A DNA stretch of 64,000 nt from Geosiphon pyriformis uo1 (Eukaryota > Fungi > Glomeromycota). A program made the position numbers and the translations under genes. The notes below the pieces were generated by a model. That model was given only the letters and a program-made list of their open reading frames with translations, did not search any database and was not told the DNA's origin. Of the stretch, positions 1 to 64,000 are shown in pieces (positions within the stretch are counted from its first letter, which is position 1; every line of letters begins with the position of its first letter). The stretch lies in assembly GCA_016748015.1 (NCBI GenBank), contig JAAOMT010000602.1, positions 571,696-635,695 of the forward strand, read 5' to 3'.

Positions 1-80
1 TGTCTAGTTTAGATTACTTAATTGATGTATTGTATTGGGTAGTGTTTGGACCTTATTCATTAAAAAATAAAAATAAAAAA
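1..80 (+). mobile_element. 3' end (3' UTR and A-rich tail) of a LINE, inserted into another LINE
   Basis: tctagtttagattacttaattgatgtattgtattgggtagtgtttggaccttattcattaaa matches the LINE 3' terminus at 62585-62646 and is followed by an A-rich tail. Confidence 0.8.
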
Positions 81-409
81 GTATTTTGAAACATTTATTT
101 AAACACAAATTTTTAAACTTGTAAGTTCTAAAATAGATTTCTTTAGATTTTTTGTAGTTTTTTATTAAATTGCTTATTAGTTTAATAAATAATTTTTTGG
201 CTAAAATAATAATTTTTTTGCTTAATAAATTGTTTATAAAGAACAATTTACTTAATATATTCTACAGTTTAAGAAAGTTTTTAATATTAGATATTTTGGG
301 AGAGTTTTTGTATTATAATTCAATATGTTCTCTAAAATAGTTTAGTATTGCATTTAATAATAGACTATTGAACAAAAAGAGTAACATAATAAACTAAAAA
401 TTTTTTTAT
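81..409 (+). pseudogene. Decayed LINE ORF2 fragment (region between RT and RNase H)
   Basis: Translates to LFKHKFLNL*VLK*ISLDFL*F..NNFLAK..FSIAFNNRLLNKK, colinear with LINE2 at 25290-25610 (LFEHHALDLQVLG*MPLNSLQFP..NNFLVG..FGIAFGNVLSNKHG). Confidence 0.7.
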
Positions 410-594
410 TGTTACAAGTAATTATTTGGGGTTGAAATAAATAATAAACTTATAACTTAGTACTTAATTACTATCAATAATAATAATTTTTGAAGATTTT
501 ATGATCTAAAAGTTTTGGTTAAGTTTTTTGTATAATGAATAGAAATTCAATTGATAATTTTTTTTGCAAATTTTTTTTTCAGTATGGTAGTTAG
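410..594 (-). mobile_element. Partial family-B LTR (U5 end, reverse orientation), interrupted by element A
   Basis: tgttacaagtaattatttgggg is the reverse complement of the family-B LTR terminus ccaaataatcacttgtaaca; aligns with 26907-27100. Confidence 0.8.
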
Positions 595-3500
595 TATTAT
601 TTATAGAAATTAAAAATTATAATAATAGATAAAATAGCCAATCAAAAATAGGTATAGTAAAATGAAAAATTGCAAGATTTCCAAAAAATCTTATATAATA
701 CAAATTATGTATATATAATAAAAATGTTATGAGCAAAAAAATTTGACTCAAATAGAATGATAGTTAACAATAACTACTTATCTTTATCTCTCTCTTTAAA
801 AAATAGTTTTCTATAACTTGAAATAAAAAACCCATCAATATTAATAAAAATATCTAATTATTATTCAATTTATGTTATTATTGTTTGAATAAAAATATTA
901 ATTACTTTTTACTATTAACACTTTATGTTAATAGAATCCAATACTTAATTATATTGGAACAATAGCTTTTAATTATGACTATTGACAGAATACTAATTTT
1001 TTATTTTTTTTTTATTTTTTTATTTTCTTTTGTTTTGTTTCTTTGTTGTTACTAATTGATTGTAAGGATTAAGCACTAAATATTTAACATTAAAAATAGC
1101 CTGGTAAAAAATCTGGAAACAAGAATAAAAATTTAAGGATAACTTATCAGAAGAACATGACTGCCAGAATAAACCAGCCACTATGTTAAAAAAAATTCAC
1201 AGAAGAAATCATCAATTGAATCTCTGTCTATTATACAAAAAACTCAACTAAAACTTTTAGATTCCAAAATCTTTAAAAATTATTAATATTACCAGCTATT
1301 GAACACCAAATTATGGATTTGTTATTTGTTTCAACATTTCAAATAATTACTTGTAATATTTAGTGCTCTTTGTAAGATATAATCCAACAAAAAACCAATG
1401 CCAACATTAATTATTCAGAAAAATAACAAACCAAAAAATCATAGAAAAAAATTATTTAAGATTTGTAAAATTTTTATTTCAATATTACCAAATTTATTTT
1501 AGACTAACAAGTAATTATTAGCCAGCAGAATTAGCTTTCAATTTCTATGTTAATAAAAAAATTAAATTCTATTTGGAAAATTAAGAAGATCCAGAAACTA
1601 CTCTTAGAAATTTTTACAGTGAACTACTACAAAACATTATACTTTTACCAAATTATCTGTTTGCACCACTAATTACAAAAATAAACAGAGAAATTAAGTA
1701 TTACATCCAATAGAGATTTCTTATTATCTTTGCAGTTAAAGAAAAATTACAAACTTTAGTAGGAATATTAAGAAAAATACAACTGTCTATTTGGAAAAAA
1801 TTAAGAGTTATTTTACTTATTTACTTATTATACTATTATATTTTAGGAAGTATTATTCACATACTATCAGAATTCATATTACCATTAATTACAAAAACAC
1901 TATTATTCTATGTTTTGTTTCAAAATAATTAAGAAAAAGCCAAATTATTAAGAATCTACAGCAATTTTTTTAAAGGATTTAAATTGTGATCAACAACATT
2001 ATTAAGACTTTAATCAATATTACTTTAACCAAATTTCGAATCTATCAGTTATTAAAAAAACACCAATTAAAAAAAAAGGAAGACAATAATCAAAGAAATA
2101 ATAATCAAAACCCAATTCCAAATAATCTGGAAATACAAACTCCAATTGTTCAAATTCCACAAAACCTGAACAATCTAAATTTGCTTCTATTAAGCAAAAC
2201 TTACCTCCAATTATTGTAATTGATTTACCAGTTGTACTAATTACTACACAATAACAATAATCATAACAATAACAACAACCACAACAACAACAACAACTTA
2301 TACCAATAATATATACACTTATTATTAAACTAAAAAAATTCATTAGTAAAGAGAACAACACCCAAGCATGGCTAAATTATATATAAAAAACCATTGCAGC
2401 CAATAGATAAAATAATGCCAAAACAATTCAAGTCATTCTATGTTTTTTTTAAGACACTATTAACTTATAATATTAAAATCTTATAAACAAATTCCAAGAT
2501 TTTGATGTATTTAAAACTGTGTTTCTATGACATTTTAGTAATAATAATAGTCTGTTAACTAGTTTCACCACAATTAAACAAAGTAATACTAAAGCAATTA
2601 CTACTTACTTGAAACACTTCCATAGAAATTTGTACCAAATCCAGACAATTCAAGCTAACTATTTTAGAATAACACAGATTTTAAACCAGTTTATTTATGA
2701 ATTATACAACAGTTTATTACAATAAGTATGCTTAATGTACTTAAATACTTTTTAAGATATAGTAATATACACCAGAAATTTTAAATCAGTCAAACTTAAA
2801 GCCAATTACACCCAAGCCATAAATCTAGTAATGAATGAATTATTTAAATTGGATTTTAAGCTAAAACAATTTAGTAATTTTATCAATCAGAAAACCAAAA
2901 GATACTTAGTTAATAATTAAACAATCTATTAACTTTCTCAATATTGTAATAATTCAGAAAATTCCAATTATTTCCAAAATTAATTATGTTTGTTATTATC
3001 AGCCAATTAACCATAACAACAAAAAATATGTAATTGTCACTATTGTAATAAACAAGACTATTTAAAAGCAGATTGCTGCTTTAAATTTAATACTCAATGA
3101 TCAGAAAATCAATATTGAAATCTTGATTACTGATTTCAAACTCCAAATTATACTCAAAATTAAAAACAATATTAGTCTCATTACTCCCAAATAATACAAT
3201 AATCTATATATATACTTTTAGTCTATTAGACTCTAACTCTAATAATTTATTAACAGCTATAGTTACAAGTAATTTATCAACTCCAACAAATTCAAATGCC
3301 ACTTCAAATTACTGTGTCAACATCCACTGGAAATCCAAAGCTAAAAATTACACACATCCAGCAAAATTGGAGATCAGTAATAATAATACACCAACCAATC
3401 TCCAGTTTTTCAAATTAGCCATTAAGATTATAACAATAGAGTTTAGAAAGTGAGTACACTCAAAACCCAAATTTTCAGAACTATTTAAGTCTCTTAGTTA

Positions 3501-4616
3501 CTTCAGAAAACAACTTATCTAACAACTTAAAAATCAATACTACTTATTAACAATATTTTACCAGCAATAATTACCAAAAACAAGCCATCTTTTTTTTTGA
3601 ATTAGAAAAATTAGCAATAATATTTCTATTTAGTAGAACTGTTTTTAATATTAAACCAATTATTATTATGTATACTGATATCAAAATTGATGGCTAATCT
3701 ATCAAGCTAATTCTTAATAGTGAATTAACAGGCAGCATAATCACATAATAATTCATAAACCAATTAGGTTGCCAAGTTGATTATATTGTAAATGTTAGAA
3801 TTATTACAACTAATAAAACAATCAAGATTTCTATTGGCAAAATTGATAACTTTTCTTTTAAGTTAATAGCATTATTATGTCAATCAAAGTTTTAATTATA
3901 AAAGCTACACAATACTAAACTCTAATTAATAATAACTGGTTATTCAAAACTAATGTTGTATTCAACTAAACCATGCAAGAACTATAGCTTAGTTAAAATA
4001 ATCAACAAACTTAAATACCAGTTACTTGCAATTACTTCAAAACAAACACTACTATTTAACAACCATTAATAGAATTAAAAAAAAAAATTTACTTGAAAAG
4101 CCTATCAAGTTTTATGGACTAAAAATAAGTATAACAAATTGCCATTAATATTTTTTTGGGATAACAAAAAAAAAAGAAAAAAAGAGGATTAACTGTAAAT
4201 CATCACCATCATAGAAAAAACAAATAATAGTTGGTATATTTTATACTTAGTAAAAACCAAAAAGAAACTACTTTACATTTTACTTAGGTGTATTGACTAT
4301 AAAAAGAAGCTTTCTTTTATAGAAGCTTGGATTTCACCCAAAAAAAACTATTAAACACATATCCACTACTATTGTAGACTATATTACAGAGAACACTTTA
4401 GTTATTCAAAATAACAAAAAAAGTGGAACAACAAACCATGTTTTGTTTGTAAGGAAACCTTATTTAATAAAGAAATATAGAATAACATTCTTGGTTGTAA
4501 AAGAACATATAATACATTATGTTAATACATGATCCTAATAAGTAACTGGATGAGTTAAAAAACATTTTTCAATACTGTATGAAACTGAGCACTTTCATGC
4601 TTAGATGGTTATCTAT

Positions 4617-5588
4617 TGTTACTTATAGAATATAGAAATTACTGTATATTAGTATATAAATTAACCAATTAAAATAGACATAATAAAAGTGAAATTCTAG
4701 AATTCCTCTTAAAGAAATTGCAGAATTACAGAATTATAGAATTCTTATATGAGAAATTGCAGAATTGCAGAATTGCAGAATTCTTTTCAAAAAATTACAG
4801 GATTCCAAAAATTCCAAGATTTTTGGCTAAAAAATTAAAAAATTCAAAGAATCTTATATAACATATATTATATATATATATAGTGAAAGTGTTAAGCAAA
4901 AAAAGCAATTTCTGGAAAATTTAATAGAGTTTTATTAATTTAGAACAATCTTTTTTCTTTTTTATTTATTAACTTTCACTTTATGAATAGTTACTATTAA
5001 CCAAAATAATTTTATTAACAAAATATTAAATAAAACATACTTATTATTATTCAATCCATGTTATTGTTATTTGTTTAAAAATTTAATTACTCTTTCATTT
5101 ATCAACCCTTTATGTTGATAAAATCTAACACTTAATTACACTAAAACAATAGCTCTTGATTATGGCTATTGACAGAATACTAATTTTTTCTTTTTATTTA
5201 TTTTATTTATTTATTTTATTTATTTATTTTTATTTTCTTTTGTTTATTAATTGATTGAAGAATTGAAACACACGGAATTATTAACATTAAAAATAGTCTG
5301 ATAAAAGACCTCAAAAAAAGAGTATAGAGTTTAAAAAATTTATAGATAGCTTACCAGAAAGGCATAACTGCCAGAATAAACCAGTCACTATGCTAAAAAA
5401 AAATTTGACTGAATTGTGATTCCAAGAGACTACTAATACAATCATTGAATTTCTGTCCATTATACAAAGAACTCAACTAAAACTTTTAGACAACCAAAAC
5501 CTTCAGATATTACCAACTATATCACTTATTAAGTACCAAGTTACAGGTTTGTTATTTGTATTAACACCCCAAATAATCATCTGTAATA
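4617..5588 (+). mobile_element. Solo LTR, family B (B1 U3 type), inside element A
   Basis: Ends tgttactta...ctgtaata, flanked by 4-bp TSD CTAT (4613-4616 and 5589-5592); no PBS follows and the host frame resumes. Confidence 0.9.
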
Positions 5589-6109
5589 CTATACAATGAG
5601 AACAAAATCTGGTAAATAACAAATGCCAAAGTCAAAAGTGTTTTACTTAACAAAATACTTGTTATTAAAAACAACTTACCAAAACCTGTTGAAACTGTTT
5701 TTATTTCCAATCCAAATGTATTTATTAATATCTTGAATAATTTAAAACAATTTCAAGAGTATTATCAAAATTTAGCACTTACTAGAGAAAAGCAAAAGCA
5801 GTATTTAGAACAATTAAACACTAAACTTTGTAAGTATTGCCTAATTTTTAGTAACTTTAAATATTGTGACAATTGTAATCTTATTTACAATCTATTATCA
5901 TGCATAATTTATTTAATTTCTAAAAAAAAAGAACCAATCAGCAAATGTGTATTGAAATCAAAATCAAAATTTAATCACAATTTAAACTTTAATAATAATA
6001 ACAATAACAGTTTTAACTCTATTTATAATAGCAACAATAATAACAACAATTCAAACTCCAACAAAAACTTTGAAAAATATATTATACTTCCAAATTTCTT
6101 AAAGGAGCA

Positions 6110-6530
6110 GAAACTTAAATGGTTCAACAATAATAATAAAAATATTATGCCAAAACATGCACATGATACTAATACAAAATTTAATCTTAGATATCTAAGA
6201 AAAAGTGCTATCATATTGGAACCACATTTACATACCAGCTAGATTTAAAATTAGCACTGGAAATTCCAACAATAATAATAGTTCAATTAGTCTCTAGATT
6301 TAGTTTAATGAAAAAGAGAATTAATATCAAAAGAGAAATAATTAATGTAAAATATATAGGAAATATTATTACAATACTACAAAATAACTCAAAAAAAGGA
6401 TACACAATTGAACTAAATAAAAAGATAACATAGACAATATTCCTGTTTTTAGTTAAAATAGCTCAATTAATATTAGTAGAAATGAGAGAAAAGTTAAGGA
6501 TTATAGCAAAAGGAATTAAAAGATTCAAAT
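6110..6530 (+). pseudogene. dUTPase domain of element A (decayed)
   Basis: AHDTNTKFNLRY, xSRFSL, EIINVKYIGNI, KIT*TIF and RF-like remnants of dUTPase motifs 1-5. Confidence 0.75.
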
Positions 6531-7537
6531 ATATAAATAAAATAAATATACTAGTTAATATAATAGAAAAAAAAACCATTAATAAAGAAAAAATTATTTC
6601 CACTTATCAATCAATTTTTATTCTATTATATAATTAGTATATATTAGTTATAAAGAAAAAGGTAAAAGATCAACCCCAGATTTTTGAAGCTAAAATAAAC
6701 ATTTGTAAATCAGAAGAGATTGGTATTACTAATCTCTATATACTAGCCAAGAACTACAAACACATCAAAATTCCAATATATAATACAACTAAAAACTTCA
6801 TAGAAATACCAAATAAAATTACTATCAGATATTTAAGTACTAAAGTTGAAAACCAATTACCAATCATTATTTTAGATTTTTCACAATTTTGCAGATATAT
6901 GAATATCATATCACAAATTATATACAGACAAAAAAAATGTTATTTATTACAACTAAAACAATTAGAACAAATAAACTTGTAGAATTTAGATCTACTTTAA
7001 TATATGCAACTTAAGATATTATTTAACAATTTTATTGATATTTTTGTAAGTAAAAACAAATTTGGCTGAACTAACATTATTCAGCACCAAATTAAAACTG
7101 AAGATACTATACCAATAAAACAATAAACATATAGAGTACTACCAATTAGCCATGAAATCATTCAACAAAAAATCAATTAAATATTGAATAATAGATTAAT
7201 TCAATTATTAATGAATTTATAGTCATTACTAGTGGTACTTGTATATAAAAAGAATAGAAAAATCCACTTTTATGTAAATTACAGAAAACTCAACAGTGTT
7301 ATTTATAGAAATAACTATTTAATATCATAGATTCAGAAATTATTTAATGCTTTTGAAGAAAAAAAATGGTTCTTAATATTGAACTTAAATAGTAGTTACT
7401 GACAAATAATCATAAATTTAGCTAACAAAAAAAAGACAATATTTACAACCAAAGAGAAAAATTTTGAATTTAACATTATGTCATTTAGCTTAATTAATAT
7501 TTCAATCATCTTTCAATGACTTATAGAAATTGTATAT

Positions 7538-10500
7538 TGTTATTCATAAAATATAGGAATTATATATTAGTATATAATTAGCCAATCAAAATAAGACATG
7601 GTAAAAGTAGAATTTTAAGATTTTTTTTAGAGAAATTACAGGATTCCAGAATTATAGAATTCCAGTATAAAGAATTGCAGGATTTTAGAATTTCAGGACT
7701 TCTCTTGAGGAATTACAAAATTTCAAGAATTCTAGGATTCCTGGCTAAAAAATTGAAGAATTTAAGAAATTTCATATAACAAAATTTATATATATATAAA
7801 AGTAGTGTTAAAAACAGGATTCTTAAATTAGAAACTTCAGTTCCAATTCTTCATCTATTCTTCTATATAATAATATTCTGTAACTTGAAGTGGAAACATC
7901 AAATATCAATAAAATACTTATTATCATTATAATCTATCTTTTCACTATCAACAAACTCATGTTGATAATTACTAATACTTAACTATATTGGACTAATAAC
8001 TTTTGATTATAGTTATTAATAAAATACTAACTCTTTCTTGCCTTGGCTTATTTTTTTTATTTTTTTTTATTTTTTTTTTTGTTGTTTACTAATTGATTTG
8101 AGAGATTAAGCACTAAATAATTAATGTTAAAGATAATCTGATAAAAAACTCCAAAGGAAGAGTATAGAGTTAAAAATTTAAAGATAGCTTATCAGAAGAA
8201 CATGACTGCCAGAATAAACTGGCCACCATGCTAAAGACAGAAATTGAGCAGAATTGCAATTCTGAGAAGACTACTAATACAACCATTGAATCTTTGTTTA
8301 TTATACAAAGAACTCAACCAAAACCTTCAGATCACAAAAATCTTTAGAAATCACCAATCATACTAGCTATTGAGCACCAAGTTATGAGTTTATTATTTGT
8401 TTTCAGATCCTAAATAATCTTTTATAACATTTGGTGTTACTTGTGAAGTATAATTTAACAGAAAACTAGTCTTAACAACAATTATTAGAACAGTAGCAGA
8501 ATCAGAAGTAATAGAAACAAACCACTTGGAATTCATAAAAGCCCTATTTCAATATTATTACCCTTATTTGAGATTGACAAATAATAATTGGCCAGCAGAA
8601 TTAGCTTTTAATTGTTATGTTAATAAAAAGATTGTATATTATTTGAGAGAACAAAGAAATTCAGAATCTGTCTTCAACAATTTTTTCAATAAATTACTTT
8701 AAAGCATCATACTGCTACAGACTTATTTATTTGCATCACTAATTATAAAAATAAACAGAGAAATTAAAAAATACACCGAACAGAAATTTCTTATCACTTT
8801 CACAAACAAAGGAAAAAAAAGATTACAAACACCAGTAGAAACACTAAATCTGATACAACTACCTACTTAGAAAAAACCAAGAGTTAAATTACCAAAAAAC
8901 TTATTATATTACTATACACTAGAAAGTATCATTAACATCACAGCAGCAGATGTATCCACATTAAACACAAGAACACTATTAGCCAAAATTTCATTTCAGA
9001 ATAAACAAGAAAAAGCTAAATTATTAAGAACTTATAGCAAATATTTTGAAGGATTTAATTTATAATCAGCAATATCATTAGAATGTCAATTACCACTATT
9101 ACAATCAGATTTCAGAACTACTAGTCTTTGGGAAATAACCAAATCTGAAGAAAAAAAAAATAGCAATTGGGAAGTCAATAATTAAAACCTGATCCCAGAA
9201 ATCCAAACTTCAATTGTTCAAACTCAGCAAAATTAAAACAATCCAAACACTGCTTCTATTGTGCCCCAAAACTTATCTTTAGTATTGTAATAGACCCACC
9301 AGTTGCACCAATTGCTGAACAACAACAACAATAGCCACAACCACCACTTTAGCAACAATTTCAACAGCAATCACAACCACAACAGTAACAACTACTATTA
9401 GCACTAATAGCATATATACCAATTGCAAAACTCAAGAAATTTACTGACAAGGAGGATAATGTACAAGTATGACTCAATGATGTGAAAAAAGCCATTGCAA
9501 TCAATAGATAGGATAATGTCAGAGCACTACAAATAATCTTATACTTTTTTTAAGATATTGTTAACTTCTAATATCAAAGCTTAATCCAAAAATCCCAAGA
9601 CTTTAATACATTCAAACTAAAATTTCTAAGATATTTTAGTAATAATAATAGTATCAACCACTTAACAAATACATTCAAAACTATTAAACAAAGAGATACT
9701 AAAGCAGTTACCACTTATTTAGAATGCTTCCACAGAAATCTGTGTCAAATACAAGCAATTAACATGAATTACTTTACAGTATCACAGATCTTGAACCAGT
9801 TTATCTGTAGGCTATACAGCAGTATTCTCCAGTGTATATGTCTAATGCATCCACAAACTTTCCAAAATGCAGTTACTAATACCTGAAATTTTGAATTGGC
9901 CAAGCTAGAAGCTAATTACACTCAAGTTATTAATCTAGTAATAAACGGATTATTTAAATTAGACTCTAAGTTAAAACAATTTAGTGATTTTATTAATCAA
10001 AAATAAGAGGAATACTTAGCTAACAATCAAGCAATTTATCAACCACTATAACACAAAAATAATCCAGAAAATACAAATAATGTTCAATAACAACAAAAAA
10101 TACATAGTTGTCATTATTATGATAAACAAAACCATTACAATTTGAATATTGCAAATAGTTAAATGATCAATGATCAGAAAATCAGTATTGAAACCCTGAT
10201 TGCTGGTTTCAAATTCCGAATTATTCTTTAAATCAAGATTAATATTAACTCTATTATTCACAAATAACATAATAACCAATTTATTAACCTCCAATCTATC
10301 AAACTTCAGTTTTAGTTATTTATCAACCACAGCCACAAGTAATCTATTAATCCTAACCAATTTAACCACTGTTATAAAACTCAGCTCAAATATTATCCAG
10401 AAACCAAAGACCAAGAATCACTTACACACAGCAAAACTGAAGATCAGCAATAGTAATGTACCAACTGATCTTCAGTTCATTAAGTTAACCATCAAGATTT

Positions 10501-10869
10501 TGCCAGTAAAGTTCAAATACTGAATATAGCCAAAGCCTGAATTCTCAAAACTATTTAAGTTTTCTGGTTATTTTAAAAGACATTTCATTCAACAACCAGG
10601 AAACTAACCAAAAACCACTTACCAACAACATACCTTTAGCAATTATAACAAATGACAATTTCCTAGCAGCTATCTTTTCATTTAAATTAAAAGACCAAAT
10701 AGAAATATCATTATTCAGTAAAGCTGCTCTTAACACTAAACCAATTACTGTAATATACACTGATGTTAAAGTTAATAGTCAATTCATCAAACTAGTCCTT
10801 GATAACAGATTAGCAGACAGCATTATTACATAACAACTTATAGACCAATTAGGTTGCCAAATTGATTGC
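7538..10869 (+). mobile_element. Element B: family B, 5' LTR 7538-8429, PBS, gag and start of protease; inserted in RT of A, truncated by element C
   Basis: tgttattcata...ttataaca then tttggtgttac; gag homologous to A and D; protease KLVLDNRLADSII ~10790. Confidence 0.85.
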
Positions 10870-13230
10870 TGTTACTCATAAAGAAAATATATAAAAAATA
10901 GTAGGAAAACAGATAGACCAATAGGAGAGTAATAGTTAACATGTAAGCATATTGTTTAAAAAATTATAGCACATTGCTCAGAAATGTGAATGATCTCATA
11001 AAATCTAAATTATATATATTGTTACTGGAGGTTTTTGGTCTCTTTTCTGTAATATTGTTGATACTTATTTGCTGTGAATTCACGTTTTCTGGATGTGGTT
11101 GAACCTCCAGTAACTGAATTTTTAACTTCAAATTATTTCCTATAATTTGAACTGCTGAGCTTATAAGTGGAATGGCCAATTCCATGCCAGTTGCTTTGTG
11201 TAGTTACGTTGTAGTAAATGTCAACTCTTTCCCAGGAATTGCTTGTCTGGAAGCTCACTAAAATGTGTAGTTACTTTGTTGTGAAAGTCAACTCTTCTAC
11301 AGGAATCTTGTCTGTAGGCTACCCTAATGATTGTAATAAGAAAAGGAAAGGAAACTAAAAGAAATGTAAGAGAAATAGAATTTTGTTAAGAGAAACGTTT
11401 TCTATTCAGGCCTGGAGTCACTAACAGTTTACTGAAATTGGTAGCTAATCAATTTCGAAATGCTAGTTGGGTTTTGGGGATTTTCCAAGTACAATAATTA
11501 AAGAATTTGGTTTTTTTGAATTATTTGATATTTATTTCTTTTTGTGTATATAAGAACAGTTTTAAGAGATAAATCTAAAGTAAGATACATTTTCTCGAAG
11601 AGAGAAGCTCTTCTTTTATACAACTTGTTGTAACACTATTCTATGAACTTGAACTCTGCTATTTTCTACAATTTCGCTGAACTAAAGATACATTTCGGCA
11701 AACTACAAGTTATTTCGGCGAACTATTAGATATTTTGGTGAACTATCAATTATTTCAGCAAATTTCTACAAATTTTGGCGAACTTCTGAATGTTACATAG
11801 TTCGGGATATTGCATGATTGATCATTGCAATTAGGTTACATTTGTGTTGTGTACAATTTGGGTTATTAATTAAATGATAATTTCGGACATTTTTTGCTAA
11901 TGTAATAAGTGATCATTTGAAATGATAATATATACTAATTAATGATAGGAATTATAAGATAATTTCATGCTAAATAATATCTCTAATTTCGTCTGGTAAC
12001 AATATATAACAAGAGTATTAGAAGCAGAAAAAACAGAATAATTACTAAGACCTCTCTATTATCATATTTCTATTAGAATTATTAATATCAATAAATAATT
12101 ATTCTTCATCTAAATTACTCTTCCCACTATCAATATTTTATGTTGATAGTATCAAATACTTGATCATACTGGAACAATAGCTCTTAATTATGGTTATTGA
12201 TAGGATACTAACTTTATTGCCTTGGCTTATATTTTATTTCTTTAATTTTCTTTTGTATTTTATTTCTTTTTTTGTTTACTAATTGATTAAAAATTAAGTA
12301 TTGAATTATTAATGTCAAAGATAGCCTGGTAAAAAACCCAAAAAAAGGGTGTAGTAATTAAAAAATTTATGGATAGCTTACCAAAAAAGCATGATTGTCA
12401 GAATAAACTAGCCACCATGCTAAAAAAAAAATTTGATAGAATTGTAATTCCAAAAGGCTACTGATAAAACTACTATTAAATCTCTGTCTATTATACAAAA
12501 AACTCCAACCAAAAACCTTTAAATCACGAAAACCTTCAAATATTACCAACATAATTCAGCTACTGAGCACCAAATTACAGATTTGTTATTTAATTTGAGA
12601 CCCCAAATAATTACCTATAATATTTGGTACTCTTTGTGAAGTATAATTCTATAAAGAACTAGTACTAACAAACAACTATTTAAAAGTAGCAGAACCAGAA
12701 AAAATAGAAACAAATCATTTAGAATTTGCCAAATCTTTATTTTAACACTACTGTCAACACTTAGAATTAACCAACAATTACTTATCAGTAGAATCAGTAT
12801 TTAATTTCTATGTCAATGAGAGAATTTCATATTTGTTAGGAGTACCAGTAGAAACTGACTTAGCAAGAGGAAATTTCTACAACAAATTAATTCAAAATAC
12901 TAGCCTACTAGTAAATTATAACTTCATGGCAATTCTTACTAAAATCAATAGAAAAATTGAAAATCACACTCAACAAAGATACTCAATCACCTACACAAAC
13001 AAAGGCAAAAGAAAACTACAAATACCAGCAGTAACACCTTAAAAAATACAACTACTTACTTGAAAGAAAACAAGAGTAAAATTACCAATCAACCCATCAT
13101 ATTACTATATATTTAGAAGTACCATCAACATTTCATTACTAAGCACGTCTATTTTAAACACAAAATCATCATTAGTCTAACTTTTATTTCAAAGTAAACA
13201 AAAAAAAACAGAGTTATTAGGAATCTATGA
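10870..13230 (+). mobile_element. Element C: family B, 5' LTR 10870-12622 (split by a solo family-A LTR), PBS and N-terminal gag region; truncated by element D
   Basis: tgttactcata...ctataata then tttggtactc; ORF 12833-13042 is homologous to the N-terminal extension of B and D. Confidence 0.85.
11020..12001 (-). mobile_element. Solo LTR, family A, inserted in the TATA tract of element C's LTR
   Basis: Ends tgttactggagg...gtctggtaaca; TSD ATAT (11016-11019 and 12002-12005); highly similar to the LTRs at 36628 and 45511. Confidence 0.92.
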
Positions 13231-14059
13231 TGTTATTTATAAAGAAAACATATAAAGAAAATAGTAGAAAAACAGATAGACCAATAGAAAAGTAGTAGTT
13301 AGCACATAAGCACATTATTTAACAATATGAAGCAATATCAAAAATTATGGCATATTGTTTAGCAATGTGGAGCAATGTTAGAAAATTAGGGCATATTGCT
13401 TAGCAATGTAAGCATTGCTTAAAAAATTATAGTACATTACTCAGAAATATAAACAATCTCATAGAACCTAAATTATATATATATAGCAAGAACATTAGAA
13501 GCAGAAAAGACAAAATCAGAACCAAAACCTCTTAGTTTGAACTTTTTTTTCTATTTATGTACTAATTACTTCACAGATAGTTCATATCTACTAAAGTAAA
13601 ATCATTAAAATATCAATAAAAGACTTATCCACATTCAATTCATGTTGTTATTATTTGATTGAAAAATATTCATTAGACTTCAACTATCAACACTTCATGT
13701 TGATAGCTGTCAATACTTAATTATACTGAAACAATAGCTCTTGATCATGGCTATTGATGAGATACTAATTTTATCACCTTGGCTTACATTTTATTTTCTT
13801 TAATTTTCTTTTGTATTTTATTTCTTTGTTGTTTACTTACCAGAGAATTGCTGGCCATCAAGCCAAAAAAAAATTAACAGAATTGCAATTCTGAGAGACT
13901 ACTGAAAACAACTATTGAATCTCTGTCTATTATACAAAAAACTCAACCAAAATTTTCAAATATAAAAACCTTCAGATATTATTAATGAGACCAATTATTA
14001 ATTATCAAGTAATGTATTTGTTATTTGATTTGAGACCTCAAATAATCACCTGTAATATT

Positions 14060-17000
14060 TGGTGCTCCTTGTGAGATATAATTCAACAGAAAACCAGCAC
14101 CAATAGCAATCATCTAAAACAGTGGCAGAATCTGAAGAAACAGGGACAAATCACTTGGAATTTGCAAAATTCTTATTTCAATATTATCACACCCATCTCA
14201 AATTAGCAAATAGTAATTGACCAATAGAATTAGCTTTCAATTGTTACATCAATAAAAGAATTGTATATTATTTGAGAGGTTAAAAAGATCCAGAATTCAC
14301 TTTTAACAATTTCTTTAGTGAACTACTTCAAAGCACTATCCTTACACAAAACTATTTATTTGCACTCCTAATTACAGAAATAAACAGGGAAATTGAAAAA
14401 TACACCAAGCAAAGATTTCTTATCACTTTTGTTGACAAAGAAAAAAAAAGATTACAAACACTAGCCAGAACTCCAAAGCAAATTTAACTACCCACTTGGA
14501 AGAAACAAAAATTTGATTTACTTGTTAATCCATCATATTACCACACATTTGGAAGCACTATCAATATAATAGACATGTTTACAGCAAATACAACAATACC
14601 ACTAAACAGAATCCCATTTCAAAGTAAACAGAAAAAAGCAAAGTTATTAAGAACATATGGCAATTATTTTGAGAGATTTAAATCACAATCTTCAATACCA
14701 TCAGAAGTTCAATTACCACTACTACCACCAGATTTTGGAACCACCAGTCTTTGAGAATTAACCAATTCTAAGAAAGAAAATAGCAATTAGGAAATTAATA
14801 CTAAGAACCTGATCTCAGAAAGCCCAGAAATTCAAATTCCAAGTGTTCTAACTCCAAAAAATCAGAACAATCCCAACTCTAACATTATTAATCAGCAATA
14901 CTTACCTCCAGTAATTATAATCAATCAGCCACCAATTGAACTGATTGTTAAACCAATTCAATAGCTGCAAGTATCCTCTCAATAACAACTGCAACAATCA
15001 CTTTAACAACCACCACAACAACAACTAATAGCATATGCATCAATTGCCAAAATCAAAAAATTCACTGATGAAAAAAATAATATACAAGTGTGGCTGAATA
15101 ATGTGGAAAAAACCATTACAGCCAATAAATAAAATAATGCCAGAACACTCCAAGCCATCCTATACTTCCTCCAGGATACTTCAAGATTTCAATGCATTTA
15201 AGCTTGAGTTCTTATAATATTTTAGCAACAATAATAGTATTAATTGCTTAGCCAATACTTTTACTATCATTAAGCAAAAAAAAACTAAAGCAGTTACTAC
15301 TTACCTAGAATGCTTCCACAGAAACTTGCACCAAATACAAGCCATTAATGCTAATTATTTTATCATAGCCCAAATCTTAAATCAATTTATCTGTGAATTA
15401 TGCAGTAGCATTCTGCAATATATATATTCATTACACCCAGCCAACTTTTAAGCAACCATCATTCACACTAAGAATTTTAAAGTCACAGAACTCGAAACCA
15501 ATTATGTCCAAGCTGTAAACCTAGTAATAAACAGATCATCTAACTTGAATTCCAAATTGAAACAATTCAATGATTCAATTAATCAGAAATTAGAAAGATA
15601 TTTAGCTAACAATCAAGCAATCTATCAATCTTTACAACAACATAATAATTCAGAAAACTCAAATTGTTTTCAAAATCAAGCATGCCCATTATTGTCAACC
15701 AATTAATTATGGCAATCAAAGATGTATATTTGCTATAATTGTGGTAAACAAAGTCATATTAAAACTAGCTACTAAGGTTATATTAATAACCCATAATCAA
15801 AAAATCAATATTGAAACCCTGATTACAGGTTTCAAACTCCAAGTTATTACTTAAATTAAAATCAATACCAATCTAATTACACTCAAATAATACAGCAACC
15901 AATGTACATATCTCCAATTTATCAATTGGCAACACTCATAATATATCAACCACTGTAGCCATCAGTAATGTATTAACTGCAAACCATTTAAACACCACTA
16001 CCAATAACTATGCCCAATAGAAATCAAAGACCAAGAACCATTTAGCAAAACTGGAGATTGGTGATAGTTGTTTATTAACTGATTCTTAGTATATTCTAAC
16101 AATCTTCAGAATTGCATCCAAGAAATTCAAGAACCAAGTACACTTAAAACCTAAATTCTCAAAACTATTTAAGCCTTCTTGTAATCTCTGAAACCACTAA
16201 AACCAACAACCAGAAAACAAACCAAAAACTATTCACCAGCAATATTCCACCAGCAATGGTTACCAACAATAAATCATTAGCAGCCATTTTTCTTTTCAAA
16301 ATCAAAAAACCAACTACAACACCTCTTTTTAGTGGAGCCACTCCTGATGTTAAACCCATTATCACAATGTATACTGATGCCAAGATTGATGTTTAGTCAA
16401 TCAAACTGATTCTGAACAGCAGTTTAGTAGGCAGTATTATTACATAACACCTCATGGACCAATTAGATTACTAAGTTGATTGTGTGGCCAGCACCAGAAT
16501 CATTACAGTTGATAAAACAATCAAAATCTCTATTGGCAAAATCAATAATCTTCCTTTCGAAGTCAATGATATCATTGTTCCTATTAAGATGTTGGTAATA
16601 AAAGCCATTCAGTATCAAGCTTTAGTTGTTAATAACTGGCTGTCTAAGACAAATGCTGTGCTTAACTGGAATGTCCAAGAATTGCAACTCAGCCAAAATA
16701 GTCAGCACATATATATACCAGTAATTTGTGGTTATTTTAAACCTACAACTACATTAGTACCACTAATTGATATTGAAAAAAAAGTAAACAAACCTATCTG
16801 AGAAGCCTATCAAGTCTTGTGAGCTAACACTAATCACAACAAACTGCCACCAGTACTCTCTTAGAATAACAAGAAAAAAGAAAAAAAAGAAGACAAACCT
16901 AAAAAAACCACAGCCACAGAAGAAATAACCAGCAGCTGGAAACAATCATACTTACACAAACCCATTAAAAAGCCACCATATATTCTTCTTAAATATTAAG

Positions 17001-20000
17001 ATTGTGGTAAAAAGCTATCTTCCATAGGAGCATAGATAGCACTTGATAAAAACTACTGAACCAAAACACATTATTATTGCAAGCCATATTATAGAGAACA
17101 CTATGACTATCCAAAAAGACAGAACAAGTGAAACAACAAATCATGTCTCACTTGTGGCAAACAATTACTTGATAAAGGAATGTGAAACAACATTTTTGGT
17201 TGAGAAGAAATGTGTGATACTTTGTGTCAATACATGATCCTCATAAGTAATTAGGTCAGTTATAACACACCTATTACAGCCATATGACACCAAACAATTT
17301 CTCACTTAACTGGCTATTCACATAACAAAGATGAGATCTGGCAAATTGCCAATGTCAAAGTAAAAGATGCTTCACTTAATAAGATTCTGAAGATAAAAAA
17401 CAATTTTTTAGAACTAGTTAATATCATCTTTATTTCCAATTCAGACACATTTTTAGATATTAAGACAGGTCCAAAGAAATTCTACAAGTATTATCAGAAT
17501 TTGGCACCAACAAAAAAAAAGCAAAAACAGTACTTGGAAAAAATAAACATTTGATTATGTAACTATTGTTTAATTTTATATGACTTTCAATATTGTAATA
17601 AATGTAACCTCATTTAAAATTCACCACTGTGCATGATCTACACAATCTTAGAGGAAAAAAAACCAATTAGCAGCTACACATTAGAATTGGAATCAACATT
17701 TCATTCTGATTTAAACTCCAACAATGATAATAATAAAAACAATAGTTTCAGCTCCATTTAAAATAGCAATAATAATAACAACAGTTCAAACTTTAATTCA
17801 AATTCAGAACAATATATTGTGCTTCCTGACCTCACCAAAAAGCAGAAACTTAAATGATTCAGTAATAATAATGAAGATATTATGTCTAAACACATACATA
17901 ATACTAATTCAGAGTTTAATTTGAGATATTTAGGAAAAGAAGTCATCAAATTAGAACCACATTCACACATCTGCATTGATCTTAAAGTAGCACTGGAAAT
18001 CTCAGCAACAATAATGGTTTAATTAGCATCTAGAAGTAGTTTAGCAAAAAAAGAAATCAATATAAGAGAAAAAATAATTGATGTTGAATATATAAGAAAT
18101 ATTATAACCATACTACAAAATAATTCAGAAAAGATTTATACAATAAAGCCAAATAAAAAGATAGCATAGGCAATATTTCTGTCTTTGGTTAAAATAGCTT
18201 AATTAATGTCAATAAAAAAAAGGGAGGAATTAGGGATAACAACAAGGGAGATACAGAGATTCAGATCCATAGGTAAAATAGACATATTAGTTAATATGAC
18301 AGAGGAAAAAATTATTGACAAAGGAGAAATTATCTCTATCTGTCAATTAATTTCTATTCTGTCATATAACCAATATATATTAGTCATAGAAAGGAGAGTA
18401 AAGAATCAAGCTCAAATTTTTGAAGTGGAAACTACTATTTGTGAATTAGAAAAGATTGGATTTACCAATTTTTACATATTAGTCAAAAGCCCTAAACACA
18501 TCAAAATTCTTATTTATAATACAATGAGAAATATTATTGAGATACTAAAAAGAATCATTATCAGATATTTAAGCACTGAAGTTAAAAAACAACCACCAAA
18601 CACTATTCCAGACTTTCTACAATTGTGTAGATATGTAAATATCACATTACAAACAATCTATAAATGGAATGAATGTTATCTGTTCCAACCAGAACAATTA
18701 GAACAGATAAACTTAAAAAATTTAGACCCACTACAACATATGTAGTTTAAAATGTTACTTAACAACTTTAACAACATCTTTGCCAATAAAAATGAATTTG
18801 GCAGAACTAATATAATTTAACATTAAATCAAGACTGGAGATATAATACCAATTAAACAAAGAGCATACCGAATACTATCAACAAGTCATGAAATCATTTG
18901 ACAAGAAATCAATTAGATGTTAGACAACAGATTAATTCAACTATCAATTAGTCTATGATTATTGCCAGTAGTACTAGTTCATAAGAAAAATGGAAAAATC
19001 TGCTTTTGTGTGAATTACCAAAAACTTAATAGAGTAACAAAAGAAAATAGCTACCCAACTCCAAAGATCCAAGAATTTTTCAATGCTTTTAAAGAAAAGA
19101 AATGGTTCTTAACTTTAGACTTAAACAGTGATTACTGGCAAGTAACTATGAAACCAAAAGATAAGGAGAAAACAGCTTTCACAACCCAAGAAGAAAATTT
19201 TGAATTTGAAGTTATGCCTTTTGGCTTAATAAATACTCTAGCAACATTCCAATAGCTCATAGAAATTGTTTATACTGGGCTGTTATGGAAATCAATAGTT
19301 ATCTATTTGAATGATATCAATGTGTTTTCAAAGATATTTGATGATTATCTTTATTATCTACAACAAATATTCAAAAAATTAAGAAAAGCAGAGCTAAAGT
19401 TAAATGCCAACAAATGTTTTTTTGGCAAAATAGAATTAAAATTCTTGGAACATATTGTAAGCAAAAATGGAATCAAAACAGATTCAGATAAAATTGAGAT
19501 AGTTAAAAACTTTCCAGTATTCACCAACTTCACTAAACTATGAGCATTCTTGAGATTTGCAGCTTTATCAAAGACTTTTCCAAACTGGTTCAGCCATTAC
19601 ACCAGATTTAAACAAAGAACACTAAATATAAATGGATGGAAAACCAACAAAAAGCTTTTGATACATTAAGAAGAAAGCTTATTCAAGCTTCAATACTGAT
19701 CTATCCAGATCATAGCAAGTCATTCATAATTACAACTAATACGTCAGGTCAAACATTAGAAATTGTACTATCTCAGAAAAGACCAGATGAAAAAGAACAC
19801 CAATAGTATATGCTAGTTACAGCTTAAGTCTAGCTGAAAAAAACTATAGAACACCAGTATTGGAACACTTAGCAATTTATTGGGCAGTCATGAAGTGGAA
19901 AGAATACTTAAGCCAAAAATTTAACATATATACCAACTATAAAAAATTAACTTTAATCCAGAAGCAAGAATTTGGAGATGATTGCCATACTAAATAAAAA

Positions 20001-20093
20001 ATAGAGCTTTTACCATTTAATTATACAGTACATTACAAAAAGAAAAAAGAAAATAGAAATTCCAATGGTTTATTATAGATAAGACAAATCTAA
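14060..20093 (+). pseudogene. gag-pol polyprotein of D (N-extension, Gag with CCHC ~15730, protease ~16400, Cys-rich ~16980-17640, dUTPase ~17850-18270, RT ~18830-19560, RNase H to stop at 20091)
   Basis: CYNCGKQSH; KLILNSSLVGSII; PVVLVHKKNGKICFCVNY; MPFGL; YLNDINVFS; TTNTSGQTL; many stops and frameshifts. Confidence 0.88.
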
Positions 20094-20123
20094 GAACATT
20101 TCAATTCAAAAATATAACAAAAG

Positions 20124-21493
20124 ATAAATACACAAAAATATCAACAACTTTAATATTTTATAAATACTTAACAGTTCAAGAAGAAATTATCTCAAAAGAA
20201 ATGAAACCATATTAAACAACAGTTCAAATATTTTATCACTCACCAAAATATACTTTATTGAAAAAAAAAAAGAATTCAGATCAACTAACTAAAATAATTA
20301 CAGAACCAAAAAAAAACAATATTATTCAACATGCACTCTGATCTAACAGCAGAACATTTTCACAAAGAAGTAACCATAAAAAGAACCAGAAAAAGATATT
20401 ATTGGTCATCAATATATCCAAACATTATCCAATATGTTCAAAATTGTAATGCTTGTCAGAAAAAAAAAAGAACAAGACCCAGTGAGTCTTTGAGACCAAT
20501 TAAAATAGAACAACTATTTAATCATATTGGGATTGATTTAATCAGATCATTAAAAATAACCAGCAGAGAAAACAGATATATTGCAGTAATTATAGATTAT
20601 TTTACTAAGTGGCCAAAAGCAAAAACTATTCAACAAGCAAATACAAAATCTGTTGCTGAATTCATTCATCAAGATTTAATTTGTTGATATGAATGCCTAA
20701 AAGAATTACTATCTGACCAAAGAACTCATTTTGTAAATAGAATATTAGCAAAATTAAGCCAAATATTTGGGATAAAAAAACCATTATCATTACCATATTA
20801 TTTACAAACCAATGGCTTAGTCAAAAGATTCAATAGAACATTGTGTAAAGCAATTGCCAAAATCAGCCAAAAAAATCAAGACAAATAGGTTTTGTTTATA
20901 TTATTAGTATTATTTGCTTATTAGACAATAAAGCAAAATACTACACAAGCAACACCATTTGAATTAGTATATGGTAGAACAGCAACATTATCAGTAGAGA
21001 TAGAAGTCAGTACGTATCCAATTAAACCAATAACAGAAGACAATTTTCAAGAAACATTATTGAAAAAACCATATAACTTAATGGAAACACTAAAAAACAA
21101 ATGGTGAAAAACAGCTGATAATATTCAAAAGTCACAAAAAAAAGACACAATAACCAACTACTAGATAAACTAGTTGAATTCAGGATTGGAGACAAAGTAC
21201 TTTTATATTATACTAAAGCAGAAAAACAATGGAATAGAAAATTCAATTCCAAATAGGACAGACTATTTTACATAGAAGAAATTCTAGAAAATGGAGTTTA
21301 TAAATTAAGATGGGACAACAAAATCTTAGCCAAAGCAATATATAATAATCAACTGAAACCATATTACTATATAGTATTATCATTTACCAATAATATTTCA
21401 CAACTGGAAGTATAACAAATACTAGTCTAACCAGATAAGATTCTATGAAATCTGAAACCAATCATAATCATTGAACCAAACACATCAAATTGA
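20124..21493 (+). pseudogene. Integrase of D (separate ORF; HHCC, DDE core, GPY/F-like tail)
   Basis: HSDLTAEHF...CNAC; IGIDLI; IDYFTKWP; LLSDQRTHF; QTNGLVKRFNRTL. Confidence 0.88.
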
Positions 21494-21547
21494 ACAACCA
21501 AAAGAGTATATAAAGACATAGTATATACAACAAAAGCAACAAAGAAA

Positions 21548-22183
21548 ATGAAAATACCAGATCATATTTACATCTTAGCTCAATAATTGTTTTAGGTCTT
21601 AAGTCAACAACAATTAAACATAAATATTGTCATCAACCACCAAACAATCTGTTATCGAAACACTAAACAAAAAGAAAAAAATACATTATACTAGCAATCA
21701 CAAAAACAATCAAAAAACTGGTTAGATAAAATAGTAGAGAAAATAAAAAACACATTTGGGAAAATACTCATAATAAATCCAACAGAAAAACTTTTAAAAG
21801 AAAATTAGAAACAATAGACAGAACAACTTTCAATACTATACTGTTACTATCAGTTGGAACAAAAATTGAACATTCAGAAATTATATCTTAATAAAGCCAA
21901 AAAGATATTTAATCAAAAAATAATACAGAATATTGAAAATATTATTGGAAAGAAGACAAATCTAACACTGCACATTAGAACAATTTATTGATTATACATG
22001 ATATTTCAAAATTACCCAGAAATATTGTTACATTCCAACATGGAAACAATTACTATTAATCAATGGGAAAGAATGAACAACATGCAAATCAAAGATATAA
22101 GAAACAAAGTTGAATAAACAGTATTAGAAAAAGAAGTATTAGACTTAATTCAAAGTAAAAATTTTAATGGAGCTCAATATTAA
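21548..22183 (+). pseudogene. ORF3 of D (unknown function, env position)
   Basis: ATG at 21548, MKIPDHIYILAQ*LF*VLSQQQLNINIVINHQTICY...IRTIY*LYMIFQNYPEILLHSNMETITINQW; homologous to ORF3 in F, G and I. Confidence 0.7.
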
Positions 22184-25100
22184 AAGGAGAAGATAATGTT
22201 ATTTATAAAAAAAATGTATAAAGAAAATAGTAGAAAAACAGATAGACCAATAAGAGAATAGTAGTTAGCACATGAACATATTGCTTAGCAATATGGAGCA
22301 ATATCAGAAATTATAACACATTGCTTAGCAATGTGAAACAATATTAGAAAATTAAGGCACATTGTTCAAAAAATTATAGCATATTACTTGAAAATGTGAA
22401 TAATCTCATAGAACCTAATTATATATATATAGCAAGAACGTTAAAAGCAGAAAAAACAGAATCAGAGCCAAAATCTCTTAGTTTAGATTTTTTTTCCTAT
22501 CTATCCACTAATTACTTCACAGATAGTTCATATCTACTAAAGTAAAATTATCAAAATATCAATAAAAAACTTATCCACATTCAATTTATGTTGCTATCAT
22601 TTGATTGAAAAATATTTATTAGACTCTGATTATTAACACTTCATGTTGATAGCTGTTAATACTTAACCATGCTAGAACAATAACTCTTGATCATAGCTAT
22701 TAACAAGATACTAACTTTATTGTTTTGGCTTACATTTTATTTTCTTTAATTTTCTTTTGTATTTTATTTCTTTGTTGTTTACTAATTAATTAAGGATTAA
22801 GTGCTGAGTTATTGATGTTAAAGATTGTCTGGTAAAAACCCCTACAAGAGAATAGATACTTAAATTTAAAAATTACTTACCAAAGGATTGCTGACTACTA
22901 AGCCAAGAAAAGAATTGACAGAATTGCAATTCTAGAAAACTACTGAAAACAACTATTAAATCTCTGTTTATTATACAAAGGACTCAACCAAAACCTTCAG
23001 ATACAAAAACCTTCAGATATTACCAACAATATTAGTTATTGAGTACCAAGTGACAGGTTTGTTATTTGATTTGAGACTCCAAATAATCACTTATAACAGT
23101 GGTCTTTTAGATGTTCATCTAAATAGTATTAAAAAACAGACAAACAAGAACTATTGAAAGTTCAATTTTAAAAGTACAGATAGTGCTAAATGTGGTTGCT
23201 TCAGAAACAGTATTTTTAATAGACTTTTAACTGAGATGAATGAGTTTATGAATGCAAAAGCTTTTGGTAATTTAGATGGAATGTGGAAAAAAGTGAAAAA
23301 AATGATAGTAGATTCAGCTAATTTTGTCTTTCCCAAACTATGATTCAGTGAATTCAAACAGCCAAAAAATGAGCATTCATCAAAATTTCTTGGGTTGAAA
23401 TTACTTGTTGTCAAGATTGCTAAAATATTAAAAGTAGAAAACAGGTCTGGATATAAACATCTCTTTAAAAAATGGTAGACTATAGACTGTAAAGGGGTTT
23501 TTATGATTGACTTTATGGTTCAAAATGGTGCGACTTCAATAGAAACTATTAAACAATTGTCAGTGGTCAAAAAAAGATGTAAAAAATCCAAGTACTATAA
23601 GTTAGAAGTAGCCAAAGACACAGCTATTAGGAATGCAATTAAGAAATATATAAAAAATTTCATCTTAAATAAGAGGAACATAATTAGAAATATTCTTGAA
23701 TGACCTTTTTGCAAAGTTGTTTTGGATTACTTAGTAATTGGAAACAATTTAATTTTGGAGTCTATGAAAATAAAATTTGAAGTTGACAATATTATGGTAA
23801 ATTGGACAAGGAAATACAAGATCTCACTTTTTCTGTCTGATTTGTGGACTTGTCAATATATGTCTTTGGAGTATATAAGGAATGATGTTTATTTTAACAT
23901 TATAAATGACATTAGTCTAAAAAAATTGGTTATAGTGTTGAACAAGTTGTCTGATGGCAAAGCTACTGGTCTTTCTGATATATTAAATAAGCTATAGAAA
24001 TACTGTGAAAATAAAATAACAAATTGTCTTTTAGATCTGTTAAATTTTTGTCTAAAGCTCAGTGATATTTCAGATCTCTAAAAGAAAGTGTGAGTTTTGA
24101 TAAATCCAAAGTCTTACAAATAGAAGAGCATTCTAATCAACACCCAGCTCATTGTTTTGATTGAGACTGTAAGAAAAGTTTTGTCTAAGATTCTGTTAGA
24201 CCGAATTTTGTCTATTTGTAACATGTATAATATTCTTCATGATAATAACTTTTCAGTCCTTAAAAGTACCTTGATTTGGTCTCTGGTGTTTGTTGTTGAC
24301 TTAATGATAAAAAATACTCTGAAAAAAGGCCAAAAAATTTAGTTGGTTTTGTAGAACATGTGCAAAGCTTATAATTCAATCAGATAGCATTATTTAAGAT
24401 TGAATTTAAGGCATATTAAGATATGTGACAAGTTTATCAGATTTTTTGAGAACATTCACAAAAACAGATTTAATAGAGTGATGACTAATTTCAGCCTTTT
24501 AGATGATTACAAGATTCATAATAAGCTGGATCAAGATGAAGTTTTTTTATTTCTTCTTTGGAGAATCTTTTATAATCCTTTATTATGTGAGGTCAAAAGA
24601 CATAAACACTTATGTGGATACAAGATTAACTCTAATTTTGTGGCAAGATCAGTCAGAGTGAAGGTTGGTAGAGGCAAATTCTTATTTTTTGCTGCTGGTG
24701 CTTTTGTGGATGATATAATATAAGTGAGAAATGAACAGACTTCAACACAATTTATCTTAGACATTACAAGTAAATTTTTTGGTATTAATAACATATTTAT
24801 TAATAGTGACAAGATGGTGGCTATCTTTATCAATCAAAGAGTAACAGAGATGTCTTTGTATATTAATAGTTAACCAATTTCTATTGCCAAGGATGGTAAG
24901 TCTTACAGATATCTGGGTATTTTTCTGTTAATAGAAAGTTTATCCAAACCAAGTCTTGCTAAGGCTTATTCAGATGTTAGGTTTTTTTCAAATATGGTTT
25001 TCAGAAAGACAGTGTCAGATAAGCAGTTTTCTTATTTAGTATTGGTGGTTTTGCAATCTATAATTAGTTATCAGACACAGTTCAGCTTTATGTTCAAAAG

Positions 25101-25870
25101 TGTATGTTGCAAATAGAATGTTATGATAAGAAAAGAGCTCAAATTTAAAGCCAATCTGCTAAAAGACTTTCTTAATAAGGCTTTGCATCACTTTTTTTTG
25201 TATGGTTTAAAGTCTTTTGAACAGATTTAGACTAAAGCCAAGATGGCTTTAATTGTTGAGTTTTCTAATGTTTTTGGAATTCTTGACTAGCTGTTTGAGC
25301 ATCATGCTTTAGATTTGCAAGTTTTAGGATAGATGCCTCTGAACTCTTTGCAATTTCCTGCCAAATTAAAGATTGATCCAAGGAATAACTTTCTGGTTGG
25401 TGTTGTAAGAATTTTTTTAAACACCAAAATGTTCTTGGCCAATAATTTATCCAATACATTCCATAGACTTGGCTACTTTTTGATGTCTAAAATATTAGAG
25501 AATACTTTTTATTTTAATGTAGTCTATTTTTTGAAGCATTTTGGTATTGCTTTTGGGAATGTTTTGTCAAACAAACATGGTTTGGTTATGGATTGAAAAA
25601 CTTTTTAACATTGAAAAAAATTGTGTACAAGAGATTCTGTATCTTTATAGTTTGAAAAGACATTTGCATTTATGAATAATCTTTCAGTGAAGTCTGTTAA
25701 TAATGGTATTGGTTTAGGCTGTTTGAATTCCTCTGCTAAACTGAATTTTTAAAAGTATACAAGCAATTGCATAAAGTATAAAATGGAGCAATTAATGTTT
25801 ACACTGATGGCTCCTTGAAAGATTTGGAGATTTCACAGATTTTTAGCAGTGTGGCAACATACTTCTATAT

Positions 25871-26633
25871 TGTTATGATTAAAATTTATACTTTTTATTA
25901 ATTATCACATGTATTAGCCACTGATGTCACATAAATTAGCCACTTTATTTTTAGAAAGTGATTATTGATCTGATCAATGACCTGACTATTGACCTGATTA
26001 TTGATCTGATCATTAATCTGATTATTGACTTGATCAATGACTTGATTATTGACCTAATTATTGACCTAATTATTAACCTAGTCATTGATCTGATCATTGA
26101 TTACTTTTGATAGCTATATAAGTAATAAATTTCTTAGCTATAGAAAAACATGTAAGAATCAAAAAAAGAAAAAAAATAAAATAACAACTTTCATTTCAAT
26201 CTTTTTCTTATTGCTAATTTCCCTTTTCCTACCTTCAAGTATCTGAATATCTTGGAATAAAAAATTACTTGTTGGTTATTCCTTATCATTTTTCTGAAAC
26301 ATGTAATTGCAACATTTGAAGATTATTGAAATAAAACATGACTGAAGAGTACATCTAATATCTGATATTGAATTCTAAGAGTGCCAATATAAGGCATAAA
26401 ATTATACCAGACATAATTATTTGTTGATAGTATGGACTATTTCTTTATTTTCAAATTCTCTAGTTATCTTTTGAAAAAATAGTGACTGAGATATTTTATG
26501 AGACTGAGCTTGCATATTGAATTCATACTTATTCAATTTGCTTTTTGAAGTTGAATTCCCTTTGATTTCTTTTATTACACTACAATCCTGTTTTTTCTTG
26601 CTATTCATTAGTTTGTTATTCCAATCTGTAACA
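25871..26633. mobile_element. Solo LTR of a third family (763 bp) inside the LINE2 RNase H domain
   Basis: TGTTA...TAACA termini; TSD ATAT (25867-25870 and 26634-26637); the RNase H frame resumes after it. Confidence 0.85.
25964..26102. repeat. Tandem array of 11.5 copies of a 12-bp unit (consensus ATTGAYCTGATY)
   Basis: Direct reading: attgatctgatc aatgacctgact attgacctgatt attgatctgatc ... Confidence 0.92.
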
Positions 26634-26845
26634 ATATTATTGAGATTGGTATAGGTGTTCAAGTAAACAGCTTATTGTTTTCAATGTTATCTAAATTTCA
26701 GGCAATTGCTTTGGCCTTGAAATGCATTTCTTTATCTTGTTTAGTGGTTTTGCACATGGATAGCCAGGCAGCTTTAGAAGCATGTTTGTTAGAGTGTAAT
26801 CTATGTTGGTCTGACTTTCATAATAGGTATTGGGTGAAAAGACAT

Positions 26846-26906
26846 TATTACTCATAAAATATAAAAATTATATTAACACATAAATTAGCCAATCAGAAGT
26901 AGACAT
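26846..26906 (+). mobile_element. Element E: first 61 bp of a family-B1 LTR, interrupted by element F
   Basis: tattactcataaaatataaaaattatattaacacataaattagccaatcag matches the LTR starts at 4617 and 7538. Confidence 0.75.
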
Positions 26907-27769
26907 TGTTACAAGTAATTATTTGGGATTTTAAAGCAAATAACAAATTCGTAACTTGGTGCTTAATTAATTTACTAATGGTTATTTGTATCTAAAGATT
27001 TTGGTTGAGTCTTTTGTATAATGAACAGAGATTCAATAGTTGTTTTTCAATAGCCTTCCCAAATTGCAAATCCATCAAATTTTTTTTTTAGCATAGTGGT
27101 CAGTAATTTTTCTAATAAGTTATTCTCAAATCTATGAGTTCTCTACCCTTATTTCACGGGTTTTTTACCAGTTCTTATGATGTCTGTAACTCAGTGCTTA
27201 ATCTTTTAAATTAATTAGTCAACAACAAGAAATAACAAAAGAAATAAAAATAAAAGAAATAAAATAAAGAAAAAAAATAAAGAAAATAAACCAAGGCAAT
27301 AAACATTAATATCCTGTCAACAGCTATGATCAAGAGCTATTGTTTCAGTATGATTAGGTATTAGTTACTATTAACATAAGTGTTGATAGCAGAGAGTGAA
27401 TTGAGATAACAAATAATTATTTATTAATATTTGGAATGTGGAAGATTGCTTAGATAAAATCTAAACTAAGAAGTTTGTCTTTTCTATTTCTAATACTACT
27501 ACTATATATACATAATTGAAATTCCTCAATTTCTCAATTTTTTACATCAGAAATTCTGAAATTTCTGGAATCTTGCAATTTTTTTAAGAGAAATTCTGGA
27601 ATTCTGGAATCCTGCAATTCTTTGTATAAGAATCCTGAAATTTTTGTAATCTTGCAATTTCTCTGAGAGAAATCCTGGAATTTCACATTTTACTATATCT
27701 ACCTCTGATTGGCTAATTTATGTGCTAATATACTTCTTATATTCTATAAATAATATTATTTCTTTCTTT

Positions 27770-28429
27770 TTAATATTAAGCTCTATCGAAATCTTCCAAT
27801 TCTAATTCTCCATCTTTGAATATTTCTTGAACTTCTTTTTCGAGAATTACTTGTGTTATTTTGTTCTGTAATTCCTCAAATTGAACATTGGTTATTTTTT
27901 CTATTTGATTAATGATAATAGAGTTCATTGCTGAATTAAGTAAGATTTCTGGTCAGTTCTGAAATCCAATTTGTAATCAATAGATGACTCATGCTTGTGT
28001 AGTTAGATTGTTCTTTTCCACAAATTGTTTAAGTTATTGTAATATTTCTGAGTCAAATAATTACTTTGTCTTGTCTGTATATAAGTTTTGAATATTCAAA
28101 TATTGTTTTAAGTGAAAATAGTAAAAGTTTCTTGGAAATTATTGTGTCCACTAATTCTATGTTTCTATCATCAACTTTTAATATTAAGTGACTTTTGGTT
28201 GTGCTTCTATCACCAATTTCACTTTTGTAATTATTTTGTCAATAGTGTTTTCTGTTTTTCTCTGTACTTTATCTTATGGTCTTTTTCTGGTGTTTTTGTA
28301 TCTGATGGTTTGTTGATTGATTGTAATTTCCATCTTTTGTTGTTGTATCAGTTGAACAAGTTGTTGTGTTAGTGAGTGGATGTTGTTAATAATTTTTATT
28401 TTTCTGATGTCTTTTGTCACATCTGCCAT
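27770..28429 (-). pseudogene. ORF3 of F
   Basis: MADVTKDIRKIKIINNIHSLTQQLVQLIQQKMEITINQQTIRY...FYYFHLKQYLNIQNLY; same position as, and homologous to, ORF3 of D. Confidence 0.65.
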
Positions 28430-28450
28430 GTCTTTATATTTTTTTAGTTG

Positions 28451-29153
28451 TTTAATTTAACATGTTGATGTCAATGATAATGATTAGTTCTAGATTTCAT
28501 GGAATCTCATCTGATTGAACTAGTATTCTCTGTACTCTTAATTGTGAAATATTACTGGTGGATAATGATATTATATAGTAATGTGGTTTTAGTTAATCAC
28601 TATGTGCTGCTTTGATTAAGATTTTGTTGTTTCATCTTAATTTGTAAGCTCTATTTCCAAGAATTTCTTCTATGTGAAATGGTCTGTTCTATTTGAAGTC
28701 AAATTTTCTACTCTATTGTTTTTTTGCTTTGGTATAATGTAAGAGTACTTTGTCTCCAATCCTGAATTTAACTAGTTTATTTTGTAGTTGGTTATTATGT
28801 CTTTTTTTTTGTTTTTCTTGTGACTTTTAAATATTATTAACTGCTCTTTGCCATTTGTTTTCTAGTGTTTACATTAAATCATATGTTTTTTTCAACAATG
28901 TTTCTTGGAAATTGTCTTCTGTTATTGGTTCAGTTAGATATATGCTGACTTCTATCTCTATTGGTAATGTTGTTATTCTATCATATACTAATTCAAATGG
29001 TGTTGCTTGTATAGTGTCTTGCTTCATTGTTTAATAAGCAAATAATACTGATGGTATAAACAAATTCTATTCATCCTGGTTTTTTTGGCTGATCTTGGCT
29101 ATTGCTTCACACAATGTTTTATTGAATCTTTTAATTAACTCATTTGTTTGTAA
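28451..29153 (-). pseudogene. Integrase of F, C-terminal half
   Basis: RFNKTLCEAIAKISQKNQDE; TPFELVYDR; KFRIGDKVLL. Confidence 0.85.
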
Positions 29154-30124
29154 TGTTACCAGACGAAATTAGAGATATTATTTAGCATGAAATTATTTTT
29201 ATAATTCCTATCATTAATTAGCATATATTATCATTTCAAATTATCACTTATTACATTAGCAAAATGTCCGAAATTATTATTTAATTAATAATCCAATTTG
29301 TATATAACACAAATGTAATCTAATTGCAATGATCAATCATGCAATACCCCAAAATATGTAACATTCAAAAGTTCGCCAAAATTTGTAGAAATTTGCCAAA
29401 ATAATTGATAGTTTACTGAAATATCTAATAGTTCACAGAAATAACTTGTAATTTACTGAAATGTATCTTTAGTTCAGCAAAATTGTAGAAAAGAGCAAAG
29501 TTCAAGTTCATGGAATAGTGTTACAACAAGTTGTATAAAAAAAGAGCTTTTCTCTTCGAGAAAATATATCTTACTTTAGATTTATCACTTAGAACCATTC
29601 CTATACACACAAAAAGAAATAAAAATCAAATAATTTAAAAAACCAAATTCTTTAATTATTGCACTTGAAAAATTCCCAAAACCCAACTAATGTTTTAAAA
29701 TTGATTAGCTACCAATTTCAGTAAACTGTAGTGACTCCAGGCCTGGATAGAAAACGTTTCTCTTGACAAAATTCTATTTCTTTTACATTTTTTTTATTTT
29801 CTTTCTTTTATTTTCTTATTATAATCATTAGAATAGCCTACAGACGAGATTTCTGTAGAAGAGTTGACTTTCACAGCAAAGTAACTACACATTTTTAGTG
29901 AGCTTCCAGATGAGCAATTTCTGGAAAAGAGTTGATATTTACTACAACATAACTACACAAAGCAACTGGCCATTACACTTATAAGCCCAGCAGTTCAAAT
30001 TATAGGAGATAATTTGAAGATAAAATTCAGTTATTAGAGGTTCAAACACTTCCCATAGTTGTGAATTAACAGCACTACAACAAACATACAAGAGCTAAGA
30101 AGAGACCAAAAACCTCCAGTAACA

Positions 30125-30138
30125 TTTGGTGCTCTTTT
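30125..30138 (+). promoter_or_regulatory. Primer-binding site of G (TT-TGGTGCTC...)
   Basis: Directly after the 5' LTR; same motif after the LTRs ending at 1358, 8429, 12622, 14057 and, on the minus strand, 45511 and 47211. Confidence 0.85.
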
Positions 30139-32164
30139 ACGGAAACAACACAGCAAAAACAACTTTAAAGTGGTGACCACACTAGATGCAACAACTCTAA
30201 AGTATTACCAGTCAATTTACACCCACTGCAAGCAAAGATTTAACATTCCAGACAGAATTGAAGTTGTCAAGAAATCAGTATACCAATACATTGAAAACTG
30301 CATTAACAATTATTTTTTTGGAAATTACAATATTTCAGAAGTTAGAAGCAACCTTTACAATAATTTAGTACACTATTCACAGTTGGAAACTGAAGACCTT
30401 AACAGTAAAACACTTACCACTTACTTTCAAGAACTTAATTTTAATATTATCAAGTACTGTGAAAAAACATATCCAGTACAGTCTCAATACTCTATTGATT
30501 TTGAATCAGAGACAGAAACAAGCAACAAAGGCAAACAAAAATTGAAGCAATACTTAAAACCACCCCAAATACTCCAATACTACCAAAAACAACTGCCAAA
30601 CACTTACAAACACCTGAACAAGGAACCAGTTTAAAATTTTTACTTACTATCACATCTTTTCCAGCTTTATTTGCACAAGCACAAACACCTAATTCACTCT
30701 TAAATCGATTTGCAAGACTAGAAGATTTTACATCACCCAGAAGTCCCACCAGACAACAAGAACCTCTTCAAACTAGTTCTAATCTCCTTGACTTTCTAGC
30801 TGAAAATTGAAGTGAACACTCTGAGACAGCAGCAAATGAAGAAAATGATTCTGAAATATCTGAAGAAGAATCAATAAACAATGAAAACGAAGAAAACAAA
30901 ATGACAGCATACATCACAAAAATCCCTGAATTTAATGGAGAAGACATTGAGACCAGTCCCCAAAAATGGCTCGACCAAGTTACTAAAGCTGGAGATGCAA
31001 ATGGATGGAATGCTGCCAGAATGTTAAGAACAATTTTCTACTTTCTCAAAGGAACAGCAGATGAATGGTTTGAAAACTTGACCACCCCTTTTAATGACTG
31101 GACAGCTTTTAAAACTGCCTTCTTAGAACAATTCACTGATAACAACACTTCAATCACACTTTGAAATCATTTTTGCAATATCAAACAAGAACACTTTGAA
31201 TCTGTTATGACTTATATTGGGAAATTCAACAAACTTCTCAGATGAATTCACCAACTTGAAACTAATGATTATTATTCCAATGCTCAAATTTTGGATCAAT
31301 TTATCGCTGGTTTAAAAAATAAACTAATTAAAAAGGTTTGCCCACATGCCCCAAAAGATTTAAACTCTGCCATTCAGCATGCAAAGAGATATGAAATGGC
31401 CATGGAAGAAGCCAATTGTACAAAACTTGTGAACTTAGCCATTGGAGAAACCAGCTCCACAGCTGAAGAGAAAATTGACCAACTTGCAAAGAAAGTTGAA
31501 AACTATTTCACCAACCAACAACAACAGCAACCTGAAAGATATTAACCACCCCAAAGACGGAATCAAAACAACTTCACATCATCCTCTAATAACCAGCCTA
31601 AGAATTGCCATTACTGTGGAATTCCTGGCCACTGGAAAAGAGATTGCAGGAAGCTACAACAAGACCAACAGAATAAGAGTAATTAACATTACTCTTTGCC
31701 ACAACAATCATATTACCAACCATCACTACCATCAGCTTACTATCCACCAAGACTGCAATATTAAACTGACTACTATCAACCTGCTCCACAGCTAATGCAA
31801 CAACAGTATTGACAACTCATTCAACATTACCAAGTACCTGCTTGAAAATTGGTTCAACAAAACCAATTTGCACTACAAAACTGATTCACAACAAACAACA
31901 ACAGAATCAACCCAAATAACCAATTAGTTCCCCAAAATCTAGCTCAGCCAAGACCCACCCATTATCATACTCAACCTAGCTATCTTACAATACCTGAACA
32001 ACAGAATTTTCATCATACTGCACTCTCAAAAGGTAGAGCTGCAGCATGACAACAAAACCCTTCCTATACTCCTACCACAATCCCACCAGCCAGAATTGCT
32101 GAAAATGTCAACCTTTCAAATATATTCCCTTTTAAGTTTGAAGCAAATGAGTCACCATTTCTGC
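30125..32164 (+). pseudogene. gag of G (AUG-less N-extension, first ATG 30901, capsid-like region, CCHC knuckle ~31606, Q/N/P/Y-rich tail)
   Basis: MTAYITKIPEFNGEDIETSPQKWLDQV...LKGTADEWF; CHYCGIPGHWKRDC. Confidence 0.88.
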
Positions 32165-33523
32165 TGTTACCAGAGGTTTTTGGTCTCTTCTTAGCTCTTG
32201 TAAGTTTGTTGTAATGCTGTAAATTCATGATTATGGGAAGTGTTTGAACCTCCAATAACTAAATTTATCTTCAAATTATCTCCTATAATTTGAACTGCTG
32301 AGCTTATAAGTGGAATGGCCAATTCCATGCCAGTTACTTTGTATAGTTATGTTGTAGTAAACATCAACTCTTTCCCAGAAATTGCTTGTCTGAAAGCTCA
32401 CTAAAAATGTGTAGTTACTTTGCTGTGAAAGTCAACTTTTCTACAGAAATTCTTGTTTGTAGGATACCCAAATGATTTATAATAAAAAAAGAAAGAAAAT
32501 AAAGGAAATATAAAAGAAAAAGTAAAACTGATGATTTATGGAAGTCATTTTAGATCCAGGCCTGGAAGTGCTTTAACAGTTTACTGAAATTGGTAGCTAA
32601 TCAATTTCAAACTGTTAGTAGGAATTGGTTAATTTCAAGAGAAATAATTTAAAAATTTGGCTTTTCAAATTTATTTGATATTTTATTTTGTTTTTGTATG
32701 TAAAGAATAATTCTAATTATTAAATCTGAAGTAAGATACATTTTTTCGAAGAGAGAAGCTCTTCTTTTATACAACTTGTCATAACACTATTCTATGAACT
32801 TGAACTTTGCTCTTTTCTACAATTTTGCTGAACTAAAGATATATTTCGGTAAACTACAAGTTATTTCTGCAAACTATTAGATATTTTGGTGAACTATCAA
32901 TTATTTCGGCAAATTTTTACAAATTTTGGCAAACTTTTGAATGTTATATATTTTGGGGTATTGCATGATTGATCATCGCACTTAGGTTACATTTGTGTTA
33001 TGTACCAATTAGGTTATTAGTTAAATAATAATTTCGGACATTTTGCTAATATAATAAGTGATGATTTGAAATAATAATATATGCTAATTAATGATAAGAT
33101 TTATAAGGGTAATTTCATGCTAAACAATATCTCTAATTTTGTCTGGTAACATAACCTTCTCCTCAAGACTGAGCTCTGTCAAAGTCCAAGTACTGTCTGG
33201 GGTAATTCTTGTTGAAAGATGTTATTGTAAATGATTTCAATTTCTAAGTTATTTAATAAAACTATGAGATAATTGTTGGGATTGTAAAAAGTAACTTAGA
33301 CTTTCTTTGTTCCTTCTGGAATATAAATGTTTGGGATTGAGATATTATGTTCCAAGCAGACTTGTTCGTTGGATTCAAAAATTTGTTGTGTGGTTGTTGA
33401 CTTTGGGCAGGTGTAGATTTCTGGATGTTCTCTAAAGGGTGAAATAGTAATTGGTTGTGGAAGTTGTAGAATCTGGTGAGATTCACTTTGTTTATTAAGA
33501 GCTATGTTTACTGGAACTGTGAA

Positions 33524-33960
33524 TCATCCAGTTGAACCAAAACCTTGGGTTCTTCTTTCACTTTTTCCCAATAGTTCTCTTTGATTGACTAATTGTAAAC
33601 CCAAAATGTTGATTAAGGGTAAATAAATAGCTTGAGCAATTTTTTTGGCATGTTCAATTTGAAAAAGTTTATTGGTTTCATTTTGTAACATGATTGTAAT
33701 GTCTCCTGTATATTCCGCATCTATGATTTCTTCTCTAACATTAATTCCTTTGCTCGCCAATAATAATCGTGAAGCAATTTGGACTATTGCCCTTGGTGGG
33801 ATTTTGAGGACAATTTTGAGATTGATTTTTGTGAGTGATTTAGGTTTGAGAGTAAGGGTATCTTTTTCTGGATATCTTAGATTGTATTCAGCATCAATTT
33901 CGTGGGCTTTTTCAGGCTTTATTCTTTGTTTATTGTTGTCAAAGTATTTGAGTTGTGAAG
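33524..33960 (-). pseudogene. dUTPase domain of H
   Basis: AHEIDAEYNL, QIASRLLL, EIIDAEYTGDI, KIAQAI, SERRTQGFGSTG. Confidence 0.92.
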
Positions 33961-36627
33961 CAGGCTGATTTTCAATGAGATAGATGAGTGTTGTTTCAAT
34001 TTCTTCTGTTGCTTTAGGTTCACCAAATTCAATTTTATATTTATCACTTTTGCTGGATAATGGAATGCTAAGGGCATAGCATTCAAGACACCATTGTTTG
34101 TCACATGGCATTATACACTCCTCACATAATTTAATGTTTATTTGCTCTAATTGTTGAATTTGAGCTTTTTGGGTTGGGTAGGTGTGACTTGCAATTTGGT
34201 GGTATACTTCTATTTTATCTTCCTAATCATATCTAGCTAATTCCAATGTATATTCAATATATTCAGCTTCTTTCATTTGAAAGACATCTTCTTTGGTTCC
34301 TCCATTAATTAAAATCATGGCAAGTTTGTAGATCATTTTGGCATCATAGGGGTAGTGATAGAGTTTGCTGAGGGTGCTGTTGTATGCAGTATTGAAAGAT
34401 GTTCCACGTTTTACTTTTTCTGCAATAGAAAGAGCATATTAGCAAGTTTGATCGCAGACTCCTTCTCTAAATGCAACATCAATCCAGTTACATTCATTGG
34501 AAAGCTGCTTTCCACAAGTAAGACAGAGTGTTTTATCTCATTTTCCGCTTCTTTTGATCAAGTGGCCCCATTGTTCTTGATGGCAGGCCTTGCAGTAGTA
34601 GCAGATATGACTTTTATATTCTTCCTCAGGTGAAATACAAGCTCCCATTGACGATAGTTTCTTGTGGCAGTCCTTACATTTAAGGGGAATATAGGGGCGT
34701 TGTTTTTTTGGTTCAGGCTTTGAGTAAGTGATATTCTATCCAGGGGTTTCAGATTCAGAGTGTAGAATAAAATGTTCTTGTTCAGTTTCTTCAGCCCAAT
34801 TGGATGTTGATCCAAAAGTCATGAATGTTTCAATTATTGGTTTTTCTTTTTCTGGTTCGAATTCAAAAGCCAGGGCTTTTTTGGAGCATTTGTTGAATGT
34901 ATCACAAGTGGCAGGTACTCGAACGTGTTGTTCTTGGTAGGAGATTGTTAACTCCTATGTCTCCCAATTCAGATTAGCATTGGCTTTTTGGAGCCAATCG
35001 TTTCTGACGAGAGCTTGGTATTGGGGAGCATCCATAACCAGAACTTTGACTGGAATAGTGATTCCGTCAATTGTGAATGGGAAGTTGTCAATCTCTTCTA
35101 CTGGAGTTTTTTTCATGCTATTAGCAGTAACAATGATTGTCTGAACTGGTCGGTCAACATTTTTTTTTAGCTGCTGCATCAATTGATATGTGATAATGCT
35201 TCCGGCAGATCCACTGTCTAGAATCAAGCGAATTGGCTTTCCTTCTACTTCAGCTTTTGTGTACATTGCAGTGATGGCTTTTTGCTCATTAACCACTGCA
35301 TTATTAAGCAAGAATGGTGATTCATTTGCTTCAAATTCAAAAGGAAATATATCTGAAAGGTTAGCATTTTCAGCAATTCTGGCTGGTAGGATTGTGGTAA
35401 GAATATAAAAAGAATTTTGTTGTTGTGCTGCAGCTCTACCTTCTGAGAGTACAGTATGGTAAAAATCCTGTTTTTCTGGCATTGTAAGATAACTAGATTG
35501 AGTATGATAGTGATTGGGTCTTAGTTGAGCCAAATTTCGGGGAACTAATTGGTTATTCGGATTGATCCTATTGTTGTTTACTTGGTATTGGTTTTGTGGT
35601 ATGAATTGATTTTGTGAAATCAATCTTCGAGCAGGTACTTGATAATGTTGTGTGGGTGGTTGTTGGTATTGCTGTTGGATTGGCTGTGGAGCAGGCTGAT
35701 AATAGTTATTTTGGTATTGGGGTCTTAGTGAATAGTAAGCTGGTGGTGGTGGTTAATAATAAGATTGCTGTGGTAAAGGGTAACGTTGATTACTCCTATT
35801 TTGTTGGTTTCATTGTAGCTTTCTGCAATTACTTTTCCAGTGGCCAGAAATTCTACAATAATGGCAACTCTGAGACTAGTTATTAGAGGATAATGTAAAG
35901 TTGTTTTGATTCTGTCTTTGGGGTGGTTGATATCTTTGGGGTTGCTGTTGTTGTTAGTTGGTAAAATAGTTTTTGACTTTCTTTGCAAGTTGGTCAATTT
36001 TCTCTTCAGCTACAGAGCTGGTTTCTCCAATGGCTAAGTTCACGAGTTTTGTATGATTGGCTTCTTCCATGGCCATTTCATATCTTTTTACATGCTGAAT
36101 GGCAGAGTTTAAATCTTCTGAGGCATGTGGGCAAACCTTTTTAATCAGTTTATCCTTTAAACCAGCAATAAATTGATCCAAGATTTGAGCATCAGAATAA
36201 TAATCATTAGTTTCAAGTTGGCGAATTTGTCTGAAAAGTTTGTTGAATTTCCCAATATAAGTCATAACAGATTTGGAAAGTTTTTGTTTGATATTGCGAA
36301 AACAATTTCGAAAAGTGATTGAGGTGTTGTTATTAGTGAATTGTTCTAAGAAGGCAGTTTTGAAAGCTGTCCAGTCATTAAAAGGGGTGGTCAAGTTTTC
36401 AAATCATTCGCCTACTGTTCCTTTGAGAAAGTAGAAAATTGTTCTTAACATTCTGGCAGCATTCCATCCATTTGCATCTCCAGCTTTAGTAACTTGGTCG
36501 AGCCATTTTTGGGGACTGGTCTCAATGTCTTCTCCATTAAATTCAGGGATTTTTGTGATGTATGCTGTCATTTTGTCTTTTTTGTTTTCACTGTCTATTG
36601 ATTCTTCTTCAGATATTTTAGAGTCGT
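33961..36627 (-). pseudogene. Gag, protease and Cys-rich region of H
   Basis: ATG at 36571; ORFs 35954-36394 (Gag) and 34955-35623 (LILDSGSAGSII protease). Confidence 0.88.
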
Positions 36628-37571
36628 TGTTATTGGAGGTTTTTGGTCTCTTTTCTTAAATGTTGTCAATGCTTGTTTGCTGTAAATTCACGTTTTCTGA
36701 ATGTGGTTGAACCTCCAGTAACTGAATTTATTTTCAAATTATCTCTTATAATTTGAATTGCTGGGCTTATAAGTGGAATGACCAATTCCATGCCAGTTGT
36801 TTTATGTAGTTACATTGTAGTAAATGTCAACTTTTTCCCAGGAAATGCTTGTCTGGAAGCTCACTAAAAATGTGTAGTTACTTTGCTGTGAAAGTCAACT
36901 CTTCTACAGGAATCTTGTCTGTAGGCTACCCTAATGATTATAGTAAGAAAATAAAAAAAAAATAAAAAAATGTAAAAGAAATAGAATTCTGTCAATGGAA
37001 ACGTTTTCTATCCAGGCCTGAAGTCACTAACAGTTTACTGAAATTGGTAGCTAATCAATTTCGAAATGTTAGTTGGGTTTTGGGGATTTTTCCAAGTGCA
37101 ATAATTAAAAAACTTGGTTTTTCAAATTATTTGATATTTATTTCTTTTTGTGTGTATAGAAATGGTTCTAAGTAATAAATCTAAAGTAAGATACATTTTT
37201 TCGAAAAAAGAAGCTCTTCTTTTATACAACTTGTCGTAATACTATTCTATGAACTTGAACTTTACTATTTTCTACAATTTTGCTGAACTAAAGATACATT
37301 TTGGCAAACTACAAGTTATTTCTGCGAACTATTAGATATTTCGATGAACTATCAATTATTTCGGCAAATTTCTACAAATTTCGAACTTTTGAATGTTACA
37401 TAGTTTGGGGTATTGCATGATTGATCATTGCAATTAGGTTACATTTATGTTGTGTACAATTTGGGTTATTAATTAAATGATAATTTCAGACATTTTTGCT
37501 AATATAATAAGTGATAATTTGAAACGATAATATATGCTAATTAATGATAGGAATTATAAGATAATTTCATG

Positions 37572-38291
37572 CTAAATAATATCTCTAATTTCGTCTGGTA
37601 ACATAACCTCCTCCTCAAGACTAAGCTCCGTCGAAATCCAAGTACTGTTTGTTATTTTCAGATGATAATCCAAAATTATTGAAAAAATTTGGTCTGAAAA
37701 TTGTTGAAATTTCAGTTCTGTGAGCTTTCCAATATATTGAATCTTCAAAAGTTGAAAAATTGGGTTTTTTAGTATGTTTTCACAGGTGTGGAATAGGTCA
37801 TAAAGTCTAAGAGCAGCTCTGAGCCTGTAGTGACTGTTTGTTGATCCAGCTGTTGTCTTGAATTCGTTGTGGAGTTGTTTCTGAATAGCTTTTTTTGTGA
37901 GGTTTGCTGTTGTAAGTTCCAGTTTCCATTCGTAGAGTGTTTTTCCAATGTGAAAATATCTATAGATTAGAGGATATTCAGTGTTTTTCTCATTGAGACA
38001 CAGTTAAAGTCTTTGTTGAATTGTAGCATTTGGTGGAATACTAATCGAAGTGAGCATTAGGTTTTCTCTTAAAGCAAGCTTTAAAAGTTCTGGCAGATAA
38101 ATTCCAGTATAACTTCTTGTGTTTTTCTTATATGGATGATATTTTTGTGAATTTGGGGTTAAATTTGTAACTACTTTTGTTTGAGTATAATTAATGTGGT
38201 TTCCAGTAACAGTAATGGATAATTCAGATATTGTTTTTAAAGCTAACATTAGTTTTTGGGATAATTGTTGAATGTTTTGAGAAATAGTTAT
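37572..38291 (-). pseudogene. ORF3 of I, reading through the PPT into the 3' LTR
   Basis: ITISQNIQQLSQKLMLALK...YRLRAALRLYDLFHTCEN...STELSLEEEVMLPDEIRDII*. Confidence 0.75.
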
Positions 38292-38412
38292 TATAAGCAA
38301 TTTGAAATAACAGAAAATTATTTTTGGTGTATGGGTTTTTATGTTATTTTTGTTTTGTTTTTGTGAGATTGTTTCTAAATTATAAGAAGATAACTATAAT
38401 AATAAATTTAAG

Positions 38413-39798
38413 TTAAGTGTTCAAGTTGGGAGGCTGTTCAATAACAACTATTGGTTCTAAATTTCGGGGAATGTCTTTGGGATTGATTAAAGGGGAATGT
38501 GTACCAATTTGTGGAATTAATGGTTCAGGATTGTTTCTGGAATTATAGTGTTTCAAATGATCTTCATGTGCAACTTTTGCTAGAATTTTGTCATCAAGTC
38601 TTAGCTTGTATGATTTGTTGCCTAAAACTTCATGGATAAAGAATGGTCTATCCCATTTATTCTTAAATTTTCCACTCCATTGTTTTTCAGCTTTAATTCT
38701 GTGTAAGAAAACTTTGTTTTCAATTTTAAATTCATTGGTGACTGGAGGCAATTTGTCATCATGCCATTCTTTTTGTTGAGCTTAGAAGTGTTCAATATGG
38801 GTGGCTGCTATTCGTCGTTTTTCTTCCAATGTGTTAAGCAGAGTGTAGGCTCTTCGCTGAAGCATTTCTTGGAAATTGTTTTCATTGATTGGTTGTGCTG
38901 AGTATGTTTCCACTGTGAAACTAATTGGTAATATTGCCATCCTTCCGTAAGTTAAATCAAATGGTGTGTGTTTTGTGGTATCTTGTTTTAGTGTCTTATA
39001 TGCTAGTAACACTGATGGAATAAAGAAATCTTATTCTTGCTCAAAATCGGTTGAAACTTTGGCTAATGATTCACACAATGTTCTGTTGAACCATTCTACA
39101 AGTCCATTTGTTTGTGAATAGTAGGGTGAAGATAATGGTCTCTTGACATTAAATTGTCCACAAATTTCCTGGATTAAATTGTTCACGAAATGTGTTCCTT
39201 GATCAGATAAAAGTTCTATTGGACATCCATGTCTACAAATGATGTCTTTGTAGATGAAGTTTGCTACTGATTTTGCATCTGCCCGTTGAATGGCTCTGGC
39301 TTCAGGCCATTTGGTGAGATAGTCTACGGCTACTGCAATATAACGGTTTCCTTGGTTTGTGATAGGTAGTGGTTCAACTAAATTGATACCAACTCTGTCA
39401 AAAAGCTGTCCAATTTTGATTGGGTTTAAAGATTCTGTAGGGCGAGTTCCTCCTCTTCTTTGACAACTATCACAAGATTCGACATATTCATGAATGTCTT
39501 TTTTCATTCGAGGCCAAAAATAGTATTCTAGTGTTCTTTGGGTGGTGCTGTCTTTTCCGAAGTGGGCTGATGAAAGATCTGAGTGCATGTTGTATAATAT
39601 AGTCACTTTTTTCTGTTCTTGTATTAATCTAAGTGGTTTGTCTGGATTTTTGAAATTTCGATGATAAATAATGTTGTTGTGTAGAAAATATTGTTTGGCT
39701 TGTTGTTGTAGTTGATGTTTTTCATCTGGAGACCAATCTGTTGGGATTGTTAATGTTTCCAAATATTGTTTGAGATCGTTGTAGTTTTCCGAATTCAT
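38413..39798 (-). pseudogene. Integrase of I (separate ORF with its own ATG; no chromodomain)
   Basis: ORF 39031-39798: HSDLSSAHFG..CDSC, VDYLTKWPEA, LSDQGTHF, QTNGLVE; tail KWDRPFFIHEVLG (GPY/F module). Confidence 0.93.
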
Positions 39799-39850
39799 TG
39801 TTTGTTGGCTCTTTTGGTTAGTTAAGTTGAGTGTTGGTTTTTATGTTTTT

Positions 39851-41130
39851 CTAATCTTGTCTCATTCTGGAGAGACAGTCAACATTGGTGTGGAGTTTTC
39901 CTGGTTTGTGATGTACTATGTATTGATAGTTTGCTAGAAATCTTGTCCATCGAGTTTGTTTTGCATTCAGCTGAGTATTTTTGTTCTGAAGCCATTTGAG
40001 TCTAATATTATCAGTGATAATATCAAATTTTTTAGGCCTGAGATAAAAGTTGAAGTGATGTAGAGCCCAAATTACGGCTGCTGTTTTTAGTTCTATGGCA
40101 GGGTAGTTTTTCTCAAGTGGTTTTAATGTTCTGCTAGCATAAGCAATTACTCACTCATTTCTGTTGTCATTTAGTTGTGATAAGATGGCACCAAAGACAG
40201 TATATGAAGCATCTGTAGCTAGTCAAAATTGGTTGCTGAAATCCGGGTAGGCAAGAATTGGAGCTGTTGTCAGTTTTTCCTTGAGAATTCCAAAAGCTTT
40301 TTGGTGTTTGGTAGTCCATTTGTATTTAACGTTTTTGGTGGTAAGCTGGTTGAGGGGTTTTGCAATTTCCGAGAATCTTTTGATAAACTTCCGATAGTAG
40401 GATGCTAATCCTATGAATTCTCTTAGTTCTGTAGTGTTTTGAGGAGTTTTGAAGTTTTTGACAATGCTGATTTTTCCAGGATCTGGTTTGATTCCATCTT
40501 TACTAACAATATGACCAAGGAAAGCCAGGCTTGTTTTTCCAAAGTAGTATTTTTTGATATTGAGTTTTAGTCCTGCTTTTCATAATTGTTGAAAAACTTT
40601 TCACAGGTGTTTTAAGTGTAATTCAAACGATGGAGAATAAACATCAGTATTGTCAAGATAAATGACTACTGACTTCCAAAGAAGTCCTTAGTACACAACA
40701 TCCATTAATCTCTGAAACATTGCTGGTGCATTGCATAATCCAAAAGGCATTACATTAAACTCGTAATTTCTGCCTTGGGTAGTGAATGCTGTTTTGGGGC
40801 AATCATTGGGATCCATAGCAACTTGCCAGTAACTGCTTTCTAAATCTAGTATTGAAAAGTATTTGGATTTTCTAAGAGCATCTAACATGTCATCAATCCA
40901 GGAAAGAGGGTAGGCATCTCCAATTGTAACACTGTTGAGTTGTCGATAGTCAACACAAAATCGGATCTTTCCATTTATCTTTTTAACTAGCACTATAGGT
41001 AAAGCCCAAGGACTCATGGAGGGTTGAATGAGTTCATTGTTAAGCATTTATTGTACTTCTTCTTGAATGAATTGGTGGCTTTCTGGAGCAACTTGATATG
41101 CTTGTTGTCTTCTTGGTTTGGCATCTCCTG
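39851..41130 (-). pseudogene. RT and RNase H of I, ending in TAG at 39851
   Basis: PWALPIVLVKK, RFCVDYRQLN, MPFGLCNAPAMFQ, YLDN, LATDASYT, NYPAIELKTAAVIWAL. Confidence 0.92.
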
Positions 41131-41692
41131 TATAAATTTGGTGTTGGACTAAATTGGTTCTTCCTAAGTCATTGTTGTTTTCAGTGAAGATATCAGCAAA
41201 TTCTGCAATTAGCTCTTTGAGCTGGGTCTGTTGTTGTGGTTCAAGTTGTCCCATGTTGATTCAAGATAGTTTTTCTATGATAACATGGTAGTTTTTGGAG
41301 CTGGAGTTTGGGTTGATTTTTGGTAGTGAATGTCCAATAATTTCAGAGAAATTGGGGACTGTTTGGAGTAATTCTTGTTGAAATATATTACTGTGAATAA
41401 CTCCAATTTCTAAATTATTTAATAAAATTATGAGATAATTATTGGGGTTGTAAAAAGTAACTCGGACTTTCTTTGTTCTTTCTGGAATATAAATGTTTGG
41501 GATCAAAATATTATGTTCCAAGCAGACTTGTTCATTGAACTCAAAAATTTGTTGTATGGTTGTTGGCTTTGGGCAGGTGTAGATTTCCAGATGTTCTCCA
41601 AAGGGTGAGATGGTAATTGGTTGTGAAAGTCTGAGAATCTGGTGGGATTTGTTCTGTGTGTTAAGAGCTATATTAACTAAAACTGTGAATCG

Positions 41693-42130
41693 TCCAGTTG
41701 AACCAAAACCTTGGGTTTCTTTATCACTTTTTCCTAATTGTTCTCTTTGATTAACTAGTTGCAAACCCGAAATGTTAATTAAGAGTAGGTAAATAGCTTG
41801 GGCAATTTTTTCAGCATGTTCAATCTTAAATAGTTTGTCAGTTTCATTTTGAAGCATTACTGTAATGTCTCGAGCATATCCAACATCAATTATTCCTCCT
41901 TTGACATTGATTCCCTTGCTTGCCAGAGAGGACTGGGAGGTGATTTGAACTATTGCTCTTGGTGGAATTTTGAGTGCAATTTTGAGATTGATTTTTGTAA
42001 GAGATTTGGGTTTGAGAACAAGAGTATCTTTGCCTGGATATTTTAGGTCATATTCAGCATCAATTTCGTGTGCTTTTTCAGGTTTTATTCCATGTTTATT
42101 GTTGTTGAAGTATTTAAGTTGTAAGGCAGG
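41693..42130 (-). pseudogene. dUTPase domain of I
   Basis: AHEIDAEYDL, SQSSLASKGI, GGIIDVGYARDI, KIAQAI, ETQGFGSTG. Confidence 0.92.
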
Positions 42131-45100
42131 CTGATTTTTAATAAGGTAGATAGGTATTGTTTCAATTTCTTCCATTGCTTCAGGTTCTCCAAATTCAATT
42201 TCATTCTCATCATTTTCACTGGGCAAGGGGATACTAAGAGCGTAGTATTCAGAACACTACTGTTCATTGCAAGGCATAATGCATTCTTCACATAGCCTAA
42301 TGTTCATTTGCTCTAATTATTGAATTTGAGCTTTTTGAGTTGGGTAGGTGTGACTTGCAATTTGGTGGTAGACTTCTACTTCATCTTCGTAATTGAATCC
42401 AGCTAATTCTATAATGTATTCAATGTATTCTGCTTCCTTCATTTGACGAACATCTTCTTTGGTAGCTCCATTAATTAATGCCATTGCTAAATCAAAAATC
42501 ATCTCAGCATCATGGAGGTAGTGATAAAGTTTGTTGAAAACACTGTTGTATACCACATTAAAGGGTGTTCCTCTTTTTACTTTCTCTGAAATTGATAAAG
42601 CATATTGGCAGGTCTGATCGCAGACTCCTCCTCTTATGGTTACATCAATCCAATTGCATTCTTCCAGTAGCATATCTCCACAAGTCAAACAAGAGGTGTT
42701 GTCCCATTTTCCACTTCTTTTTATTAGATGGCCCCATCATTCTCTGTGGCAAGCCTTGCAGTAATAACAAGTATGATTTTAATATTTTTCTTCAGGTGAA
42801 ATGCAGGCTCCCATTGACGATAGTTTTTTGTGGCAGTCCTTACATTTAAGAGGAATATAAGAGCATTGTTTCTTTGGTTCAGGTTTTGAGTAAGGGATAT
42901 TCCATTCAGAGGTTTCGAGTTCAGAGTGTGGGGTAAAATGTTCTTGTTCTGTTTTATCAGCCCAGTTGGACATTAATCCAAGAGCCATGAATGTTTCAAT
43001 AAGGGGTTTTTTTTCTTCCGGTTCAAATTCAAAAGCTAGGGCTTTTTCAGAGTGTTTGTTAAATATACCACAAGTGGCAGGTACCCGGGTGTATTATTCT
43101 TGGTAGGAGATTGTTAACTCTTGTGTTTCTCAATTCAGATTAGCATTGGCTTTTTGAAGCCAATTATTTCTGATGAGAGCTTGGTACTGGGGTGCGTCCA
43201 TTGCAAGAACTTTGACTGGAATAATAATTCCATCAAGAGTGAATGGAAAATTGTCAATTTCTCCTACTGGGGTCTTTTTCATGCCATTAGCAGTGACGAT
43301 TACTGTTTGAGCTGGTCAGTCAACATTTCTCTTCAACTGTTGGATTAACTGGTAGGTGATAATGCTTCCAGTGGATCTACTGTCTAGGATCAAGCAAATT
43401 GTCTTTCTTTCGACTTTTGCTTCAGTGTACATAGCCATGATTGCTTTTTGTTCATTGGCAGCTGTATTGCTAAGCAGGAATAGTGACTTATTTGCTTCGA
43501 ATTCAAAAAGGAATATATCTGAAGTTAGCATTTTCAGCGATTCTGGCTGGTGGGATTGTGGTGAGAGTATAGGAAGAGTTTTGTTGTTGTGCTGCAGCTC
43601 TACCTTCTAAGGATGCAGTATGATAAAAATTCTGTTCTTCTGGTATTGTTAAATAACTGGGTTGAGTGTGGTAGTGGTTGGGTCTTGGTTGAGTGGAATT
43701 TCAGGAAACCAATTGGTTGTTTGAACTGATTCTATTGTTGTTTACTTGGTATCGGTTTTGTGATGTGAATTGATTTTGTGTAATCAGTCTTCAAGCAGGT
43801 ATTTGATAATATTGTGTGGGTGGTTGTTGGTATTGCTGTTGGATTGGCTGTGGAGCAGGCTGATAATAGTTATTTTGGTATTGGAGTCTTGGTGGATAGT
43901 AAGCTGGTGGTCGTGGTTGATAATAAGATTGCTGTAGTAGAGGGTAACGTTGATTACTCCTATTTTGTTGGTTTTGTTGTAGCTTTCTGCAATCTTTTTT
44001 CCAGTGGCCAGAGATTCCATAGTAATGGCAATTCTGAGGCTGGTTATTGAAAAGTGGTGCAAAGTTATTTTGATTTTGTCTTTGGGGTAATTGATATCTT
44101 TGGGGTTGCTGTTGTTGTTGATTGGTAAAATAGTTTTCAACCTTCTTTGTGAGTTGGTCAATTTTTTTCTCGGCTGTTGAACTGGTTTCTCTAATTGCCA
44201 AATTTACAAGTTTTGTGCAATTGGTCTCTTCCATGGCTATTTCATATCTTTTCGCATGCTGTATGGCAGAGTTTAAATCTTCTGGCGCATGTGGGCAAAC
44301 CTTTTTAATTAGTTTATCTTTTAGACCAGCAATAAATTGATCCAAGATTTGAGCATCGGAATAATAATCGTTTGTTTTGAGTTGGCGAATTTGTCTAAGA
44401 AGTTTGTTGAATTTCCCAATATAAGTTATAACAGATTCGGAGGGTTCTTGTTTGATATTTCGAAAACAATTGTGAAGGGTGATGGAAGTATTATTGTCAG
44501 TAAACTGTTCAAGGAAGGCTGCTTTGAAAGTGTTCCAATCATTGAATGGGGCAGCCAAGTTTTCAAACCATTCTTCTGCTGTTCCTTTGAGAAAGTAGGA
44601 ATTTGTTCTTAACATTCTGGTAGCATTCCATTCATTTGCATCTTCAGCTTTAGTAACTTGGTTGAGTCATTCTTGGGGACTGGTCTCAATGTCTTCTCCA
44701 TTAAATTCAGGGATTTTTGCGATGTATGTTGTCATTTTATCTTCTTTGTTCTCACTCTTTATTGATTTTTCTTAAGATATTTCAGGTTTGTTTTTTTCAT
44801 TTGCTGCTGTCTTAGTGTTCACTTTGATTTTCAGCTAAAAAGTCAAGGAGATTGGAATTAGTTTGAAGGGGTTCTTGTTGTCTAATGGGACTTCTGAGTG
44901 ATGTAAAATTTTTTGGTCTTGTAAATCAATTCAAGGGTGAATTAGGTGTTTGTGCTTGTGCAAGTGAAGCTGGAAAAGGTGTGATAGTAAGTGAAAGTTT
45001 TGAACTGGTTCCTTGTTCAGGTGTTTGTAAATGGTTGGCAGTTGTTTTTGGTAGTGTTGGAGTATTTGGAGTGGTTTTTGAGTATTGCTTCAATTGGTTT

Positions 45101-45510
45101 TTGCCTTTGTTGCTTGTTTCTGTTTCCGATTCAAAATCAATAATGTATTGAGATTGCACTGGATATGTTTCTTCACAGTATTTGATAATGTTAAAATTAA
45201 GTTTGTGAAAGTAAGTGGCAAGTGTTTCACTGTTAAGATCTTCAGTTCCCAACTGTGAATAGTGTGCTAAATTATTGTAAAGGTTGTTTCTAACTTCTGA
45301 GATATTGTAATTTCCAAAAAAATAATTGTTGATGCAGTTTTCAATGTATTGGTATACTAATTTCTTGACAACTTCAATTCCGTCTGGAATGTTCAATCTT
45401 TGCTTGCAGTGGGTGTAAATTGACTGGTAATACTCTAGAGTTGTTGCGTCTGGTATGGTCACCACTTTGAAGTTGTTTTTGCTGTGTTGTTTCCATGGGA
45501 GAGCACCAAA
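42131..45510 (-). pseudogene. N-extension, Gag, protease and Cys-rich region of I
   Basis: ORFs 44926-45465, 43791-44615, 43316-43531, 42779-42988 and 42317-42688; first ATG at 44735. Confidence 0.9.
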
Positions 45511-46490
45511 TATTACTGGAGGTTTTTGGTTTCTTTTCTTAAATGTTGTTGATGCTTGTTTGCTGTGAATTCACGTTTTCTGGATGTGGTTGAACCTCCA
45601 GTAACTGAATTTATCTTCAAATTATCTCTTATAATTTGAACTGCTGGGCTTATAAATGGAATGGCCAATTCCGTGCCAGTTGCTTTATGTAGTTACGTTG
45701 TAGTAAACGTCAACTCTTTCCCAGGAAATGCTCATCTGGAAGCTCACTAAAAATGTGTAGTTACTTTGCTGTGAAAGTCAACTCTTCTACAGGAATCTTG
45801 TCTGTAGACTACCCTAATGATTATAGTAAGAAAATAAAAAGAAAATAAAAAAATGTAAAAAAAATAGAATTCTGTTAAGGAAAATGTTTTCTATCCAGGC
45901 CTGAAGTCACTAACAGTTTATTGAAATTGGTAGCTAATCAATTTCGAAATGTTAGTTGGGTTTTGGGAATTTTCCAAGTGCAATAATTAAAAAACTTGGT
46001 TTTTTAAATTATTTTATTTATTCCTTTTTGTGTGTATAGAAATGGTTCTAAGTGATAAATCTAAAGTAAAATACATTTTTTCAAAGAGAAAAGCTCTTCT
46101 TTTATACAACTTGTCATAACACTATTCTATGAACTTGAACTTTGCTATTTTCTACAATTTCACTGAACTAAAGATACATTTTGACAAACTACAAGTTATT
46201 TCTACGAACTATTAGATATTTCAGTGAACTATCAATTATTTCAGCAAATTTCTACAAATTTCGGCAAACTTTTGAATGTTACATAGTTTGGGGTATTGCA
46301 TGATTGATCATCACAATTAGGTTACATTTGTGTTATGTACAATTTGGGTTATTAATTAAATAATAATTTCAGACATTTTTGCTAATGTAATAAGTGATAA
46401 TTTGAAATGATAATATATGCTAATTAATGATAGGAATTATAAGATAATTTTATGCTTAATAATATCTCTAATTTCGTCTGATAACATCAT

Positions 46491-47210
46491 TTTCTTTGTT
46501 CACTGCTGTCTCAGAGTATTCACTTTGATTTTCAGCTAGAAAGTCAAGGAGATTGGAACTAGTTTGAAGAGGTTCTTGTTGTCTGGTGAGACTTTTGGGT
46601 GATGTAAAATTTTCTAGTCTTGCAAATTGATTTAAGGGTGAATTAAGTGTTTGTGCTTGTGCAAGTGAAGCTGGAAAAAGTGTAATAGTAAGTGGAAGTT
46701 TTGAACTGGTTTTTTGTTCAGGTGTTTGTAAGTGTTTGACAGTTGTTTTTGGTAGTATTGGGGTATTTGAGGTGGTTTTTGAGTATTGCTTCAATTTTTG
46801 TTTGCCTTTGTTGCTTGTTTTTGTCTCTGATTCAAAATCAATAGAGTATTGAGACTGCACTGGATATGTTTTTTCACAGTACTTGATAATGTTAAAATTT
46901 AGTTTTTGAAAGTAAGTTGCAAGTGTTTCACTTTTAAGGTCTTTAGTTTCTAACTGTGAATAGTGTACTAAATTATTGTAAAGATTGCTTCTAACTTCTG
47001 AGATATTGTAATTTCCAAAAAAATAATTGTTGATGCGGTTTTCAATGTATTAGTATACTGATTTCTTGACAACTTCAATTCCGTCTGGAATGTTGAATCT
47101 TTGCTTGCAGTGGATGTAAATTGATTGGTAATACTTTAGAGTTGTTGTGTCTGGTGTGGTTGCCACTTTGAAGTTGTTTTGCTGTGTTGTTTCTATGGGA
47201 GAGCACCAAA
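46491..47210 (-). pseudogene. N-terminal gag extension of H
   Basis: Nearly identical to 30125-30845 (G) and 44790-45510 (I). Confidence 0.85.
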
Positions 47211-48197
47211 TGTTACCAAAGGTTTTTGGTCTGTTTTCTTAAATGTTGTCAATGCTTGTTTGCTGTGAATTCACGTTTTCTGGATGTGGTTGAACCTCCA
47301 GTAACTGAATTTATCTTCAAATTATCTCCTATAATTTGAACTGCTGGGCTTATAAGTGGAATGGCCAATTCCGTGCCAGTTACTTTGTATAGTTACATTG
47401 TAGTAAACGTCAACTCTTTCCCAGGAAATGCTCATCTGGAAGCTCACTAAAAATGTGTAGTTACTTTGCTGTGAAAGTCAACTCTTCTACAGGAATTCTT
47501 GTTTGTAGGATACCCAAATGATTTATAATAAGAAAAGAAAGAGAATAAAGAAAATGTAAAAGAAAAAGTAAAACTGATGATTTATAGAAGTTGTTTTGAA
47601 TCCAGACCTGGAAGTGCTTTAACAGTCTACTGAAATTGGTAGCTAATCAATTTCAAACTGTTAGTAGGAATTGGTTAATTTCAAGGGAAATAATTTAAGA
47701 ATTTGGCTTTTCAAATTTATTTGATATTTTATTTTGTTTTTGTGTGTAAAGAATAATTCTAATTATTAAATCTGAAGTAAGATACATTTTCTCAAAGAGA
47801 GAAGCTCTTCTTTTATACAACTTGTCATAACACTATTCTATGAACTTGAACTTTGCTTTTTTCTACAATTTCACTGAACTAAAGATATATTTCGGTAAAC
47901 TACAAGTTATTTTTGCAAACTATTAGATATTTTAGTGAACTATCAATTATTTTGGCAAATTTCTACAAATTTTGGTGAACTTTTGAATATTACATATTTT
48001 GGGGTATTGCATGATTGATCATCGCACTTAGGTTATATTTGTGTTATGTACCAATTAGGTTATTAGTTAAATGATAATTTTGGACATTTTGCTAATGTAA
48101 TAAGTGATGATTTGAAACAATAATATATGTTAATTAATAATAAGATTTATAAGAGTAATTTCATGCTAAACAATATCTCTAATTTCGTCTGGTAACA

Positions 48198-51100
48198 CTG
48201 TTTAGCAATGTAGCTGCCAACGAACAAAAAGTAATCACTGCTATGTACACTAAAGCAGAAGTCGAAGGAAAGGCAATTTGTTTGATCCTAGACAGTGAAT
48301 TTGCCGGAAGCAATATCACCTACCAGTTAATACAACAGTTAAAGAGAAATGTCGACTGACCAGCTCAAACAGTAATTGTCACTGCCAATGGTATGAAAAA
48401 GACTCCAGTAAGAGAAATTGACAATTTTCCATTCACTTTTGATGGAATCACCATTCCAGTCAAAGTTCTTGTAATGGATGCACCCCAGTATCAAGCCCTT
48501 GTCGGAAATGATTGGCTCCAAAAAGCCAATGCAAAATTAGACTGAGAAACCCAAGAATTACAACTCTCCTATCAAGGACAACATGCCTGAGTACCCACTA
48601 CTTGTGGTACATTCAACAAATGATCAGAAAAAGCCCCTGTTTTCGAATTTGAAGAAGAAAAAAAAAAGATTGTAGTCAAAACATTTATGGCAATTGAATC
48701 AACATCTAACTGGGCTGAAGAAACTGAGCAAATGTATTTTGCAACAAACTTATATCCAGAGGAACCAGAAACTCCTGGATAGAACATCCCATATTCTAAA
48801 CCAGAACCAAAGAAATGACACCCTTACATTCCGCTTAAATACAAAGACTGTCACAAGAAACTCTCCTCAATAGGAGCCTGTATTTCACCTGAAAAAGAAT
48901 ATGAAAATCATACTTGTTATTACTGCAAGGCTTGCCACAGAGAATGATAGGGCCATCTAATAAAAAGAAGCAGAAAATGGGACAACACCCCTTGTTTGAC
49001 TTGTGGAGATATGCTATCAAAAGAATACAATTGGATTGATATAGCAATGAGAGGAGGAGTCTGTGATCAAACCTGCCAATATGCTTTATCAATTTCAAAA
49101 AAAGTCAAAAGAGGAACATCTTTTAATACAACATACAACAATGCTTTCAACAAACTTTATCACTACCTCCATAATGCTAAGATGATTTTTGACCTAGCAA
49201 TGGCATTAGTTAATAGAGTTATCCAAGAAGATGTTCGTCAAATGAAAAAAGCAGAATACATTAAATACACTATATAATTAGCTGGATTCAATTATGAAAA
49301 TGAAGTAGAAGTGTACCATCAAATCACAAGTCACACCTATCTGACTAAAGAAGCTCAAGCTCAATGGCTAGAACAAATGAACATTAAATTATGTAAGGAA
49401 TGCATAATGCCTTGTGATAAACAATGGTGTTTTGAATGCTATGCTCTTAGCATTCCCTTGTCCAATGAAAGTGATGAATACGAAATTGAATTTGGAGAAC
49501 TTGAAGCAACAGAAGAAATTGAAACAACACCCATCTATCTCATCAAAAATCAGCCTGTCTTACAACTCAAATACTTCAACAACAATGGACAAAAAATAAA
49601 ACCCAAAAAAGCACATGAAATTGATGCTGGATATGACCTAAGATATCCAGACAAGGATACTCTCATTCTTAAACCCAAATCTCTCACAAAAATCAACCTC
49701 AAAATTGCTTTCGAAATCCCACCAGGAGCAATAGTTCAAATTGCCTCTTGGTCCTCTCTGGCAAGCAAAGGAATCAATGTCAGAGGAGGAATAATCGACA
49801 CTGGATATACTAGTGACATAACAGTAATACTCCATAACAAAATTGACAAGCTGTTTAAGATTAGACATGCCAAGAAAATTGCCCAAGCCATTTATTTACC
49901 CTTAATTAACATTTTGGGTTTACAATTAGTCAATCAAAGAGAACTATTGGGAAAAAGTGAAAGAGGAACCCAAGATTTTGGTTTAATTGAATGATTCACA
50001 GTTCCAGTAAACATAGCCCTCAACAAACAGAAAGAATCTCACCAGATTTTATGACTTCCACAACCAATTACCATTTTACTCTTTGGAGAACACCCTGAAA
50101 TTTACACTTGTGAAAAGCCAACAACCACACAACAAATTTTTGAGTCCAACGAACAAATCTACTTGGAACATAATATCTCGATCCCAAACATTTATATTCC
50201 AGAAGGAACAAAGAAAATTCGAGTTACTTTTTACAATCCCAACAATTTTCCCATAGTTTTATTAAATAACTTAGAAATTGGAGTTATTCACAGTAATATT
50301 TTTCAACAAGAACTATCCCAAATAGTTCCCAATTTCTCAAAAATCATTAGACATTCACTACCAAAAATCAACCCAAACCCCAGCTCTAAAAACTATCATG
50401 TTGTCATAGAAAAACTATCTCGAATCAACATAGGACAACTTGAACCACAACAACAGAGCCAGCTCAAAAAGCTAATTGCAGAATTTGCTGATATTTTTGC
50501 CGAAAACAACAATGACTTAGGAAGAATTGATTTGGTTCAACACCAAATCTATACAAGAAATGCCAAACCAAGGTGACAGCAAGCCTACCGAGTTGCTCCA
50601 GAAAGTTACCAATTTATCCATAAAGAAGTACAATGGATGCTCAACAATAGGCTTATTTAACCATCAATAAGTCTATAGGCTTCACCTGTGGTCTTAGTTA
50701 AAAAGAAAAATGGAAAGATACAATTTTGTATTGATTATTGACAACTCAACAGTGTCACTATTGGAGATGCCTACCCTCTTCTCCAAATTAATAACATGCT
50801 AGATGCTCTTGGAAAGTCCAAATACTTTTTGACATTAGATTTAGAGAGTGAATACTGGCAAGTTGCCATGAATCCCAAAGATCACTCCAAAACAGCATTT
50901 ACCACTCAAGGAGGAAATTACGAGTTCAATATAATGCCTTTTGGATTATGCAATATACCAGCAACATTCTAAAGACTCATGAATGTTGTTTACAAAGGCC
51001 TCTTTTGGAAATCAGTAGTTGTTTATCTTGATGATACTAATGTCTATTTACCATTTTTTGAATTACACTTAAAACATCTGTGCAAAGTTTTTTAATGATT

Positions 51101-51833
51101 ATGAAAAGCAGGATTGAAACTGAACATCAAAAAATGCTACTTCAGAAAAACGAGTTTGGCCTTTCTTGGTCACATTGTTAGCCAAGATGGAATTAAACCA
51201 GATCCTGAAAAAATCAGCACTGTCAAAAACTACAAGACTTCATGAAATACCACAGAATTAAAAGAATTTATTGGATTAGTATCCTATTACTGAAAATTTA
51301 TTAAAAGATTCTCAGAAATTACAAAACTCCTCAACTAGCTCACTACTAAAAACATCGAATACAAATGGATAGAAGAACACCAAAAAGCTTTTGAAATTCT
51401 CAAGAAAAAGCTAACAACAGCTCCAATTCTCGTCTATTCAGACTTCAGTAACTGATTTCAACTAGCTACAGACACTTTTTACACTGCCTTTGGTGCCATC
51501 TTATCACAATTAGATGACAACAGAAATGAGTAAGTAATTGCTTATGTTAGCAGAACATTAAAACCAGCCAAGAAAAACTACCCTGCCACAGAACTAGAAA
51601 CAGCAGCCGTAATTTGGGCCTTACACCACTTCAACCTTTATCTCAGGCCTAAAGAATTTGATATTATCACTGATAATATTGGACTCAAATGGCTTCAAAA
51701 TAAAAACACTCAGCTGAATGCCAAACAAACCTGATGGACAGGATTTTTAGCCAACTACCAATATATTGTATACCACAAACCAAAAAAACTCCATATCAAC
51801 ATTGATTGTCTCTCAAGAATGAGACAAGATTAG
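48198..51833 (+). pseudogene. pol of G: protease, Cys-rich domain, dUTPase (~49540-49990), linker, RT, RNase H; stop at 51831
   Basis: LILDSEFAGS; AHEIDAGYDL..GGIIDTGYTSDI..SERGTQDFG; VVYLDDTNVY; LATDT; LSRMRQD*. Confidence 0.92.
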
Positions 51834-51879
51834 AATACAAAACCAACACCCATTTGAATTAACAACAAAACAACAAACA

Positions 51880-53266
51880 ATGAATCCCGAAAACTACAAC
51901 AATCTTAAACAATATTTGGAGACATTAACAATTCCAACAGATTGGTCTTCAGATAAAAAAACATTAGTTACAACAACAAGCCAAACAATACTTCTTACAC
52001 AACAACATGATTTATTATCGAAACTTCAGAAACTCAGACAATCCACTCAGATTAATACAAGAACATGAAAAAGAAACTATTTTATATAATATGCACTCAG
52101 ATCCTTCATTAACACACCTAGGAAAAAACAGCACCACTCAGAGAACACTAGAATATTACTTTTGGCCTTAAATAAGAAAAAACATTTATGAATACATTAA
52201 GTCTTGTGATAGTTGTCAAAGAAGAGGAGGAACTTGTCCTACAGAACCTTTAAATTCAATCAAAGTTGGACAGTCTTTTAACTGAATTGGTATTGATTTA
52301 GTCGGACCACTACCTATCACAAACCAAGGAAACTGTTATATTGTAATAGCTGTAGACTATCTCACCAAATGGCTTAAAACCAGAGTCATTTAACAAGCAA
52401 ATGCGAAATCAGTAACAAACTTCATCTATGAAGACATCATTTGTAGACATGAATGCCCAATAAAACTTTTATCTGATCAAGAAACACATTTCATAAACAA
52501 TTTAATCCAGGAAATTTGTGGACGATTTAATGTCAAGAGACCATTATCTTCACCCTACTATCCACAAACAAATGGACTTGTAGAATGGTTCAACAGAACA
52601 TTGTGTGAATCATTAGCCAAAGTTTCAACCGATTTTGAGCAAGAATAAGATTTCTTTATTCCATTAGTGTTACTAGCATATAGAACACTAAAACAAGATA
52701 CCACGAAACACACACCATTTGATTTAACTTATGGAAGGATGGCAACATTACCAATTAGTTTCACAGTGGAAACATACTCAGCACAACCAATCAATGAAAA
52801 CAATTTCCAAGAAATGCTTCAGTGAAGAGCCTACACTCTGCTTAGCACATTGAAAGAAAAACGACGAATAGCAGCCACCCATATTGAACACTCCCAAGCT
52901 CAACAAAAAGAATGGCATGATGACAAATTGCCTTCAGTTACCAATGAATTTAAAATTGGAAACAAAGTTCTCTTATACAGAACTAAAGCTGAAAAACAAT
53001 AAAGTGGAAAATTTGAAAATAAATGGGATGGACCATTCTTTATCCATAAAGTCCTAGGCAACGGATCATACAAGCTAAAACTTGATGACAAAATCTTAGC
53101 AAAAGTTGCACATGGAGATCATTTGAAACACTATAATTCCAGACACAATCCTGAACCATTAATTCCACAAATTGGTACACATTTCCTTTTAATCAATCCC
53201 AAAAATATTCTCTAAAATTTAGAACCAATAGTTGTTATTGAACAACCTCCCAACTTGAACACTTAA
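51880..53266 (+). pseudogene. Integrase of G (separate ORF)
   Basis: ATG at 51880, MNPENYNNLKQYLE; CDSC; IGIDLVGPL; KWDGPFFIH; stop at 53264. Confidence 0.92.
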
Positions 53267-53388
53267 CTTAAATTTATTATTATAGTTATCTCCTTATAAT
53301 TCAAAAACAATCTCACAAAAACAAAGCAAAAATAACATAAAAACCCATACATCAAAAATAATTTTCTTTTATTTTCAAATCTCTTATA

Positions 53389-54108
53389 ATGACTATTCCT
53401 CAAAACATTCAACAATTATCCCAAAAACTAATGTTAGCTTTAAAAAGAATACTCAAATTATCCATTACTGTTACTGGAAACCACATTAATTATACTCAAA
53501 CAAAAGTAGTTACAAATTTAACCCCAAATTCACAAAAATATCACCCATATAAGAAAAACACAAGAAGTTATTCTGGAATTCACCTGTCAGAACTTTTAAA
53601 GCTTGCTTTAAGAGAAAACTTAATACTCATTCTTATTAGTATTCTACCAAATGCTACTATTCAACAAAAACTTCAACTGTGTCTTAATGAAGAGAACTAC
53701 GACTATACTCCAATATATAGATATTTTTACATTAGAAAAACACTTCACAAATGAAAACGGAAGCTTACAGCAACAAACCTCACAAAAGAAGCTATTCGGA
53801 AACAACTCTACAATGAATTCAAAACAACAGCTGGACCTACAAACAGTCGTTATAAACTAAGAGCTGCTCTTAGACTTTATGACCTATTTCACACCTGTGA
53901 AAACGTCCTACAAAACCCAATTTTACAACCTTTAAAGATTCAATACATTGGAAAGCTCACAGAACTGAAATTTCAACAATTTTCAGACCAAATTTCTTCA
54001 ATAATTTTGGATTATTATCTGGAAATTACAGACAGTACTTGGACTTCGATGGAGCTCAGTCTTAAGAAGAAGGTTATGTTACCAGATAAAATTAGAGATA
54101 TTATTTAG
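53389..54108 (+). pseudogene. ORF3 of G (239 codons, one internal TGA at 53752), unknown function
   Basis: ATG at 53389; the same frame continues KRKLTATNLTKEAIRKQLYNEFKTTAGPTNSRYKLRAALRLYDLF...VMLPDKIRDII* with the stop inside the 3' LTR. Confidence 0.8.
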
Positions 54109-55046
54109 CATAAAATTATCTTTATAATTCCTATCATTAATTAGCATATATTATCATTTCAAATAATCACTTATTACATTAGCAAAATGTCCGAAATTAT
54201 CATTTAATTAATAACCCAATTTGTACATAACACAAATGTAACCTAATTGCAATGATCAATCATGCAATACCCCAAAATATGTAACATTTAAAAGTTCACC
54301 AAAATTTGTAGAAATTTGTAGAAATAATTGATAGTTTACTGAAATATCTAATAGTTTGCAGAAATAACTTGTAGTTCGCCGAAATGTATTTTTAGTTTAG
54401 CAAAATTGTAGAAAAGAGCAAAGTTCAAATTCATGGAATAGTGTTACAACAAGTTGTATAAAAGAAAAGCTTCTCTCTTCGAGAAAATATATCTTACTTT
54501 AGATTTATCACTTAGAACCATTCCTACACACACAAAAAAAATAAAAATCAAATAATTTGAAAAACCAAATTCTTTAATTATTGCACTTGGAAAATTCCCA
54601 AAACCCAACTAACGTTTTGAAATTGATTAGCTACCAATTTTAGTAAACTGTAGTGACTCCAGGCCTGGATAGAAAACGTTTCTCTTGACAGAATTCTATT
54701 TCTTTTACATTTTTTTTATTTTTTTTCTTTTATTTTCTTATTATAATTATTAGGGTAGTCTACAGACAAGATTTCTGTAGAAGAGTTGACTTTCACAGCA
54801 AAGTAATTACACATTTTTAGTGAGCTTCCAGACGAGCAATTTCTGGGAAAGAGTTGACATTTACTACAACATAACTACACAAAGCAACTGGTCATTCCAC
54901 TTATAAGCCCAGCAGTTCAAATTATAGGAGATAATTTGAAGATAAAATTCAGTTATTGGAGGTTCAAACACTTCCCATAGTCATGAATTAATAATACTAC
55001 ACCAAACATACAAGAGCTAAGAAGAGACCAAAAATCTCCAGTAACA

Positions 55047-55731
55047 GTAAATAGTATAGTAATGATAATAGTTTTTTGATTCCAAATCTTTAACTTAGTT
55101 CTGCTAATGTTTTATTCACAAAATGAGTTTCTTGATCAGATAACAATTCTTTTGGACATCTATGTTAACAAATTAAATCTTAATAAATGAATTTGGCAAT
55201 GGATTCTGCATCTGCTTTTTGAATGGCTTTTGCTTCTGGCCATTTAGTAAGATAATCCATGACTACTACAATATATCTGTTGCCTTTGCTGGTAATTGTT
55301 AATAGTCCAACTAAGTCAATTTCAATGTGATCAAATAGTTGTCCCACTTTGATTGGTCTCAATGGTTCACTGAATCTTGTTCCTTTTCTTTTCTAACAAA
55401 CATCACAATTTTGAATATATTGAATAATGTCTGGATATATTAATGGCCAATAATATCTTTTTCTGGTTCTTTCCATGGTTGCTTATTTATGAAAATGTTC
55501 TGCTGTTGGGTCTGAATGCATGTTGAATAGTATTGTTTCTTTCTCTAATTCTGTAATTACTCTAATTGTTTCATCTGGATTTTTTCTGTTTTTCTGGTAA
55601 AATATATCTTGGTGAATAATAAAATATTTGGATTGTTGTTTGATATGACTTCATTTTTTTGGAGATAATTTTTTCTTAAACTGCTGGGTATTAATATAAT
55701 GTTAGAGTTGTTGATATTTTTGTATATTCAT
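55047..55731 (-). pseudogene. Integrase of F, N-terminal half
   Basis: ATG at 55731, MNIQKYQQL; HSDPTAEHF..CDVC; MDYLTKWPEA. Confidence 0.87.
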
Positions 55732-55953
55732 CTTTTGTTATATTTTTGTTTTCAACTGTTTAAATTTTGTTATATTTTTGGGTTGAAATGTTTTTTAGAT
55801 TTGTTTTATTCTTAATAAACCAGAAACTTTTTTCTCTTGTTGATTCCCTGACCATAACAAGAGCAAAATTTTATCAGAATTTTAATTAGTTTTTTCTTTC
55901 TTTTCTCTTTGTTTTTTTCTAATTATTTTTTCGACTTTTTTCTCTTTGTTGCA

Positions 55954-57851
55954 ATGAAACCAGTGGGCTTCTCTGCTTGTGGTTCTAGTTCCATTTCGGC
56001 TGGGTTGGGGACCTGGTCTAATAATAAAAAGAAAGCATATATTAAGAGCATATACTCTTATGGCCCTTTGTACAAGAAATCTAAGAATCCTAGAAATACT
56101 GATGGTATGGTAGATTTGTCAACTGGTTCTATTTCTGGTGACGTTTTACAAGCTAGCATTTTAGAACACAAGGAGTTTTGGGGTAGCAAAGTGGAAAGTG
56201 AGGAAGCTAGTGTTAGTGGAATATCTAACTTGAAAAACATGGACAACATGATAACAAAGAAAATAAGTTATGTAGATTCCAATGACTCCGAAGCTAATAA
56301 TATAGTAAATGATATAACTCTAAGAAAGACATAAATGAGGATGTATGTTCTAGAACAACTGCCAAAAAAACTTTCTTTCAATAATATGAGTAATGTTGAT
56401 GACATTTTGGAGCTCCCATCTCCTAAGTTTTATGGTTTCAATCAGCTGCTGAGTGCCAAGTCATGTGTTTTGGAAAAGAGGAGCTTTGAGCCAGTGAAAT
56501 CATTTACATTAGATATTAAGCTTTCAGTTATTCCAGGCAAATCTGTTAATAACAAGTTGATTTTAATAAAAAAAATTTTTTATCAAGTTGATGAGTTTGG
56601 GGGAGCCTCTGCTCCCTTAAAATTTCCAGGGATCATCAGATCTTTATTTACTTTGGAATTGAGCTTAAATAAAGCTAAAAAAATAACAATTTGTGAAAAT
56701 ATTTTGGTAAACAATAATGTTAAGAAGCTAAATAGTTGTTTGGATCAGGAAATAGTTGTCAAAGAGATTTCAGTCAATCTTTCCAAATTGGCTGTGGAAT
56801 CAAATTTGGCAAGATTGTATCAATTAAGATACAATTGATTGGTCTGTGGCAGAAAGCATTGGTTGAATATGAATTGTTTGAGATAGCTAATTTGGTCGCA
56901 GCTAGATAGTCTGTCTTCATGGAAAAGAATTCTGTTCATGTGACAAAAGCCATTGATAATAAACAAATATGAGTTTCCAGAGATTGACATTGGACTTTGT
57001 TGTATACACTTCTAGTTGGCATTATTGCTCATAATTTGTCAGGATTATTGGATTCTTATAGTGGAAAAACTTGTTTTATTGGCTGTAATCTGGCTATATA
57101 TGTTTGTAATAAGTGTGTTGTGATTTGTTTCAGTGATGAGGCATCCAAATTGGCTGCCATGAGTTCTCTGCTTGTTTTCAAGAGTGTGAATTTGTGCTGG
57201 GCTAGTCTTTTTCTAGTCTGTTGTGCCAATTGTAAACAATCTGGTCATGTTTTTGAATTTTGTTTATTGGGTGAATTTTTTGGTGTTCATGGGAAATAGA
57301 TGGTAACTTTTCAAGATTAAGTCTATTTGGCCAATATATATAGAAAGAAATAAGCACCCATTGCTTATCCAGTTTCTTTTGGTAGTCTCTCCTGGGTAAA
57401 AGTTGTTGGTAGATTCTCTTTTTCTCCTCTCTCTGGTCAAAATGTTTTGGCAAACATTGGCTCTTTTTCAAAGATGAAGTCATCCTTACCAGTTGCAAAT
57501 GAAATCAATGATAGGTTTGCCACTCTTGAACACAGTCTTGCCAGCCTCACAGAGCAAGTTGGTAAGCTGGCTAAGAGATTAGATGCACTTGAGTCAATGG
57601 TTTCTCAGCCTAGCCTTGGATGTCAGCCATTGGTAACCCTTTCATTACAGAATCAAGGAGTGGATGCAGTGATAAGTAAAAGTTCAGATGCATCCACTAG
57701 TAGTGAGACTGTTGTGGGAGTAGTGTTATTTGATGTGTCTTCAGTGTCTAAGCTGAAATACAGCATGAGATGTTTGATAGAAACAGTTCTGGGCCTTTCG
57801 ACCAAAGTGGACATTCTTGGTACAAGTTTGGTTCCCCAATACACTTCTTAA
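55954..57851 (+). pseudogene. LINE ORF1 (RRM-like region, CCHC knuckle, C-terminal coiled coil)
   Basis: ATG at 55954, MKPVGFSACGS; CANCKQSGHVFEFC ~57220; DRFATLEHSLASLTEQVGKLAKRLDALE; stop 57849-57851. RRM and coiled-coil calls are by eye. Confidence 0.82.
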
Positions 57852-60800
57852 TAAGTGATTTAGTTTGGAAAGTTGCTACTTGCAATATTAGAGGAATGAA
57901 CAATTTTGTGAAACAGGATGATATTATTTGTTGGCATAAGAATATGAACAATTTGATTTTTATTGTTACTAAAACTAAGTTAAAAGATAAGATTTATCTA
58001 TGGTTCATAAATAAGTTTAGTGGTGTCTGGATTTTCACTTCTGGTTTGAATTCTGATCATATGGGCTTTGGTGTTATAGTTATTATAAATGTTTCTTTGA
58101 CAAGACATGTGAGCAAAGTTTTTGAGGTACCTGGTTGGCTCCTGTCTATTAAGTTGTTTTTTAAGAATAAACTTTTCATGTCAATTTTGGGGCTTTACAC
58201 TGGTGTTTCTTCAGTAGTTTGGTTCTTTCAGACTAACAAAATCAACTCTCTCATTGCTAAGACTGTGAACGAATCTACCTTTGTCATTCTTGGTGAAGAT
58301 TTCAATAAGAACAGTTCATGTAAATGTGCTAGTTTCAAAAAGTGTCTCAATCTGGGACTGGTTAATTCTCTGTTGGGTAGCTTAGTCATGAGGGATCTCA
58401 TGTGAAAAAATTCAAGAGATGTTAAAAAAACAATTAATTATGTATTTGTCTCTCCAAATCTGGTTAATGCAATAATATATTGTGATGTTTCAGAGGTTGG
58501 CAAACATTTTGATATGAATTACTGGGCAGTTTCAGTGTCCATAAGTTTGAGTGGGCTTTTAGATACACAGTTGAACTCTCTTTGCAAACAAGCAAATAAG
58601 GATCATTGGAAATTTGATGTCAAGTGCATGGATGAAAATAAATAGACCAAGTTTAAGAATACTACATTGGCCAATGCTGCAATGTTTTTTGATGAGTTTG
58701 CTGTTACTGTAAAGTTCTCAAATCTGAATGCCATGTAAGATGTTGTGGACAAGGTGATGTGTCTTTTAGCAAATGAATTTTTTAAAAAAAAGTGGTTTAA
58801 AAGGTATGATAGTGTTTTTATCAAGGAATCCTCTAAGTTTTACAAGCTTGAAGTTTTGGTGTCAAGAATTGCCAAGATTTTGCATGAGGATGTTAGTAGT
58901 GCTTTTGAATTTTTGATAAACTGCTAGAAGTCTTTAGATGCTGATAAAATTTTGTCTATTCAGGCTCTGTTGAATTCTGATGTGAATTTTGATCATGTGC
59001 ATTTGATTCTTTTCAAGATGTAAAAATCATATTGTGCCTTCAAGCTTGCTGAGTTGTTACAGGCTGAGGAGTCAAGAATTAGGTCAGCTGTTAATAAACA
59101 AATAGAAAATTTTGTGGTCAACAAAGATTACATGATCAGAAGTGTGCTGAAGTGTCCTTTTCAAAAAGTGGTTTTAGACCATCTGATGATTGAAGATGAA
59201 CTGATTTTGGAGCCCAATCTGGTTAAAACCAAAGTGGATGTTATAATAGAGAGCTGAACTAGAAAGCATGAAATAATGGAGGACTTCTTTGATAATTGAT
59301 TTCATCAATATCAGCCTTTGGATTATGTTTTTGATGATGCTTTTTTAGGAGTAATGTGTTTGGTTAGTTTCAATGAATTGCTCAGTGTGATGTCTAATTT
59401 ACCTAATGGCAAGACTGCCAGTTTTTTTGGAATTTCAAATAAGCTTTGGAAGTATTGTAACAAATCAGTCATGGATATGCTGTTGGTTCTCTTAAATTCT
59501 TGTTTAACTCTTGAGACAGTGCCAGGTGCTTGGAAGGAAGCCTGGGTCTTAATAATTCCCAAGTCATATGAGTGGAAGGGAATTCTTATGAACACTCAAC
59601 CTATTGTCCTAATTAAGACTGCTTGCAAAATTCTTTTTAAGATTCTCTTGGACAGGATTTTTTCAGTGTGCAGTATTTTTAATGTTTTGTAAAGGGACAA
59701 TTTCTTAGTTTTGAAGGATATGACTATGCAATTTCTAATTTTTGCTATTGGTTTGGTAGTTGAGAATGCATTAGAAAAGAACTGTGAGCTCTGGTTGGTC
59801 TTGCAAGACATGTAAAAGGCCTACAATTTAGTAAATTGTAAGCATCTTAAGAGAAGCTTGGTTAGAATAAAAATGTGCAATAAATTCATTAGATTTTTTG
59901 GTGACATTCACAATAGTTATGTTAATAGGGTTATAACAGATTTTGGTTTAACAGATAGATATTAGATACATGATGATTTGAATTAGGAAAAGGTCTTTTC
60001 ACCTCTTTTCTGATGTATATTTTATGATCCTCTTTTGTGTAAGGTCAAAAGACAGGAAAGTGTATGTAGATATAGATTGAACTCTCATTTTATTGTCAGG
60101 ACTGGTCATGCAGAATCTCAGGCCAGGTTGATGTCTTTTCTTACTGCTGTTGCTTTTGTCAATGACATGATATGAGTTGGTAACAGTTAAGCTGTAACAA
60201 AACACATTTTCAATGTTGCTAGTGAGTTTTTTAAGATCAATGACATTTCTATTAATAATAACAAGATGGTGGCCATTCTTATAAATTGTGGAATAAAATA
60301 TCTTTCTTTGTTAATTAGTGGTTCACCTATTTTTATTACTAAGAAAGAAGAGTCTTATCACTACTTAGGTATCTTTTTGTCTACGAATAGTTTGTCGAAG
60401 CCTAGTTTAGCTAAGGTGCATTTGGACATCAGGTTTTTTGTTAATCTTGTGCTACAGAAGACCATTTCAGATAAACAGTTCTTATATTTAGTGTTGATTG
60501 TTCTATGTTTTATTGTTAGCTACAGAATGCAATTTAGTTTTGTTCCTATTGGAGTGTGTGAAAAGTGGGATGCTCTGGTTCACAAGGTGTTGAAATTGAA
60601 GTCTGGTCTGCCTCTTGACTTTCTTAGTAATGCACTTTATCACTCTTCTTTATATGGTTTAAAGCTTTTTGAGCAAATTCAGGCTAAAAGCAAGGTGGTT
60701 TCTGTTGTGTGCTTTGTAAACTCTGTTGGGATTTTGGAACGTTTGTTTTTACACAGATCTCTTGACTTGCAAACTCTGAGTTGGTGCCCAATACATCTTT

Positions 60801-62529
60801 TAATCTCTCCAGTTCGCATTAGGGTCAGCCCTTCTAATAATTTTTTGGCAGGTGTGGTTTATATTTTTTTTGGCTGCAATTTATTTTTGGATGGTCTGAT
60901 GGTCAGTTCTTTCCACTTTTGGAATGAAACTCCTATGTTGACTGTTCTTAGTGAAATTAATTTCTCTAGATTTCTTTTTTCACTTTGCTGCTATAATATA
61001 GCCTTTGTAGAACAGCTTCGTAGTCAGAAGAGCACTGTTTTTGATTAGAAGACTTTTAAGTAATGGAAAAGACTGGACTCACATGGCCTTGTTCCAGACT
61101 GGTTTAGGTTTTTTGTTGACTTTTTTAGTGGCATAACTTCTTCTTCTGCCAGTCCTTCCCCTTTGGGTGATTATGGACTTTCGAATGTTCTAGGGTCTAA
61201 TGAGTTTGGACTTGTTTGTAAGCAGTTGTTAAATGTTGCAGCTGATACCTTATTTGTATATATGGATGGATCTTTAAGGAACTTGGACAGTGCTGATGTG
61301 AAGACTAGCATGGCAGTTTTTTTTGAGAATGTGAACTTGGATTTGGGAGTTAGGATTTCTAGTCTGTTGTTCTCTACTTTAATAGAGTTGCAGGCTATTG
61401 CTTTAGCTCTTGAGTGTATCTTCTTTTTCAGCTCAGTTTGCCTTTTCACTAACAGTCAGACTGCCTTGGATGCATGCAAATTGGAATTGAGTTTGATGCA
61501 TCCAGATTTTTGGAATCGGTGTTGGATTGAGCATCAGCACATTGTAAACATTATTAGGAAAAAGTCTTTAAATGTCAGTTGGTATAAGATTAAAAATCAC
61601 TTGGGTGTCTTGGATAATAAACATACAGACGCTCTTGCTGATACAGCTTCTTTTTTCCCCTAGTGTCTTTCTCTTAACTTGAAGAAATGTTATATATTGG
61701 CAGAGGATGGTGTTGTTTCTGAGAATTCTAGACATTTTGTTCATGGAATTTTTTGTTCTATTTATCGTGCATGTTGGGAGCTTGGTTCTGGATCTGGAGT
61801 TTTGGATGGTAGTTTGCTTTCAGATGTAGATTGGCCTAGCTCATTATCAGTGTGGCATCTCAACTTGCATATGGCTGCTGGGTTCACTAATAAGCTTACT
61901 GCCAGTACTTGTATATACTTTATAAAAGTCTTGTATTATTGATTGTCTGTTGCTGTTTAAAAGCATCTGTATAATAAGTGTTATCTCAGTGTGTTATGTC
62001 TGTATTGTGAAGATGTTGAGGTCTCAGATCATGTTTTTTTTTACATGTTTGATAATTTGGCTTGTTGTTGTTTATTAGACACTTATGTAACTATTTGGTA
62101 TGCATTTTCTGATCTTTTTGTCTTCTTTTTATGTGTATCTTGTTTTTTGTCATCTGGTATTTTGAATGTTGCAATGTGTATAGCTCTTTACAAGGGCTTT
62201 GTTTTTAAGGATTGGCTTTATAAGGCTGCATCAGTTTTTGAAGATTCCAAAGTTGTGAGTCAGAAGATTGTGGACTTTGTGTGTGACTTTTGTCTTGCTT
62301 TTAGGGAAAAGATTTGGTTGGTCTATGCCAAGCATCATGCTTTTATGAAAAAGAATGGGCTGATACCATTTAATGGATCAATTCTAAAGTCAGTTTTAGG
62401 GTTGTTCTTGTTGTTTTCTGCTGGTATGATTAAACTATTGGGTATTGATGAGGCATTTGGTATAGAGTTAAGTCTTATTTGTTTCTCTTAGATATTGAAA
62501 GGCCTATTTTTGTTTATATAGATGCTTAG
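57851..62529 (+). pseudogene. LINE ORF2 (APE endonuclease, RT, RNase H, C-terminal Cys/His finger)
   Basis: KVATCNIRGMN..ILGEDFN..INYVF; AFVND at 60152; YHYLGI; VYMDGSL..IELQAIALAL..NKHTDALA; CLYCEDVEVSDHVF. Confidence 0.9.
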
Positions 62530-62663
62530 TGTTGTCCTAATCAGCTTGAGTGGCTGGTTGTGTGTAGAAAATGCATGATTTACATCTAGTTTAGATTAAT
62601 TATTTGATGTATTGCACTAGGCAGTGTTTGAACCTCATTCATTAAATGAATAAAAAAAACAAA

Positions 62664-64000
62664 AACAAACCATCAGTATTTCCATTTTTTTTTCCTTTTT
62701 TGTAATGTACTGTATAATTAAATAGTGAAAGTTCTATTTTCCATCTGACATAACAATCATCTCCAAATTCTTGCTTCTGAATTAAAGTCAATCTTTTATG
62801 ATCAGTATAAACATCAAACTTTTGACTCAAGTATTTTTTCCATTTGATGACAGTCCAATAGATAGCTAAGTATTTTAGTGCTAGAGTTCTATAGTTCTTT
62901 TTAGCTGGACTTAAGCTTTTGCTGGTGTAAACTACTGGGTGTTCTCATCTATCTGGTTTTTTTTGAAATAGTACAGCTTCTAATGCTTGACCAAATACAT
63001 CTGTAGTAATGATGAATGGTTTGCTATAATCTGAATAAATTAATACTGGAGCTTGAATAAGTTTTCTTCTTAGTGTGTCAAAAGCTTTTTGTTAAGTTTC
63101 AGTCTATTCATATTTAGTGTTCTTTATTTGAAGTTAGTGTAGTGGTTGAGCTATTTTAGAAAAGTTTTTGATGAAGTGGTAGTAATATCTTGTAAATCCC
63201 AAGAATACTTGTAATTCAGTCAAGTTAATGGGTACTGGAAAGTTTTTAACTATTTCAATTTTGTCTGGATCTATTTTGATGCTATTTTTGCTTATAATAT
63301 GTCCTAAAAACTTCAATTCTGTTTTTTCAAAGAAGCATTTAGTGGTATTTAGCTTTAATTCAGCTTTTTTTAGTCTTTCAAATACTTGTTAAAGATAATG
63401 TAAATAATCATCGAATGTCTTTGAGAACACATTGATATCATCCAAATATATGACTACTGATTTCTATAACAGTTCAGTATAAACAATTTTCATAAGCCAT
63501 TAGAATATTGCTGGTGTATTTATCAAGCCAAATGGCATTATTTTAAACTCAAAATTTCTTTCTCAGGTTGTAAAAGTCATTTTCTTCTTATTTTCTGGTT
63601 TTATGACTACTTGTTAGTAACTACTGTCTAAGTCTAAAGTCAAGAATCATTTTTTTCTTCCAAAAGTGTCAAAAAGTTTTTGGATCTTTGGAGTTGAATA
63701 GCTATCTCCTTTGATTACTTCATTAAGTTTCTAGTAATTCACACAAAAGTGGATTTTTTTATTCTTTTTATGGACTAGTACTACTGGTAACAATCATAGG
63801 CTCATTAATAATTGAATTAATCCATTGTTTAATATTTGATTGATTTCTTAACAAATAATTTCATGGCTGGCTGATGGTACTTAGTATGCTCTTTGTTTGA
63901 TTGGCATTGCATTTCTGGTCTTGATCTAATGCTGGATTATCTTAGTTCTGCCAAATTTGTTTTCACTTGCAAAAATATCAGTGAAGTTGTTAAGTAATAT
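62664..64000 (-). pseudogene. RT and RNase H of F
   Basis: MPFGLINTPAIF, YLDDINVFS, KFLGHII, ITTDVFGQAL, VYTDHKRL, KKNGNTDG. Confidence 0.9.

Follow-up and report, generated by a model that had tools for sequence, protein, structure and literature searches.

In the standard description of Ty3/Gypsy retrotransposons, as set out in the available part of PMC3248453, integrase (IN) is encoded inside Pol. Stop codons closely followed by a new start are familiar from elsewhere: in the accessible sections of PMC5972666, SART1 shows coupling through a UAAUG and LINE-1 a 63-nt inter-ORF spacer, and overlap of stop and start is described, there and in excerpts of PMC10275272, as the arrangement used for termination-reinitiation in caliciviruses, influenza B, fungal viruses and SART1. 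We analysed a window (the whole stretch of 64,000 nucleotides from Geosiphon pyriformis) harbouring four copies of Ty3/Gypsy-type elements in which IN instead stands outside Pol. The copies fall into two families (A, copies G and I; B, copies D and F), all old and related, and their main features are listed here by position in the window.

50448–51830, plus strand: RT-RNase H end of Gag-Pol in copy G, decayed, with 14 internal stops (tblastn with the intact RT-RNase H of locus L039)
51831–51833, plus strand: Pol stop codon TAG of copy G, after LSRMRQD (read from the sequence)
51834–51879, plus strand: spacer of copy G, 46 nt, A/C-rich, AUG-free, unstructured, +1 frame (sequence, and folding against shuffles)
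51880–53266, plus strand: separate integrase ORF of copy G (HHCC, rve core, GPF motif), decayed, with ATG at 51880 opening MNPENYNNL
53389–54108, plus strand: ORF3 of copy G, 239 codons, interrupted by one stop and extending across the polypurine tract into the 3' LTR (translation count; tblastn from the L001 ORF3)
54077–55046, plus strand: 3' LTR of copy G (TG..CA)
36628–46486, minus strand: copy I, a full-length family-A element with LTRs of about 975 nt that are 93.9% identical
39799–39853, minus strand: Pol stop TAG (39853–39851) and 52-nt spacer of copy I (read from the sequence)
38413–39798, minus strand: separate integrase ORF of copy I, ATG at 39798 (Pfam Integrase_H2C2 and rve)
37572–38291, minus strand: ORF3 of copy I, start decayed to ATA (coordinates counted from the output)
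20091–20126, plus strand: junction of copy D (family B), with TAA at 20091–20093, a 30-nt spacer holding a second TAA, and a decayed ATA start
55729–55797, minus strand: junction of copy F (family B), with TAA at 55797–55795, a 63-nt spacer holding a second TAA, and ATG at 55731

An earlier reading made from the sequence alone had proposed that integrase is a separate ORF behind a stop codon and a spacer, and this was borne out at all four junctions of the window. Of the RNase H end motifs given in that sequence-only reading, the one for copy D needs correction, its decayed end reading LL*IRQI and not LLRIRQI; in copy F a 6.8-kb insertion interrupts the RNase H end about 30 nt upstream. The integrase of copy D runs on to about 21364 (plus strand), and that of copy F is broken by copy G and picks up again at 29153. 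All window spacers are rich in A and C (70–87% A+C). It was also correctly seen that the family-A spacers shift frame, both to +1, and that those of family B stay in frame and hold a second TAA, which lies two codons ahead of the start. A second Pol-frame stop is found inside the family-A spacers as well; the copy I spacer has a stop in the IN frame, and in copy G the IN frame opens three codons ahead of the Pol stop. Between G and I the spacer is 69% identical, as against 88% over the 300 nt before it and 85% over the 300 nt after it, and the spacer therefore drifts like non-coding DNA. A weak 6-bp hairpin, seen in these two related copies, ends a few bases short of the Pol stop (51806–51825, plus strand, and its equivalent in copy I).

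Copy I reads in the order Gag, protease, Cys-rich insert, dUTPase, RT, RNase H, stop, IN and ORF3. Gag carries a CCHC knuckle and its region matches a Geosiphon pyriformis protein at 80–84% in the best segments, a polypurine tract is present, and a TGG-starting tract after the 5' LTR is a candidate primer-binding site. The 5' LTR of copy G (29154–30124) is 94.4% identical to its 3' LTR, and the element is flanked by a 4-bp target duplication, GTAA. In family A the dUTPase and the Cys/His-rich insert lie between protease and RT (41261–43500, minus strand), and some relatives (P0222, P0248, P0264) carry a NUDIX domain in Pol in their place. A coding-like stretch upstream of the Gag core (44815–45558, minus strand), which has its beginning inside the 5' LTR and a match of about 80% in a Geosiphon protein, is either a long N-terminal extension of Gag or an extra ORF. 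The copies are nested across 28392–62664: G lies within the F integrase, copy H (32165–48197) within G, and I within H. Copy H is devoid of RT, RNase H, IN and ORF3 and resembles an internally deleted, non-autonomous copy, and a solo LTR is found at about 11020–12001. The 6.8-kb insertion (55830–62664, plus strand), which splits copy F just within the RNase H end, contains no Pfam family at E ≤ 0.01; judged by eye it has endonuclease-, RT- and RNase H-like stretches and an A-rich tail, and we take it to be a decayed non-LTR element.

RT-RNase H contains 6–15 internal stops per copy in I, G and F. Because the copies are old, related and full of such stops, the window alone cannot exclude decay, and we gathered 80 metagenome loci with an integrase alignment, several of which are near-complete elements. 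RNase H is found upstream of IN in 54 of these, the other 26 being left out without an RNase H match (short upstream DNA or long Pol tails), and in every one of the 54 Pol terminates ahead of the IN start or right on it. With L054 set aside (no ATG), the 53 ATG-bearing loci form 44 clusters at 90% and 27 at 70% IN identity, and both frames are long and unbroken in 19 of them (Pol of at least 450 aa, IN of at least 400 aa). Across the full set the IN frame is closed at most 47 codons upstream in 76 loci and the remaining four end at a contig edge; none is fused. The same break was sought in a DNA run: the 196 contigs of run X1, possibly from the window's own sample, list variants at 9 places of the 131-nt stretch but neither at the stop nor at the ATG; 1-nt and 2-nt deletions in the spacer, which may stem from dead copies, account for 28% and 7% of depth.

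Searches by protein gave a concordant picture close to the lineage and fused forms further out. A search starting from RT, independent of integrase and allowing lengths up to 1812 residues, left 89 full-length single-RT rows among the 120 matches listed, after 31 partial or multi-RT rows were dropped. Among these listed matches IN is absent in 42 of 42 at 55% identity or above, and fused forms account for 7 of 25 at 54–55% and 13 of 22 under 54%; the fused relatives listed, where named, are animal elements. Chimeric gene models with several RTs took up much of a profile-free search of representatives, from which only single-RT rows were kept. Among the 40 matches of an integrase search extended to longer proteins, the closest fused ones are P0122 and P0123, both NCBI gene models that contain neither the RNase H end motif nor the IN start, gaps such as false (predicted) introns would give. 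P0128, a predicted gene model from Rhizophagus, keeps the RNase H end and runs on into IN, a point against the proposed layout. Named IN and RT homologues come from Rhizophagus and Cetraspora. A 448-residue integrase of Rhizopus delemar (P0131) aligns from the same first Met and suggests, at the protein level, that the split may reach Mucorales. The viral collection returned only 16 weak matches (26–37% identity), which were not used.

The sequence-only reading had named a continuous RNase H-IN frame in intact copies as the outcome that would tell against it; none was found, all 54 informative relatives being split, and the stop, which it had called conserved, is ancestral. That the stops are independent decay in dead copies, as the many internal stops of the window copies might suggest, is next to impossible, given the same break in intact relatives, the unvarying stop amid varying neighbours in run X1, and a G/I spacer that is less conserved than its flanks. 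The separation of integrase from Pol is confirmed as real, lineage-wide and ancestral.

Behind IN, an ORF of at least 110 codons is present in 34 of the 42 loci with room for one, which upholds the tricistronic order Gag-Pol / IN / ORF3 proposed earlier. These ORFs are conserved: 29 belong to one similarity network, the L001 ORF3 matches copies G and I, and 18 of the 34 end near a purine tract. In the window the third ORF is seen for family A only. ORF3 is not an envelope protein, with a membrane segment (19-residue hydropathy above 1.6) in 0 of 34 and a predicted structure that is soluble and all-helical (pLDDT 95). Pfam returned two weak single-member matches among 26 and BFVD none at E ≤ 0.001; in structure comparison the best PDB hit has Z 5.2 and the Atlas yielded no usable match, which does not make the fold new.

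The start of IN is itself conserved. Among the matches listed in a length-limited search, 96 of 120 IN homologues begin at the same Met, and with 9 near-duplicates dropped for the start-context and AUG-density statistics, a purine stands at −3 in 38 of 44 loci (background 51%), a Kozak-like context. Spacers of 24–170 nt hold 2 AUGs where 28.1 are expected, a count as low as in none of 1000 shuffles, while GAT and TGA each occur 35 times in the same spacers. In spacer-type loci this depletion sets in about 50 nt before the Pol stop (0.5–0.8 vs 1.5–3.7 AUGs per 100 nt). At 15 of 53 junctions stop and start overlap by 1–20 nt, with UAAUG (L003, L020) and AUGA among the forms, and overlaps appear again at 4 of 34 IN/ORF3 junctions. 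Upstream AUGs are not depleted at the overlap-type junctions (2.4–3.8 per 100 nt), where one lies within 37 nt in 6 of 11. The RNase H-IN gap exceeds 100 nt in 13 of 53 loci, and the longest gaps hold several AUGs. Neither the window spacers nor the largest spacer group fold beyond shuffles, and Rfam gave no relevant match for spacers; that largest group usually folds less stably than its shuffles. Its members, the spacers of L002, L004–L007, L009–L012, L017, L025 and L039, have short spaced motifs in common, with a TGA..TTAAC tract before the AUG.

A subset of relatives carries a folded RNA at this place. A two-helix fold with a conserved 5' bulge and loop is common to 13 spacers; 91% of its cells are paired, and 8 of 14 pairs have changed on both sides. 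Searching 347 kb with a model derived from these spacers gives 28 matches, 27 of which end 3–32 nt before an IN start; 25 of the 27 have E < 1e-9, and 12 of those lie outside the training set. All 12 pairs covary, with a score reached by 0 of 500 shuffles, in an alignment of related sequences that was fitted to the model. No copy of the motif occurs in the window, it is absent from 53 of 80 loci, and it has no Rfam match. The position of the motif points to a role in translation of integrase. In the motif sub-lineage, L024, L032, L036, L043, L064 and L069 have Pol tails of 200–315 residues after RNase H, some with Cys/His-rich stretches. A second, different hairpin-like motif precedes the IN AUG in L062 (3737–3833) and L079 (296–406).

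Of the routes to IN listed in the sequence-only reading (reinitiation, splicing or an internal promoter), reinitiation fits best and splicing does not hold up. The near-absence of AUG from the spacers and the overlaps at 15 of 53 junctions lead us to favour, with modest conviction, termination at the Pol stop and restart at the IN AUG as the likeliest mechanism by which IN would be translated. An ancestral, protease-cleaved RNase H-IN linker would have become a stop and a spacer; some sub-lineages would restart on the overlapping codon (UAAUG, AUGA, −8 to −20) and others after crossing the spacer, one of them helped by folded RNA just before the AUG. IN would then be made beside its own genomic RNA and could be packaged via that RNA or a partner protein, with no need for a Gag fusion. 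The normal AUG density upstream of overlap junctions is more easily reconciled with such a position-set restart than with scanning that begins at a new 5' end, and the AUG-poor spacers look like a scanned stretch comparable to the 63-nt spacer of LINE-1. Counting against reinitiation, the window spacers of 30–63 nt exceed the TURBS-type limit of about 20–30 nt (PMC10275272, available part), gaps beyond 100 nt occur, and depletion from about 50 nt before the stop is also what a subgenomic start there would produce; plain scanning, in turn, would be impeded by folded RNA 3–32 nt before the AUG.

The last points lead to the alternative that a subgenomic RNA, made from an internal promoter near the RNase H end or by processing of the genomic RNA, yields IN and ORF3, to which we give a minor but real chance. 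The AUG-free, unstructured, A-rich spacers look like fungal 5' leaders, depletion begins ahead of the Pol stop in spacer-type loci, and proximity alone does not account for the 13 of 53 loci whose gaps exceed 100 nt; however, overlap-type junctions keep a normal AUG density up to the start, and the overlaps, which all fall within 20 nt, are seen again between IN and ORF3. Rather improbable is internal initiation, whereby a cis RNA element would bring ribosomes to the IN AUG independently of Pol, at least in the folded-motif sub-lineage. Such an element could be the two-helix motif in 27 of 80 loci, novel to Rfam and with both-sided changes in all its pairs beyond any shuffle, but the motif is missing from the window and from most loci, it could equally serve reinitiation or packaging, and its pair counts derive from related sequences, the 12 of 12 from an alignment fitted to the model.

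We consider it very unlikely that a spliced RNA puts the IN AUG first or fuses RNase H to IN. In a small number of NCBI gene models (P0122, P0123, P0151) RT and IN are joined, and family B has AAG directly before the start, part of the ATAAC..AAG that the sequence-only reading had likened to a splice acceptor. This likeness did not survive comparison: G precedes the ATG (−1) in 1 of 53 loci, and YAG within the last 40 nt is found in 15 of 33 where 20.2 are expected, which is below chance. In 3 of 13 sequences of the folded motif, moreover, the CAG has become CGG and a second base has changed to compensate, and P0122 and P0123, without RNase H end motif and IN start, look like predicted-intron artefacts. 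Recoding, by frameshift or readthrough into an ordinary RT-RNase H-IN polyprotein, has a similarly slim chance. A +1 shift is geometrically possible in copy G, both family-A spacers are +1, and of the 53 loci 18 have a shared open window and 3 just one in-frame stop. Against this, the offsets from Pol to IN are mixed (+1 in 24, +2 in 19 and 0 in 10 of 53 loci) and recoding is therefore unlikely, with 32 of 53 loci allowing neither route, in agreement with the earlier doubt about readthrough. The closest relative, L001, is in frame 0, the copy I spacer is interrupted in the IN frame, run X1 tolerates 1- and 2-nt spacer deletions (in what may be dead copies), and the Met and its context are conserved.

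The origin of the split was approached through trees and distances. FastTree on 164 RT-RNase H rows supports the split group at 0.96; with 46 rows, IQ-TREE does not settle the backbone and recovers one origin in 6% of bootstraps. In a tree of RT plus IN, 15 split and 15 fused rows part at 100/99, a result that is unrooted and partly circular because the loci were chosen by IN. P0128 was kept out of the trees for its short RT match. The split forms likely share a single origin, and this lineage of Ty3/Gypsy-type LTR elements probably belongs to Glomeromycota fungi. The stretch from the RNase H end motif to HHCC measures 98 codon equivalents in the split loci (30 with short tails) and 101 residues in the fused proteins (47); the distance is unchanged, and the spacer is therefore most simply the former RNase H-IN linker. 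We infer that the new AUG sits about where the protease would have cut. We tentatively entertain a broader scheme, on balance doubtful, in which a second translation start replaces protease release of IN, free IN is loaded without a Gag fusion, possibly via ORF3, and in one sub-lineage the two-helix RNA (with a possible 2-bp pseudoknot) places ribosomes on the IN AUG as a new class of reinitiation or internal-entry signal.

The location of IN within Gag-Pol is how LTR retroelements and retroviruses set the amount of IN and its entry into particles, and here is a large, apparently active lineage in which IN has no such link. The implication is a pair of questions: how fungal ribosomes reach a second and a third ORF behind a first one of great length, and how free IN finds the cDNA. 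Dozens of natural stop/start designs, together with a covarying RNA, are candidate tools for polycistronic expression in fungi. Annotations of arbuscular mycorrhizal fungi contain stand-alone 'integrase core domain' proteins and fused gene models, for which the split may be the reason, and annotation pipelines that demand one Pol ORF would call such elements broken. In the Ty3/Gypsy literature searched, no integrase ORF split from Pol is described; Repbase, GyDB, supplements and subscription journals lay outside the search, so a curated entry could exist.

Compared with canonical Ty3/Gypsy elements, the lineage has the same LTRs (TG..CA) with target duplication, polypurine tract, Gag CCHC knuckle, order of protease, RT, RNase H and IN, and HHCC/rve/GPF integrase, and its nearest fused RT relatives among the matches listed are 50–55% identical (with source names such as 'Pol polyprotein from transposon 297' at 53–54%). 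It differs in that IN has its own AUG and is not part of the Pol polyprotein, that a conserved non-envelope ORF3 follows and that, in family A, a dUTPase lies between protease and RT and the target duplication is 4 bp long. We file it as a Ty3/Gypsy-type variant and not as a canonical member. The chromodomain PF00385 that marks chromoviruses is not listed for any IN homologue among the 120 matches listed. Errantivirus or other env-bearing Gypsy elements are ruled out by an ORF3 without a membrane segment (0 of 34) and with a soluble helical model. Gmr1-like Gypsy elements have integrase upstream of RT and are ruled out by an IN downstream of RNase H in the window and in 54 loci. Ginger-type DNA transposons encode a stand-alone Gypsy-like integrase between terminal inverted repeats and no RT; they too are ruled out, as IN here lies within LTR-bounded, RT-bearing elements at the ancestral distance from RNase H.

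Among systems that set an enzyme apart, foamy viruses express the whole of Pol separately, from a spliced RNA. They share with our elements an enzyme made apart from Gag and packaged without a Gag fusion, whereas here only IN is separate and there is no conserved splice acceptor. DIRS and Tat likewise have a retroelement enzyme domain in its own ORF, but this is a tyrosine recombinase in DIRS and an accessory RNase H in Tat, and neither splits a DDE integrase from Pol. SART1 and LINE-1 place an enzyme ORF behind a stop via an overlap or a short spacer, as described in the accessible parts of PMC5972666, PMC10275272 and PMC3894237; both, being non-LTR elements, have no particle into which an enzyme must be brought, whereas our split falls within Pol, between RNase H and IN. 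The TURBS-type systems differ in two ways: most loci here, window included, have spacers of at least 24 nt, and the folded motif lies between stop and start and not upstream of the stop. TURBS-type spacing (about 20–30 nt) takes in the 15 overlap loci and three spacers of 24–26 nt among the 53, as against 30–63 nt in the window. What the lineage shares with calicivirus and influenza B TURBS, CHV1 and HvV190S, as far as PMC10275272 and PMC5972666 describe them, is stop and start within 20 nt of each other in 15 of 53 loci, with a precedent in fungal hosts.

Follow-up and report, generated by a model that had tools for sequence, protein, structure and literature searches.

The window, that is, the whole stretch of 64,000 nucleotides of Geosiphon pyriformis DNA analysed here, contains LTR retrotransposons, a class of element that makes up 41.2% of the genome of this fungus (PMC11952901). 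In all four elements of the window that retain the interval between integrase and 3' LTR (G, I, D and F), and also in an independent element named L001, this interval holds an open reading frame in sense orientation, hereafter ORF3. Four copies at the env position had been reported in a first-pass annotation, and coordinates and translations agree with it: the frames span 211–239 codons, each with an integrase before it and an LTR after it. The end of a further copy was located by tblastn.

53389 to 54108, forward strand: ORF3 of G, subfamily A1, 239 codons, one internal stop at codon 122
37572 to 38291, reverse strand: ORF3 of I, subfamily A1, 239 codons, one stop at codon 96
21548 to 22183, forward strand: ORF3 of D, subfamily B1, 211 codons, 7 stops
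27770 to 28429, reverse strand: ORF3 of F, subfamily B2, 219 codons, 12 stops
33123 to 33197, reverse strand: final 25 codons of an ORF3 of A type, within an element that has an internal deletion

None of the four copies is intact (1, 1, 7 and 12 stops), and the start codon of the I copy has decayed to ATA. Where the copies have stops, natural homologues nearly always have Q, W or R, the pattern that decay by single C>T or G>A changes would leave. The CpG observed/expected ratio of the 64-kb window is 0.16. In D and F, the ORF3 stops arose mostly from Gln codons (CAA/CAG), which implies that C>T decay strikes CpA too, beyond CpG.

The carriers are Ty3/Gypsy elements with the order gag, protease, dUTPase, reverse transcriptase, RNase H and integrase, as seen from Pfam and from a tblastn map of I, G and D, the reverse transcriptase having been read directly. 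Pfam matched gag, protease and integrase, with Integrase_H2C2 and rve on the I copy. Fungal Gypsy elements with a dUTPase at this place, after protease and before reverse transcriptase, have been described before (PMC2864245). Paired LTRs are present in I and D, with within-pair differences that are almost only transitions, and the G and F carriers are 5'-truncated by neighbouring insertions. A polypurine tract is seen ahead of the 3' LTR, which starts with TG.

49500 to 49898, forward strand: dUTPase domain of G, flanked by protease and reverse transcriptase; I and D have it too
51880 to 53266, forward strand: integrase of G, decayed, with its own ATG 46 nt past the RNase H stop (51831–51833)
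51831 to 51882 (forward), about 39790 to 39850 (reverse), about 20090 to 20140 (forward) and L001 772 to 801: RNase H–integrase junctions
53267 to 53388, forward strand: spacer of G from integrase stop to ORF3 start, 122 nt, 2% G, no ATG, last AG 64 nt upstream
54042 to 54073, forward strand: motif GGAGCTC, then inverted repeat CTCA-N4-TGAG (TGAG decayed to TAAG), and polypurine tract of G
about 37605 to 37640 (reverse), about 33155 to 33190 (reverse), 22160 to 22195 (forward), about 27760 to 27795 (reverse) and L001 3085 to 3115: the same motif ahead of the polypurine tract
54077 to 55046, forward strand: 3' LTR of G, TG...CA, family A
22197 to 23098, forward strand: 3' LTR of D, family B

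An A/C-rich spacer of 25–50 nt separates, in G, I and L001, the RNase H stop from an integrase that begins at its own ATG; D is laid out alike, but its ATG is gone. The titles and abstracts returned by a literature search made no mention of a separate integrase ORF. The earlier label 'third ORF' is correct in that the frame follows the integrase, but the latter is itself a separate ORF in G, I and L001, and the label should be read as the ORF after integrase.

Families A and B, as well as L001, carry the GGAGCTC plus CTCA-N4-TGAG motif directly 5' of the polypurine tract, where it could possibly form a hairpin or a protein-binding site. The motif is translated in different frames in the two families: in the A group, ORF3 continues across the polypurine tract and enters the LTR (by 32 nt of the 3' LTR in family A, as in the G copy), whereas in the B group it mostly terminates with GAQY/F immediately ahead of the tract; the D copy also stops just 5' of it. 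Since both endings represent one DNA motif in different frames, the tails reflect a cis element and not protein function. The C-terminal tail of family A was accordingly rejected as a functional part of the protein: it is a read-through of the cis motif, the polypurine tract and the LTR start, with pLDDT below 50. Matches common to the family A and B LTRs are all at most 50 nt long, and most lie in one T-rich stretch.

Other features of the window accompany these elements. Family A LTRs occur in seven copies of 84–94% identity, in about three subtypes, several of them nested in other elements. Upstream of the capsid domain, a long frame without Pfam match starts within the 5' LTR of family A and extends across the primer-binding region; it probably encodes the N-terminus of Gag or else represents another ORF. 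Protease and dUTPase are separated by some 280 codons that include several Cys/His clusters. Decayed frames elsewhere recall, by eye, the endonuclease, reverse transcriptase and RNase H of a non-LTR retrotransposon; Pfam gave no match for three fragments of them.

11013 to 12024, 29150 to 30124, 32165 to 33151, 36628 to 37603, 45513 to 46487, 47211 to 48197 and 54077 to 55046: family A LTR copies
44926 to 45570 (reverse), 30065 to 30634 (forward) and 46468 to 47270 (reverse): frame starting in the family A 5' LTR
48650 to 49500, forward strand: region with Cys/His clusters, with equivalents in I
about 55858 to 62491 and about 23912 to 25249, forward strand: decayed frames resembling a non-LTR retrotransposon

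Relatives of ORF3 are numerous in Geosiphon. The G query gave 197 matches among 444 candidates, and all 120 matches listed were G. pyriformis hypothetical proteins; the G copy is 82–87% identical to full-length models of 239 amino acids. At the protein level, 23 annotated models are collinear with G, are exactly 239 amino acids long and have Q, W or R at the position of its stop. The D query matched 4 of 215 candidates, all from Geosiphon. When a combined A and B profile was run with HMMER against 1.84 billion representatives, 99 matches were obtained at E ≤ 0.001; 10 divergent ones were looked up, of which 8 were from Geosiphon and 2 were metagenome proteins. In a third search, 49 of 50 matches were named Geosiphon. 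Altogether 252 relatives were assigned to subfamilies A1 (101), A2 (43), B1 (14), B2 (45), C (4) and E (42), the remainder being two metagenome lineages of 2 and 1 proteins. The tree contains two well-supported groups, A1 and A2 with the metagenome proteins versus B1, B2, C and E, and comes with long-branch warnings. In one public DNA run, possibly of the source sample, 4009 contigs fell on the G ORF3 frame, 70 of the 83 changes listed were transitions and no indel reached 10%. The 252 relatives and 4009 contigs establish that the copy number of ORF3 is high. Many of the relatives are spliced or chimeric gene models. Among the Geosiphon models P0129–P0256, many join parts of ORF3 by splicing to fragments of integrase, gag, dUTPase or LINEs, and such chimeric models inflate the annotated host gene count.

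The homology of families A and B despite their unrelated LTRs, proposed at first sight of the sequence, is borne out by hhalign (probability 89.7%, E 1.8e-6, 184 columns). An HMM built from A alone scored four of six B proteins above all 500 shuffles, the scores of two gapped B models being reached by 3/500 and 242/500 shuffles; conversely, the B-only HMM placed four of five A proteins above all 500 shuffles, and the G score was reached by 1/500. The Y-x-Y and RLYxxF motifs, also pointed out earlier, are kept across eight subfamily rows, and the motifs and a conserved hydrophobic core span these eight lineages at 20–38% identity. ORF3 has no similarity to the element's own Gag, and neither ORF3 nor the L001 integrase had a relative among the viral contigs searched. 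A resemblance of the C-terminal half to an expanded set of hypothetical proteins from arbuscular mycorrhizal fungi, suggested earlier, is upheld in part: with the core as query, the ESM Atlas ranks two Mucoromycota clusters first at 0.94 (175 and 166 of 256 features shared), but no Mucoromycota hypothetical protein is among the 99 HMMER matches at E ≤ 0.001 against 1.84 billion representatives, so that any link remains remote and unproven. Among the titles and abstracts returned by full-text literature searches, none describes this ORF3; supplementary transposable element libraries may contain these elements.

L001 provides an independent example of the same arrangement. Its reverse transcriptase–RNase H ends at a stop; next come an integrase, which has an ATG of its own and a single premature stop, a G-poor spacer of 316 nt, ORF3 and an LTR. 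This ORF3 is intact, with 230 codons, and extends past the polypurine tract into the LTR. The protein is 29–30% identical to G and 25–27% to D and F, and the C-terminus of the integrase is 40–52% identical. L002 contains the same junction and LTR.

The ORF3 protein is not an envelope protein, as had been noted from the sequence. The highest 19-residue Kyte–Doolittle mean is 0.44–1.29 in nine of nine proteins, and this lack of a hydrophobic membrane stretch argues against Env; moreover, each of the nine has 1–2 Cys, none of them conserved across subfamilies, and Pfam found no env family in 53 members. At the N-terminus, the 9-residue hydropathy is 0.7–1.7 (a measure other than a dedicated signal-peptide predictor), and the model consists of a helix plus a hairpin. 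The full-length model has a pLDDT of 67, the N-terminal helix, the beta-hairpin and a basic linker being poorly modelled. The core alone (about residues 80–205) is predicted to form seven helices, with pLDDT 90.1 and pTM 0.83. In the majority rows of eight subfamilies, conserved polar residues cluster at a predicted helix-turn-helix junction: K143 in 6/8, N145 in 8/8, R/K151 in 6/8 and R155 in 6/8 (P0177 numbering). A Pro-Tyr-basic linker precedes the core in A1, A2, B1 and both metagenome proteins, and residues 30–70 have a net charge of +3 to +7 in eight of nine proteins. Overall, the intact proteins are not strongly basic (pI 5.4 for P0177 and 5.9 for P0164).

Searches for a known domain returned no confident match to an env or transposon domain in Pfam, the PDB, Foldseek or VIA-align, in line with the first-pass annotation. 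Pfam and phage genomes gave no credible match; in PHROGs the best hit (E 4e-4) was a family of unknown function, NCBIfam scores were all far below cut-offs and, among PDB sequences, importin-5 appeared at E 0.11–0.38. Foldseek returned 0 matches at E ≤ 0.001 for the full model and the core. Among the 48,161 chains compared with VIA-align none reached Z 8, the best being Orc6 (Z 5.7, rmsd 3.5, 72 aligned), and a second pass peaked at Z 4.3; such a lack of structural match does not establish a new fold. The ParB/Spo0J helix-turn-helix and DUF1016_N share with the ORF3 core a similar order of helices, with the GK turn and RL motif in register, but their profile scores are at or near shuffle level. 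The VIA-align rows for ParB (1vz0_A, Z 4.5, rmsd 4.8, 94 aligned; 6s6h_B, Z 4.5, rmsd 2.6, 59 aligned) are tied with unrelated helical bundles. Neither candidate was supported: with 29 natural sequences, hhalign gave ParB (PF17762) 0.2% and a score of 11.0, against 9.0 ± 1.6 for shuffles (maximum 14.0); with 77 natural sequences, DUF1016_N (PF17761) obtained 0.3–0.7%, the 0.7% comparison scoring 15.7 with a shuffle maximum of 14.8. ParB versus DUF1016_N, the positive control, reached 85%. The role in nucleic-acid binding or anti-silencing that the first-pass annotation thought possible gained no profile support from these two helix-turn-helix families. Further hints of DUF1016_N were a best Pfam E of 0.028, in 4 of 53 members and far below cut-off, and an Atlas value of 0.85. 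A GDSL esterase or DEDDy exonuclease was discarded, as the core is predicted to be all-helical, no such Pfam is among the 25 families shown and there is no conserved Ser/His/Asp set.

Comparison of D with F shows purifying selection on ORF3 between subfamilies. In a frame-blind DNA alignment, omega is 0.16 in the ORF frame (p 2e-7) and 0.71–2.85 in the other five frames, and second-position differences are half as frequent as those at first or third positions. Between G and I, omega is 0.79 (p 0.36) for ORF3 and 0.84 for integrase; near-neutral values in both genes are expected where decay after insertion dominates. Selection estimates depend on the method: counting with transition weights yields pN/pS of 0.54–0.94 for D and F and of 0.79–1.47 for A–B pairs, and likelihood fits are saturated for most A–B and L001 pairs. 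The case for selection rests on the D–F pair, the motif pattern over eight lineages and the intact L001 copy.

The same pair revealed a second feature of ORF3.

21500 to 22400, forward strand, limits approximate: block of D comprising ORF3 and the first part of the LTR (presumed U3), deeply diverged from F, with flanks that are not

Transversions between D and F affect 8 of 569 sites in integrase and 111 of 607 in ORF3 (p 4e-25). The rise is abrupt near position 21,500; divergence is still high over the first 200 nt or so of the LTR and falls again in its 3' part. The non-coding spacer, with 9 transversions in 175 sites, is more alike than the selected ORF3. At fourfold sites, transversions amount to 4/9 in ORF3 versus 2/31 in integrase (p 0.016), although these counts are small. 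The ORF3/integrase transversion ratio is 25 for D–F versus 1.6–2.4 for eight deeper pairs, whose ratios are compressed by saturation. G and I show a milder ORF3 excess, 16/720 versus 9/1267 in integrase (p 0.006). The combination of near-identical integrases with a sharp divergence over ORF3 and the first part of the LTR points to the exchange of a cassette. Recombination is likely to have moved ORF3 together with U3 or, equivalently, to have homogenised pol; this exchange is deduced mainly from one pair, D–F, with U3 assigned by position. ORF3 and U3 adjoin on the RNA, so a single template switch moves both and no functional coupling is needed.

The layout upstream of ORF3 bears on its expression. 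The integrase–ORF3 spacers of G, I and L001 contain 2–4% G and no AG within 64–85 nt of the start, which argues against a splice acceptor adjoining the ATG. Evidence for a TATA box in the spacers was rejected, TATA-like words being at chance level (40–67% of shuffles reach the count). We infer that ORF3 is separately expressed, via an internal promoter or re-initiation rather than an ATG-adjacent splice acceptor. Integrase shares the arrangement of stop, short A/C-rich spacer and ATG, and internal starts or re-initiation may therefore recur in these elements.

Additional ORFs in sense orientation, downstream of pol and ahead of the 3' LTR, are an established class, and ORF3 is one of them. Overlap with U3 is a feature of nef and of MMTV sag. 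In the methylated genome of Arabidopsis, the VANC proteins of VANDAL DNA transposons are anti-silencing proteins specific to their family, and they vary along with the element that encodes them; no homology of ORF3 to VANC was seen, and VANC comes from plant DNA transposons. The aORF-3S of plant Gypsy elements (Athila, Bagy2) has the same position, orientation and multi-copy presence as ORF3, and is described as env-like, in some cases with transmembrane domains and a spliced mRNA (PMC7264820). In contrast, the Geosiphon ORF3 is fungal and has no membrane stretch, no adjacent splice acceptor and no Pfam match. The closest architecture is that of the dUTPase-carrying bdelloid elements Juno and Vesta, as they are described: these are also of Gypsy type, with dUTPase between protease and reverse transcriptase and a family-specific, exchangeable, non-envelope ORF3 at the env position (PMC5408684). 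The bdelloid ORF3s are GDSL esterases, DEDDy exonucleases or transmembrane/coiled-coil proteins (PMC5408684), whereas the Geosiphon core is predicted to be all-helical and shows no such motif or Pfam match.

Selection, hydropathy, A/B homology and the predicted core together sustain the original description of ORF3 as a maintained, soluble, helical accessory gene common to both families, and we hold with high confidence that it is an accessory gene which selection maintains, located after integrase and before the 3' LTR in Gypsy retrotransposons that carry a dUTPase. Its function can be proposed with less assurance. We favour, with a probability of about 0.4, a nucleic-acid-binding regulator of its own LTR, a reading that draws on sequence, structural models and analogy. 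The soluble helical protein would localise to the nucleus and bind nucleic acid of its own element, most likely the U3 promoter of the LTR; binding would switch on or un-silence transcription of the element, and ORF3 and U3 would be exchanged as one module by template switching. This proposal relies on the position of ORF3, on its association with U3, on the basic residues conserved at the turn and on host methylation; in R. irregularis, transposable elements carry CG methylation and small RNAs (bioRxiv 10.1101/2021.03.30.436303). A possible parallel is offered by foamy viruses, with their transactivator gene and internal promoter (PMC7828637). Their Tas/Bel-2 is likewise a small non-membrane gene next to or into the 3' LTR (PMC7828637) and serves as a working analogy, but no sequence or fold similarity of ORF3 to it was found, and the Geosiphon element has no env.

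Among the alternatives, binding to a host protein is the least improbable, at roughly one chance in four in our judgement. ORF3 might act in counter-defence, or it might, like Vpr, help the integration complex to enter the intact, non-dividing nuclei of a coenocytic hypha. At least six deeply diverged subfamilies in one genome, which diverge far faster than integrase, are what an arms race would produce; the core is a predicted all-helical bundle without helix-turn-helix profile match, and the carriers possess a dUTPase, which has been proposed to aid replication in non-dividing cells (PMC2864245). However, the conserved exposed K/N/R residues fit nucleic acid at least equally well, and omega between subfamilies is well below 1.

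A post-transcriptional role resembling that of Rev or of the Cer1 protein CERV, in which ORF3 would bind element RNA and control its export, splicing or translation, is unlikely, slightly more so than host binding. The integrase of G, I and L001 is a separate ORF behind a stop, so that downstream frames need regulated expression, and ORF3 is small and soluble, with a basic linker. CERV, an accessory regulator in an LTR retrotransposon of C. elegans, sets a precedent; it is made from a spliced mRNA and exports genomic RNA (PMC10309623). The searches nevertheless gave no sequence or fold link to CERV or Rev and no homology of CERV to ORF3 was seen, the absence of AG near the start in G, I and L001 leaves no adjacent splice acceptor, and RNA binding alone does not explain the fast turnover of ORF3 types.

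We consider it very unlikely that ORF3 is a structural protein joining the particle or a self-restriction factor that limits transposition of its own or rival elements. Ty1 p22 does limit transposition of its own element. A soluble helical bundle would suit such a role, and weak look-alikes exist (closterovirus coat in the Atlas, 0.93; PFV2 capsid, Z 5.2, rmsd 3.1, 68 residues), but the capsid look-alikes score the same as unrelated helical bundles and ORF3 is dissimilar to the element's own Gag. Least probable of all is a captured host-gene fragment or Env remnant that is now hitch-hiking: all four window copies are broken, omega between G and I is not below 1 and the core may resemble Mucoromycota proteins, but purifying selection between subfamilies, the hydrophobic core and motifs conserved in eight lineages at 20–38% identity, an intact ORF3 in L001 next to a pol with a premature stop and the lack of a membrane stretch have largely refuted it.

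The regulator reading can be extended, though we regard the extended form as doubtful, at about half the weight given to the simple one. ORF3 would then be a sequence-specific activator or anti-silencer, from a helical family not described before, paired with its own U3 and swapped as a cassette on a shared pol to escape methylation and small RNAs; it would have helped LTR elements to reach about 41% of the genome (PMC11952901), and the same domain would have seeded large orphan families of mycorrhizal fungi.

Additional ORFs in the place of env are known from LTR retrotransposons as a class, and most are unexplained. The Geosiphon ORF3 adds to this class a compact, foldable and selected family that has no named match in the libraries searched and comprises at least eight lineages with intact natural members. 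Well over two hundred 'hypothetical protein' models of Geosiphon are suggested to be transposon ORF3 copies or chimeras and not host genes. As ORF3 has apparently been exchanged together with its LTR promoter, comparison of cognate with non-cognate LTRs could reveal whether these retrotransposons carry an activator or anti-silencing gene of their own.
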